From the NCBI GenBank assembly GCA_001695645.1, contig LVZN01000005.1, forward strand, positions 1 to 32,000: 32,000 bases of DNA, given 5' to 3'. The notes under the pieces are model-generated. The model saw only the letters and a list, made by a program, of their open reading frames with translations, made no database searches and was not told the DNA's origin. Source of the DNA: Erysipelotrichaceae bacterium MTC7. Its GTDB lineage: Bacteria; Bacillota_I; Bacilli_A; Erysipelotrichales; Erysipelotrichaceae. Of this stretch, positions 1 through 32,000 are shown piece by piece (position 1 is the stretch's first letter; each line of letters starts with the position of its first letter). The position numbers and the translations under genes were made by a program.

Positions 1-72
1 GCTGATACAATATCAAGTACACTCTGTTTCCACGAAGCTCACACTTCAAATCGTTAGATTAAGTGGGGGTAG

Positions 73-219
73 TTCACTCCTAGAGCTTACCAAGCATACA
101 AAAAAGCAGGCTTCAAAGAAGAAGGTGTTCTACGCGATGCCATCATGGATGGAGAAGATTATGCTGATGATATTCTCATGTCGATACTTGAAAGTGAATG
201 GCGTGAATTCGTGAAATAA
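73..219 (+). pseudogene. C-terminal remnant of a GNAT-family N-acetyltransferase (no start codon; in-frame stops just upstream)
   Basis: Stop-free frame 73-216 reads FTPRAYQAYKKAGFKEEGVLRDAIMDGEDYADDILMSILESEWREFVK, a typical RimJ/RimL-like GNAT C terminus. The same frame has TAG at 55-57 and 70-72, and there is no Met before AIMDG. The other two frames are not GNAT-like. The window edge limits judgement. Confidence 0.35.
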
Positions 220-245
220 GACACGTGTTACTTTAGTAACAAATA

Positions 246-254
246 TGCTATGAT
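246..254 (+). promoter_or_regulatory. Extended -10 promoter element (TGcTATGAT) for the Zn-ribbon gene
   Basis: TGcTATGAT lies 24 nt upstream of ATG 278. The perfect inverted repeat GTTACT-tt-AGTAAC (227-240) overlaps the -35 region and looks like an operator. Confidence 0.35.
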
Positions 255-277
255 AAAGCCAACACAGGAGGGTTATT

Positions 278-490
278 ATGGAACAAAAACAATACGTGTG
301 TCCAAAGTGTGGAAATCAACATTACGAAAGTGATCAATTCCAAGCAACTGGTGGAAACTTTGCGAAAATATTCGATGTACAAAACAAGAAATTTATTACG
401 GTGTCTTGTACGAATTGCGGATTCACCGAGTTATTTAAAGGACAAACCAGTGATGGTTGGAACATTCTAGACTTTTTGATAGGAAACTAA
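278..490 (+). CDS. Small zinc-ribbon protein (two CxxC pairs; Zn_ribbon/DUF2082-like)
   Basis: 70-aa ORF with RBS AGGAGGG 6 nt upstream. It has CPKCG...CTNCG motifs and the conserved TGGNFAKIFDVQNKKF core seen in this small family. Confidence 0.8.
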   Translation: MEQKQYVCPKCGNQHYESDQFQATGGNFAKIFDVQNKKFITVSCTNCGFTELFKGQTSDGWNILDFLIGN

Positions 491-509
491 TTCCTATCTT
501 TTTTCTTTT
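478..509 (+). terminator. Intrinsic terminator of the Zn-ribbon gene
   Basis: GATAGGAA (478-485) pairs with TTCCTATC (491-498) around a 5-nt loop, followed by TTTTTTCTTTTT. The hairpin spans the stop codon. Confidence 0.7.
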
Positions 510-828
510 TACGATATACGATATAGGTAACGTACTTACTTAAAGCAAGAAAAACTAAAATCAACATAGTGCATGTTGTGTACCATGAATGTATGTGAAT
601 GAGTTGCAGTATTTGATAGATCAACATGAGAAATACGACTTCTAAGAAAATAAACAATAGACTGAGTATCGATACTCTGGATGTTTTAAATATCGCATGG
701 ATTGTCGTGTCAAAACTTTGGTTCTTGAAGAAACACCAATGTAAAAGATACAAAAGTGCTACGACAAATAAGGCGTACAGTGTTGTATATACAAGAAGTG
801 AAGTGATGCAAATGATAAGTTCTTTCAT
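487..828 (-). CDS. Hypothetical small membrane protein (about 3 TM segments, Lys-rich C terminus)
   Basis: The ORF-track entry is 487..852. Three hydrophobic stretches are present. I prefer ATG 828 (MKELIICITS...) because TGtTATAAT lies 6 nt upstream; ATG 852 is the alternative. No SD precedes either start. The C-terminal KKKK is encoded by the complement of the neighbouring terminator T-tract. No homology recognised. Confidence 0.4.
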   Translation of the reverse strand: MKELIICITSLLVYTTLYALFVVALLYLLHWCFFKNQSFDTTIHAIFKTSRVSILSLLFIFLEVVFLMLIYQILQLIHIHSWYTTCTMLILVFLALSKYVTYIVYRKKKKDRN

Positions 829-834
829 GAACGT

Positions 835-843
835 ATTATAACA
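835..843 (-). promoter_or_regulatory. Extended -10 (TGtTATAAT) 6 nt upstream of ATG 828
   Basis: The minus strand reads caTGtTATAATacgttcATG. Confidence 0.35.
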
Positions 844-897
844 TGAAGCCAAAAAGTCCAGAAAGCGTGTATTATAGTACCGCTGCTTGTCTTAGAG

Positions 898-926
898 TTG
901 TAACTACAACATATTCCATGTAAAAT
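898..926 (+). promoter_or_regulatory. Sigma-A-type promoter of glgB-glgP
   Basis: TTGTAA (898-903), 17-nt spacer, TAAAAT (921-926), about 20 nt before the glgB RBS. Confidence 0.5.
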
Positions 927-946
927 GTTAGGTAGGAGAATTGCAT

Positions 947-2803
947 ATGAAACAGAGAACAATTAATGCTTTTTTTGAGGGACAATCGATAGATGCATAC
1001 AACACATTTGGTGCGCATGCGTGCTTTGAACAAACCCATGGGGTGCGTTTTACCGTGTATGCACCAAATGCACAAAACATCCAAGTCATTGGTCAGTTTA
1101 ACGACTGGAATGGTGATGGTTACGACTTACATAAAGTTGATGATCGTGGCGTATGGTCACTATTTGTCGCTGACGTTGAAGTTGGTATGGCTTACAAATA
1201 TAGAGTTACACAAGCGCATGGTGAAGTGGTTGATAAAATGGATCCATTTGCTTTTTATAGTGAATTACGTCCAGAAACGGCATCTGTCATTGCTGATGTG
1301 GAGTTTGCTTGGAGTGATGAAGCTTGGTTGGATTCACGCACTCGAAACTTTAAGCAACCGATGAATATTTATGAAATTTACTTAGGTGCTTGGAAGTTTG
1401 ATAAAAACGGTGGTGTGAACTATCGCAAAATCGCCAAAGAATTGATCCGTTATGTTAAAAAGATGCACTATACCCATGTGGAATTCATGCCGTTAAGTGA
1501 ATATCCATTTGATGGAAGTTGGGGGTATCAAACTTCAGGTTACTTTGCTGCAAATTCTCGTTATGGAACAGTAAAAGATTTAAAGTATTTAATCAATGAA
1601 TTGCATAAACATGACATCGGAGTTATCTTTGATTTTGTTCCAGTGCACTTCGTGATGGATAATTATGCTTTGCGTAAGTTTGATGGTACCAATGTTTATG
1701 AATATCAAGATGATAGCATCGCCATCAGTGAATGGGGAACGGCAAACTTTGATTTACACAAAGAAGAAGTTCGTTCATTTTTGATGAGTGCAGCTGCTTA
1801 CTGGATTAAAGAAATCCATGGAGATGGGTTGCGTATGGATGCAATAAGTAATGTTATCTTTTGGCAAGGGAATAAAGACCGTGGTGTGAATGAAGGGGCA
1901 TTAACCTTTGTTCGTCGGATGAATTTCCTATTGCATAAAAACTTCAAAGACGTGATGTTGATTGCTGAAGATTCTAGTGATTTTCCAAATGTCACAAAAC
2001 CGATTGAACAAAATGGGTTAGGTTTTGATTATAAATGGGATTTGGGTTGGATGAACGACACGTTAAACTACCTAAAAGCAGATCCGATTTATCGTCAGTA
2101 TGAACACAACAAGATTACCTTCTCCATGGCGTATTTCTATAGTGAGAATTTCATTTTACCATTCTCACATGATGAAGTGGTTCATGGAAAAGCGACCATT
2201 GTCCAAAAGATGTGGGGCTTGTATGAAGATAAGTTTGCACAAGCAAGAATGCTTTATACCTACATGTTCACACACCCTGGAAAGAAGTTAAACTTCATGG
2301 GAAATGAAATTGCACATATGCGTGAATTTGATGAACATCAAGAAAACGATTGGTTCTTATTGGATTATCCAATGCACGATTCGTTTCAAACATTTATCAA
2401 AGACCTGCAAAAAATCTATAAAAAAGAAGCAGCACTTTGGGAAGATGATTATAACTTTGAAACGTTTGAATGGATTGATGCAGATAATGCAAATGAGAAT
2501 TTATATTCATATATGCGTAAAGGAAGTAGTGAAACAATTGTTGTAATCTTAAATATGTCGACAAATACATATAAACAACATCAATTTGGTGTCTATGAAC
2601 AAGGCGTTTATACCGAAATACTAAATAGTCAAAAAGATATTTATTCGGGTATGAATCTAATTAATCCAAAACCGTTGCGTGCAAAAAAAGGCTTTGTAGA
2701 CTACAAGCCTTACTACATCACCATGGATGTAGCACCATTTAGTGGGATAATTTTACGTCATAAAAATAAACCCCAAAAAAAGGCAAAAGATTTTATTGAA
2801 TAA
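947..2803 (+). CDS. glgB: 1,4-alpha-glucan branching enzyme
   Basis: GH13 catalytic motifs DFVPVHF, GLRMDA, IAEDSS and FSHDEVVHGK are present. RBS GGTAGGAGA lies 7 nt before ATG 947. The TTG at 941 in the ORF track was not used. Confidence 0.93.
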   Translation: MKQRTINAFFEGQSIDAYNTFGAHACFEQTHGVRFTVYAPNAQNIQVIGQFNDWNGDGYDLHKVDDRGVWSLFVADVEVGMAYKYRVTQAHGEVVDKMDPFAFYSELRPETASVIADVEFAWSDEAWLDSRTRNFKQPMNIYEIYLGAWKFDKNGGVNYRKIAKELIRYVKKMHYTHVEFMPLSEYPFDGSWGYQTSGYFAANSRYGTVKDLKYLINELHKHDIGVIFDFVPVHFVMDNYALRKFDGTNVYEYQDDSIAISEWGTANFDLHKEEVRSFLMSAAAYWIKEIHGDGLRMDAISNVIFWQGNKDRGVNEGALTFVRRMNFLLHKNFKDVMLIAEDSSDFPNVTKPIEQNGLGFDYKWDLGWMNDTLNYLKADPIYRQYEHNKITFSMAYFYSENFILPFSHDEVVHGKATIVQKMWGLYEDKFAQARMLYTYMFTHPGKKLNFMGNEIAHMREFDEHQENDWFLLDYPMHDSFQTFIKDLQKIYKKEAALWEDDYNFETFEWIDADNANENLYSYMRKGSSETIVVILNMSTNTYKQHQFGVYEQGVYTEILNSQKDIYSGMNLINPKPLRAKKGFVDYKPYYITMDVAPFSGIILRHKNKPQKKAKDFIE

Positions 2804-2819
2804 AAGAAAGTGGGATAGC

Positions 2820-5219
2820 ATGATATTAGATTTTACAAAAGAAACTTTTATGGAGGAATATGCCAATAAAATGATCGAACTCTATGGAGTGAGCGTTGAA
2901 GAGGCACACATCACGGAAAAGTATCTCGTATTAGGGGAAGTGATTCGTGAGTACATTAGTAACTCATGGAAAGAAAGTAAAGAAGCAAACCGTTTGTACC
3001 AAAAGAAAGAAGTATATTACTTCTCGATGGAATTTTTAATGGGTCGTTTATTCACAAATAACTTAATGAATTTAGGGATATACGACGCGGTTAAAGATGG
3101 ATTAGAAGCCTATGGAATTGATATCAATACGGTAGAAGAATTAGAAAGTGATGCTGGACTTGGAAATGGTGGTCTTGGAAGATTGGCTGCTTGTTTCTTA
3201 GATTCGATTGCATCGACACACTATATTGGACATGGAAACTGTATTCGTTATGAATATGGATTCTTTAAACAATTAATTCACGACAACAAACAAGTAGAAG
3301 TACCGGATTTATGGTTGAAGCTTGGAAACATTTGGGAAGTAAAAAAACCAAAACATACCGTAAAAGTGCGTTTTGGTGGAACCGTTCGACAAAGTGTTGA
3401 CCACAATGGAAAAGTCAAAGTCGACTTGGAAGATGCGTATGTGGTAAATGCTGTACCTTATGATGTACCGGTGGTTGGGTATGATACCAAATTAACCAAC
3501 ACGTTGCGTTTATGGTCAGCTGAACCATCAGAAGAAACATTAGAACGAGGACATGAAGACTATATTCAACAAGTACGTTCCATTTGTAATAGTTTGTATC
3601 CAGATGACTCAACAGAAGAAGGGAAAATGTTACGAATTCGTCAACAATACTTCTTTGTCAGTGCAGGATTGCATACGATTATCCGCAACCATTTAAAGAA
3701 CCATCCAAATTTGGATAGTTTACCAGATAAGGTTGCAGTACAATTAAACGATACACACCCCGTGTTAGCCATTCCTGAATTGATGCGTCTACTTTTAGAT
3801 GATTACAATTATGAATGGGATCAAGCATGGGATATTGTGACACGTACGATGGCCTATACAAATCACACGGTGTTGAGTGAAGCGTTGGAACGCTGGCCAA
3901 TGGAATACATTCGAAAATTATTACCAAGAGTCTACATGATCATTGAAGAAATTGAGCGTCGTTGGACGTACGATTTATCACATCGATATGGAAAGCCACA
4001 ATTGGTCGATTCTTGTCGCATCTTAAAAGATGGACAAGTGCATATGGCACATCTTGCCATTGTTGGATCTATGAGTATTAATGGAGTTGCAGCACTACAT
4101 TCACAGATTTTAAAAGATGACGTGTTTAAAAACTTCTATGAAGTATTCCCAGAAAAATTCAATAATAAAACCAATGGAGTTACACATCGTCGTTGGTTGA
4201 TGTATTCCAATCCAGAACTTACAAGGTTGCTGGATGAAATCATTGGTACATCATGGAAATTGCAACCAAGTGATTTATCTAAACTTAACGAGTATGTCGT
4301 TGACGCAGAAATTCAAGAAAGTTTCCTTCGTGTCAAAAAACGCAGAAAAGAAATTCTTGCAAAATACATCAAAGACGTTTGCCATGTTGAAGTGGATGTA
4401 AATTCAATATTTGATGTGCAAGCAAAACGATTACACGCGTATAAACGACAATTGATGAATGTACTACACATTATGTATTTATATAACAAGTTAAAAGAAG
4501 ATAAAGACTTTACGATGTATCCACGTACATTTATCTTTGCGGCAAAAGCGGCTCCATCCTATGTGTTTGCCAAGAAAGTGATTGAACTTATCAATAACTT
4601 AGCTGAAAAAGTAAATGGGGATCCAGATGTATCGCGTTATATGAAAGTGGTCTTTATTCCAAACTATGGAGTCAGCATTGCTGAAATCTTAATGAATGCT
4701 GCAGATGTAAGTGAACAAATTTCAACTGCTGGTAAAGAGGCAAGTGGAACTGGAAATGTGAAGTTCATGATGAATGGAGCCATTACCTTAGGAACTTTAG
4801 ATGGAGCAAACGTGGAAATTGTGGAACGTGTTGGACATGAATACGCTGAAATCTTTGGCTTAACATCGGAACAAGTCAATCACTTAAAGTTTGAGAACTC
4901 ATACGATGTTTGGCAAGTGTATCACAACGATCCAAACATTAAAAAAGTGATGGAACAATTGTTGGATGCAAATTATTTTGCCAATGGATCAACCTATCGT
5001 GAAATCTTTGATGAAGTGTTAAATAAAAAAGATGAATATCTTGTCTTAAAAGATTTTTGGAGTTATCATGAAGGGCAATTACGGGTGGAAGCACGTTACA
5101 AGGATCGCTCAGCATGGGCCAAGATGTGTTTGATTAATATTGCAAACTCGGGTTACTTCTCTAGTGATCGCACCATCGAAGAATATGCAAATGATATTTG
5201 GCATATTGAAAAATACTAA
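2820..5219 (+). CDS. glgP: Glycogen/maltodextrin phosphorylase
   Basis: GT35 signature with the PLP-lysine region EASGTGNVKFMMNGA, plus LGNGGLGRLAACFLDS. ATG 2820 follows the glgB stop (2801-2803) by 16 nt. The ORF-track TTG 2796 would overlap glgB. Confidence 0.93.
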   Translation: MILDFTKETFMEEYANKMIELYGVSVEEAHITEKYLVLGEVIREYISNSWKESKEANRLYQKKEVYYFSMEFLMGRLFTNNLMNLGIYDAVKDGLEAYGIDINTVEELESDAGLGNGGLGRLAACFLDSIASTHYIGHGNCIRYEYGFFKQLIHDNKQVEVPDLWLKLGNIWEVKKPKHTVKVRFGGTVRQSVDHNGKVKVDLEDAYVVNAVPYDVPVVGYDTKLTNTLRLWSAEPSEETLERGHEDYIQQVRSICNSLYPDDSTEEGKMLRIRQQYFFVSAGLHTIIRNHLKNHPNLDSLPDKVAVQLNDTHPVLAIPELMRLLLDDYNYEWDQAWDIVTRTMAYTNHTVLSEALERWPMEYIRKLLPRVYMIIEEIERRWTYDLSHRYGKPQLVDSCRILKDGQVHMAHLAIVGSMSINGVAALHSQILKDDVFKNFYEVFPEKFNNKTNGVTHRRWLMYSNPELTRLLDEIIGTSWKLQPSDLSKLNEYVVDAEIQESFLRVKKRRKEILAKYIKDVCHVEVDVNSIFDVQAKRLHAYKRQLMNVLHIMYLYNKLKEDKDFTMYPRTFIFAAKAAPSYVFAKKVIELINNLAEKVNGDPDVSRYMKVVFIPNYGVSIAEILMNAADVSEQISTAGKEASGTGNVKFMMNGAITLGTLDGANVEIVERVGHEYAEIFGLTSEQVNHLKFENSYDVWQVYHNDPNIKKVMEQLLDANYFANGSTYREIFDEVLNKKDEYLVLKDFWSYHEGQLRVEARYKDRSAWAKMCLINIANSGYFSSDRTIEEYANDIWHIEKY

Positions 5220-5223
5220 TGGT

Positions 5224-5248
5224 AAAGGAAGCGCAAGCTTCCTTTTTT
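5224..5248 (+). terminator. Intrinsic terminator after glgP
   Basis: AAAGGAAGC pairs with GCTTCCTTT around a GCAA loop, followed by a T-run. Confidence 0.85.
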
Positions 5249-5267
5249 AAGTTTTGAAGGTTTCAGT

Positions 5268-5296
5268 TTTACATTGATTCCATGCTGATGTAGAAT
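5268..5296 (+). promoter_or_regulatory. Sigma-A-type promoter of msrAB, positioned for a leaderless transcript
   Basis: TTTACA (5268-5273), 17-nt spacer, TAGAAT (5291-5296), then 6 nt (attatt) and ATG 5303. No SD is present. Confidence 0.5.
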
Positions 5297-5302
5297 ATTA
5301 TT

Positions 5303-6238
5303 ATGAAAGAAATTTATGTAGCAGGCGGATGCTTTTGGGGAACTGAAAAATACTTTGAGGAAATTGAAGGAGTTATAAAAACAGATGTTGGATATGCCAA
5401 TGGAAAGACAGAAAATCCAACCTATGAAGATGTTTGTCACAACGATACAGGACATGCAGAAACCGTCCACATCATTTATGATGAAACGGTGGTTTCCTTA
5501 CCGTTTATTTTGGATATGTATTTTGCGATTATCGATCCTACTAGCATCAACAAACAAGGAAATGATGTCGGTAGCCAGTACCGTACAGGTATTTATTATG
5601 TCGATGATGGTGATGCAGCGACTATCAATTACGCCATTCAAAATCTTCAAAAAGCGTACGATAAGCCCATTGTTATTGAAGTTCAACCGTTAAAGAATTA
5701 TTATCCAGCCGAGGCGTACCATCAAAAATACTTAGACAAAAATCCAACTGGTTATTGTCATATCAATCCGATTCATTTTGCGAAAGCAAAAAGTGCCAAA
5801 GATCCAATGAAAAAGGATTTAAAGAAACGCTTAAGTGCTTTACAATACGAAGTGACACAATTAAATGCAACGGAACCAGCATACGACAATGAATACTATG
5901 ATAACTTTGAACCTGGTATTTATGTGGACATTGTAAGTGGGGAACCGTTGTTTGTGTCTACAGATAAATTTGAATCGGGTTGTGGATGGCCAAGTTTTTC
6001 AAAACCAATCGATATGAAAATGGTCAGTCAACATCGTGATCAAAGCCACGGCATGGAACGAATTGAAGTTCGCTCCAAACAAGCGAATTCACACTTAGGT
6101 CACGTCTTTAACGATGGACCAAAAGATAAAGGTGGGATGCGCTTTTGCATCAACAGTGCGTCTTTGAAATTCATTCCATTAGCGAAAATGGCGGAAGAAG
6201 GTTATAAAGATTTGATTTCCTTAGTACAGGAATCGTAA
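5303..6238 (+). CDS. msrAB: Bifunctional peptide-methionine sulfoxide reductase MsrA/MsrB fusion
   Basis: The N-terminal half carries GCFWG (MsrA active site). The C-terminal half carries GCGWPSF and RFCINS (MsrB). Confidence 0.93.
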
Positions 6239-6244
6239 GAATTT

Positions 6245-6275
6245 TGGTGTATCTTTAGATAGATGCACCATTTTT
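6245..6275 (+). terminator. Intrinsic terminator after msrAB
   Basis: TGGTGTATC (6245-6253) pairs with GATGCACCA (6262-6270): 9 bp including one G-U, 8-nt loop, followed by TTTTT. Confidence 0.7.
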
Positions 6276-6283
6276 GGTATAAT
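6275..6283 (+). promoter_or_regulatory. Extended -10 (TGgTATAAT) for the HAD-ispD operon
   Basis: It lies directly after the msrAB terminator. The SD GGTGAGG and ATG 6304 follow within 21 nt. Confidence 0.45.
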
Positions 6284-6303
6284 AGACAGGTGAGGTATAA
6301 ATT

Positions 6304-7143
6304 ATGAAAAAACCAGTAATTGCGTTTATGTATGATTTTGATAAAACGCTTTGTACAAAAGATATGCAAGAATACAGTTTTATTCCAGGGCTTGGAATGG
6401 ATGCTTCAACTTTTTGGCAAGAAGTTACAAAAATAGCTGAAGAAGAAGGAATGGACCGCATCATTTCGTATATGTACTATATGATCCATGCAGCAAAAGC
6501 CAAACGCATGCCTGTACGTCGCTTGGACTTTGTGGAAAAAGGAAAAAACGTCGAATTGTTTGCCGGTGTTGATACATGGTTTAAACGAATGAACGAAGTT
6601 GGTGAAAAACTAGGTTTAGAGATTGAACACTACATCATTTCAAGTGGTCTAACAGAAATTATCGAAGGAACAAGTATTTATAATGAATTTAAAAAGATTT
6701 ATGCTTGTGAGTTTCACTATGATGAAAACGGAGTAGCTGATTGGCCTGCCTTAACGGTAAACTACACAAATAAGACGCAATTTCTATTTCGCATCAACAA
6801 GGGTGTCTTAGAAATGAATAAAGATGAACAACTCAATGAATACTTGGAAGATCGTAACCGACGCATTCCGTTTCGAAATATGATTTACATTGGTGATGGA
6901 TTAACGGATGTACCATGTATGAAGTTGGTGAAAACTAACGGTGGACAAAGCATTGCAGTTTACCAACAAAAAGAAAAGGTGGTGGACTTATTGCAACACC
7001 GTCGTGTGGATTTCATAAGTCCTGCAGATTATAGTGAAGGTAGCCACATGGAAAAACTATGTACGACCATTTTAGAAAAAATGGCATTGGTCAATACATT
7101 GGTGGATTTAAATCACCAACAACGAGATGAGGAAAACCAATAA
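6304..7143 (+). CDS. HAD-superfamily hydrolase (type IB-like)
   Basis: Motif I is DFDKT and motif IV is GDGLTD. The stop overlaps the ispD start (TAATG), suggesting translational coupling. Confidence 0.75.
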   Translation: MKKPVIAFMYDFDKTLCTKDMQEYSFIPGLGMDASTFWQEVTKIAEEEGMDRIISYMYYMIHAAKAKRMPVRRLDFVEKGKNVELFAGVDTWFKRMNEVGEKLGLEIEHYIISSGLTEIIEGTSIYNEFKKIYACEFHYDENGVADWPALTVNYTNKTQFLFRINKGVLEMNKDEQLNEYLEDRNRRIPFRNMIYIGDGLTDVPCMKLVKTNGGQSIAVYQQKEKVVDLLQHRRVDFISPADYSEGSHMEKLCTTILEKMALVNTLVDLNHQQRDEENQ

Positions 7144-7784
7144 TGGAATATAGTGCGATTATCGTAGCAGCGGGTAAAGGACAACGGACCGGTCTTGCAT
7201 ACAACAAAGTGTTTCATAAACTTGATGGTCAGGCGATTATCAACTATTCAGTTGATGTTTTTGCCTCAGATGAAGATTGTAAACAGATTATTATTGTGAT
7301 TGCCGAACATGAACAAGAATACTTTACAGCAACGGTTCATGCACATAAGGTCGAATATGCAATTGGTGGTGCGACACGACAAGAAAGTGTGGCAAATGGT
7401 TTACAAAAAGTGAATCAAGATCACGTCATGATTCACGATGGTGCACGACCATTTATTGAGCAATCATTGTTGGATCAAATTAAAGAGACGCTGGATGAAT
7501 ACGATGCTTGTTTACCGATGGTCCCTGTAACAGATACGATCAAACAGGTGGATGCAGAAGGATTTGTTGTACAAACACCAAAACGTGAAGACTATATGGC
7601 AGCCCAAACGCCACAAGCTTTTAGCACAGGACTTATCAAAGATTGCCACCTACTTGCAAAACAAGATGGATTTGTGGGTAGCGATGATGCACAACTAGTA
7701 GAAATATACTGTGCGTGTCCAATTAAAGTAATCTTTGGTTCATATCAAAATAGAAAAATAACAACAACCGAGGATGTCAAGTAA
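7143..7784 (+). CDS. ispD: 2-C-methyl-D-erythritol 4-phosphate cytidylyltransferase
   Basis: N-terminal IIVAAGKGQRTG motif, HDGARPF and AQTPQAF motifs; length 213 aa. Confidence 0.9.
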   Translation: MEYSAIIVAAGKGQRTGLAYNKVFHKLDGQAIINYSVDVFASDEDCKQIIIVIAEHEQEYFTATVHAHKVEYAIGGATRQESVANGLQKVNQDHVMIHDGARPFIEQSLLDQIKETLDEYDACLPMVPVTDTIKQVDAEGFVVQTPKREDYMAAQTPQAFSTGLIKDCHLLAKQDGFVGSDDAQLVEIYCACPIKVIFGSYQNRKITTTEDVK

Positions 7785-7799
7785 AACTTGATAAAACCC

Positions 7800-7828
7800 T
7801 TGTCTTTTAGGGTTCTTAATGCTATTAT
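7800..7828 (+). promoter_or_regulatory. Sigma-A-type promoter of rpsF-ssb-rpsR
   Basis: TTGTCT (7800-7805), 17-nt spacer, TGcTATTAT (-10 at 7823-7828). Confidence 0.5.
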
Positions 7829-7836
7829 TACTTAGC

Positions 7837-7875
7837 GAGTAATTTCGATTACTCCTTGTTATCTTGCAAAAGATA
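7837..7875 (+). promoter_or_regulatory. Structured rpsF 5' UTR (two hairpins); possibly the S6:S18 autoregulatory leader
   Basis: GAGTAAT-ttcg-ATTACTC (7837-7854) and TATCTT-gcaa-AAGATA (7860-7875). A ribosomal-protein leader upstream of rpsF is known in Firmicutes, but I cannot verify the consensus by eye. Confidence 0.3.
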
Positions 7876-7903
7876 GCCAATAGACCAGAAGGAGGTGTAC
7901 AGA

Positions 7904-8197
7904 ATGAGAAAATATGAGATTATGTACATCGTGAACGCGTCACTAGATGACGCTGCTAGAGCACAAGTTATTGAATCAGTTCACAAAACATTAACTGACA
8001 ACGGTGCTACCATCGACAAAATTGACGAATGGGGAAGCAGAGAGTTCGCGTATGAAATCAATCACATGACTAAAGGTTTCTACTATGTAATTAACGTTAC
8101 AGCTGGAAACGAAGCAATTGCTGAGTTCAACCGTTTAACACGCATTAACTCTAATGTAATTCGTTTCTTAGTCGTAAAAACTGATGAAGAGAAATAG
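7904..8197 (+). CDS. rpsF: 30S ribosomal protein S6
   Basis: MRKYEIMYIV... N terminus. RBS GGAGG lies 8 nt before ATG 7904. The ORF-track GTG 7895 was not used. Confidence 0.95.
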   Translation: MRKYEIMYIVNASLDDAARAQVIESVHKTLTDNGATIDKIDEWGSREFAYEINHMTKGFYYVINVTAGNEAIAEFNRLTRINSNVIRFLVVKTDEEK

Positions 8198-8211
8198 GAA
8201 GGGAACAGATT

Positions 8212-8676
8212 ATGAATAAAGTTTTATTAACTGGTAGAATTACCAAAGACCTAGAACTAAGAAAAACACAATCTGGAACTTCAGTAGTGCGTTTTACACT
8301 TGCAGTAAACCGTCGCTTTAAACAAGAAGGTCAACCGGATGCAGACTTTATTTCATGTACAGCATGGGGTAAACAAGCAGACACAATGAGCCAATACTTA
8401 GCGAAAGGTGCATTGATTGGAGTTGAAGGTCGTATTACGACTGGATCTTACCAAGGGCAAGATGGAAAAACTGTTTATACTACAGACGTAACGGTTGAAA
8501 ACTTTGATTTCTTAGAATCAAGAGGAGCAAGTGCACAAACACATGCGCAACCTTATGTTCCGCAAAACCAACCACAAACTGGATTTGCACAAAACGATTT
8601 TAACCAAAATCAATCATCAGTTGCAGACGACTTTGAAAACACATTAGACATTGCAAGTGATGATCTACCATTTTAA
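8212..8676 (+). CDS. ssb: Single-stranded DNA-binding protein
   Basis: OB-fold N terminus (MNKVLLTGRITKDLELR), Gln/Pro-rich linker and acidic DDLPF tip. Confidence 0.95.
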   Translation: MNKVLLTGRITKDLELRKTQSGTSVVRFTLAVNRRFKQEGQPDADFISCTAWGKQADTMSQYLAKGALIGVEGRITTGSYQGQDGKTVYTTDVTVENFDFLESRGASAQTHAQPYVPQNQPQTGFAQNDFNQNQSSVADDFENTLDIASDDLPF

Positions 8677-8692
8677 GTGAAAGGAGTACATC

Positions 8693-8923
8693 ATGGCTTT
8701 TAAAAAACAAAGAGTTGGACGTAAAAAAATCTGTTATTTTACAAAAAACAAAATTGAAACAATCGACTACAAAGATGTTGAATTGTTAAGACGCTTTATT
8801 TCAGCTAACGGGAAAATTATTCCTAGACGTGTTACTGGAACAAAAGCTAAATACCAAAGAATGTTGGCTACTGCAATTAAACGTGCACGTCAAATGGCTT
8901 TACTACCTTACGTAGAAGATTAA
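8693..8923 (+). CDS. rpsR: 30S ribosomal protein S18
   Basis: 76 aa with the [12 protein letters not shown]...[10 protein letters not shown] signature. RBS AAGGAG is present. Confidence 0.95.
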
Positions 8924-8938
8924 TCAATAATTATCGAA

Positions 8939-8972
8939 ATAGCACCGTTGAATATAACGATGCTATTTTTTT
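8939..8972 (+). terminator. Intrinsic terminator after rpsR
   Basis: ATAGCACCGTT pairs with AACGATGCTAT (one mismatch), 6-nt loop, T6. Confidence 0.8.
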
Positions 8973-9057
8973 GTATTCACTTGTGAAAATTTGATTTTTC
9001 CAAAGTTTACACATAAATAGACAAAATTAGAGAAAAGCAAGATTTATAAAATTGCTA

Positions 9058-9066
9058 TGTTATATT
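9058..9066 (+). promoter_or_regulatory. Extended -10 (TGtTATATT) for surface protein 1
   Basis: It is the only good -10 between the rpsR terminator and ATG 9138 and implies a 5' UTR of about 65 nt. Confidence 0.35.
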
Positions 9067-9137
9067 GTAAGTAGAGGTAACAATTATAGGAGGATAGGAT
9101 TTGTAATTGAATGGTGTGTTTACAGGAGGAGGAAATT

Positions 9138-10949
9138 ATGAAAAGAAGAAAGAGAAAGGATTTTAAGTATTCCAATATTCCTAAAATTGTATCCATATTT
9201 GTGATAATTTTAATGGCATTCAGTAGTATGGTGCCAAGAGTATTGTTGGATGTGGAAGAAGAAGATGTTCAATTCAATAATGTTACAACTGAAGAAAAAG
9301 TAAGCGTGACTCGGACAAGCGAGGATAATCAACCACTGGTTCACCTACAAGGTGAAACGCTCCTTGATGATGTTTATGAAATCGAAGTTGCAGCCAAGAG
9401 TACGGGGTTGGAATACCGACCCAAACCAAAGTTTAATGTAGTTTTTGTACTCGATAACTCTGGTAGTATGCAAAGGAGAATTGACTCGCAAACCGATGCT
9501 ATTAAGGGTCAAAGACGACTTGATTACTTGATAAATGATGTAAATACCTTTGCTAAAAAGATACTTGGTTATCAGGAATCAACAGTAAGCGCAGTTAACT
9601 TTTACAATTCAGGGAAGTCAGATGTCATATTCTCGGGTGCAACAACACCAAAACAAGTCGAAGCTGCAATGGTGGAAGGTACTGGAAAGCTCGTTACATT
9701 AGGAGGGACGAATATTTCTGCTGGAATAATCCAAGCAGAAAATGTACTTGATTCTTTAAAAACTTCGCAAACGAATGCTTTTGTTGGATACCACAACGTT
9801 GTGGTAATGATGACAGATGGTCAAATCAATAGTCCACAATATACGTACCCAGAATTAGATAGTTTGCAAAGTTTGGTTAATGCATATAGTCAACGTCTAA
9901 GTGTTTATGGAGTTGCATACTCTACACCAAATATGGATAATGATGGAACGTTCTCAAGATTTAGTAACTTATGGACTTCTGGAAATGCTGGCTATGGACG
10001 AGGATATATGTATGAAGTAAATGCACAAAATAAAGAAAATATGTTTGATGAAATCTATCAACGTATCTCGAAAGTGCAAACAGACGAAATTATGATTGAT
10101 GTTACATTACCAGAAGGACTTGACTTTGTAGAGGAAACTGAGCAACAACCATACACTGTGGATGGAAATACGTTAAAAGCAATAATTTCATATCCTAAAG
10201 ACGGTGTAGAACATTCGTTTAAATACAAAGTGCGAATCAATCAAGAAAAAGTATATGAAATCTACGATAAGAATGTAGAGCGAGAAGAGATTTTCGCGAA
10301 GATTGACCATAATTTCGAGTACAAATTCAGATTACTGAATAAGGAAATTGTGAATGAAAGTGAAAGTTCACAGGAAATATTTGATTATCGTAAGACGAAT
10401 GTTGTACTTGATCTACCAATCTATCGACTCACAACACATGCAATCAACGGAACGATTGGACATGCGCATGGCGTACTTGGTACGGTTGTTGAAAACGCAG
10501 GGTCGAAAGATATTCCTGTCTACGTTGGACGTGGTGCAAGTGGTACATCAGGGTACTGGGTGGATGGTTATGGACCAGATCCAGCAATTGAAGGATTGGA
10601 ATTTGTTCGTTCAACAATTGAACGACCATTCCAAGTTGATGGAAATGAAATGTTTACTACGGACCTTGGATCTCATGAAGTAGAAGGTATCTTTACAGAT
10701 ACACATATTGAAGTTGAGTGGAAAAAGAAAGAAACACCACCGCCAACACCAATACCTGATCCTAAGCCAGATCCAACACCTGACCCAACACCAGATCCAG
10801 TTGAACTACCAAGTATAGCGGTAGTGGAACTACCAAGTGTTGCAACAGGTATGGGCGCACCAGATGTTACGCTACTACCTATGGTGTGGATGGCTGGCGG
10901 GACTGCTGCAGTCATCGTATTAAAGAAATGGAGAGATAAAAAGAAATAG
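9138..10949 (+). CDS. Secreted VWA-domain surface protein with a C-terminal sorting-like signal (LPSVATG + TM + KKWRDKKK)
   Basis: RBS GGAGGAGG precedes ATG 9138; the ORF-track ATG 9111 lacks properly spaced SD. N-terminal basic/hydrophobic signal anchor. MIDAS motif DNSGS at 9453. Pro-rich PDPKPDPTPDPTPDP linker. Hydrophobic segment and basic tail at the extreme C terminus. Confidence 0.85.
   Translation: MKRRKRKDFKYSNIPKIVSIFVIILMAFSSMVPRVLLDVEEEDVQFNNVTTEEKVSVTRTSEDNQPLVHLQGETLLDDVYEIEVAAKSTGLEYRPKPKFNVVFVLDNSGSMQRRIDSQTDAIKGQRRLDYLINDVNTFAKKILGYQESTVSAVNFYNSGKSDVIFSGATTPKQVEAAMVEGTGKLVTLGGTNISAGIIQAENVLDSLKTSQTNAFVGYHNVVVMMTDGQINSPQYTYPELDSLQSLVNAYSQRLSVYGVAYSTPNMDNDGTFSRFSNLWTSGNAGYGRGYMYEVNAQNKENMFDEIYQRISKVQTDEIMIDVTLPEGLDFVEETEQQPYTVDGNTLKAIISYPKDGVEHSFKYKVRINQEKVYEIYDKNVEREEIFAKIDHNFEYKFRLLNKEIVNESESSQEIFDYRKTNVVLDLPIYRLTTHAINGTIGHAHGVLGTVVENAGSKDIPVYVGRGASGTSGYWVDGYGPDPAIEGLEFVRSTIERPFQVDGNEMFTTDLGSHEVEGIFTDTHIEVEWKKKETPPPTPIPDPKPDPTPDPTPDPVELPSIAVVELPSVATGMGAPDVTLLPMVWMAGGTAAVIVLKKWRDKKK
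10758..10799 (+). repeat. Short in-frame tandem repeat encoding the (PD-P-T/K) linker
   Basis: gatcctaagcca/gatccaacacct/gacccaacacca/gatcca, a 12-nt period encoding DPKPDPTPDPTPDP. Confidence 0.6.
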
Positions 10950-10962
10950 TACTATACCCAAT

Positions 10963-10984
10963 AGGAGCCTGTTGGCTCCTTTTC
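10963..10984 (+). terminator. Intrinsic terminator after surface protein 1
   Basis: AGGAGCC-tgtt-GGCTCCT followed by TTTC (short T-run). Confidence 0.55.
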
Positions 10985-11036
10985 ATCATGAAAAGTACAA
11001 ACAATTTCAAAAAGTGAAGATTCTTGTGTTAACAAA

Positions 11037-11045
11037 TGCTATAAT
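11037..11045 (+). promoter_or_regulatory. Orphan extended -10 (TGcTATAAT)
   Basis: A perfect TGnTATAAT lies 56 nt after the preceding terminator. No ORF with an RBS follows it. Confidence 0.4.
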
Positions 11046-11051
11046 TTGTTA

Positions 11052-11225
11052 AAGGGAAGAGATTTTGTCCGCGACGACGTTAAACTATATACAGTTCTTG
11101 TTAGTTTATCTAATAAGATATGCCAACCTTCTCTATCTTCCACACACACACTAAAAAAGGAATTAAGAACATAAAACTTCTAAAAGGTTGGCCAAAAGTA
11201 GCTTCATTCGTGGAGCTGCTTTTTT
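11052..11225 (+). ncRNA. Candidate small RNA or independent non-coding transcription unit (~175 nt)
   Basis: Bracketed by TGcTATAAT (11037-11045) and a 9-bp/T6 terminator (11197-11225). It contains the long-range pairing GCCAACC (11122-11128) / GGTTGGC (11186-11192), a (CA)5 tract and a GC-rich patch GTCCGCGACGACG. The only ORF (11120..11302) runs through the terminator into mutS. No family recognised. Confidence 0.3.
11197..11225 (+). terminator. Intrinsic terminator upstream of mutS
   Basis: AGTAGCTTC pairs with GGAGCTGCT (9 bp including two G-U), loop ATTCGT, T6. Confidence 0.75.
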
Positions 11226-11260
11226 ACAGCAATTTGGGAAGTCGCATAGCTGAGGTTATA

Positions 11261-11269
11261 TGGTATAAT
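11261..11269 (+). promoter_or_regulatory. Extended -10 (TGgTATAAT) immediately upstream of, and overlapping, the mutS start region
   Basis: TGgTATAAT is followed by 7 nt (gacacat) and ATG 11277. The ORF-track ATG 11268 overlaps the -10 hexamer itself. Confidence 0.4.
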
Positions 11270-13808
11270 GACACATATGGAAAATTCAAAAAAACAAGGT
11301 AAAGAAAAGAAGTACACACCGATGATGATGCAATACTTAGAAGTGAAAAAAGGACTTCAAGATTGTATTGTTTTTTATCGTTTGGGTGATTTTTATGAAA
11401 TGTTCTTTGATGATGCAATGGTAGCCAGCAAAGAACTTGATTTGGTCTTGACTGGACGTAATGCAGGTGTTGAAGAGCGGGTACCCATGTGTGGAATCCC
11501 TTACCATGCCGCAACAGGATACATTCAACGGCTAACTCAAAAAGGGTATAAAATCGCGATTGTTGAGCAACTGGAAGAAGCAAGTGCTGGAAAAATCGTA
11601 AAACGTGATGTTGTGAAAATTGTCACTCCAGGAACCATTATGGAAGAAGCGAATGAAAGTCAATCTGGGGTTTATTTAGCAACGATTCATGATTTTAAAT
11701 TTGGATATGCATTATGTTTTTGTGAAATGACATGCGGAGAAGTACTCGCTAAAAGTATTGATCGCGATTTCCAAAGTTTGCAAATGACCTTACTATCTTT
11801 GAATGTTAAAGAAATCGTAATTAATGAAACATTTGATAAAAAGGTAAAAAAACGCTTAGAGGAATATGGAACATTAACCATTTCGTATGAAGAAGATATG
11901 GTTTTGAAACCAGCTTATGAATCGTTGATTGATGTCGATGATGTACAAATTAAAACGAGTTTTGCGATGCTAACAAACTATTTGGAACATACACAAAAAC
12001 GCGAAATGTCACACTTAGCAAAACTTGAAATGTTAGAGGATGATAGTTATCTGCAAATGGACTTTTCGACAAAAGCCAATTTGGAACTATTGCAACCACT
12101 TCGTGTGAATAGTAAGTCGCAAACCTTATTCGGGTTTTTAAATCATACGAAAACGGCACTTGGAGCAAGGTGTTTAAAACAATGGATATCGTATCCGCTA
12201 ATTGATGAAAGAAAAATCAATCAACGGCTGGATGCGATTGCCTATTTAAATGAAAACTTCATTTTGAAAGATGAACTTAAAGAAGAATTAAGTAGTGTCT
12301 ATGATTTGGATCGTTTGGGGGCAAAAATTGCGTATGGAAATGCAAATCCACAAGATGTTCGCAGATTAACTTCAACGCTACTTGCAGCTCCTAAGATTCT
12401 TGAAATCTTCCATGATTGCAAGCAAATGATTGAGGAAGTACAAGTAGATGCATGTGTTGACTTAACGTTAAAGTTGGATGGTATTTTACTAGAGGATGCC
12501 AGCAATAATCCTAAAGATGGAAATATCTTTGTGGATGGGTATGACAGTCAATTGGACGCATATCGAACGATTCAAAGCGAAGCCAATCAATACATTCTTG
12601 ATTTAGAACTTCGTGAGAAAGAAAGAACCGGAATTAACTCATTAAAGGTTGGATACAATCGTGTATTTGGTTACTATATTGAAGTAAGTAGTGCCAACTT
12701 AGGAAAACTAAAAGATGATTTTGGTTATACGAGAAAGCAGACACTAACAAACGCGGAACGTTTTGTTAGCGAAGAACTAAAAGAATTGGAAGATAAAATC
12801 TTGCACGCTAAGGAAAAAAGTGTGCGTCGTGAATATGAACTCTATCAGCTGTTGATGGAAGACATTCGTTTGTTTTTACCAAAATTGCACCAACTTGCTC
12901 GTGCCATTGCAAAAATTGATGCTTTGTATGCACTAAGCGTTGTTGCAGCTAAACCAGGATACATCCGTCCTGTATTTGAAAACAATAACCGTATTCATCT
13001 AGTGGATAATGCACATCCAATTTTGGATGACATGATGAAAAAATCACGCTACGTGACCAATGATCTAGAGATGCAAAATGAAGATAGTATTATGATTATT
13101 ACCGGTCCTAACATGGGTGGGAAAAGTACGTTCATGCGTCAGGTTGCCCTAACGGTGATTTTGGCACAGATGGGAAGCTATGTTCCTGCAAAAGAATGTG
13201 TCTTACCAATTTTTGATAAGATCTTTACGCGCATTGGAGCAAGTGATGATATTATGAGTGGACATTCTACGTTTATGGTGGAAATGATGGAAGCCAATTA
13301 TGCACTGCAAAATGCAACAGATCACTCACTAATTCTCTTCGATGAAATTGGAAGAGGAACATCGACCTATGACGGAATGAGTTTGGCGTATGCAATGCTA
13401 GAATACTTACATGAACACACGAAAGCAAAAACGTTATTTTCGACACACTACCATGAACTTACCTCTTTAGAGGAAACCTACGATGGTATAAAAAACCTGA
13501 CGGTTGATGTCGATGAAGAAGATGGAGAAATTGTTTTCCTTTATAAAATGAAAGAAGGAAAAGCTGATAAATCGTATGGAGTCAATGTTGCTAGACTAGC
13601 TAAACTACCAAATAGTTTGCTAGAAAGAGCAAGTCAAATCCTTGCCAATGTGCAACAAGATGAAGTTGATCTTCATGTAGAAATGAAAGAAGTTATGGTA
13701 AAAGAAGACCATAAAGCGACAGAATTGATCCGCAAGTTGGAACAAGCAAACGTCGAAGAAATGACACCGATCGAGGCATTGTTATTTTTAAATGAACTAA
13801 AGAAATAA
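11268..13808 (+). CDS. mutS: DNA mismatch repair protein MutS
   Basis: N-terminal YTPMMMQYLEVK mismatch-binding motif, Walker A GPNMGGKST, and STHYHEL. The start is ambiguous: ATG 11268 has GAGG 12 nt upstream, and ATG 11277 fits a leaderless geometry. Confidence 0.95.
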   Translation: MTHMENSKKQGKEKKYTPMMMQYLEVKKGLQDCIVFYRLGDFYEMFFDDAMVASKELDLVLTGRNAGVEERVPMCGIPYHAATGYIQRLTQKGYKIAIVEQLEEASAGKIVKRDVVKIVTPGTIMEEANESQSGVYLATIHDFKFGYALCFCEMTCGEVLAKSIDRDFQSLQMTLLSLNVKEIVINETFDKKVKKRLEEYGTLTISYEEDMVLKPAYESLIDVDDVQIKTSFAMLTNYLEHTQKREMSHLAKLEMLEDDSYLQMDFSTKANLELLQPLRVNSKSQTLFGFLNHTKTALGARCLKQWISYPLIDERKINQRLDAIAYLNENFILKDELKEELSSVYDLDRLGAKIAYGNANPQDVRRLTSTLLAAPKILEIFHDCKQMIEEVQVDACVDLTLKLDGILLEDASNNPKDGNIFVDGYDSQLDAYRTIQSEANQYILDLELREKERTGINSLKVGYNRVFGYYIEVSSANLGKLKDDFGYTRKQTLTNAERFVSEELKELEDKILHAKEKSVRREYELYQLLMEDIRLFLPKLHQLARAIAKIDALYALSVVAAKPGYIRPVFENNNRIHLVDNAHPILDDMMKKSRYVTNDLEMQNEDSIMIITGPNMGGKSTFMRQVALTVILAQMGSYVPAKECVLPIFDKIFTRIGASDDIMSGHSTFMVEMMEANYALQNATDHSLILFDEIGRGTSTYDGMSLAYAMLEYLHEHTKAKTLFSTHYHELTSLEETYDGIKNLTVDVDEEDGEIVFLYKMKEGKADKSYGVNVARLAKLPNSLLERASQILANVQQDEVDLHVEMKEVMVKEDHKATELIRKLEQANVEEMTPIEALLFLNELKK

Positions 13809-13821
13809 GAAAGGAGTTCGC

Positions 13822-15660
13822 ATGGCGAAAATTCAAAGATTAGATCCACACTTAACGAATATGATCGCCGCTGGAGAAGTAGTTGAACGACCAAGTGGTG
13901 TCGTTAAGGAATTGGTGGAAAATTCCATCGATGCGCATGCTTCAACCATTCAAGTACATGTACGACAAGGTGGTATTGAAGAAATGATGATTGTTGATGA
14001 TGGTGATGGAATGAGTGCACAAGATGCAACGTTATCCTTTGAACGTCATGCAACAAGTAAAATCAAAGATGTAAAAGACCTTTGGCGTATCTCGACCATG
14101 GGGTTTCGTGGCGAGGCATTACCATCGATTTCTTCCGTTGCCCATGTGGAGTTAAAAACCAATGATGGAACGGATTCGACACTCGTTGAAATCGCCTATG
14201 GAAAAACCATTCATGCCAAACCCATTGGAACACCAAAAGGTACACAAATCTCGGTTAAAAACTTATTTCAACGCACGCCAGCACGCTTTAAACACTTACG
14301 TAGTGCAAGCTATGAGTTTTCACTTGTAAGTGATGTCATACAAAAGTTTGCGCTTGCTTACCCAAGCATTTCCTTTAGCTTGTATCACGATGATAAACGC
14401 ATCTTTCAAAGCAATGGAAATGGCAATATGCAAGAAGTGATGTATCAAATCTATGGTCGTGAAGTGGCTAAAGCTGCCATTGCTGTTAAAGGAAAAGATA
14501 CAGATTATCAAATTGATGGTTACGTCGTACAACCGTTTCAAACAAGAGCAACCAAGTATTACATGTTGTTTTTTATCAACAATCGTATGATTCGTTCTTA
14601 TCGACTACAAAAAGCGATTATGGATGCATATGGTCCATACATTCCAAGTGGACGTTATCCAATTGTCGCTTTGCACATCACGATGGATCCACAATTGGTT
14701 GATGTTAATGTTCACCCAAGCAAATGGGAAGTACGCTTTTCAAAAGAGAAACAATTGGAATATGTAATTAAGGAAACCATCCAAGAAGCATTACGTGAAA
14801 AACTAGAAGTCAATCGTGTCGTAAAACAGGAAAAGCTAGAAATTGAAGCACCAACATTTAACTTTGAAGAAGTAAAAAAGGAAACACCTTCTGTCATCTA
14901 CAAGCAACAAACAGAACCAGAAATACAAGTTGCAGAACCTACAGTCAGATACCAAGAGGTAGTACAGCAAACACCTGTACCTGAAGTTGCTGGTTCAGTT
15001 ACAGTTGAGAAAGATGGGATTGTAAAACCAAGTGTTCAAGTTTCACAAAAGGTTGAACCGGCGAAAGTAAGTAATCCGTCTTTGCCAAAGATGCGTGCAC
15101 TTGCGCAATTGCACAAAGCCTATATTCTTGCAGAAGGTGACGATGGTTTGTATATCATTGACCAACACGCTGCACAAGAGCGTTACAATTTTGAAGTAAT
15201 TAAACAAAAAGTACAAGCAGGAATTAAAGACCAACAAGATCTTTTGGTACCTATCACCCTCACGTCAAACTTACAAGCAGTGAGTAGTGTGGATCAACTC
15301 AATCACACGCTAGAACCTCTAGGTATTCAATTTGAAGTGTTTGGCGACAACAGTTTTGTTGTACGTAGTTTGCCAATTTGGCTTGTACATACAAATGAGC
15401 AAGCATTCTTACAGGATATGGTGGACTTTTATATTAAAAATGAAGAAGTGGATATTGAAGAACTGCGAAAGCATACACTAGCCACAATGGCTTGTCATTC
15501 GTCGATTCGATTTAATCGCTCCTTAAGTTTAGCTGAGATGCAACAAGTGATTACCGACTTGGAGCATTGTGAGCAACCGTTCCATTGTCCCCATGGACGA
15601 CCAACCTTCTTAAAATACACGCTTAAAGATTTAGAGAAAAGTTTTTTACGGGTGAAATAA
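13822..15660 (+). CDS. mutL: DNA mismatch repair endonuclease MutL
   Basis: GHKL ATPase motifs (ELVENSIDA, DDGDGM). C-terminal endonuclease motifs DQHAAQERYNFE, ACHSSIRFN and CPHGRP. RBS AAAGGAG is present. Confidence 0.95.
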   Translation: MAKIQRLDPHLTNMIAAGEVVERPSGVVKELVENSIDAHASTIQVHVRQGGIEEMMIVDDGDGMSAQDATLSFERHATSKIKDVKDLWRISTMGFRGEALPSISSVAHVELKTNDGTDSTLVEIAYGKTIHAKPIGTPKGTQISVKNLFQRTPARFKHLRSASYEFSLVSDVIQKFALAYPSISFSLYHDDKRIFQSNGNGNMQEVMYQIYGREVAKAAIAVKGKDTDYQIDGYVVQPFQTRATKYYMLFFINNRMIRSYRLQKAIMDAYGPYIPSGRYPIVALHITMDPQLVDVNVHPSKWEVRFSKEKQLEYVIKETIQEALREKLEVNRVVKQEKLEIEAPTFNFEEVKKETPSVIYKQQTEPEIQVAEPTVRYQEVVQQTPVPEVAGSVTVEKDGIVKPSVQVSQKVEPAKVSNPSLPKMRALAQLHKAYILAEGDDGLYIIDQHAAQERYNFEVIKQKVQAGIKDQQDLLVPITLTSNLQAVSSVDQLNHTLEPLGIQFEVFGDNSFVVRSLPIWLVHTNEQAFLQDMVDFYIKNEEVDIEELRKHTLATMACHSSIRFNRSLSLAEMQQVITDLEHCEQPFHCPHGRPTFLKYTLKDLEKSFLRVK

Positions 15661-15661
15661 G

Positions 15662-16576
15662 ATGAATAAACAAAAAGTATTGGTTGTCATTGGGCCAACT
15701 GGAGTTGGTAAAAGTAAGATGGCAGTTGCGCTTGCTAAGCAATTTAATGGGGAAATCATTAGTGGTGATGCCTATCAAGTATATAAACAGCTAAGCATCG
15801 GTAGTGCAAAAATTACGCCAAATGAAATGGAAGGAATACCACACTACCTTGTGGACTGTTATGACTATACGGATGATTACAATGTGAAAGTCTTTCAAGA
15901 CCAAGCAAGAATCTACATTGATCAGATTGCCAAAAAAGGTAAATTGCCCATCATTTGTGGTGGAACTGGTTTATATATTAAGGCAGCACTGTATGACTAT
16001 GTATTTGAAGATGAACAAGTTGATCAAGCGTATAGCAAGTATCTAGACACACTTGATTCCCAACAATTGTTTGAGATGTTAGTTGAAGTTGATCCAAAAA
16101 GTGCCAACGTATTACATCCTAACAACGCACGAAGAGTAAAACGTGCTTTACTTATGCACCATGCAGGTACAAAGAAAAGCGAACGCATTGATAAACAAAA
16201 CCATGAACTTTTGTACGATGCAAACATCATCGGTTTAACATTGGAACGTGCCAAACTTTATGAACGAATTGACAAACGTGTCCTGAAGATGATGGATACA
16301 GGATTACTTGATGAAATTCAAACGATTGTAAAAGACAGAAAAACCTTCGATCTACAAAGCATGCGGGGAATTGGCTACAAAGAGTGGCAACCCTATATGG
16401 AAGGCACAGCAACTGCTGAACAAGTTATATCATCCATCCAAAAAAATACAAGAAACTTTGCGAAGCGACAATATACATGGTTTAACAATCAAATGCAGGT
16501 GCACTGGTTTGATATTAGTCAACCAGCTATATATGAAGAAATTACAGAACAAGTATCTTCCTTTCTCAAGGAATAA
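15662..16576 (+). CDS. miaA: tRNA dimethylallyltransferase
   Basis: P-loop GPTGVGKS plus PHYLVD and RQYTWF motifs. It starts 1 nt after the mutL stop. Confidence 0.93.
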   Translation: MNKQKVLVVIGPTGVGKSKMAVALAKQFNGEIISGDAYQVYKQLSIGSAKITPNEMEGIPHYLVDCYDYTDDYNVKVFQDQARIYIDQIAKKGKLPIICGGTGLYIKAALYDYVFEDEQVDQAYSKYLDTLDSQQLFEMLVEVDPKSANVLHPNNARRVKRALLMHHAGTKKSERIDKQNHELLYDANIIGLTLERAKLYERIDKRVLKMMDTGLLDEIQTIVKDRKTFDLQSMRGIGYKEWQPYMEGTATAEQVISSIQKNTRNFAKRQYTWFNNQMQVHWFDISQPAIYEEITEQVSSFLKE

Positions 16577-16614
16577 TACTTGTTTTTTTACGCTTAAACA
16601 TTTGTCCGAAAGCC

Positions 16615-16643
16615 TTTACATAATGTGCAAAATGCATTACTAT
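16615..16643 (+). promoter_or_regulatory. Sigma-A-type promoter of the LRR surface-protein gene (leader A)
   Basis: TTTACA (16615-16620), 17-nt spacer, TACTAT (16638-16643). The -10/+1 region ATGAAAGTGTGG resembles module B (ATGATAAAAGTGTGG). Confidence 0.45.
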
Positions 16644-16649
16644 GAAAGT

Positions 16650-16864
16650 GTGGCATTGGATGTAATTAATGTTTGATTTGCGTGCATTAATTAAGATGAA
16701 TAGATGTATGGGAATTCATCTTAAACTTCAGTGTGGGTGTGAAGTAAGTCGTTTAATTATTAGAGAATACTTACGGGGTAATAATTGAATACTTTTAATG
16801 CAGTTCATTTGTGTGGTACATGGACTGTTTTTTTGTTCTTGTACACATGTGTAAGGAGAACCCT
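16650..16864 (+). promoter_or_regulatory. Long structured 5' leader (A) ending in an intrinsic terminator just before the RBS
   Basis: Hairpins: TAATTAATG/CATTAATTA (16663-16693), AAGATGAAT/ATTCATCTT (16693-16722), ACTTCA/TGAAGT (16725-16745), AATTATT/AATAATT (16755-16786), then the terminator at 16801-16834. The 3' ~75 nt are paralogous to 19335-19417. Confidence 0.55.
16801..16834 (+). terminator. Leader terminator/attenuator A
   Basis: CAGTTCA (16801-16807) pairs with TGGACTG (16821-16827). The apex TGT (16810-16812) pairs with ACA (16818-16820), followed by T7. It lies 30 nt upstream of ATG 16865. Confidence 0.7.
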
Positions 16865-18613
16865 ATGAAAAAAATTAAAATATTTATGGTATTGTCATTG
16901 ATGCTTACCGTGTTTGTAGGATTCATGAATCATGCAACTAACGTAAAAGCAGCAACCCCTGTGATTTGTGAATCAACAGACAATGGAATGTCAATGAAAG
17001 TTGGTGATAAGCTATCTGAGCATATTCCCGACATTGCGTTTGCAAGGTTTGTAATAAAGAATGTGTTGGGTGGTAGTGCTGTAGATCAAACACCCGAGAC
17101 GTATATACTTACCGAACAGGATCTAACAAAGATTTCAAATTATAAAAATATGAATATAACTGCAGACAGTGTGGATGAAAGTTCAAATTATCATGTACAG
17201 TCACTTGAAGGAATCCATAACTTTGAGAATCTTCAAACGTTTCGAATAAGTCAGTCGAAAACGCCATCTGATAGTCGGCTGACATCGCTACCAATGGAAC
17301 TATCACGTTTAAATAAATCATTGATAAGCTTGACTGTTTACAGTAGTGGATTAAAAGAAGTTCCAGATGTAGTGTCTTGTTTAACGAACTTAACAACGTT
17401 AAACTTTGGATACAACCAAATTACAGAAGGCGTAGATAACGTGTTACCATTACTGCAGCTAAAGACCCTGATATTACTTGGTAACTACATTAGTGAAGTG
17501 CCTGCTGGTATTGGGGCATTAACTCAGTTGGATCAGTTATCATTTGCATTTAATCGACTGACAGAAATACCTGAAGAAGTCTACACACTGCCAAATGTGC
17601 GGATCCTTGCATTTGCAACCAATCAAATCACACATATAAATGGCGCTGAAAATATAGTATCTCCAAATCTAACGCAATTCACTCTTGCGTTCAATCAAAT
17701 TGCAGATTTTTCGCCAATCCTTGGGTTAGGTACAGGTGGACAGTTTGCAAACCAGTATCGTATAGCCAAACCAATCATGGTGGAAGAGGGAACAACCGTT
17801 GTTGATGTTGATTTAAAGGATTATGTATTCAATCACATGGGCGCAAGAATTGAGGGAAATGCAGATACAGTATTATATTTTCCTGATATGGTAACGGAAT
17901 TTACGTTCTATGATGTAAATCAATCATATTACTCACATTACAACACACCACGCATTGTGAATAGTGAACGCGAAAATGCGATTACGATTGATCGGAAAGA
18001 AAAGGAAAGTGTTATTAAGCTAGAAATCAAAGAAAATGAACAATTTGGAAGACACGTGATGTTTCGACTTGAAGCAACTGGCGAAAAGACAGATGATTTG
18101 CATAACTGGAGTTCATTTGGTGTTTATAATAACGACATTACGTACATTGTTCCAATCGAAGAATACGTCATTCCAACAACTGGTTATATCGTTCATTACT
18201 GGAAAGATGCAATAGGTACAGGCATAGATCATGAAAACTATCTTGGAACACATCGTAGTGAAGAAATTTATATGAATGGTGATGAAGTTGAACTAAATGA
18301 TGAACTAAAGAATTTATTCCTAAATAAAGATCAGTATTTTGTATTGGATCGTGTTAGTGCAGAGAAACTAACGATTGATATTGAGATACTAGATAACAAT
18401 GTTTTCCATGTCGTATATCGAAGAGACTTACCAGCGATTGCACCTGATCCAGAAGTGAAAGACGAACCAAAAGTAGAACCAAAGCAAGAAATTGTAGGTT
18501 TACCAAGTATTGCCACATATGACACGGTAGATGTATTGTTCTACTTGCTTTTAATCAGTGCCATGTCTGTAAGTATTCTTGTTCTTGTAAAAGCGAAAGG
18601 ACAAAAACGATAA
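16865..18613 (+). CDS. Secreted leucine-rich-repeat (internalin-like) surface protein with a C-terminal sorting-like signal (LPSIATY + TM + KAKGQKR)
   Basis: RBS AAGGAGA precedes ATG 16865; the ORF-track GTG 16811 lies inside the leader terminator. Signal peptide MKKIKIFMVLSLMLTVFVGFMNHATNVKA/A. About 7 LRRs of the LxxLxLxxNxIxEVP type. The C-terminal beta-rich module ends in NNVFHVVYRRD, like the repeats of the 1136-aa protein. Confidence 0.85.
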   Translation: MKKIKIFMVLSLMLTVFVGFMNHATNVKAATPVICESTDNGMSMKVGDKLSEHIPDIAFARFVIKNVLGGSAVDQTPETYILTEQDLTKISNYKNMNITADSVDESSNYHVQSLEGIHNFENLQTFRISQSKTPSDSRLTSLPMELSRLNKSLISLTVYSSGLKEVPDVVSCLTNLTTLNFGYNQITEGVDNVLPLLQLKTLILLGNYISEVPAGIGALTQLDQLSFAFNRLTEIPEEVYTLPNVRILAFATNQITHINGAENIVSPNLTQFTLAFNQIADFSPILGLGTGGQFANQYRIAKPIMVEEGTTVVDVDLKDYVFNHMGARIEGNADTVLYFPDMVTEFTFYDVNQSYYSHYNTPRIVNSERENAITIDRKEKESVIKLEIKENEQFGRHVMFRLEATGEKTDDLHNWSSFGVYNNDITYIVPIEEYVIPTTGYIVHYWKDAIGTGIDHENYLGTHRSEEIYMNGDEVELNDELKNLFLNKDQYFVLDRVSAEKLTIDIEILDNNVFHVVYRRDLPAIAPDPEVKDEPKVEPKQEIVGLPSIATYDTVDVLFYLLLISAMSVSILVLVKAKGQKR

Positions 18614-18648
18614 CAAGGATTAGAATTGAAAGCTCTATAATTATTCTT

Positions 18649-18680
18649 CAGCAGTAACGCTCATGTTGCTGCTGTTTCTT
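18649..18680 (+). terminator. Intrinsic terminator after the LRR gene
   Basis: CAGCAGTAAC pairs with GTTGCTGCTG (10 bp, one G-U), loop GCTCAT, followed by TTTCTT. Confidence 0.7.
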
Positions 18681-18806
18681 ATATAAAATGGCGTAAAGAA
18701 AAAAATATATAGATATTGATTAACTATTATATGATTATAACCATATAATAAGAGGAATAACATTAAAGCAGTATGGTTAATTTATATAGATGGCAAATAA
18801 AATCGC

Positions 18807-18835
18807 TTTACAAGTAAAGTTGACTCTTTTATGAT
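18807..18835 (+). promoter_or_regulatory. Sigma-A-type promoter of module B
   Basis: TTTACA (18807-18812), 17-nt spacer, TATGAT (18830-18835). Confidence 0.45.
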
Positions 18836-18841
18836 AAAAGT

Positions 18842-19033
18842 GTGGATATCATAAAGTATTCATTTGTGTGTGTGTGTTAATGGAGATTCATTTTTCTCGG
18901 AGGGCAATTTCGATAGTAAAAAGGTTTACATGAACACAAAAGAAATTGAAAAACCTCTACAAGAATGTGGCGATATGACACCATGTATCCTTACTCAGAC
19001 AGTTCGTAATTGTGCATTATGAACTGTTTTTTT
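18842..19033 (+). ncRNA. Stand-alone leader-like transcript (module B): candidate sRNA/decoy RNA or small-peptide mRNA
   Basis: A promoter and a strong terminator bracket about 190 nt. The sequence is paralogous to the 5' leader of the downstream adhesin gene, but no RBS or gene follows it. The only ORF is 30 codons (18930-19022). Confidence 0.4.
19000..19033 (+). terminator. Intrinsic terminator of module B
   Basis: CAGTTCGTAAT pairs with ATTATGAACTG (11 bp, one G-U), loop TGTGC, T7. Confidence 0.85.
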
Positions 19034-19138
19034 CTGCAAAAACACAATACCTATTGAAAATAATTAAATATAAATATAAATATTAGTATGGAACAAACGA
19101 TATAATGATAAATTTATATGGTAAGTCAAGGGTATCGC

Positions 19139-19167
19139 TTTACTAAAGTAGAAACATGCTTTATGAT
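19139..19167 (+). promoter_or_regulatory. Sigma-A-type promoter of module C (1136-aa adhesin gene)
   Basis: TTTACT (19139-19144), 17-nt spacer, TATGAT (19162-19167). It is positionally homologous to the module B promoter. Confidence 0.45.
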
Positions 19168-19173
19168 AAAAAT

Positions 19174-19417
19174 ATAGAATATTAAAAATATTCATGTGTG
19201 TGTGCGTTAATAGGGAAATTACAATTATTGGCGGGTATAGAAGGAAGACTATCCCAGGCTTTAATCACTTGAACTGAAGTGATTTTACCAATAGATATCA
19301 ACAGGGATATCCTTTTGTGGACCCAATATTTCTTATCTTTATTAATGCAGTTCATTAGTGTAGTACTTGGACTGCTTTTTTGTATTCCAAGTACCTGTGT
19401 GTTAAGGAGGAAAGAAT
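19174..19417 (+). promoter_or_regulatory. Long 5' leader (C) ending in an intrinsic terminator just before the RBS
   Basis: It contains the hairpins AATCACTT-gaactg-AAGTGATT (19263-19284) and GATATC-aacagg-GATATC (19294-19311), the terminator at 19348-19381, then AAGGAGG and ATG 19418. Confidence 0.55.
19348..19381 (+). terminator. Leader terminator/attenuator C
   Basis: CAGTTCA (19348-19354) pairs with TGGACTG (19368-19374). The apex AGT (19357-19359) pairs with ACT (19365-19367), followed by C then T6. It lies 36 nt upstream of ATG 19418. Confidence 0.7.
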
Positions 19418-22400
19418 ATGAAAGTAAAGGAAAGCACCAGGAAGATATTGATAGGTTTATTAACATTTGTGCTTTTGATTGGAGTGGTTTTTGTAGGAAC
19501 TACACAAAATGCTAGGGCAAATACAGAACGGCCAGTAAAAGGGGATCTTGGGCAATTAAACTCAACAGCTATCTATGGGGAGAAAGACCGTGGAACTCCT
19601 GTAAGCGGAGAACTTGAGTTTACAAATTTTTCAGAAGATGGAAATGTAACAGCAACAAAAAAAATTACTAAACTAGAAAATGGTAAATTCGAAATAACGT
19701 TTACCACAAAAACAAAAAACATTGTAAAATTAACAGAGAAGCAAATCAATGTAGTTATTGTTTTTGATAAAAGTGGAAGTATGAAAAATGAAGTAAAGTA
19801 TTGTAAACAGTATAATCTAAATGATTGCAGAAATAACAAAAATAAAAACGATGGATATACAAAGGAAGTCATTACTAAAGCAAAGTGGGATAATGCAAAA
19901 GCGGGTGTAAACTCACTGGTTGACAATTTGATAAAAACATACGGAAAAGATGTATCAATTCAGTTTGTTACATTTGACAATGGCGCTACAATAAAAACAG
20001 AATCCCCAATATACCAAGAAAATGGTGAAGCTTCAAACAGCACAGATTTGATATATGAAAATGGGAATTACTCTTTTGATAGTGAATTATTTGGAAAAGC
20101 AAATGGTTGGACAAACATCAAAGACGGATTTGATAAAGCAAATACTGCACTTTCGAATGTGACAAACAAGTTTACTGAGGATGAACAAAATATTGTGTTC
20201 CTATTAGGAGATGGTGAACCAAGATTGAGTAATGATCCCGATGCAGCGACTATAGCACATAATGAGGCAGTTACTGCATCAAGCATTGTGAAGAAAAATG
20301 CTACGGTATATACTTTAGGATATGATGTAGAGGTTAACGGGACTGCAGAAAGCAATTTGAAGTCATATGCAACACTAAAGGATAACAAACCGTTATATTG
20401 GGCAGGCAGCATTGATAATATTAAAACGGTAATTCAGTCAATTGTGCGCGCAATAAATGAAGAAGTGACATCAATTGAAGGCATGATTCATGATATGATT
20501 CCTTCATATTTTACAGTAAGTAGTGTCAAAAATGAGTACATAACAAAAACAGCAGATGGTACGGCTGTTAAGATTCCAATGACTGGTGGTGAAGCAGATA
20601 AAGATGGCTATGTTACAGCGACAACAACATTTACAGTTACATTGGATGAATCAAAAGTTTTAGAACCAGGTTGGTATGCAATTAATGATCATTCCAATGG
20701 TCAAGTAAAATTTGTCTATGGAGAAAGTGCATCTGGTTCAAATGACGATGAAGTTGTCATTAAAGCTGCTATTGATGAAGAAAATGAAGGGAATCCGGCT
20801 GTTTATGCATATCCGGAACAAGGCTATATTTTGCGTCGTACATTTGTTGAAAGTGATGGCATAAAAACACCATCGAGACCGGATGTTCAATCTACCACTA
20901 AGTTTATTACTGGACAATCACTCGATAATCAGACGAAGAACATTGCATTTGATGCGAGTCATTTTGAAAATGAAAGCGAATTGTTAGCTGATATTGATGC
21001 AACAGATAATAATGGAGTTGTGATTGGATACTGGAAACACAACCAACAAAATCCTGTTTCGACTACAACAATTACACCAATTATAGAGAACAACGTAGTT
21101 GAAGAAGAATTTGTTTTTGTACGAGAAAAACAAAAATATATCATTAACCATCATATCGTCGATGGAAACGAAGATGAAATTGCTTTAACACAACCTGGCT
21201 TAGGTGAGGACGTATACAAAGAGTTGAATGCGCCTGTCATGATTGAAACAGCAGGTCATGAGTTCCTTGGTGATTCAAGTGCTCCAAATTTTGTTTATCG
21301 CGACCATAAAATTGGTGGTGTGTCTTCAACTGCAAGCACATTCAATATCCAAGCCGATGATAATGCCAACGTAGTAGATGTATATTATGTTCCTCACAAA
21401 TATAAAGATGAGGCACCTTATGTGATTAACTATGTTGATATAACAGATGGTGAAGAAAATGCCACTGCGATTCCTGGAAGCACATCGGAAACAGGGCAAT
21501 TAGGTTATGATCAATCAATTGACTTGAATACTAAACAACATACATTTGCTGGATATTACTATGTTGATACAATCACAACGGATGGAGAAGGTGCAACAAC
21601 GTTGACAGCAATTCGACCTGAAGAAGGCGATGACTCAGCACTAAGTGTAGCGAGTATTCGTTATAAACGTGTGCAAGGAACGTATGCAATTCAAGAACAT
21701 TACCAAGAATTAGATGGTAGTTACTCAGATGAACCAATGAAAGTCAGTGGGTTGTTGAATGCTGGTACAGTAGTGCGTGTCGTGCAAGAAGTAAGTGATC
21801 CGATTGGAGGAGTTATAACTGAGACGGTTACAAATACAAAAGCACAAACACATGAGTTAAATACGGATCTCACAAATCCAGCACTTGGAGACAAGCTAAC
21901 TATTCCAAACACAGGAACTAGTGAACTTGGACAAGTAGTATTCCATGTATATTACAAATTGAAAATGGCACCAGTAGCAGTCGAATATCACTATGATGAT
22001 GGAACAGCTAAGTCAAGACAAGACTTACCAGCTGTGTATGTTACTGGGTCAGCTAATTTAACTCAAGAACATATTGATGCAGGTAACTTGAATGGCTTAT
22101 ATACAACTGATAGCACGCCAGAAACTGTAGCTAATGTAACGAATGATGGTGTAGTATTCCATGTATACTACACAAGAAAAACAGCACCAGTTGTAGTGCG
22201 TTACTATCACGATACTTTCGATAATGATGGATATTTGGGTGAGGACATTATTGCTACGTATAAAGTTGGCGAGTCTGTAAATGCAGCGGATGTAATCACT
22301 GCTAATATGATGGACAAATATCGTCCAGTGAAATATCTAGGAGGAGCATTTATTGGCGAAACGACAGTGGTTGTTAGCGAAGATCCAACCGGAGCATTCA

Positions 22401-22828
22401 ACATTATCTATATGCCAGCACCAGTTGGTAAAGCAACTTATAAGGTAATGTTCTGGTTAGATGAAATTGGAACATCAACTACTAGTGAAAAGTTCATCAA
22501 TCAATACGAAAGCAGTGAATTGTTTGATGAAGGAACACAAATTGATGCTAAAGATATTGATACTGAGCGTTTCCTAACAACTGGACTAATGTTCAAATCT
22601 ATCGATAAAGAATCTTTAGAAATTGTTGCTGATGGGGAAAATGTATTCCATGTTATTTACATAAGTAATGCACCATCAAAAGCACCAGAAACTACAATCC
22701 TTGGACTTCCAGCGATTGCTACAGGTGATGTAAATAATGCGATTGCATACTTAACATTATTACTGTTAGCTGTTAGTGCAGTTGTAGGAACATACAAAGT
22801 AAGAAAAAATAGAAAAAATGAAGCATGA
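19418..22828 (+). CDS. Large secreted adhesin: N-terminal VWA domain + central region + six MucBP-like repeats + sorting-like signal (LPAIATG + TM + KVRKNRKNEA)
   Basis: RBS AAGGAGG. Signal peptide with NARA/NT cleavage. MIDAS DKSGS at 19766. The repeats each end in a V(V/F)(D/H)VYY-type strand. The C terminus is tripartite. Confidence 0.88.
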   Translation: MKVKESTRKILIGLLTFVLLIGVVFVGTTQNARANTERPVKGDLGQLNSTAIYGEKDRGTPVSGELEFTNFSEDGNVTATKKITKLENGKFEITFTTKTKNIVKLTEKQINVVIVFDKSGSMKNEVKYCKQYNLNDCRNNKNKNDGYTKEVITKAKWDNAKAGVNSLVDNLIKTYGKDVSIQFVTFDNGATIKTESPIYQENGEASNSTDLIYENGNYSFDSELFGKANGWTNIKDGFDKANTALSNVTNKFTEDEQNIVFLLGDGEPRLSNDPDAATIAHNEAVTASSIVKKNATVYTLGYDVEVNGTAESNLKSYATLKDNKPLYWAGSIDNIKTVIQSIVRAINEEVTSIEGMIHDMIPSYFTVSSVKNEYITKTADGTAVKIPMTGGEADKDGYVTATTTFTVTLDESKVLEPGWYAINDHSNGQVKFVYGESASGSNDDEVVIKAAIDEENEGNPAVYAYPEQGYILRRTFVESDGIKTPSRPDVQSTTKFITGQSLDNQTKNIAFDASHFENESELLADIDATDNNGVVIGYWKHNQQNPVSTTTITPIIENNVVEEEFVFVREKQKYIINHHIVDGNEDEIALTQPGLGEDVYKELNAPVMIETAGHEFLGDSSAPNFVYRDHKIGGVSSTASTFNIQADDNANVVDVYYVPHKYKDEAPYVINYVDITDGEENATAIPGSTSETGQLGYDQSIDLNTKQHTFAGYYYVDTITTDGEGATTLTAIRPEEGDDSALSVASIRYKRVQGTYAIQEHYQELDGSYSDEPMKVSGLLNAGTVVRVVQEVSDPIGGVITETVTNTKAQTHELNTDLTNPALGDKLTIPNTGTSELGQVVFHVYYKLKMAPVAVEYHYDDGTAKSRQDLPAVYVTGSANLTQEHIDAGNLNGLYTTDSTPETVANVTNDGVVFHVYYTRKTAPVVVRYYHDTFDNDGYLGEDIIATYKVGESVNAADVITANMMDKYRPVKYLGGAFIGETTVVVSEDPTGAFNIIYMPAPVGKATYKVMFWLDEIGTSTTSEKFINQYESSELFDEGTQIDAKDIDTERFLTTGLMFKSIDKESLEIVADGENVFHVIYISNAPSKAPETTILGLPAIATGDVNNAIAYLTLLLLAVSAVVGTYKVRKNRKNEA
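21134..22663 (+). repeat. Six tandem ~70-90-aa protein repeats (MucBP-like) within the adhesin gene
   Basis: Repeat boundaries (aa): 573-657 (...VVDVYYV), 667-750, 755-846 (...VVFHVYYK), 851-918 (...VVFHVYYT), 923-999 (...AFNIIYMP), 1005-1082 (...NVFHVIYIS). Each repeat starts with a Y-x-[IV]-x-[YH] strand. Confidence 0.6.
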
Positions 22829-22865
22829 TAAGTAACAAGATACATAAGTAAACATCATGTCAAAA

Positions 22866-22892
22866 GGAGGAGAGAACAAGCTCTCCTCTTTT
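22866..22892 (+). terminator. Intrinsic terminator after the adhesin gene
   Basis: GAGGAGAG-aacaag-CTCTCCTC followed by TTTT. Confidence 0.75.
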
Positions 22893-22979
22893 GTATGTTT
22901 ACTAAAAAAAGGATGATTTTAAGGAAATGTTAAGGAAAAAGAAGTACACTTGATTTTCCTTTAAGGCTTACCTTTTGCG

Positions 22980-22988
22980 TGCTATAAT
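22980..22988 (+). promoter_or_regulatory. Extended -10 (TGcTATAAT) for ispF-gltX
   Basis: It lies 28 nt upstream of ATG 23017, with AAGGAGGG in between. Confidence 0.5.
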
Positions 22989-23016
22989 AGTTATGCTTGT
23001 AAAAAGGAGGGTTGCG

Positions 23017-23505
23017 ATGTATAGAATTGGACAATCAAGTGATGTTCACCGCTTTATTGAAGGCGAGTATCTTACGCTTGGTGGAGTGAAAATTGATGCA
23101 CCCTTTGCTGTTGATGCACATTCGGATGGTGATGCACTTGTTCACGCAATTGCAGAAGCGATACTAGGAGCACTTGCTAAGCGTGATCTTGGTACCCATT
23201 TCAGCGACACAGCCCAAGAGAATGAAAATCGCAATTCGCTTGAGATTCTTGCTGAAGTTGTGCAAATCATGGAACGTGAAGGTTATAAGATTGGCAATGT
23301 GGATAGTTTAATTATGATAGAAACACCCAAAATGGCACCTTATAATGCACAGATGAAAGAAAATCTTGCTCGTGTCCTTCACTGTGATACAAATCAAGTG
23401 AATGTGAAAGCAACAAGAGGTGAAAAAGTCGGCTTTGTGGGAAGACAAGAAGGAGTTCTTGCCCAAGCAGTCGTATTATTACAAAGGAGAAACGAAAATG
23501 AGTAG
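23017..23505 (+). CDS. ispF: 2-C-methyl-D-erythritol 2,4-cyclodiphosphate synthase
   Basis: [13 protein letters not shown]... and [11 protein letters not shown] metal-binding motifs. RBS AAGGAGGG precedes ATG 23017. The ORF-track start 22975 lies inside the promoter. Confidence 0.93.
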
Positions 23506-24937
23506 AGTACGCGTGCGCTATGCGCCTAGTCCAACAGGACATTTACATATTGGAAATGCAAGAACTGCATTGTTTAACTACCTATATGCAAAACATTATG
23601 ATGGAGATTTCATCTTCCGTTTGGAAGATACAGATATCGCAAGAAATATTGAGGGTGGAGAAGAATCACAGCTTAAAAATCTTGCATGGTTAGGCATTGT
23701 GCCTGATGAAAGCCCATTCCAACCACAAGAAAAATATGGACCATATCGTCAAATGGAAGCACTTGATATTTACGATAAAATTGTTGAAGAACTAATTGAA
23801 AAAGGACATGCATACAGATGTTACTGTACGCCAGAAGAATTGGCAGAAGAAAAAGAACGTCAAGAAGCAGCAGGACTTGCTCCTATGTACAATGGACACT
23901 GTCGCAATCTAAGTGAAGAAGCAATTAAAGCTTACGAAGAAGAAGGACGTCCATATACGATTCGTTTAAAAGTACCCGAAGGAAAAACCTATACCTTTGA
24001 TGATATGATTCGTGGTGAAGTGAGTTTTGAATCGAAAGATATCGGTGATTGGGTGATCGTAAAAAGCAATGGAATTCCAACATATAACTTTGCAGTTGTT
24101 GTGGATGACCACCGTATGGAAATAACGAATGTGTTCCGTGGAGAAGAACATATTTCAAACACACCAAAACAATTGATGTTGTATGATATGTTAGGATGGG
24201 AACCACCACGTTATGGACACATGACAATTATCGTAAATGAAAATCACAAGAAACTAAGTAAACGAGATCAAAACGTGATGCAATTCGTATCACAATACGA
24301 AGAAGAAGGATATTTGCCTGAGGCGATGTTTAACTTCTTAGCATTGCTAGGTTGGTCACCAGAAGGTGAAGAAGAAATCTTCTCAAAAGAAGAGTTAATT
24401 AAAATCTTTGATGAAAAACGATTAAGTAAAAGTCCAAGTATGTTTGATAAAAACAAACTAACATGGATCAATAACCGTTACATGAAAGCAAAAGATTTGG
24501 ATGAGGTTGTCACAATGTGTAAGCCGTACTTGCTAGAAGCATATGATTTAAGTGAAAAAAGTGATGCTTGGATTCATGATTTGATTGGTTTATATCATGA
24601 TCAAATGTCATATGGAAAAGAAATTGTTGAGTTGGTAAGTCTATTCTTTAAAGATGATTACACACTTGATGAACAAGGAAAAGAAGTTATGTCTTGGGAA
24701 ACTACACCAGTTGTTGTTAAAGGTTTTGCTAGTGAACTTGAAGCCATTGAAGACTGGAGTGCAGAAAATGTAAAAGTTGCACTTAAAGCGACACAAAAAG
24801 CCACAGGTATTAAAGGAAAACCATTATTTATGGGATTACGTGTTGCGATTACTGCACAAGAACATGGACCGGATTTAACACAAACAGTTACTTTATTAGG
24901 AAAAGAAAAGGTACTTGCACGCTTATGCTCAATTTAA
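23498..24937 (+). CDS. gltX: Glutamate--tRNA ligase
   Basis: [25 protein letters not shown] carries the HIGH motif and KLSKR is the KMSKS motif. RBS AAAGGAGA is present. It overlaps the ispF stop by 8 nt. Confidence 0.95.
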
Positions 24938-25461
24938 TGCAAAGCGAACGGCTGTACCTTAGAAAACTTACACTAGATGATGCAAAGGAATTGTTTGTTT
25001 TGGCAAGTGATCCAGATGTTGGGATTCATGCAGGATGGAAACCACATGCATCAATTGAAGAAACAGAAGAAGTATTAGATACGATTTTGATTAACGATAA
25101 CAACTTTGGAATTTTCTTGAAAGAGGGAGATGTGCTTATTGGATGTGTGGGAATCCAAAAAGATTTACATCGAACCGCTTTTATGAAAACCATTGGTTAT
25201 TGGATTGGAAAAGCATATTGGGGTCATGGTTATGTAGTAGAAGCTTCAAGAATCATCTTGGATCAACTATTTTTTGAAGAACATGAACCATATGTTAGTA
25301 TCAATCACTACGCAACCAATGATCGAAGTCGACGTGTAATTGAAAAGCTAGGGTTTAAAAAAGAGGGAATGCTCGTACAAGGTGCAAAAGATACCATGGG
25401 TAATGTGCATGATATTGTACTGTACGTGTTAAGTGAAAATGATTATAAGGAGACAAGATGA
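24925..25461 (+). CDS. GNAT-family N-acetyltransferase (RimJ/RimL-like)
   Basis: [17 protein letters not shown] terminus, [13 protein letters not shown], and [17 protein letters not shown]. The start is either ATG 24925 or the TAATG-coupled ATG 24937. Confidence 0.85.
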
Positions 25462-26342
25462 ATAAACTGAAAAAAATAACTGCAGTTGCTACTTTAGGGT
25501 TGGTAATGCTAACAGGATGTGGTTCAAGTGCAAAAGACAAAGCGTTAGAAACACTTGATTTGGTAGGAAAAGCAGAACAAGCGAGTTCATATAAAACGGA
25601 TGTAAATTACACGATGAACTTAAATGCCTCTTACCAAGAACAAACGTTGGAAATGGCATTGAAGATGGATTTTGCCATCGATGTTCTTGTTGATGCGAAT
25701 AAAATGCATTCCCAAGGAAACATGGATATCAACTTTATGGGAAACCAACAAAAAGTTGCACTTGATATGTATGGATACAGTGACGGAGATGCTTATGTAT
25801 TAGCTACAAATGATGGTTCATCTGATGTTTGGAGAACACAAACGGTGGAACAGTTACCAGATGCAACCATCCAAAAGGAATCTATTAAAACCCTTCGTGA
25901 GATGAAAATGTTGCGAGGGATGGATGGAGATAAAGTAAAAGGTAAAAAAACCAACAAAGTTGTTGGTGAAATTGAATATGAGACATTAGCAGACATGATA
26001 CAAATCTTAGGTACGGGTGAACAAATGGTTGGAATTGAGGACTATAAGGGAATGACATTCCCAGTAACCTACCAATTCTATGCAGATGATAACCGTCTTG
26101 CATCTGTTACAGTTGATATGAAATCAGCGATGAAAGAAGCGATGATAAAATCAATAGGAACAGAAGAGGCGGAAATTAATATAGATGCAGCAGAGTTTAC
26201 AATGATTTGCTACGACTATAATGAAGTCAAAGATTTTACCATTCCGGAAATCAAAACAGAAGATTCAACAGATGCTAGTGATGATGAAGCGTTTGTATTG
26301 CCAACGTTCTATCTTGGAGAAAATGAAAAAGTATTTGCCTAG
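25458..26342 (+). CDS. Putative lipoprotein
   Basis: Signal peptide with lipobox LTGC ([24 protein letters not shown]). RBS AAGGAGA is present, and the ATGA overlaps the upstream gene. Function unknown. Confidence 0.8.
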   Translation: MNKLKKITAVATLGLVMLTGCGSSAKDKALETLDLVGKAEQASSYKTDVNYTMNLNASYQEQTLEMALKMDFAIDVLVDANKMHSQGNMDINFMGNQQKVALDMYGYSDGDAYVLATNDGSSDVWRTQTVEQLPDATIQKESIKTLREMKMLRGMDGDKVKGKKTNKVVGEIEYETLADMIQILGTGEQMVGIEDYKGMTFPVTYQFYADDNRLASVTVDMKSAMKEAMIKSIGTEEAEINIDAAEFTMICYDYNEVKDFTIPEIKTEDSTDASDDEAFVLPTFYLGENEKVFA

Positions 26343-26357
26343 GCAAATACTTTTTTT
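26331..26357. terminator. Bidirectional terminator between convergent genes
   Basis: GTATTTGCC pairs with GGCAAATAC and is followed by T7 on the + strand. An A-rich run precedes it, which serves the - strand. Confidence 0.75.
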
Positions 26358-26358
26358 C

Positions 26359-27372
26359 TTACTTATCTGCAGGGAACGTAATACCTGCTTCTATTCTTGC
26401 ATGATAGAGTACATCCATAACATCACGACTGTGGTCAAGTAGTTTCCAACATGCTTCATAGTCGTTGTTTTCAACTATTTTTTGGAAAGTTTCAACTTCA
26501 TATGCCATGTGGAAGTGTTGTTCCACACCGATACGGTTTGTTGTGTTTTCTGGATTTGCAACATCGATTTGATCACCTTTTAGTGGTACTTTTTCTACGA
26601 CTGGGCAAACACCAGTGCTTCCTCCACTAACCTTCAATCCACCTTCATCTCCTTGTAGGTAGGTGAAGTAATCACTGCTACAATCCTTACATCCAATGAG
26701 GTTTGCTACAAAAGTATCGTATTGCATAACCAAGGTACCACTCGTATCGATTCCATTAAAGCCAATGTTTGGATAGTATTTAAAGCTTTTTGGTTTTCCA
26801 AATAAGCCCATTACAAAATGAATGTTGTAAATGTTGATATCCATTAAGGCTCCACCAGAGAATGCTGGGTTAAAGGCGTTGGTAACTTCTTCTTTTTTAT
26901 ATGCATCATAGCGAGATGAGTATTGAGAGAAGTTCAAAGTTGCAATTTTCATATGACCAAGTTTAGGCAGTTCAGCTTTCACTGTTGCATAATTAGGTAA
27001 ATGAATCGTAGTAATCGCTTCAAATAAAAATAGGTTTTTGGCTTTAGCGACCTCAATTAAATGTTCAGTTTCGGCCAATGTACTTGTAAACGGTTTTTCA
27101 CAAATGACATTTTTGTTTGCGTTCAATGCTTGTAGACTTTGTGCGTAGTGCAGTGCGTTTGGACTAGCCACATATACTGTATCAATGTTGTCATCTTCTA
27201 GCATTTTTTCAATCGAATCATAATATGCTGAAACTTCGTATTTTTCAGCGTATGCTTTTGCGTCATCAAGTTTTCTTGAATAGACAGCAACAAGGTCCAC
27301 TCCGTCATTCATCGAAATGGCTTTGATAAAGCGGTCAACGATCATTCCTCTACCAATGGTTGCGATTTTCAT
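26359..27372 (-). CDS. Gfo/Idh/MocA-family NAD(P)-dependent oxidoreductase
   Basis: N-terminal Rossmann motif MKIATIGRGMIVDRF and the VICEKPF motif. RBS AAGGAG lies 9 nt before ATG 27372. The ORF-track GTG 27393 contains that RBS. Confidence 0.85.
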   Translation of the reverse strand: MKIATIGRGMIVDRFIKAISMNDGVDLVAVYSRKLDDAKAYAEKYEVSAYYDSIEKMLEDDNIDTVYVASPNALHYAQSLQALNANKNVICEKPFTSTLAETEHLIEVAKAKNLFLFEAITTIHLPNYATVKAELPKLGHMKIATLNFSQYSSRYDAYKKEEVTNAFNPAFSGGALMDINIYNIHFVMGLFGKPKSFKYYPNIGFNGIDTSGTLVMQYDTFVANLIGCKDCSSDYFTYLQGDEGGLKVSGGSTGVCPVVEKVPLKGDQIDVANPENTTNRIGVEQHFHMAYEVETFQKIVENNDYEACWKLLDHSRDVMDVLYHARIEAGITFPADK

Positions 27373-27465
27373 AATTTCTAGCTCCTTTTTCACGTTTCTT
27401 ATAGTATCATCATATCACAAAATATTACGTTCCGTGTTATACTCTTACTATAAAGAGGTCCAAAT

Positions 27466-28707
27466 ATGCTAGAAAAAACAAGAGAAACAAAGGTTTTGCG
27501 TGATGTGATCCATGGTTACATTCATGTTGATTTGCAAATCATTTGGGAATTGATCGACAGTAAAGAATTTCAACGGTTACGAAGAATCCGACAGCTTGGA
27601 GGAGATTTTCAAGTGTACCACAATGCGGAGCATTCACGGTTTTCCCACTCTTTAGGAGTGTATGAAATCGTGCGACGTATGGTTCAAGAAGTTCATGATC
27701 TACAAATGAAACTCACAGAACGCGAAAAAGTCGTTGTCATGATTGCAGCTTTATTACACGATATTGGACACCTTCCATTTTCCCATGCCTTTGAGCATAT
27801 TTGTCCCATTCCTCATGAACAGTTCTCGTATGACATCATCATTGGTCATAGCGATGTCAATCGGATTTTATGCACCTATGATGATGAATTAGCTAGTGAG
27901 GTAGCAAGTGTTATCCACTATCAACATAAAAATCCGATTTTAAACCAAATTGTTTCTGGACAATTGGATGCAGATCGCATGGATTATTTGCTGCGTGATG
28001 CCTATTTTACGGGAACGAGTTATGGAGCCTTTGATTTAGAGCGTATCTTACGTACCATTCGCGTGAAAGATGATAAACTTGTCGTCAAGGAAAGTGGAAT
28101 TCATAGTGTTGAAAATTACATTATGGCACGCTACCATATGTATTGGCAGGTGTATTATCATCCGGTCTGTCGCTCGTATGAGATTGTCTTAAGCAACCTA
28201 TTTAAACGAATGTGTTACCTATACAATAAGGGCGATACAATGATTGAAGAACTACAGATGTTTGTCCCGTTCTTAGGGAATGAACCAACGATTTGTGATT
28301 ACTTTGATTTAGATGAGAATGCGGCATTTTATGGAATTGCAAGATTAACGAAATCTGAAGATGAGATTGTTGCAGATCTAGCAAGACGTTTGCTGAACCG
28401 TCGCCTTTTTGAATATGAAAATATCACCACTGAGCAAGATTATGACAATATGGTCAATCGCGTGAAAGCTGCAGGTTATGATCCAACCTATTACTGTGAG
28501 ATGGATACGATGTCACAATCACCATACTCACCATATGCTAAAGAAAGTGGTTCCAACATTTGGGTACTTACGGAGAGTGGCGAAGTTGCAGAGTTAAGTC
28601 AACGTAGTGTGATTGTAAAATCACTGGTTGAAGGAGATGTGAAAAAGGAAAGTAAAGTCTACTTTCCAGATTTAGGAGAAGTATATGGCAAAGATTGTGG
28701 ATGTTAG
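27466..28707 (+). CDS. HD-domain phosphohydrolase (YwfO / dNTP-triphosphohydrolase-like)
   Basis: HSRFSHSLGV, LLHDIGHLPFSH and DADRMDYLLRD motifs. RBS AAGAGG is present. Confidence 0.85.
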   Translation: MLEKTRETKVLRDVIHGYIHVDLQIIWELIDSKEFQRLRRIRQLGGDFQVYHNAEHSRFSHSLGVYEIVRRMVQEVHDLQMKLTEREKVVVMIAALLHDIGHLPFSHAFEHICPIPHEQFSYDIIIGHSDVNRILCTYDDELASEVASVIHYQHKNPILNQIVSGQLDADRMDYLLRDAYFTGTSYGAFDLERILRTIRVKDDKLVVKESGIHSVENYIMARYHMYWQVYYHPVCRSYEIVLSNLFKRMCYLYNKGDTMIEELQMFVPFLGNEPTICDYFDLDENAAFYGIARLTKSEDEIVADLARRLLNRRLFEYENITTEQDYDNMVNRVKAAGYDPTYYCEMDTMSQSPYSPYAKESGSNIWVLTESGEVAELSQRSVIVKSLVEGDVKKESKVYFPDLGEVYGKDCGC

Positions 28708-28927
28708 TAAAATATTAGAGATCAATAATATCTTGAAAGAGAAAGGTATTGCATATTCCTTACATAGCGTTGGTGCGTGTGGAGCAGAGTTTGTAGAACT
28801 AAGACAAAATGGAGAAGCACACGATGTGCAAGAGTTGTATGATATTATCAATTCGTATTTGCGAGCGTACTTTATGCAAGTGCAACCGGTAAAACCAGGG
28901 GCGTTACTGCTTAAAGTTGTTTCATAA
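28685..28927 (+). CDS. Hypothetical 80-aa protein, overlapping the HD gene by 23 nt
   Basis: RBS AGGAGA lies 5 nt before ATG 28685, and a terminator follows. No family recognised. Confidence 0.55.
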   Translation: MAKIVDVSKILEINNILKEKGIAYSLHSVGACGAEFVELRQNGEAHDVQELYDIINSYLRAYFMQVQPVKPGALLLKVVS

Positions 28928-28970
28928 CTATTACATAATGTTTGATTGCTATAAGAAGGTCTTATTTCAA

Positions 28971-29000
28971 AAACGCATGATGCTGTGGTATCATGCGTTT
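28971..29000 (+). terminator. Intrinsic terminator after the HD operon
   Basis: AAACGCATGAT pairs with ATCATGCGTTT, 8-nt loop, followed by a short T-rich tail. Confidence 0.7.
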
Positions 29001-29025
29001 GTTATGTCTGAAAGAGGTGTTATTC

Positions 29026-29982
29026 ATGCTTAAAACAATCATTCAAAAAGTACCGGTACCTTTAGCTGGGGTTATGCTAGCTACAGCATCACTGGGTAAT
29101 TTGTTGCAACCATACAGCACGAGCTTACAAACCATTTGTGGTGTTATTGGGTTTTGTTTACTTATTTTATGCGCTATCAAATTCATCATGTATCCAAAGA
29201 TGATTCATGAAGATCTAAAAAACCCAATAATTGCTAGTGTATCAACCACGTTTACCATGGGACTCATGGTAATGTGTACCTACTTCAATACATGGTTTGG
29301 AGGATCTGCCTTTTATCTGTGGTTAGCATCTATCATTTTGCATATTGGCTTAATGATTTACTTCACAATTTCATTTGTTATTCACCCAGTTTGGGATAAA
29401 GTGTTTGCGACATATTTCGTACCAATCGTAGGAATTGTTGTTGCAAGTGTTACGGCACCTGCATTTGGAATGCAAGACTTAGGTGTTATCATCTTCTGGT
29501 TTGGATTTGTGACATACCTATTATTAATTCCTTATGTAACGTATCGATACATGACACGTGAAGTAAAAATTGATGGAGAAAAACCATTGATTTGTATTTA
29601 TGCGGCTCCCGCATCACTGACGTTAGCTGGATACTTAAGTTGTGAAACAAACCCACAATTATGGGTGGTGTACTTCTTAATTGTACTTGCAACAGCTATG
29701 TGGTTATTCATTATGGCACAAATGCCAAAACTGTTAAAATTGGAATTCTTTCCATCGTATGCAGCAATGACCTTCCCATTTGTTATTAGTGCAGTGGCTA
29801 GTGGAAAAGCGGCAACCTTATTACAGCTGGATTGGTTGAAAACTGTGTCATTGGTTGAAACCGTTTGGGCGTGTACGATTGTAGCCTATGTAATTATACG
29901 CTATATCAAATACCTATTTATTGATACAGCAAGACCATATGCAAAAGCAACTAAGCAAAATGATGCATTTCGATCAGAATAA
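29026..29982 (+). CDS. TehA/TDT-family (SLAC1-like) anion/dicarboxylate transporter
   Basis: About 10 predicted TM segments with TehA-like spacing. RBS AAAGAGGTG precedes ATG 29026. The ORF-track ATG 28993 lies inside the upstream terminator. Confidence 0.7.
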   Translation: MLKTIIQKVPVPLAGVMLATASLGNLLQPYSTSLQTICGVIGFCLLILCAIKFIMYPKMIHEDLKNPIIASVSTTFTMGLMVMCTYFNTWFGGSAFYLWLASIILHIGLMIYFTISFVIHPVWDKVFATYFVPIVGIVVASVTAPAFGMQDLGVIIFWFGFVTYLLLIPYVTYRYMTREVKIDGEKPLICIYAAPASLTLAGYLSCETNPQLWVVYFLIVLATAMWLFIMAQMPKLLKLEFFPSYAAMTFPFVISAVASGKAATLLQLDWLKTVSLVETVWACTIVAYVIIRYIKYLFIDTARPYAKATKQNDAFRSE

Positions 29983-29986
29983 AAAG

Positions 29987-30010
29987 ATAACCTTCGGGTT
30001 ATTTTTTTTT
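29987..30010 (+). terminator. Intrinsic terminator after the transporter gene
   Basis: ATAACC-ttcg-GGTTAT followed by T8-9. Confidence 0.8.
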
Positions 30011-30103
30011 AATGAGCACTTTGCGCGCTTCTTTTTCATTTCTATGGTAAAGATATAGTATAGAGATATTTAGTAAAACATAAGGAAAAAGGAGATAGTT
30101 ATT

Positions 30104-30697
30104 ATGGCAAAAGTATTGTATATTAAAGCAAACCCGAAAACGGTAGAAAACTCAATCACGTTTCAAATGTCTGAGGCATTTGTTGAAGCGTACAAGAAAA
30201 ATCACCCAGAGGATGAAATTACAACGTTGGACTTATACGAAGAAGAAATGCGCTTTCTAACGGGTGATGATATTAACCAAATGTTTGGTGGAAAAGATTT
30301 TGATATTAAGGAGCGTGCAAAGCAATTTGCTGCCGCTGATAAATATATCATTGCTGCCCCACTTTGGAATTTATCAATTCCAGCAATTTTAAAAGCATAT
30401 ATTGATTACGTCATGTATGTAGGAATTTCATTTAAGTATACAGAACATGGACCGATTGGTTTATTGGAAAATAAAAAAGCGGTTTACGTTGTAGCACGCG
30501 GAGGTGACTATACATCACCACAAATGGCTGCTATTGAAATGGGAGAACGCTACTTGCGTACAGTCTTTGGTTTTATGGGTATTCAAAACATAGAAACAAT
30601 CGCGTGTGAAAACACAAATGTATTGCAAGGCCAGGCATTAACAAACGCAATTGCAACATCGGTGCAACGTGCAGTTGATGCAGCAGAAACATTCTAA
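30104..30697 (+). CDS. azoR: FMN-dependent NADH-azoreductase
   Basis: 197 aa with a flavodoxin-like fold. The MAKVLYIKANPK N terminus and PLWNLSIPAILKAYIDYV motif are typical of AzoR/AcpD. RBS AAAGGAGA is present. Confidence 0.85.
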   Translation: MAKVLYIKANPKTVENSITFQMSEAFVEAYKKNHPEDEITTLDLYEEEMRFLTGDDINQMFGGKDFDIKERAKQFAAADKYIIAAPLWNLSIPAILKAYIDYVMYVGISFKYTEHGPIGLLENKKAVYVVARGGDYTSPQMAAIEMGERYLRTVFGFMGIQNIETIACENTNVLQGQALTNAIATSVQRAVDAAETF

Positions 30698-30704
30698 TCA
30701 AAAA

Positions 30705-30734
30705 AGAGCATCTACTGAGGTAGGTGCTTTCATT
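30705..30734 (+). terminator. Intrinsic terminator after azoR
   Basis: AGAGCATCTAC pairs with GTAGGTGCTTT (two G-U), loop TGAG, with a weak T-run. Confidence 0.5.
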
Positions 30735-30809
30735 ATGTGTAAGTGTAATAATATGAACGTATTCGAATGTAGGAAACCCACAATCCTGCTGACTACGATA
30801 CAAAAGAAA

Positions 30810-30835
30810 AGCACCCGCAGAATCCTGTTGGTGCT
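30810..30835 (-). terminator. Terminator downstream of tRNA-Gly (may work in both directions)
   Basis: AGCACC pairs with GGTGCT, with inner GCAG/CTGT pairing. The minus strand is followed by TTTTCTTTT and the plus strand by ATTTTTAT. Confidence 0.6.
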
Positions 30836-30846
30836 ATTTTTATAAA

Positions 30847-30920
30847 TGGAGCGGGTGATGAGAATCGAACTCACGTAGTCAGCTTGGAAGGCTGAAGTTC
30901 TACCATTAAACTACACCCGC
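30847..30920 (-). tRNA. tRNA-Gly (anticodon UCC), CCA encoded
   Basis: The minus strand reads GCGGGTGTAGTTTAATGGTAGAACTTCAGCCTTCCAAGCTGACTACGTGAGTTCGATTCTCATCACCCGCTCCA. It forms a cloverleaf with a 7-bp acceptor stem, anticodon loop CTTCCAA and T-loop TTCGATT. Confidence 0.95.
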
Positions 30921-30989
30921 ATGTATGTCAGCCTTCCAAGATTATAAGACCTATATCTTATAACTATTGAAAAGCGCATACTTAATTTA

Positions 30990-31559
30990 TCATTTTTGAA
31001 TTAAAAAATCAAGTCCTTTGTGTTGTAAAGCACGAACAATTTTAGCTGGTGCATTTTGCTTATAGATCAAACCAACTTTGGCCAAGATGGAGTTGAAGTT
31101 GGTGAGTCCATCATGTTCATGTGTATATTCATATTCAATTTCATAGTCGGTTTTGTCACCATAGGTATTGATATCAAAACAAAGTTCGTAGCCATCACCA
31201 ATAAACATCGCTCGTTTTGTAGTTAAACTTGCAACTTGCACAAATGGGCCTTCAAGATGGAATTTTGCCAACACCTTTTTGATTTGGGCATCATCAAAAA
31301 CGGCTGGATCGACTTGTTCAACGATTTGCTCGTACTCAATTAAATTATCATCCTTGATTTCCTTAAGGGTGAAGAGTTTGGTTCCAGCACTTTCACGAAT
31401 TCGCATCGCTCCTTTTTGTTTCATGATTTCATAAGATTCATTATCATAGTAGTAATTCGTTTGCGTGATGAAGTCAATCTCAGGATAGTTTGTGATCAAT
31501 TGATCAAACTGCTCTTTACTTACAAGAATTTTGTATTCTTTCTCAATATGTGTTTTCAT
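30990..31559 (-). CDS. CYTH-domain (triphosphate tunnel metalloenzyme, YjbK-like) protein
   Basis: The N-terminal ExExK signature (HIEKEYKIL) and beta-rich length of 189 aa fit the family, as does adjacency to ppnK, which is seen with yjbK in Bacillus. Start ATG 31559 was chosen because the ORF-track extension to 31757 would overlap the ppnK start and its promoter. Confidence 0.75.
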   Translation of the reverse strand: MKTHIEKEYKILVSKEQFDQLITNYPEIDFITQTNYYYDNESYEIMKQKGAMRIRESAGTKLFTLKEIKDDNLIEYEQIVEQVDPAVFDDAQIKKVLAKFHLEGPFVQVASLTTKRAMFIGDGYELCFDINTYGDKTDYEIEYEYTHEHDGLTNFNSILAKVGLIYKQNAPAKIVRALQHKGLDFLIQK

Positions 31560-31565
31560 ACAAAT

Positions 31566-31574
31566 ATCATACCA
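31566..31574 (-). promoter_or_regulatory. Extended -10 (TGgTATGAT) 6 nt upstream of ATG 31559
   Basis: The minus strand reads aataTGgTATGATatttgtATG. No SD lies within 20 nt. Confidence 0.4.
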
Positions 31575-31704
31575 TATTATCTTCCTTACAACAGTAAAAG
31601 GGATGTAATTGTACATATCTTTGCACTTGCTTGTGGTATGATAGAAGTGGTAAGGATCGTGATTGGTTCGCGATTTGAAAAGCAAAGTAAGGAAGGATAA
31701 GGCA

Positions 31705-32000
31705 ATGAGAAGATTTTCAGTGTATGTAAAAAATGATGCGAAATCACAAAACATCAAAACTAAAATTGTGGAGGAGTTACTTCAACATAATTTTATCGTT
31801 GATGACCAAGAACCGGATCTTGTAGTTTGTGTGGGTGGTGATGGAACCATTCTAAGTGCAGTGCACCATTTTTTACACCAACTAGAAGCAATTGAGTTTG
31901 TTGCCATTCATACTGGCACACTCGGTTTCTTTACAGATTATACAGAAAATGAAGTCGATCGCTGCATTCAAGATATTATTGAAGACAATGTCTATGAAGT
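31705..32000 (+). CDS. ppnK: NAD kinase (5' part; runs off the window)
   Basis: Not in the ORF track because the frame is open-ended. RBS AAGGAAGGA is present. The product MRRFSVYVKNDAKS...DLVVCVGGDGTILSAVH carries the GGDGT motif. Confidence 0.88.
   Translation, partial: MRRFSVYVKNDAKSQNIKTKIVEELLQHNFIVDDQEPDLVVCVGGDGTILSAVHHFLHQLEAIEFVAIHTGTLGFFTDYTENEVDRCIQDIIEDNVYE

Follow-up and report, generated by a model that had tools for sequence, protein, structure and literature searches.

What is an apparent transcription stop signal doing between the promoters and the start codons of adhesin genes, and does it belong to a larger regulatory element? The question is raised by two surface-protein genes of Erysipelotrichaceae bacterium MTC7, which were analysed within a window of 32,000 nucleotides (contig LVZN01000005.1, positions 1 to 32,000; all features given below lie on the forward strand). 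Where a gut bacterium attaches, and when, is determined by its adhesins, and to our knowledge the control of these proteins in the Erysipelotrichaceae is essentially unknown.

The terminator-like hairpin before two adhesin genes

The original prediction placed a hairpin followed by a T-run at 16789-16864 and 19335-19417, and the sequences, the fold and the T7 and T6 runs are found there as quoted. The 33-nt core, TTAATGCAGTTCATTNGTGTNGTACNTGGACTG, has two exact matches in the window (at 16795 and 19342) where 0 are expected from 100 shuffles, and the 42-nt cores are 90% identical. Both cores, A and C, fold into an 8-bp lower stem, a 2-nt bulge, an apex of 3-4 bp and a small loop. In leader A, the terminator spans 16800..16834, with the hairpin at 16800-16828 (GCAGTTCA..TGGACTGT, apex TGTG/TACA) and T7 at 16828-16834; in leader C, it spans 19347..19381, with the hairpin at 19347-19375 and T6 at 19376-81. 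The covariance model R1 scores the two at 66.7 and 78.1 bits, respectively. In all seven aligned copies the lower stem is 100% paired and six or seven U residues follow directly 3´ of it. Judged in this way, the hairpin and U-run have the predicted structure of an intrinsic (Rho-independent) terminator, with modest energies of -9.4 kcal/mol (z -2.0) for core A, -11.5 kcal/mol (z -2.8) for core C and -14.4 kcal/mol (z -4.8) for a third copy, B, described below. Hairpins A and C are weak, and a simple terminator scanner called only copy B.

From the U-run to the ATG there are 30 nt in leader A (ATG at 16865) and 36 nt in leader C (ATG at 19418). As had been claimed, this gap leaves no space for a promoter, and promoter-like sites lie some 215-245 nt upstream. 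The site of leader A is at 16615..16643 (TTTACA-17-TACTAT), its -35 and -10 elements being in register with their counterparts in the other six leader promoters, and that of leader C is at 19139..19167 (TTTACT-17-TATGAT) and is conserved across copies. This is the layout of a 5´ leader attenuator, with a promoter-like site upstream, no intervening promoter and the gene on the same strand, and it supports a position of the hairpin and U-run inside the transcribed leader.

Four differences separate the two copies, among them T16810:A16820 versus A19357:T19367, which had been read as a compensatory swap in the apex. The swap does preserve a base pair in the two MTC7 copies, but the position is unpaired in the other five of the seven aligned copies. 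Covariation of the terminator helix did not survive the wider sample of homologues: none was significant among the seven aligned copies, and 344 of 500 shuffles did equally well or better. Conservation of the hairpin and U-run, on the other hand, is far above chance and above the level of coding sequence.

A larger leader in an adhesin island

The hairpin and U-run are part of something larger. They form the 3´ end of a conserved leader that measures roughly 200-250 nt overall (~220-250 nt for the copies of the window) and, counted as far as the stop signal, ~185-215 nt. Its elements follow in the order P1 (a 5´ hairpin), GU repeat and box 1, a variable insert, P2, terminator, U-run, a segment S3, and a second GU repeat with the SD. 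In leader C, P1 lies at 19177..19193 (GAATATT-AAA-AATATTC); among copies its stem varies in sequence with pairing kept (GGAUAC/GUGUCC, GAAUAC/GUAUUC, GAAUACU/AGUAUUC, GAACACGAA/UUCGUGUUC). The next block, at 19195..19215, consists of the GU repeat (19195-19204) and box 1 (TGCGTTAATAGGG, 19203-15) and is 95% identical to its Breznakia orthologue. Box 1 is the 5´ strand of P2, a 13-bp long-range helix whose 3´ strand is the pre-terminator segment at 19337..19349 (CTTTATTAATGCA). P2 abuts the terminator and overlaps it by only 2-3 nt, the GCA that this segment has in common with the terminator. The 3´ end of leader C (19395..19420) carries a GU repeat at 19396-19402, the SD AAGGAGG at 19404-10 and the start codon of a 1136-aa VWA surface protein.

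Copy A is the most divergent. Its box 1 (16683..16695, TGCATTAATTAAG) lacks the GU repeat, a GU-rich site being found at 16731-16744 instead, and pairs with the pre-terminator segment at 16792..16802 (CTTTTAATGCA) in a P2 of 8 bp, a 2-nt bulge and 3 bp; the terminator stem begins with the GCA that ends this segment. At the 3´ end (16847..16867), a GU-rich stretch and the SD AAGGAG (16853-58) precede the ATG of a 582-aa LRR surface protein.

P2 and the terminator were recovered independently by RNAalifold on nine copies, and the single-sequence minimum-energy folds (of C and Lg1-Lg4) contain P1, P2, a hairpin insert and the terminator. Pairing in P2 is 92%, against 38-64% in slid controls; its two conserved mismatches are both G.U on the transcribed strand, and a pair flanking it switches from A-U to U-A in three copies. 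The G.U mismatches, the presence of the helix in both kinds of fold and the A-U to U-A switch speak against the idea that box 1 and the pre-terminator segment make up a palindromic DNA site bound by a transcription factor. The boundary between P2 and the terminator moves by ~1 bp in thermodynamic folds, with or without the candidate sRNA discussed below. On inspection by eye, no conserved antiterminator helix directed against the terminator 5´ arm was seen in the leaders; TGAACTG at 19271-77 fits such a role in copy C, with nothing comparable seen in A or in the Breznakia copies.

MTC7 has three copies of the leader (A, B and C), one of them an orphan, and Breznakia has seven to nine further copies or remnants, including six leaders and one truncated remnant. 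The adhesin island, with its sortase substrates, is located between miaA and ispF. A Breznakia-like assembly has a syntenic island, in which the leader stands before four genes (one LRR, two VWA and one encoding a 477-aa protein of unknown type) that are non-homologous or barely homologous; in B. blatticola DSM 28867, it stands before two genes and a truncated remnant is left where the LRR gene has been deleted. As one type of promoter and one structured leader with a stop signal are common to several unrelated surface-protein genes, a single signal could switch the whole set.

Identity between the genera is 71-95% for box 1 and 80-81% for the block of pre-terminator segment, terminator and U-run, compared with 49-53% for the leader interior, 55-60% for adhesin coding sequence and 74-78% for miaA/mutL. 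A recent duplication or gene conversion without function was rejected, since the conservation of these blocks holds across genera (MTC7 versus Breznakia) with only 31-51% identity between their adhesin proteins. The sample behind these comparisons consists of two lineages and about seven independent copies. When the genomes of 185,579 species and the JGI metagenomes were searched with the DNA pattern TTAATGCAGTTCAN{12,22}CTGYTTTTT, the only real matches were in Breznakia blatticola; ten others had no leader features and were set aside as chance. A search with covariance model R1 returned known copies only, and a protein search with the 1136-aa VWA protein only a match to itself. When synteny was followed through MiaA homologues, relatives at 61-64% MiaA identity had no leader, the island being missing or replaced by another adhesin preceded by a plain region of 123 nt. 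The island is present in a related ENA strain (L028), at a locus that was examined up to a point short of the leaders. In the searches made, the leader family came up in a single narrow lineage only, made up of MTC7 and strains like Breznakia blatticola, and its general reach is accordingly limited.

The orphan, unit B (18807..19033), has no gene downstream. It comprises a promoter at 18807-35 (TTTACA-17-TATGAT), P1 at 18844-61, a (GU)6.5 repeat at 18865-77, box 1 at 18873-85 and, at 18997-19029, a perfect 14-bp hairpin followed by T7; its terminator core (18994-19035) is found by R1 with E = 0.01. Unit B shows that a predicted promoter-to-terminator module can stand alone. Among all copies, its promoter match is the best, its GU repeat the longest and its terminator the strongest, yet no gene follows. 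This lends itself to a reading in which the module is a gene for an sRNA of ~185-215 nt (a sibling family), and the adhesins are expressed by constitutive, unregulated leakage past a weak terminator; the terminators before genes are indeed weaker than that of B. The conserved blocks would then serve a function in trans, e.g. by sequestering, as a sponge or decoy, the CA-repeat RNA introduced below or a protein, and trans-acting sRNAs derived from riboswitches and leaders are established in Listeria and Enterococcus. We nevertheless hold this to be quite unlikely. Eight of the ten copies or remnants lie directly before an adhesin ORF, and S3 and the second GU box, which are downstream of the terminator and co-evolve with it, make sense only for read-through transcripts. 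Unit B sits in the slot of the VWA661 gene leader of Breznakia and, considering also the truncated remnant of B. blatticola, it may be a relic. The full leader with P2, orphan copy B and the GU-repeat boxes had been missed by the original prediction.

With Rfam 15 at the gathering threshold, a tRNA was the sole match in the window. Permissive searches gave nothing relevant at E <= 10 (16500-19500) or at E <= 1 (3900-19100 of locus L001), and no relevant match was obtained on the leaders, the sRNA region or the Breznakia locus. The claim that the element belongs to no known riboswitch or leader family, including c-di-GMP-I/II and the T-box, withstood this check, and the predicted leader architecture differs from every catalogued RNA family. 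Its length (~200-250 nt) and a closing helix, P2, next to the terminator would suit a metabolite or second-messenger riboswitch with the terminator as expression platform. Control of sortase-anchored adhesins by riboswitches has a precedent in C. difficile, where c-di-GMP-II riboswitches lie upstream of the adhesins CD2831 and CD3246 (PMC11477304). The region enclosed by P2 is, however, the least conserved part of the leader (49-53% identity) and forms different hairpins in each copy, so that a conserved ligand pocket is not expected; together with the Rfam searches this makes a riboswitch highly improbable. Leader-peptide attenuation was rejected for want of a conserved uORF: no ORF of at least 10 codons in the leaders is common between copies, and only 1 of 37 has an SD-like sequence upstream.

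A proposed refolding of the leader after read-through

Downstream of the U-run, S3 is complementary to the 3´ half of the terminator. In leader C, S3 (19386..19394, TCCAAGTAC) pairs at 9 of 9 positions with 19363-19371, and the GTACTTGGA/TCCAAGTAC pairing is part of the minimum-energy fold of 19342-19419. In leader A, S3 (16836..16844, TTCTTGTAC) is complementary to 16816-16824, imperfectly, as was originally described for this copy. The pairing also co-varies in Breznakia, where S3 follows changes in the loop and apex of the terminator. Overall, S2:S3 is 97.8% paired with double changes from G-C to A-U and from U-A to C-G, which was matched by only 4 of 500 shuffles, and cognate partners score better than swapped ones, with 2 exceptions among 720 permutations. 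Covariation supports the S2:S3 helix, not the terminator, and S2:S3 pairing is under selection.

A role for this pairing as the antiterminator that decides termination is ruled out, because S3 is located 3´ of the U-run; any effect of S2:S3 is limited to read-through transcripts. As a switch that unmasks the SD it behaves inconsistently. The expected effect is seen in three of six copies (A, C and Lg3); in Lg1, Lg2 and Lg4 the change in SD accessibility is opposite in one copy and absent in two.

It could be argued that no termination takes place in vivo and that the bistable S1:S2/S2:S3 element and its U-run act post-transcriptionally, on mRNA stability or on translation initiation, for instance as a standby site or an RNase target. 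This would explain why S2:S3 covaries better than the terminator, and it would fit the AU-rich, interrupted stems and the nearly equal energies of the S1:S2 and S2:S3 folds in the isolated 3´ module. It would leave unexplained that the U6-7 abutting the 8-bp stem is kept in all copies and that unit B perfected the hairpin and lost the downstream part, and the SD effect varies among copies as described. We consider this alternative improbable.

A proposed attenuator, its possible partners and known systems

Based on the anatomy, the conservation, the helices and the absence of promoter space downstream, we propose that the hairpin and U-run constitute the terminator of a new transcription-attenuating leader before each gene of the adhesin island, a proposal that we regard as having about an even chance of being correct. 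The leader seems to be a previously undescribed switch that turns adhesin production on or off; that termination is conditional, in which direction it is controlled and by which factor, we infer from the arrangement of its parts. Transcription would start at the conserved TTTAC(A/T)-17-TATGAT promoter. In the nascent RNA, P1 would form, with the GU repeat and then box 1 (UGCGUUAAUAAGG) exposed; the variable two-hairpin insert would fold, and box 1 would then pair with CUUUAUUAAUGCA to form the 13-bp P2, which would lead directly into the stem of the terminator (GCAGUUCA...UGAACUGU-U6-7). Both helices would compete for the GCA at the terminator base, adjoining the U-run, and the occupant of the GU repeat and box 1 during the ~110 nt before P2 closes would set the frequency of stopping. 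In RNA that has been read through, the 3´ half and loop of the terminator would re-pair with S3, upstream of the second GU repeat and the SD. This would dissolve the terminator hairpin in the mature mRNA and present the recognition motif a second time, at the ribosome-binding site. The best candidate for the occupant is a CA-repeat small RNA encoded upstream of mutS, the alternative being an RNA-binding protein.

The candidate sRNA-like unit of ~170 nt is found at 11037..11225, with a predicted RNA at 11053-11225. It has a conserved extended -10 element at 11037 (TGCTATAAT) and, presented by the loop of a hairpin, a conserved seed at 11131-11150 (CUCUAUCUUCCACACACACAC); a terminator of its own (hairpin and U6) ends at 11225. 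Promoter and terminator were not called by a simple scanner. The unit has a common fold with the CA repeat in the loop and is syntenic in all three leader-bearing genomes, and none was found at this site in the three relatives with loci that extend to mutS (L022, L023 and L027). The CA-repeat loop is complementary to the GU repeat and box 1, a low-complexity match, and the predicted duplexes between sRNA and leaders have energies of -20 to -28 kcal/mol. Leader tiles are the top non-self targets in both genomes by a small margin over background, background tiles reaching -22 to -23 kcal/mol and copy A only -20 kcal/mol. The unit lies ~5.5 kb upstream of the leaders on the same strand and is partly complementary to them, and is no cis-encoded countertranscript. 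As a trans-acting partner, the candidate is a lead, not a result. In the full scenario, the RNA (11053-11225) would govern the whole island in trans, setting the frequency of termination through the GU repeat and box 1, next to P2, and blocking translation through the second GU repeat and SD, with unit B as a sponge; we regard this as possible and, on balance, unlikely. If true, it would represent regulon-wide, sRNA-driven transcription attenuation, a mechanism for which the cases documented so far are almost all cis-antisense RNAs that belong to plasmids or single genes.

At a similarly low level of likelihood, a sequence-specific RNA-binding protein, and not an sRNA, may read box 1/P2 and the GU repeats and set both termination and translation, as an antiterminator or a terminator-promoting factor resembling LicT/SacY at RAT, PyrR or TRAP. 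Both strands of P2 are conserved in sequence, and not in pairing alone, with P1 and the insert free to vary, as would fit a protein recognition site. Moreover, a GU-plus-purine motif is present at box 1 and again at the ribosome-binding site, and an upstream TTTATATRG motif common to the leader promoters suggests a dedicated regulon. What such a reading lacks is a candidate protein: no gene for an RNA-binding regulator is in or next to the island in three genomes, and no PRD or ANTAR gene occurs in the window or the Breznakia loci. Likewise, the leader folds contain no RAT-like or ANTAR-like hairpin overlapping the terminator 5´ arm. An ANTAR gene is present in L022, a relative without leaders.

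Among known systems, the proposed attenuator may be compared with those in which an antisense RNA drives transcription attenuation, as RnaG does for icsA, the gene of a surface virulence protein in Shigella (PMC2879508). In pT181 RNAI/II-repC, pIP501 RNAIII, pAMbeta1 and RnaG-icsA, as in MTC7, a leader terminator is located just 5´ of the ribosome-binding site, and occupation of a 5´ target site by a complementary RNA decides, or in our case is proposed to decide, whether the terminator forms. These regulators are cis-encoded and fully complementary, act on one gene and use a preemptor helix over the terminator 5´ arm. In MTC7, by contrast, the candidate RNA is encoded ~5.5 kb away, is partly complementary (GU/CA repeat plus a purine/pyrimidine stretch) and would have several genes as targets; the overlap of the competing helix, P2, with the terminator is just 2-3 nt.

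Small RNAs that act at the ribosome-binding site of surface-protein mRNAs include RNAIII on spa in S. aureus and FasX on the pilus mRNA in S. pyogenes. In Listeria, LhrC represses the surface-protein mRNA lapB in the same manner (PMC8079631). Such sRNAs resemble the candidate in having a pyrimidine-rich loop motif complementary to the SD region of cell-wall-anchored adhesin mRNAs and more than one site per target. The candidate is a predicted RNA whose seed combines a CA repeat with CUUCC/CCUCC in place of UCCC, and its targets would have an additional upstream site adjoining a terminator-linked helix.

The c-di-GMP-II leaders of C. difficile are alike in that a terminator-containing 5´ leader co-regulates several sortase-anchored adhesins in a gut Firmicute; the MTC7 leader differs in matching neither c-di-GMP-I/-II nor any other Rfam family and in its unconserved interior, which makes a ligand pocket unlikely. 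TRAP exerts control at the trp terminator as well as at the trpE SD. The two-level control proposed here, by a terminator and by SD-adjacent refolding in read-through RNA, is similar to that of B. subtilis trp/TRAP and LicT/SacY-RAT, as is a conserved recognition sequence near the terminator. The MTC7 leader differs from these in having no (G/U)AG repeats, RAT-like hairpin or candidate protein, and in the inconsistent effect of S2:S3 on the SD. What sets the predicted architecture apart from catalogued RNA families is its long-range helix at the terminator, its co-evolving segment that would dismantle the terminator after read-through and its duplicated GU boxes. Should the CA-repeat RNA be the trigger, RNA-driven attenuation would be extended from plasmid copy-number control to a chromosomal regulon.

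Terminator copies in the adhesin island of MTC7

The adhesin island of Erysipelotrichaceae bacterium MTC7 is flanked by the housekeeping genes mutS-mutL-miaA and ispF-gltX. Its LRR protein is A4S06_07560 of this organism (100% identity), and its closest relative is Breznakia blatticola (MiaA identity 72%). In a Breznakia-like assembly (locus L001), the syntenic island has the order miaA / LRR654 / VWA661 / VWA1211 / 477-aa / ispF. The adhesin genes encode LP[SA][IV]AT[GY] sorting signals, with LPSIATY, LPAIATG and LPSVATG at the C-termini in MTC7 (window 18520-18560, 22730-22760 and 10850-10900) and LPAIATG and LPSVATY among those of Breznakia. This LPxxAT[GY] variant, rather than canonical LPXTG, suggests a dedicated sortase class. 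A 612-aa VWA adhesin gene (window 9090-9140) lies between rpsR and mutS, where Breznakia has no orthologue; it has neither leader nor terminator, and a GGUGUGU stretch is kept directly 5´ of its SD (AGGAGGAGG). In an MTC7-related strain (ENA ERZ15185563 NODE_50, 15403-17636), one flavodoxin-like protein is identical and the other compared proteins all differ; ~7 kb past the right end of the window, this strain has a LytTR response regulator, a 435-aa protein (no Pfam match) and a 30-codon ORF in an Agr-like layout. B. blatticola carries a Macro-domain gene and a DarT gene (a DarTG-type toxin-antitoxin/defence pair) between ispD and rpsF (locus L020, 926-2717) that is present in neither MTC7 nor L001.

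The original prediction placed an intrinsic terminator in the 5´ UTRs of the 582-aa LRR gene (copy A) and the 1136-aa VWA gene (copy C). The two stretches quoted agree with the window sequence; their 33-nt core (three free positions) has exactly two matches in the 32 kb, against none expected from shuffles, and the 42-nt cores are 90% identical. Folding returns the hairpin as described, with an 8-bp lower stem, a 2-nt bulge, a 3-4-bp apex and a short loop (-9.4 kcal/mol for A, -11.5 kcal/mol for C), followed directly on the + strand by T7 at 16828-34 and T6 at 19376-81. Only 30 and 36 nt separate the T-runs from the ATGs at 16865 and 19418, leaving no room for a promoter after the terminator, and promoter-like sites are located upstream as predicted (TTTACA-17-TACTAT at 16615-43 for A; TTTACT-17-TATGAT at 19139-67 for C). 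A third copy, B, is positioned between the LRR and VWA genes, with a promoter of its own (18807-35, + strand) and a perfect 14-bp terminator hairpin with T7 (18997-19033, + strand; -14.4 kcal/mol, z -4.8); no ORF lies behind it. That the copies constitute a family of sibling sRNAs, with the adhesins expressed by leaky read-through, appears unlikely to us.

Leader anatomy and conservation

The same element is found in all four L001 intergenic regions (copies Lg1-Lg4), and B. blatticola DSM 28867 has two leader copies and a truncated remnant at the site of a deleted LRR gene. In the remnant (L020 10915-11250), the leader promoter, the 5´ hairpin P1 and box 1 (10986-97) are joined to the last codons and the terminator of the LRR gene; this deletion is a second gene loss in the island, besides the orphan unit B of MTC7. 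Alignment gives a common order of parts: promoter, P1, a GU repeat and box 1, an insert, CUUUAUUAAUGCA, the terminator with its U-run, a segment termed S3, a second GU-rich stretch, SD and ATG. The P1 stem varies in sequence with pairing kept (GAAUAUU/AAUAUUC, GGAUAC/GUGUCC, GAAUAC/GUAUUC, GAACACGAA/UUCGUGUUC), and the 90-120 nt insert differs in each copy, yet forms hairpins, two in most. RNAalifold, run without hints, paired box 1 (UGCGUUAAUAAGG, directly after the GU repeat) with CUUUAUUAAUGCA in a 13-bp long-range helix, P2, with the terminator immediately 3´, and single-sequence folds of C and Lg1-Lg4 agree with this picture. P2 pairing is 92%, compared to 38-64% in slid controls. Both of its conserved mismatches are G.U when read on the transcribed strand, favouring an RNA helix over a DNA palindrome. 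Its boundary with the terminator is ambiguous by 1-3 bp because of GCA nucleotides common to both.

Further upstream, a (A/T)TTTATAT(A/G)G motif lies ~14-20 nt ahead of the -35 in six of seven leader promoters, copy A deviating (window 16590-16602, 18783-18791 and 19114-19122; approximately L001 9711-9719, 12104-12112, 14558-14566 and 18632-18640); it may serve as an UP element or be bound by a common activator. The 477-aa gene has a leader (L001 18895-18992) in which a GU box and AGGAGG precede a 5-codon mini-ORF (MKNYE), and a second SD follows ~80 nt further on, ahead of the annotated start.

Between genera, identity is 71-95% in box 1 and 80-81% across the pre-terminator, terminator and U-run, 49-53% in the leader interior, 55-60% in adhesin coding DNA and 74-78% in miaA / mutL; at the protein level, identity between the adhesins is only 31-51%. 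These values indicate that selection acts on the conserved leader blocks. The downstream genes are not all mutually homologous, and duplication or gene conversion alone is thus ruled out as an explanation of conserved blocks ahead of more divergent coding DNA. The proposed Rfam check returned no family for the leaders. A sequence-pattern scan covering JGI metagenomes and a single genome for each species found B. blatticola only, the remaining matches being due to chance. In relatives whose MiaA is 61-64% identical, either the island is missing or another adhesin is present, with a plain region upstream of it. A covariance model built on the 3´ module recovered known copies only (B at E = 0.01). 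The family is therefore narrow, with ~7 independent copies in MTC7 and B. blatticola-like strains.

Covariation and a proposed refolding

The lower terminator stem is 100% paired, at positions that are invariant or changed on one side only. The compensatory swap noted in the apex forms a base pair only in A and C; the other five copies leave the position unpaired, and terminator covariation is not above chance (equalled by 344/500 shuffles). The alternative pairing suggested for the terminator 3´ half (S2) and the segment before the SD (S3) fared better, and is the best-supported helix. It is 9/9 in copy C, and minimum-energy folding of 19342-19419 returns it. Across copies S2:S3 is 97.8% paired; two copies carry a G-C to A-U change and one a U-A to C-G change, and only 4/500 shuffles score as high. 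In Lg3 and Lg4, S3 follows the nucleotides at terminator loop positions, and cognate partners out-pair swapped ones with exceptions in 2/720 permutations. Being downstream of the U-run, S2:S3 cannot prevent termination and must act on read-through RNA. In a test of SD release, it freed the SD in three copies (A, C and Lg3) but in none of Lg1, Lg2 and Lg4. That the element is purely post-transcriptional strikes us as quite improbable.

We give about an even chance to a transcription-attenuating leader common to the adhesin regulon. Its anatomy, its conservation and the want of space for a downstream promoter are shown by the sequences. Termination would be conditional, as originally proposed, the outcome being settled while the GU repeat/box 1 is exposed and P2 has yet to close. 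P2 and the terminator would contest the GCA where the stem base meets the U-run, and upon read-through S2:S3 would take apart the terminator hairpin. We reject leader-peptide attenuation, as the leaders share no conserved uORF.

A candidate partner and known systems

On the + strand, GU repeats of at least 7 nt scarcely occur outside the leaders (in L001, 13 GTGTGTG matches, 3.8 expected). Further repeats (GTGTGTT..TGTGTTGTGTGTGTT) follow right after the VWA661 stop codon, before its terminator (L001 14397-14423; L020 13646-13653), so that a 3´ UTR of the island bears them too. Just one long complementary CA repeat exists, upstream of mutS (window 11131-11150), within a block, GCCAACCUYCUCUAUCUUCCACACACAC, kept in MTC7, L001 and B. 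blatticola; in the latter it still adjoins mutS despite three genes inserted upstream of it. The block is missing upstream of mutS in the three leader-less relatives whose loci reach this gene. It is part of a conserved sRNA-like unit (+ strand; window 11037-11225, L001 ~4073-4249, L020 ~5380-5555) with a conserved extended -10 (TGnTATAAT) 5´ of the block and a terminator-like hairpin with U5-6 on its 3´ side that differs in sequence between genera. A simple scanner called neither promoter nor terminator, and the unit has no Rfam family match. Both genus versions fold alike, displaying CUUCCACACACACAC in a hairpin loop with the CA repeat unpaired (probability 0.81-0.86) above a closing stem with a compensatory change (CCAACCUU/AAGGUUGG vs CCAACCUC/GAGGUUGG). 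The adjacent mutS seems to be leaderless: it has no SD, and 7 nt before its ATG (ATATGGTATAATGNCACATATGG) is the end of a conserved TGGTATAAT box (window 11246-11270), in an arrangement identical in MTC7 and Breznakia (L001 4286-4300).

Predicted duplexes with the leaders (-20 to -28 kcal/mol) are bipartite: the GU repeat is matched by the CA repeat, and CUCUAUCUU anneals to the purine-rich end of box 1 (in Lg1, AAGGUAGAGGA); a second predicted site comprises the GU repeat and SD of C, Lg2 and Lg4. In each of the two genomes the top-ranked non-self tiles are leader tiles, with background reaching -22 to -23 kcal/mol. Co-folding joins the GU repeat to the CA loop and leaves P2 and the terminator in place, the terminator gaining ~1 bp. 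We regard this putative sRNA as a candidate partner, though it is rather unlikely that it regulates the leaders; a protein factor in its place seems doubtful.

The logic of the leader resembles antisense-driven attenuation (pT181, pIP501, RnaG-icsA; PMC2879508), from which it differs by having no cis-antisense transcript. Its biology is like that of the c-di-GMP-II riboswitches ahead of Clostridioides difficile adhesins (PMC11477304); unlike riboswitches, it has neither an Rfam match nor a conserved pocket, which makes a riboswitch very improbable here. The putative sRNA recalls loop-displayed pyrimidine seeds, e.g., LhrC on lapB (PMC8079631). No RAT or ANTAR hairpin is found in the adhesin leaders, and they belong to none of the antisense attenuation, c-di-GMP-II riboswitch or LhrC-type systems. 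From sequence, they appear to represent an undescribed family of terminator-containing 5´ leaders, narrow in phylogenetic range, clean and testable, and unusual in its post-terminator refolding element.

Follow-up and report, generated by a model that had tools for sequence, protein, structure and literature searches.

In the attenuators of Firmicutes (trp, pyr, bgl/sac and T-box), a promoter is followed by a structured leader of ~200 nt, with an intrinsic terminator placed just before the ribosome-binding site. These classical leaders carry conserved, mutually exclusive hairpins, and one type of leader is repeated ahead of functionally related genes. In Clostridioides difficile, sortase-anchored adhesins are controlled by c-di-GMP riboswitches. 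Other leader-type RNAs act away from the gene they precede or resemble. The terminated transcripts of two SAM riboswitches of Listeria monocytogenes, SreA and SreB, act in trans on the prfA mRNA (PMC5449094), and Rli55/EutX is a small RNA with an ANTAR-type site that sequesters the antiterminator EutV (PMC5449094, PMC5821096).

We analyzed a 32,000-nt chromosomal segment of Erysipelotrichaceae bacterium MTC7 (the window), in which two surface-protein genes are preceded by leaders of one family (units A and C) and a third unit, B, has a promoter and a terminator of the same type and no gene. The nearest species representative is Breznakia blatticola, with a miaA protein 72% identical to that of the window. 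Genes in the window run in the order rpsF-ssb-rpsR, a VWA protein gene, mutS-mutL-miaA, an LRR gene, an 804-bp gap, a VWA gene of 1136 aa, and ispF-gltX. A plasmid collection searched with the locus gave no match, and exact-protein look-ups of miaA, the adhesin, ispF and a GNAT protein returned no record. All elements of units A, B and C and the two surface-protein genes described here lie on the plus strand.

The LRR gene (16865-18613, with the start corrected to 16865) encodes a 582-aa surface protein that carries a signal peptide and, at the C-terminus, an LPSIATYD motif, a TM segment and a K/R tail in that order. The terminator of the gene lies at 18649-18674. The second gene (19418-22828) encodes a VWA-domain surface protein, or adhesin, of 1136 aa (VWA1136). 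The initial annotation had given the gap between the two genes as 804 bp, and we measured the same length from the LRR stop at 18613 to the adhesin ATG at 19418.

Related loci were retrieved by exact match to ribosomal protein S18 and through ispF homologues. Three further assemblies of the window's species (L082/L093, L091 and L092; ~98.8% nucleotide identity) have the LRR gene, the gap and the VWA adhesin gene as in the window. In a sister species, with core genes ~79% identical at the nucleotide level (L081 with L094, and L087/L088), the order is miaA, LRR654, VWA661, VWA1211, a gene for a 477-aa protein and ispF, while in B. blatticola (L001/L084) miaA is followed by VWA669 and the 477-aa protein gene. 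In all three lineages there is one promoter-plus-leader unit per surface-protein gene of this miaA-ispF island. Units of the same architecture stand ahead of the LRR, VWA661, VWA1211 and 477-aa genes in the sister species and ahead of VWA669 and the 477-aa gene in B. blatticola, and they measure 215-242 nt from the -35 element to the end of the U-run. The orthology of the genes within the island is blurred, because the N-terminal half of VWA1136 resembles VWA661 and its C-terminal half resembles VWA1211, at ~31% each. A homologue search with VWA661 found only itself and one relative at 92%, and a search with the N-terminus of the adhesin gave no matches.

The distribution of the leaders was narrow. 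Neither B. pachnodae nor more distant relatives had the island next to ispF, an nhmmer profile of the leader run over 1.59 Mb of fetched loci and the rest of the window found no copies outside the island, and pattern scans of metagenomes for the conserved terminator block found none. A scan of the window against Rfam 15 at gathering scores gave only a tRNA elsewhere in the window, and an E-value scan of positions 16500-19500 returned only noise, far below threshold.

Unit A stands ahead of the LRR gene. Its promoter, TTTACA-17-TACTAT (16615-16643), was located by promoter scan and by alignment with the other units, and the leader that follows (16644-16864) contains a 5' hairpin (16652-16673), a 5' box (16677-16695), a 3' box (16790-16801), a terminator (16801-16834), the 3' strand of an alternative hairpin (16835-16848) and a Shine-Dalgarno sequence (16853-16858). 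Unit C, ahead of the adhesin gene, opens with an upstream box (19111-19121) and the promoter TTTACT-17-TATGAT (19139-19167), followed by a 5' hairpin (19177-19193) and a 5' box (19194-19215). The last 12 positions of that box (19204-19215) form the 5' strand of a long-range helix with the 3' box (19337-19348), which runs into the terminator (19348-19381). In the alternative hairpin of C, GTACTTGGA (19363-19371) pairs with TCCAAGTAC (19386-19394) in a structure that excludes the terminator, and the Shine-Dalgarno sequence of the adhesin gene (19404-19410) follows with a GT-rich run ahead of it.

We defined the family from six gene-linked classes. The leader alignment comprised 12 sequences, and RNAalifold, run leaving out B, recovered the 5' hairpin, a 13-bp long-range helix and the terminator, with compensatory changes. 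The 3' part of the 5' box, TGTGTGTGCGTTAATARGG, forms 12-13 bp with the 3' box, CTTTATTAATGC, which is invariant. Directly 3' of this box stands a weak terminator made of a 7-bp stem (CAGTTCA/TGAACTG), a conserved loop of 13-16 nt and a U-run. Counting pairs over the gene-linked leaders gave 91% pairing for the long-range helix and 100% for the terminator stem.

The 3' half of the loop and the first bases of the terminator 3' arm also pair with a strand just past the U-run. The resulting alternative hairpin and the terminator are mutually exclusive, and the hairpin lies immediately upstream of the GT-rich run and the ribosome-binding site. In a test confined to the loop, double changes were found in 4 of the 7 pairs of the alternative helix. 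When the helix was extended to 11 pairs, 85% of cells were paired, compared with 37-52% when the partner was slid, and its covariation score of 0.30 was reached by none of 500 shuffles. The duplex was predicted at -10.6 to -15.0 kcal/mol in all six gene-linked classes and beat shuffled partners at p < 0.03 in five of them; that of the sister-species LRR leader was marginal (p = 0.057 in L081 and 0.027 in L087). For some leaders, folding of the full 3' region gave this duplex as the minimum-energy structure.

The alternative hairpin cannot be a conventional antiterminator, because its partner strand is transcribed after the U-run. A family-wide upstream antiterminator was sought by eye across the leaders and none was seen; only in C is the terminator 3' arm repeated, within the middle hairpin. 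Conservation between classes is lacking in the middle region of the leaders, an argument against a ligand pocket for a small molecule, and no leader peptide ORF was conserved across the leaders. We infer from this two-state design that the downstream gene would be subject to conditional attenuation. A putative factor would decide between termination and read-through, and transcripts that read through would then refold into the alternative hairpin, just ahead of the GT-rich run and the ribosome-binding site.

The Breznakia leaders thus resemble the classical attenuators in their promoter-leader-terminator layout, in their exclusive hairpins and in the recurrence of one leader type ahead of several functionally related genes. 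They differ from them in topology, in that the competing hairpin is formed by the terminator loop and 3' arm with a strand downstream of the U-run, as well as in the lack of a shared upstream antiterminator and of any Rfam match. The likeness to the c-di-GMP system of C. difficile is that several cell-surface adhesin genes stand behind one shared type of leader RNA. Unlike the c-di-GMP riboswitch, however, the Breznakia leaders match no riboswitch model and are unconserved in their central region. Comparison with the related genomes places A, B and C in one previously undescribed leader family.

Unit B lies within the 804-bp gap, which had been described as holding two copies of one module. 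A scan found both promoter-like sites at the positions claimed for them, 18807-18835 for B and 19139-19167 for C, and the two units do share a module, with a 61-nt block at 70% identity and a spacing of 332 (blastn, 76% over 84 nt, E = 1e-6). The proposed offset of 331-332 bp was correct at the 5' end, where it is 332, but it is 348 at the terminators, and the copies are not strictly collinear.

The first element of B is an upstream promoter box, AATTTATATAG (18779-18789), 17 bp ahead of the -35 element of its TTTACA-17-TATGAT promoter. Within the window, AATTTATATRG-N17-TTTAC, an extended form of the promoter pattern, is found at two places only, B (18779) and C (19111), with 0 occurrences expected by chance. 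The promoter is followed by a 5' hairpin (18842-18863; 8 bp including wobbles, -4.6 kcal/mol) and by a 5' box, (TG)6-TTAATGGAG (18865-18885), in which other strains have (TG)5. A predicted intrinsic terminator (19000-19033) closes the unit, with CAGTTCGTAAT and ATTATGAACTG as the two arms around a TGTGC loop and a T7 run after them. Its 11-14 pairs, 5-nt loop, T7 run and energy of -10.7 kcal/mol are those of an intrinsic terminator by sequence. The initial annotation had called this terminator stronger than that of C; the 11-bp stem, the 5-nt loop and the T7 run were found as described, but the difference in strength is only marginal (-10.7 versus -10.3 kcal/mol), and what distinguishes the B terminator from that of C is its uninterrupted stem and small loop. 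The terminator blocks of A (16795-16836), B (18994-19035) and C (19342-19383) form one repeat family, in which C is 90% and B 67% identical to the reference copy A.

No gene, and nothing with a credible ribosome-binding site of its own, follows B. As had been claimed, its 3' side holds only an AT-rich spacer (19034-19110, no strand assigned), which is also the region upstream of unit C, and then unit C itself. The GT-rich run, the GGAGG ribosome-binding site and the downstream surface-protein gene that characterize the family are all absent from B. The description of B as a gene-less paralogue of the cis-acting leaders of the LRR gene (A) and the VWA adhesin gene (C), with an intact promoter and a terminator of its own, was borne out.

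A 30-codon ORF, MNTKEIEKPLQECGDMTPCILTQTVRNCAL (18930-19022), with a weak ribosome-binding site and a stop codon inside the terminator stem, raises the question of whether B is an mRNA for a small protein, which in the window strain only could extend to 52 codons from a TTG at 18864. The frame is open and ends inside the terminator, and AAAGG stands 5 nt upstream of the ATG. By our own estimate, however, a 30-codon ORF has a ~12% chance of occurring at the local base composition, and the ribosome-binding site is weak compared with the GGAGG of every gene of the island. At the homologous position in C, a stop follows after two codons, and no leader ORF is conserved family-wide. In the other strains the TG indel shifts the frame of the 52-codon version, a protein-family search with the ORF gave no match, and gene callers did not call it in L091-L093. 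The ORF is probably not a gene, and we regard the reading of B as a small-protein mRNA as extremely improbable.

We compared B with the rest of the family column by column. It matched 21 of 23 family-conserved columns in the promoter, 6 of 7 in the 5' end and hairpin, 11 of 12 in the 5' box, 11 of 12 in the terminator stem and all 5 in the U-run, and thus has the upstream box and promoter, the 5' hairpin, the 5' box with its GU-run and GYGTTAAT, and the terminator stem and U-run of a family member. The remaining elements were poorly kept, with matches in 3 of 7 columns in the 3' box, 3 of 7 in the terminator loop and 2 of 7 in the region past the terminator. Together these 3' elements are ~38% intact (8/21 columns), compared with ~90% for the promoter, 5' box and terminator stem, an unevenness with a Fisher p of 6e-4 for a grouping that was chosen after seeing the data. 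In leave-one-class-out profiles of the 3' domain, B reached 11 bits where the gene-linked leaders reached 38-55. The 5'-domain profile scored B at 14.7 bits, inside the family range of 2-35.

The losses in B fall on the parts that make up the switch. Its 3' box reads CCTTACTCAGAC where the family has CTTTATTAATGC, and pairing between the 5' and 3' boxes of B does not exceed that of shuffled sequences, so that the long-range helix is absent. The alternative duplex of B was predicted at -5.9 kcal/mol (p = 0.23), compared with -10.6 kcal/mol or lower in the gene-linked classes. The former loop has closed into the stem with five extra base pairs, giving the uninterrupted 11-bp stem, and this change looks like selection for termination. 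B is a family unit minus its switch and its gene, with the generic expression signals kept.

It had been proposed that the B transcript acts as a decoy or as a trans-acting RNA in the manner of SreA or EutX/Rli55. In this reading B is a functional leader-derived small RNA, made from its own promoter and always terminated, that acts in trans on leaders A and C, either by titrating whatever binds the GU-rich 5' box or by pairing of its 5' box with the 3' box of C or A, which would disturb the long-range helix and the terminator decision. The pattern of retention is what such an RNA might show, with the promoter, 5' hairpin, 5' box and terminator stem ~90% intact and the 3' elements at ~40%, and with an uninterrupted 11-bp stem running into T7. 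Between the 5' box of B and the 3' box of C, 15 contiguous pairs are possible; this duplex was predicted at -13.9 kcal/mol, and the helix within C itself at -15.3. That pairing, however, follows automatically from paralogy, and the intramolecular helix of C would out-compete it. The 5' box is moreover predicted to be ~90% paired inside B, with 18976-18985, and the fold of the whole B transcript is unremarkable (z = -1.5). When B was compared with the translation-initiation regions and boxes of A, C and VWA612 (the upstream VWA gene), neither a duplex search nor a scan for contiguous complementarity gave a signal above shuffled controls.

The precedents that the initial annotation cited for this proposal, SreA/SreB and Rli55 (PMC5449094), are real and speak in its favor in principle, as does EutX, but in these cases the RNA keeps the functional element of its parent leader. 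Like SreA and SreB, B would be a short RNA that derives from a cis-regulatory 5' leader and ends at the leader terminator (SreA is 229 nt, and B is predicted at ~190 nt). SreA and SreB, though, still stand ahead of their genes, have an intact aptamer and pair with a defined target. B, in contrast, stands ahead of no gene, lacks the conserved 3' elements and, when compared with the candidate targets, gave no significant complementarity. The Rli55/EutX concept, as proposed for B, is that of a stand-alone copy of a leader element that titrates the factor of distant terminators. Rli55 keeps the protein-binding motif of its target leaders, whereas B is without the terminator-proximal conserved elements, no regulator is encoded nearby, and no dual-hexaloop motif was noticed in the general analysis of the leaders. 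The most conserved elements of the family, which are the likeliest candidates for recognition by a factor, are the ones lost in B; the 5' box is kept, and the 3' box, the loop and the alternative hairpin are gone. Among the fetched loci and in the VWA661 homologue search, no other lineage had a gene-less orthologue of B. The decoy or trans-acting claim gained no positive support from these tests, and we consider it unlikely that B is a functional small RNA of this kind.

Another possible origin for B would be a local tandem duplication of unit C, after which the upstream copy drifted. B and C are adjacent, and the repeat reaches ~110 nt upstream of the -35 element (z = 5.1 for the sequence before B against that before C), with the -35 context TCGCTTTAC and the upstream box common to both. 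The same upstream box and -35 context, however, are also found at the VWA1211 unit of the sister species, and two family units side by side yield the B/C offset with no duplication. Segment by segment, B was no closer to C than to units of other species, which argues against a recent tandem duplication. The 5' domain of B was closest to leaders of the VWA661/669 type (85-87%) and 80% identical to C. The 3' domain is the outlier of the family, at 71-80% to the others compared with 82-98% among the rest, with 73% to C and 80% to the VWA1211 leader. For the upstream region the corresponding values were 70% and 65%. We rate the duplication as very unlikely.

The initial annotation had offered as a fallback that B is the relic of a lost adhesin gene, and this is the best fit to the comparative data. 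A gene does fill the corresponding position elsewhere. Between the LRR gene and the large VWA gene of the sister species stands the 661-aa VWA gene, behind a leader of the family, and the closest resemblance of the B 5' domain is to leaders of this type. The sequence behind this putative orthology between B and the VWA661 leader amounts to ~50 nt. B. blatticola provides a parallel case. In L001, positions 10940-11127 are 71% identical to the sister-species LRR leader, and positions 11181-11360 match, at 89%, the very end of the LRR gene together with its downstream intergenic region; the LRR coding sequence was therefore lost by deletion in B. blatticola while the leader stayed in place. This remnant is an independent precedent for a leader orphaned by deletion of its gene. 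A specific deletion in the window, from the U-run of a leader to the U-run of the VWA661 gene terminator, was considered, but the similarity between the sequence after B and that after the VWA661 terminator was not significant (p ~0.2).

We think it reasonably probable that B is an orphaned unit of the adhesin-leader family that was remodelled into a constitutive promoter-terminator cassette. The gene behind it, probably a relative of the sister-species VWA661 (661 aa), would have been lost. A consensus promoter would have survived in B, together with the leader's 5' half and the stem of the terminator; the 3' box, the conserved loop, the partner of the alternative hairpin and the ribosome-binding site would have disappeared along with the gene. 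If the promoter still fires, it would give a constitutively terminated RNA of ~190 nt. This RNA would most probably be a by-product, or act at most as a transcriptional insulator ahead of unit C; we do not take it for a decoy. One consideration counts against the relic reading, which is that a purely neutral relic should lose its promoter as fast as its other elements. The uneven decay of B and its hardened terminator leave a small chance of a functional role, as a short RNA or as an insulator.

Comparison of strains did not decide between these readings. The 804-bp gap is identical in the four strains of the window's species except for (TG)6 versus (TG)5 in B, which speaks neither for nor against constraint on B. 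The substitution-free block covers 973 nt (18470-19442), with 8 SNPs in the 120 nt that precede it, and divergence becomes dense after codon 8 of the adhesin, whose body is unalignable between strains. Within the block, the AT-rich spacer is conserved as well as the functional elements, so that the lack of divergence reads as recent shared ancestry or recombination at conserved flanks and not as constraint on B. Shared ancestry or recombination is the likelier cause.

If the relic reading is right, B is what gene loss has left behind in an adhesin island that changes rapidly, and its value is that of a natural experiment, separating the leader elements that are tied to a gene (the 3' box, the loop and the alternative hairpin) from those that persist after the gene has gone. 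A more far-reaching reading can be put forward. The leaders would be a new class of riboregulator, in which a long-range clamp helix is combined with a terminator that can give up its loop and 3' arm to a partner further downstream, and they would coordinate an island of fast-evolving adhesins that carry a non-canonical anchor motif; B would be a neo-functionalised paralogue that has kept its promoter, 5' box and hardened terminator because its ~190-nt RNA acts in trans on its sister leaders. It could do so, for example, by competing for the 3' box of a sister leader or for a factor that binds the GU box. Taken as a whole, we judge this combination to be quite unlikely. If B does act in trans, it would be a clean case of a regulatory small RNA born from an orphaned leader.

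The leader family is a more interesting result than B itself. It is supported by covariation, has an unusual hairpin topology, and is present in three Breznakia lineages with a narrow distribution. The family also marks conserved flanks, between which an exchange of adhesin alleles appears to take place, and it offers a handle on the co-regulation of adhesins in gut Erysipelotrichaceae.

Across the 804-bp gap between the LRR gene and the adhesin gene, strains of the same species differed only in the number of TG repeats in the gene-less promoter-leader-terminator unit B (window 18865-18876), with (TG)6 in the window and (TG)5 in three other strains. A C-to-T change makes the unit B repeat longer than the TGTGTGTGCG of the family. 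We also compared leader A, upstream of the LRR gene, between strains. Positions 16240-16665, which cover the miaA 3' end together with leader A's promoter and the loop of its 5' hairpin, were SNP-dense (3.5-5%); positions 16780-16864, with the 3' box and terminator of leader A as well as its alternative strand and SD, were constant except for the length of the U-run. In other strains, gene callers placed a 70-aa ORF within leader A (L082 16548-16760; L091 100-312) and called the LRR gene start at a GTG further upstream, both of which are probably artefacts.

A second orphaned leader was observed in B. blatticola (L001 10940-11250). It corresponds to the 5' three-quarters of an LRR-type leader, with 71% identity to the functional one, lacks a -35 element, and lies immediately downstream of miaA; the old LRR-gene terminator comes after it. 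A 42-codon ORF lies within this leader, but its significance is doubtful.

The leaders of the 477-aa genes (L094 8320-8408, sister species; L001 14060-14151) carry the ribosome-binding site of the family followed by a mini-ORF of 5-7 codons, and a second ribosome-binding site lies ~60-70 nt downstream, ahead of the real start codon. The upstream VWA gene, VWA612, has a GT-rich run ahead of its GGAGGAGG ribosome-binding site (window 9100-9137), as do the genes of the miaA–ispF island, and its start is likely at 9138. VWA612 has none of the leader elements.

VWA612 occupies the rpsR-mutS interval in the window, and an HTH/unknown/DUF3784 trio occupies it in B. blatticola L084 (4912-5906) and in the sister-species loci L087 and L088, which stop short of the region upstream of rpsF and so reveal this insert only. 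Between ispD and rpsF, L084 harbors an inserted DarTG-like pair of Macro-domain and DarT genes (1629-3420).

Related motifs lie at the C-termini of the LRR (LPSIATYD, window 18560-18613), VWA1136 (LPAIATGD, 22700-22828) and VWA612 (ELPSVATG, 10850-10949) proteins, in each case ahead of a hydrophobic segment and then a K/R tail. This layout resembles a sortase signal, although the motif is non-canonical. Counterpart motifs in sister-species proteins were LPSVATYD and APSTGD. A search against NCBIfam gave no LPXTG model hit.

The VWA adhesin gene has a body that blastn could not align between strains of the species (window 19443-22683 against L091 2939-6307 and L093 6444-9812), and the proteins were 1136 and 1122 aa in length. 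The adhesin leader, codons 1-8 and the final ~145 nt were identical or near-identical. The pattern looks like a cassette-type allelic replacement with conserved flanks on either side.

Follow-up and report, generated by a model that had tools for sequence, protein, structure and literature searches.

Sortase signals serve the prediction of surface proteomes in Gram-positive bacteria, and sortases themselves serve as protein-ligation tools. In the LPXTG signal, which is read by class A housekeeping sortases, a single residue stands between Pro and Thr, and many variant sortase motifs are known already. Substrates of Clostridioides difficile SrtB carry (S/P)PXTG, and the class B sortase Spy0129 of Streptococcus pyogenes uses EVPTG/QVPTG (PMC3019223). 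Precedents for class B enzymes reading more than five residues are Bacillus anthracis SrtB, which requires the residue before NPKTG together with an Asp at P2′ (DNPKTGDE) (PMC11987632), and an NCBIfam model for a 'LPKTxAVK-specific' class B sortase (NF040525). A tripartite layout of motif, helix and basic tail is also found in the PEP-CTERM, PGF-CTERM, GlyGly-CTERM and PID-CTERM signals.

Here we describe a seven-residue motif, LP[SA][IV]AT[GY], near the C termini of three surface proteins (P1, P2 and P3) encoded in a 32-kb stretch of DNA from Erysipelotrichaceae bacterium MTC7, hereafter the window. The signal is undescribed, conserved and lineage-specific, and it is of modest novelty rather than a new system, its scope being limited to one small clade. 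It is probably a lineage-specific, sortase-type signal in which a heptapeptide replaces the pentapeptide and for which the sortase gene would lie elsewhere in the genome. A conserved signal of seven residues would illustrate the extent to which substrate recognition can drift, and would flag a blind spot of LPXTG-based surface-protein prediction in gut Erysipelotrichaceae.

P1, P2 and P3 and their C termini

The three genes lie on the + strand of the window, the other genes of which are housekeeping (glgB, glgP, msrAB, ispD, rpsF, ssb, mutS, mutL, miaA, ispF, gltX and others). Their features are as follows.

9138..10949, + strand: P1, secreted VWA-domain surface protein of 603 aa, ORF from MKRRKRK, Pfam VWA_2 and VWA; the longest ORF starts at 9111, and the 603-aa gene call is P0012
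10806..10820, + strand: half-copy LPSIA in P1, 5′ of the full motif (ELPSIAV-VELPSVATG); pattern scan
10830..10850, + strand: LPSVATG, candidate sorting motif of P1, preceded by VE; translation and pattern scan
10851..10922, + strand: MGAPDVTLLPMVWMAGGTAAVIVL, P1 spacer and hydrophobic segment; translation
10923..10946, + strand: KKWRDKKK, P1 basic tail; translation
16865..18613, + strand: P2, secreted leucine-rich-repeat (LRR) surface protein of 582 aa, ORF from MKKIKIF, LRR_4, LRR_8 and LRR_14; the longest ORF starts at 16811, and the 582-aa gene call is P0002
18428..18442, + strand: half-copy LPAIA (DLPAIAP) in P2, at the end of the last domain; pattern scan
18500..18520, + strand: LPSIATY, candidate sorting motif of P2, preceded by IVG, with Tyr replacing Gly; pattern scan
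18521..18589, + strand: DTVDVLFYLLLISAMSVSILVLV, P2 spacer and hydrophobic segment; translation
18590..18610, + strand: KAKGQKR, P2 basic tail; translation
19418..22828, + strand: P3, secreted adhesin-like protein of 1136 aa, with an N-terminal VWA domain and repeated beta-rich domains
19501..22683, + strand: P3 passenger region, for which 98%-identical strains carry an unrelated-looking allele; blastn, BLASTP and boundary alignments
22684..22828, + strand: conserved 3′ module of P3, made up of TTILG, the candidate sorting signal and the stop codon; blastn and boundary alignment
22706..22726, + strand: LPAIATG, candidate sorting motif of P3, preceded by ILG; translation and pattern scan
22727..22795, + strand: DVNNAIAYLTLLLLAVSAVVGTY, P3 spacer and hydrophobic segment; translation
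22796..22825, + strand: KVRKNRKNEA, P3 basic tail; translation

Our translations agree with the initial annotation of this DNA, which had given each of the three C termini a motif, a hydrophobic stretch and a basic tail and had recognized in them the architecture of substrates of a sortase or another C-terminal sorting enzyme; this layout is indeed that of a tripartite sortase-type signal. The motif starts 37–40 residues before the end of each protein, inside the 17–45-residue range of LPXTG-type signals, and is followed by 23–24 spacer and hydrophobic residues and a K/R-rich tail of 7–10 residues, and at the N terminus of all three proteins a signal peptide can be made out by eye (basic n-region, hydrophobic core and AxA-type site). 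The motif coordinates given in that annotation are right for P1 and P3 but one nucleotide too low for P2, where 18499–18519 should read 18500–18520. In 98%-identical strains, the half-copy of P2 reads LPAVA, as against LPAIA in the window, and interstrain nucleotide identity in P3 resumes at the 3′ module.

LP[SA][IV]AT[GY] occurs three times in the six-frame translation of the window, against 0.0005 occurrences expected from composition, and it was absent from all of 300 shuffles. The shorter pattern LP[SA][IV]A occurs five times in the window (0.11 expected), and all five occurrences fall within the C-terminal regions of P1, P2 and P3.

Relation to described sorting signals

A regular-expression scan of the tails for the published pentapeptides (LPXTG, NPXTN/G, LPXTA, LAXTG, (S/P)PXTG and QVPTGV) found none; the initial annotation had already placed the motif outside the LPXTG, NPXTN, LPXTA/LAXTG and (S/P)PXTG classes. 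Its wider suggestion, that the signal may belong to no described family, holds for the motif and needs qualifying for what follows it. No NCBIfam or Pfam sorting-domain model covers LP[SA][IV]AT[GY], whereas the generic LPXTG-anchor models TIGR01167 (LPXTG_anchor) and PF00746 match six of ten tails, always from Thr onward. One relative, P0007, passes the TIGR01167 cutoff (19.3 bits versus 15.9) and just misses that of PF00746 (19.7 versus 20). Within the window, the P3 tail aligns from Thr and remains below both cutoffs (TIGR01167, 13.4 bits versus 15.9; PF00746, 15.0 versus 20), and the P1 and P2 tails have no match at all with these two models. No tail matched the NCBIfam class B signal models (the NPQTN and QVPTGV classes and others) at E values up to 10, and the Rumino_NPXTG model matched one tail at E = 0.039. 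Among signal models for exosortases, archaeosortases and rhombosortases (PEP-CTERM, PGF-CTERM, GlyGly-CTERM, Firmicu-CTERM and related models), none found a tail at cutoff. Sub-threshold matches were obtained with PID-CTERM (20.9 bits at best, cutoff 26) and with PEP-CTERM (E = 0.13, two of ten tails), and in both cases the alignment is confined to the helix and tail.

A local HMM built from the tails aligns the TGD, the transmembrane (TM) segment and the K/R residues with the C. difficile SrtB substrate CD3392 at 19.8 bits (tail sequence from PMC4155245). The same HMM aligns LPSTG of the M6 protein with a two-residue gap placed exactly at [IV]A, and it scores the class A substrate InlA about as high as the class B substrate CD3392. 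The profile thus does not discriminate between substrate tails of class A and class B sortases. Judging from these alignments, the signal is best described as a putative LPXTG-type signal with two extra conserved residues ([I/V]-A) before Thr; that the generic LPXTG-anchor models align from Thr onward argues for a derivative of the LPXTG type and not a separate family.

The likeness to the LPXTG signal of class A housekeeping sortases extends to the signal peptide, the distance of the motif from the C terminus, the hydrophobic segment, the K/R tail and the L-P...T-G residues with an acidic residue next. The differences are that three residues, not one, separate Pro from Thr, with the extra [I/V]-A themselves conserved, that Tyr may replace Gly, and that the Leu-Pro part is left unaligned by TIGR01167 and PF00746. 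With the (S/P)PXTG substrates of C. difficile SrtB, the tails share a non-LPXTG motif, a T-G-D continuation and a similar spacer and TM segment (TGDSTNLMAF...GTY...KRRK in CD3392, TGDTTNVMAY...GTYKFRK here). The likeness also includes an in-clade paralogue with APSTGD and a distant adhesin homologue with an LPPQTG tail, which adjoins a class B sortase whose PDB matches include C. difficile SrtB. Here, however, Ile/Val rather than Pro stands two residues before Thr, and Pro is displaced by two positions. When [S/A]-[I/V]-A-T-G is read as a pentapeptide, its second residue (Val/Ile) recalls the S. pyogenes class B pilin signals, (E/Q/V)(V/P)PTG, but no Pro precedes Thr, a conserved Leu-Pro lies upstream, and no pilus locus, SipA-like chaperone or major pilin accompanies the genes. 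The P2′ Asp of the B. anthracis SrtB signal is conserved here, whereas the B. anthracis and NF040525 signals differ in sequence from the heptapeptide. Unlike the PEP-CTERM-like signals, the signal has a spacer between motif and helix, and no exosortase-like enzyme was seen in the loci fetched.

Conservation and distribution

A profile of the three window tails, searched without a word index against 1.84 billion representative proteins (E ≤ 1e-3), retrieved eight proteins: P2, P3, an allele of P1 and five large VWA proteins (P0004–P0008), all five of which end in (G)LP[SA]IATGD, a helix and a K/R tail. By cluster look-ups, they come from Breznakia blatticola, unclassified Breznakia and Erysipelotrichaceae bacterium MTC7, and the search gave no match beyond this Breznakia / Erysipelotrichaceae MTC7 clade. 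The genus Breznakia belongs to Erysipelotrichaceae, and the host group is insect- or animal-gut bacteria of the Breznakia group. The tail-bearing proteins are named 'vWA domain-containing protein' or 'hypothetical protein' at their sources, never LPXTG protein. Further tails came from the contigs that carry these proteins. In a second species (L092, ~80% nucleotide identity), the miaA-ispF island comprises four genes, encoding an LRR protein (LPSVATYD), a 661-aa VWA protein (LPSVATYD), a 1211-aa VWA protein (LPAIATGD) and a 477-aa protein. The tail of this last protein is of the same family and carries the canonical-length motif APSTG (KAPSTGDTTSVSSLY + TM + KKRK). A further family member is located between tsf and pyrH.

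Altogether the motif is kept in at least 12 distinct proteins from at least three species-level lineages, all of the Breznakia / Erysipelotrichaceae MTC7 clade. The initial annotation had made its proposal depend on conservation in orthologues and had suggested a lineage-specific specificity; the motif proved to be conserved in orthologues and paralogues, and the profile search found it in proteins of this clade only. The sequences thus show a genuine, conserved signal that is restricted to a single small clade.

Several other searches added no relatives with such a tail. The MutS encoded in the window is at most 58% identical to the species representatives returned by a genome scan, the best being Erysipelotrichaceae such as Longicatena, and these relatives have no comparable surface protein at the syntenic position. 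Tail-pattern scans gave 73 matches in JGI metagenomes and 25 in IMG/VR, with no relatives among them. A word-indexed homology search with the three tails yielded six candidates and no matches, short tails sharing too few 5-mers, and the same kind of search with full-length P3 returned P3 itself only, which is an artefact of the method because the profile search later found relatives. A literature search found nothing relevant on the motif strings, on Erysipelotrichaceae sortase signals or on Breznakia together with sortase.

In an alignment of ten tails (31–66% identical), the invariant columns are the L, P, A and T of the motif and one Pro of the linker, and the P1 tail has essentially nothing in common with the other tails except the motif. 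The codons of the motif vary from tail to tail: Leu is encoded by CTA, TTG, TTA, CTT or CTG, Ser by TCA or AGT, Ala by GCA, GCT, GCC or GCG, Thr by ACA or ACT, and Tyr by TAT or TAC. With the codons differing in this way, it is the amino-acid sequence of the motif that is conserved, and gene conversion does not account for it. Asp is usually next after the heptapeptide L-P-[S/A]-[I/V]-A-T-[G/Y]. Where the leaving-group Gly normally stands, between a quarter and a third of the tails carry Tyr; the Tyr of P2 is kept in its orthologues from L083 and L085–L087 (LPSIATY), and LPSVATY occurs in two more proteins, from L092 and L081. This variant is thus found in three non-orthologous proteins and two species, indicating that it is maintained and not an accident.

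The predicted enzyme and alternative interpretations

No ORF of the window has a sortase domain, and nothing in it resembles another sorting enzyme; the 10 kb beyond the window's 3′ end, in a 98%-identical strain, likewise contain no sortase, so the earlier remark that none lies nearby stands. The fetched clade loci (L081–L089 and L092–L098) were also free of sortases, and no candidate sorting enzyme is encoded next to about ten substrate genes. Next to the tsf-pyrH adhesins lies an unannotated gene for a 423-aa protein; as a candidate for the enzyme it was rejected, since it looks like an Mrp/NBP35-type ATPase fusion (GKGGVGKS, by eye). That this organism has a sortase is expected from prior knowledge of walled Bacillota. 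The canonical-length APSTG of the 477-aa protein of L092 suggests that a sortase able to read xPxTG-type signals may be present in these organisms. As for the 'different sorting enzyme' that the initial annotation had offered as an option, nothing in these loci appears to point to another enzyme class.

One clear homologue from outside the clade, P0014, was found in a word-indexed search with the full-length adhesin profile. Its domains include VWA and MucBP, and its C terminus consists of ILPPQTGVDVNTNNPY, a helix and KKKVNE. The 5′ end of its gene is overlapped by an upstream gene for a 244-aa sortase, which scores 121 bits with TIGR03064 (class B; equivalog cutoff 153.75) and 63 bits with NF040525 (cutoff 200), and the PDB matches of which are all class B (Listeria, C. 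difficile, B. anthracis, C. perfringens, S. aureus and S. pyogenes). With the class B sortase as query, metagenomes yielded three unrelated SrtB genes and a second sortase–adhesin pair of the LPPQTG kind (L099). The tails of P0014 and L099 read ILPPQTG(V/M) + TM + KKK, and it is only these LPPQTG homologues, and no gene with an LP[SA][IV]AT[GY] tail, that the class B sortase adjoins. P0014 comes from a different organism, with 25% G+C versus 36% here, and the class B link rests on this one distant homologue. Upstream of P3, Rfam detected no c-di-GMP riboswitch of the kind associated with C. difficile sortase substrates.

P1 and P3 are VWA adhesins and P2 is an LRR protein, and all three probably reach the surface by Sec export. 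If the heptapeptide is a sortase signal, the hydrophobic segment and K/R tail would retain each precursor in the membrane after export. A sortase, a membrane-bound cysteine transpeptidase whose gene would lie in another part of the genome, would then cut after Thr and join the protein to peptidoglycan. The most plausible enzyme would be class B-like, of the C. difficile SrtB type, reading residues beyond the pentapeptide, and its predicted substrate would be the ILGLPSIATGDTT peptide. The signal also forms the constant 3′ end of adhesin genes that exchange their passenger regions from strain to strain. Counting against this reading, the distance from Leu-Pro to the scissile Thr exceeds that of every characterised signal by two residues. 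We propose more tentatively, as an idea somewhat short of probable, that a Breznakia-clade sortase with a new, extended specificity reads L-P-x-[I/V]-A-T and also accepts Tyr in the leaving group. Its specificity would be orthogonal to that of LPXTG sortases, and the same cell may tell G-type, Y-type and APSTG-type substrates apart, for example by sending them to different destinations. The signal is a lead to an extended-specificity sortase, and the enzyme, once found, could provide an orthogonal recognition sequence for sortase-mediated ligation.

The missing sortase genes in the window and in every clade locus fetched would also be expected if the C-terminal helix simply anchored the proteins in the membrane and no processing took place. 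In that case the motif would be a relic of an ancestral sortase signal or an element of a juxtamembrane stalk, kept for structure or because the tail is a recombination anchor for passenger swapping. Its dissimilarity to every sortase motif tested fits this explanation, as do the Tyr at the Gly position in several proteins and the finding that the tail is the exact boundary of allelic replacement, the DNA of P3-type tails being nearly identical between alleles. A relic should decay, however, and the motif is invariant in all these proteins and lineages. Moreover, P1 retains L, P, A and T, and synonymous codons, even from both Ser codon families, are used within the motif, which suggests that the residues themselves, rather than the DNA, are under selection. 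We consider simple tail-anchoring unlikely, though it is the alternative that best survives the comparison.

An enzyme other than a sortase could also read the motif, be it an exosortase, an archaeosortase, a rhombosortase, a CPBP-type intramembrane protease or an undescribed enzyme. The absence of the motif from all curated sortase-signal models would then be explained, the order of motif, TM segment and basic tail is common to those systems too, and the weak PID-CTERM and PEP-CTERM matches described above, to the TM segment and tail, point the same way. Yet in those systems the signature motif abuts the helix, whereas here an 8-residue spacer starting with TGD intervenes, as in sortase signals. 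The only consistent model matches are to LPXTG anchors, a class B sortase gene accompanies that of a homologous adhesin, and the neighbourhoods of the substrate genes offer no candidate gene for such an enzyme. We know of no exosortase, archaeosortase, rhombosortase or CPBP-type sorting system in Erysipelotrichaceae, and we regard this explanation as improbable. Least credible of all is a role as pilus subunits, in which a pilin-specific sortase of class B or C would polymerise VWA tip adhesins that are then not singly wall-anchored. In its favour, many tip adhesins of Gram-positive pili have a VWA domain at their head, class B pilin sortases are known to read odd motifs (EVPTG/QVPTG), and some of the genes are clustered (P2 with P3; four in L092). 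The islands, however, lack a pilin-type sortase, a major pilin and a pilin motif, a PDB profile search with the P3-type adhesin family matched generic VWA structures only and not RrgA/SpaC-type adhesins, and the genes for P1 and the LRR protein, like the copies at tsf-pyrH, lie dispersed between housekeeping genes.

Apart from the question of the enzyme, the adhesin genes vary between strains. At one and the same site, strains that are otherwise 98–99% identical carry either P3 or the allele P0004, and the sequence common to the two is confined to the beginning of the signal peptide and the final 48 codons, which start at TTILG and include the sorting signal. In P0006 and P0007, the tail and the preceding linker are common, the passengers are only 23% identical and the signal peptides differ, a pattern that may reflect swapped alleles at the tsf-pyrH site. 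The island genes are preceded by a conserved leader of about 75 nt, in which a hairpin resembling a terminator overlaps with a helix that has covarying pairs.

Passenger exchange at the P3 site and a second insertion site

The large VWA adhesin-like protein P3 carries its passenger at a site whose content differs between close relatives:

19501–22683, window: P3 passenger region, with another passenger at the same site in loci L083 and L085–L087

In these loci, from strains approximately 98% identical to the window, the flanks on both sides are 98–99% identical to it. We found that identity is lost inside the P3 signal peptide and returns exactly at TTILGLPAIATG, and therefore that the signal peptide and the sorting signal frame a swapped adhesin cassette. 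The alternative allele, P0004 (1122 aa), shares 27–42% amino-acid identity with the P3 passenger, in patches only, and no nucleotide similarity. The swapping of this cassette suggests strong diversifying selection or recombination.

The adhesin family has a second insertion site, surrounded by housekeeping genes:

10001–13507, L082: family member between tsf and pyrH
10001–13129, L088: family member between tsf and pyrH

P0006 (MTC7) and P0007, related large VWA proteins, have their tail and preceding linker in common, with passengers just 23% identical. P0006 may be the tsf–pyrH-site allele in another genome.

A conserved leader and the P2–P3 gap

The surface-protein genes of the island have a conserved leader of approximately 75 nt immediately 5′ of their start codons:

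16795–16860 and 19342–19415, window: leader copies
5064–5143, 7461–7541, 9913–10000 and 13964–14047, L092 (sister species): leader copies
1886–1973, L081: leader copy

The leader contains a terminator-like hairpin, CAGTTCA...TGAACTG, followed by a T-run, and a second helix, GTACTTTGAA/TTCAAAGTAC, which overlaps this hairpin, spans the T-run and has compensatory changes in 3 of its 12 pairs. No Rfam family matched the leader, and it is not present 5′ of P1 or of the tsf–pyrH family copies. The leader may act as an attenuator through which the adhesins are regulated together.

One window copy lies in the gap following the LRR protein gene, P2:

18614–19417, window: P2–P3 gap, 800 bp
14132–15565, L092: 477-aa secreted protein in the same island, no Pfam match

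The gap has a 61-nt direct repeat (18828–18888 and 19160–19220, 70% identical), each copy of which overlaps a promoter-like site, with a terminator-like hairpin (18997–19029) between the two. The gap may be what is left of a gene retained in L092, where it sits in the island between the LRR gene and that for the large VWA protein. The L092 island also encodes the 477-aa protein, which has the same-family tail with a motif of canonical length, KAPSTGD; the window lacks the gene for this protein, with ispF coming directly after P3.

Sorting signals within and outside the clade

Two surface proteins of the window carry an extra half-copy of the motif LP[SA][IV]AT[GY]:

10806–10820, P1: ELPSIAV, 8 codons 5′ of the full motif
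18428–18442, P2: DLPAIAP, 24 codons 5′ of the full motif

In relatives, the sequence at this position, the end of the last domain, is xPS[IV][AD]xP.

Outside the clade, distant homologues are paired with a sortase in an uncultured organism of 25% G+C:

9283–14416, L090: overlapping genes for a class B sortase and a large VWA/MucBP adhesin
2385–6651, L099: the same arrangement

These pairs are operon-like, and the adhesins end in the signal ILPPQTG(V/M), whose LPPQTG is readable as PPQTG and is itself not LPXTG. On the + strand of L025, from a rabbit-gut Bacilli MAG, a 691-aa protein (ORF end near 2075) terminates in EQVPTGD, a helix and KKKK, a QVPTG-type (class B) signal in a locus neighbouring MutS.

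25458–26342, window: 294-aa lipoprotein, LTGC lipobox, no Pfam match

This lipoprotein adjoins a GNAT gene and is kept there in all related strains.
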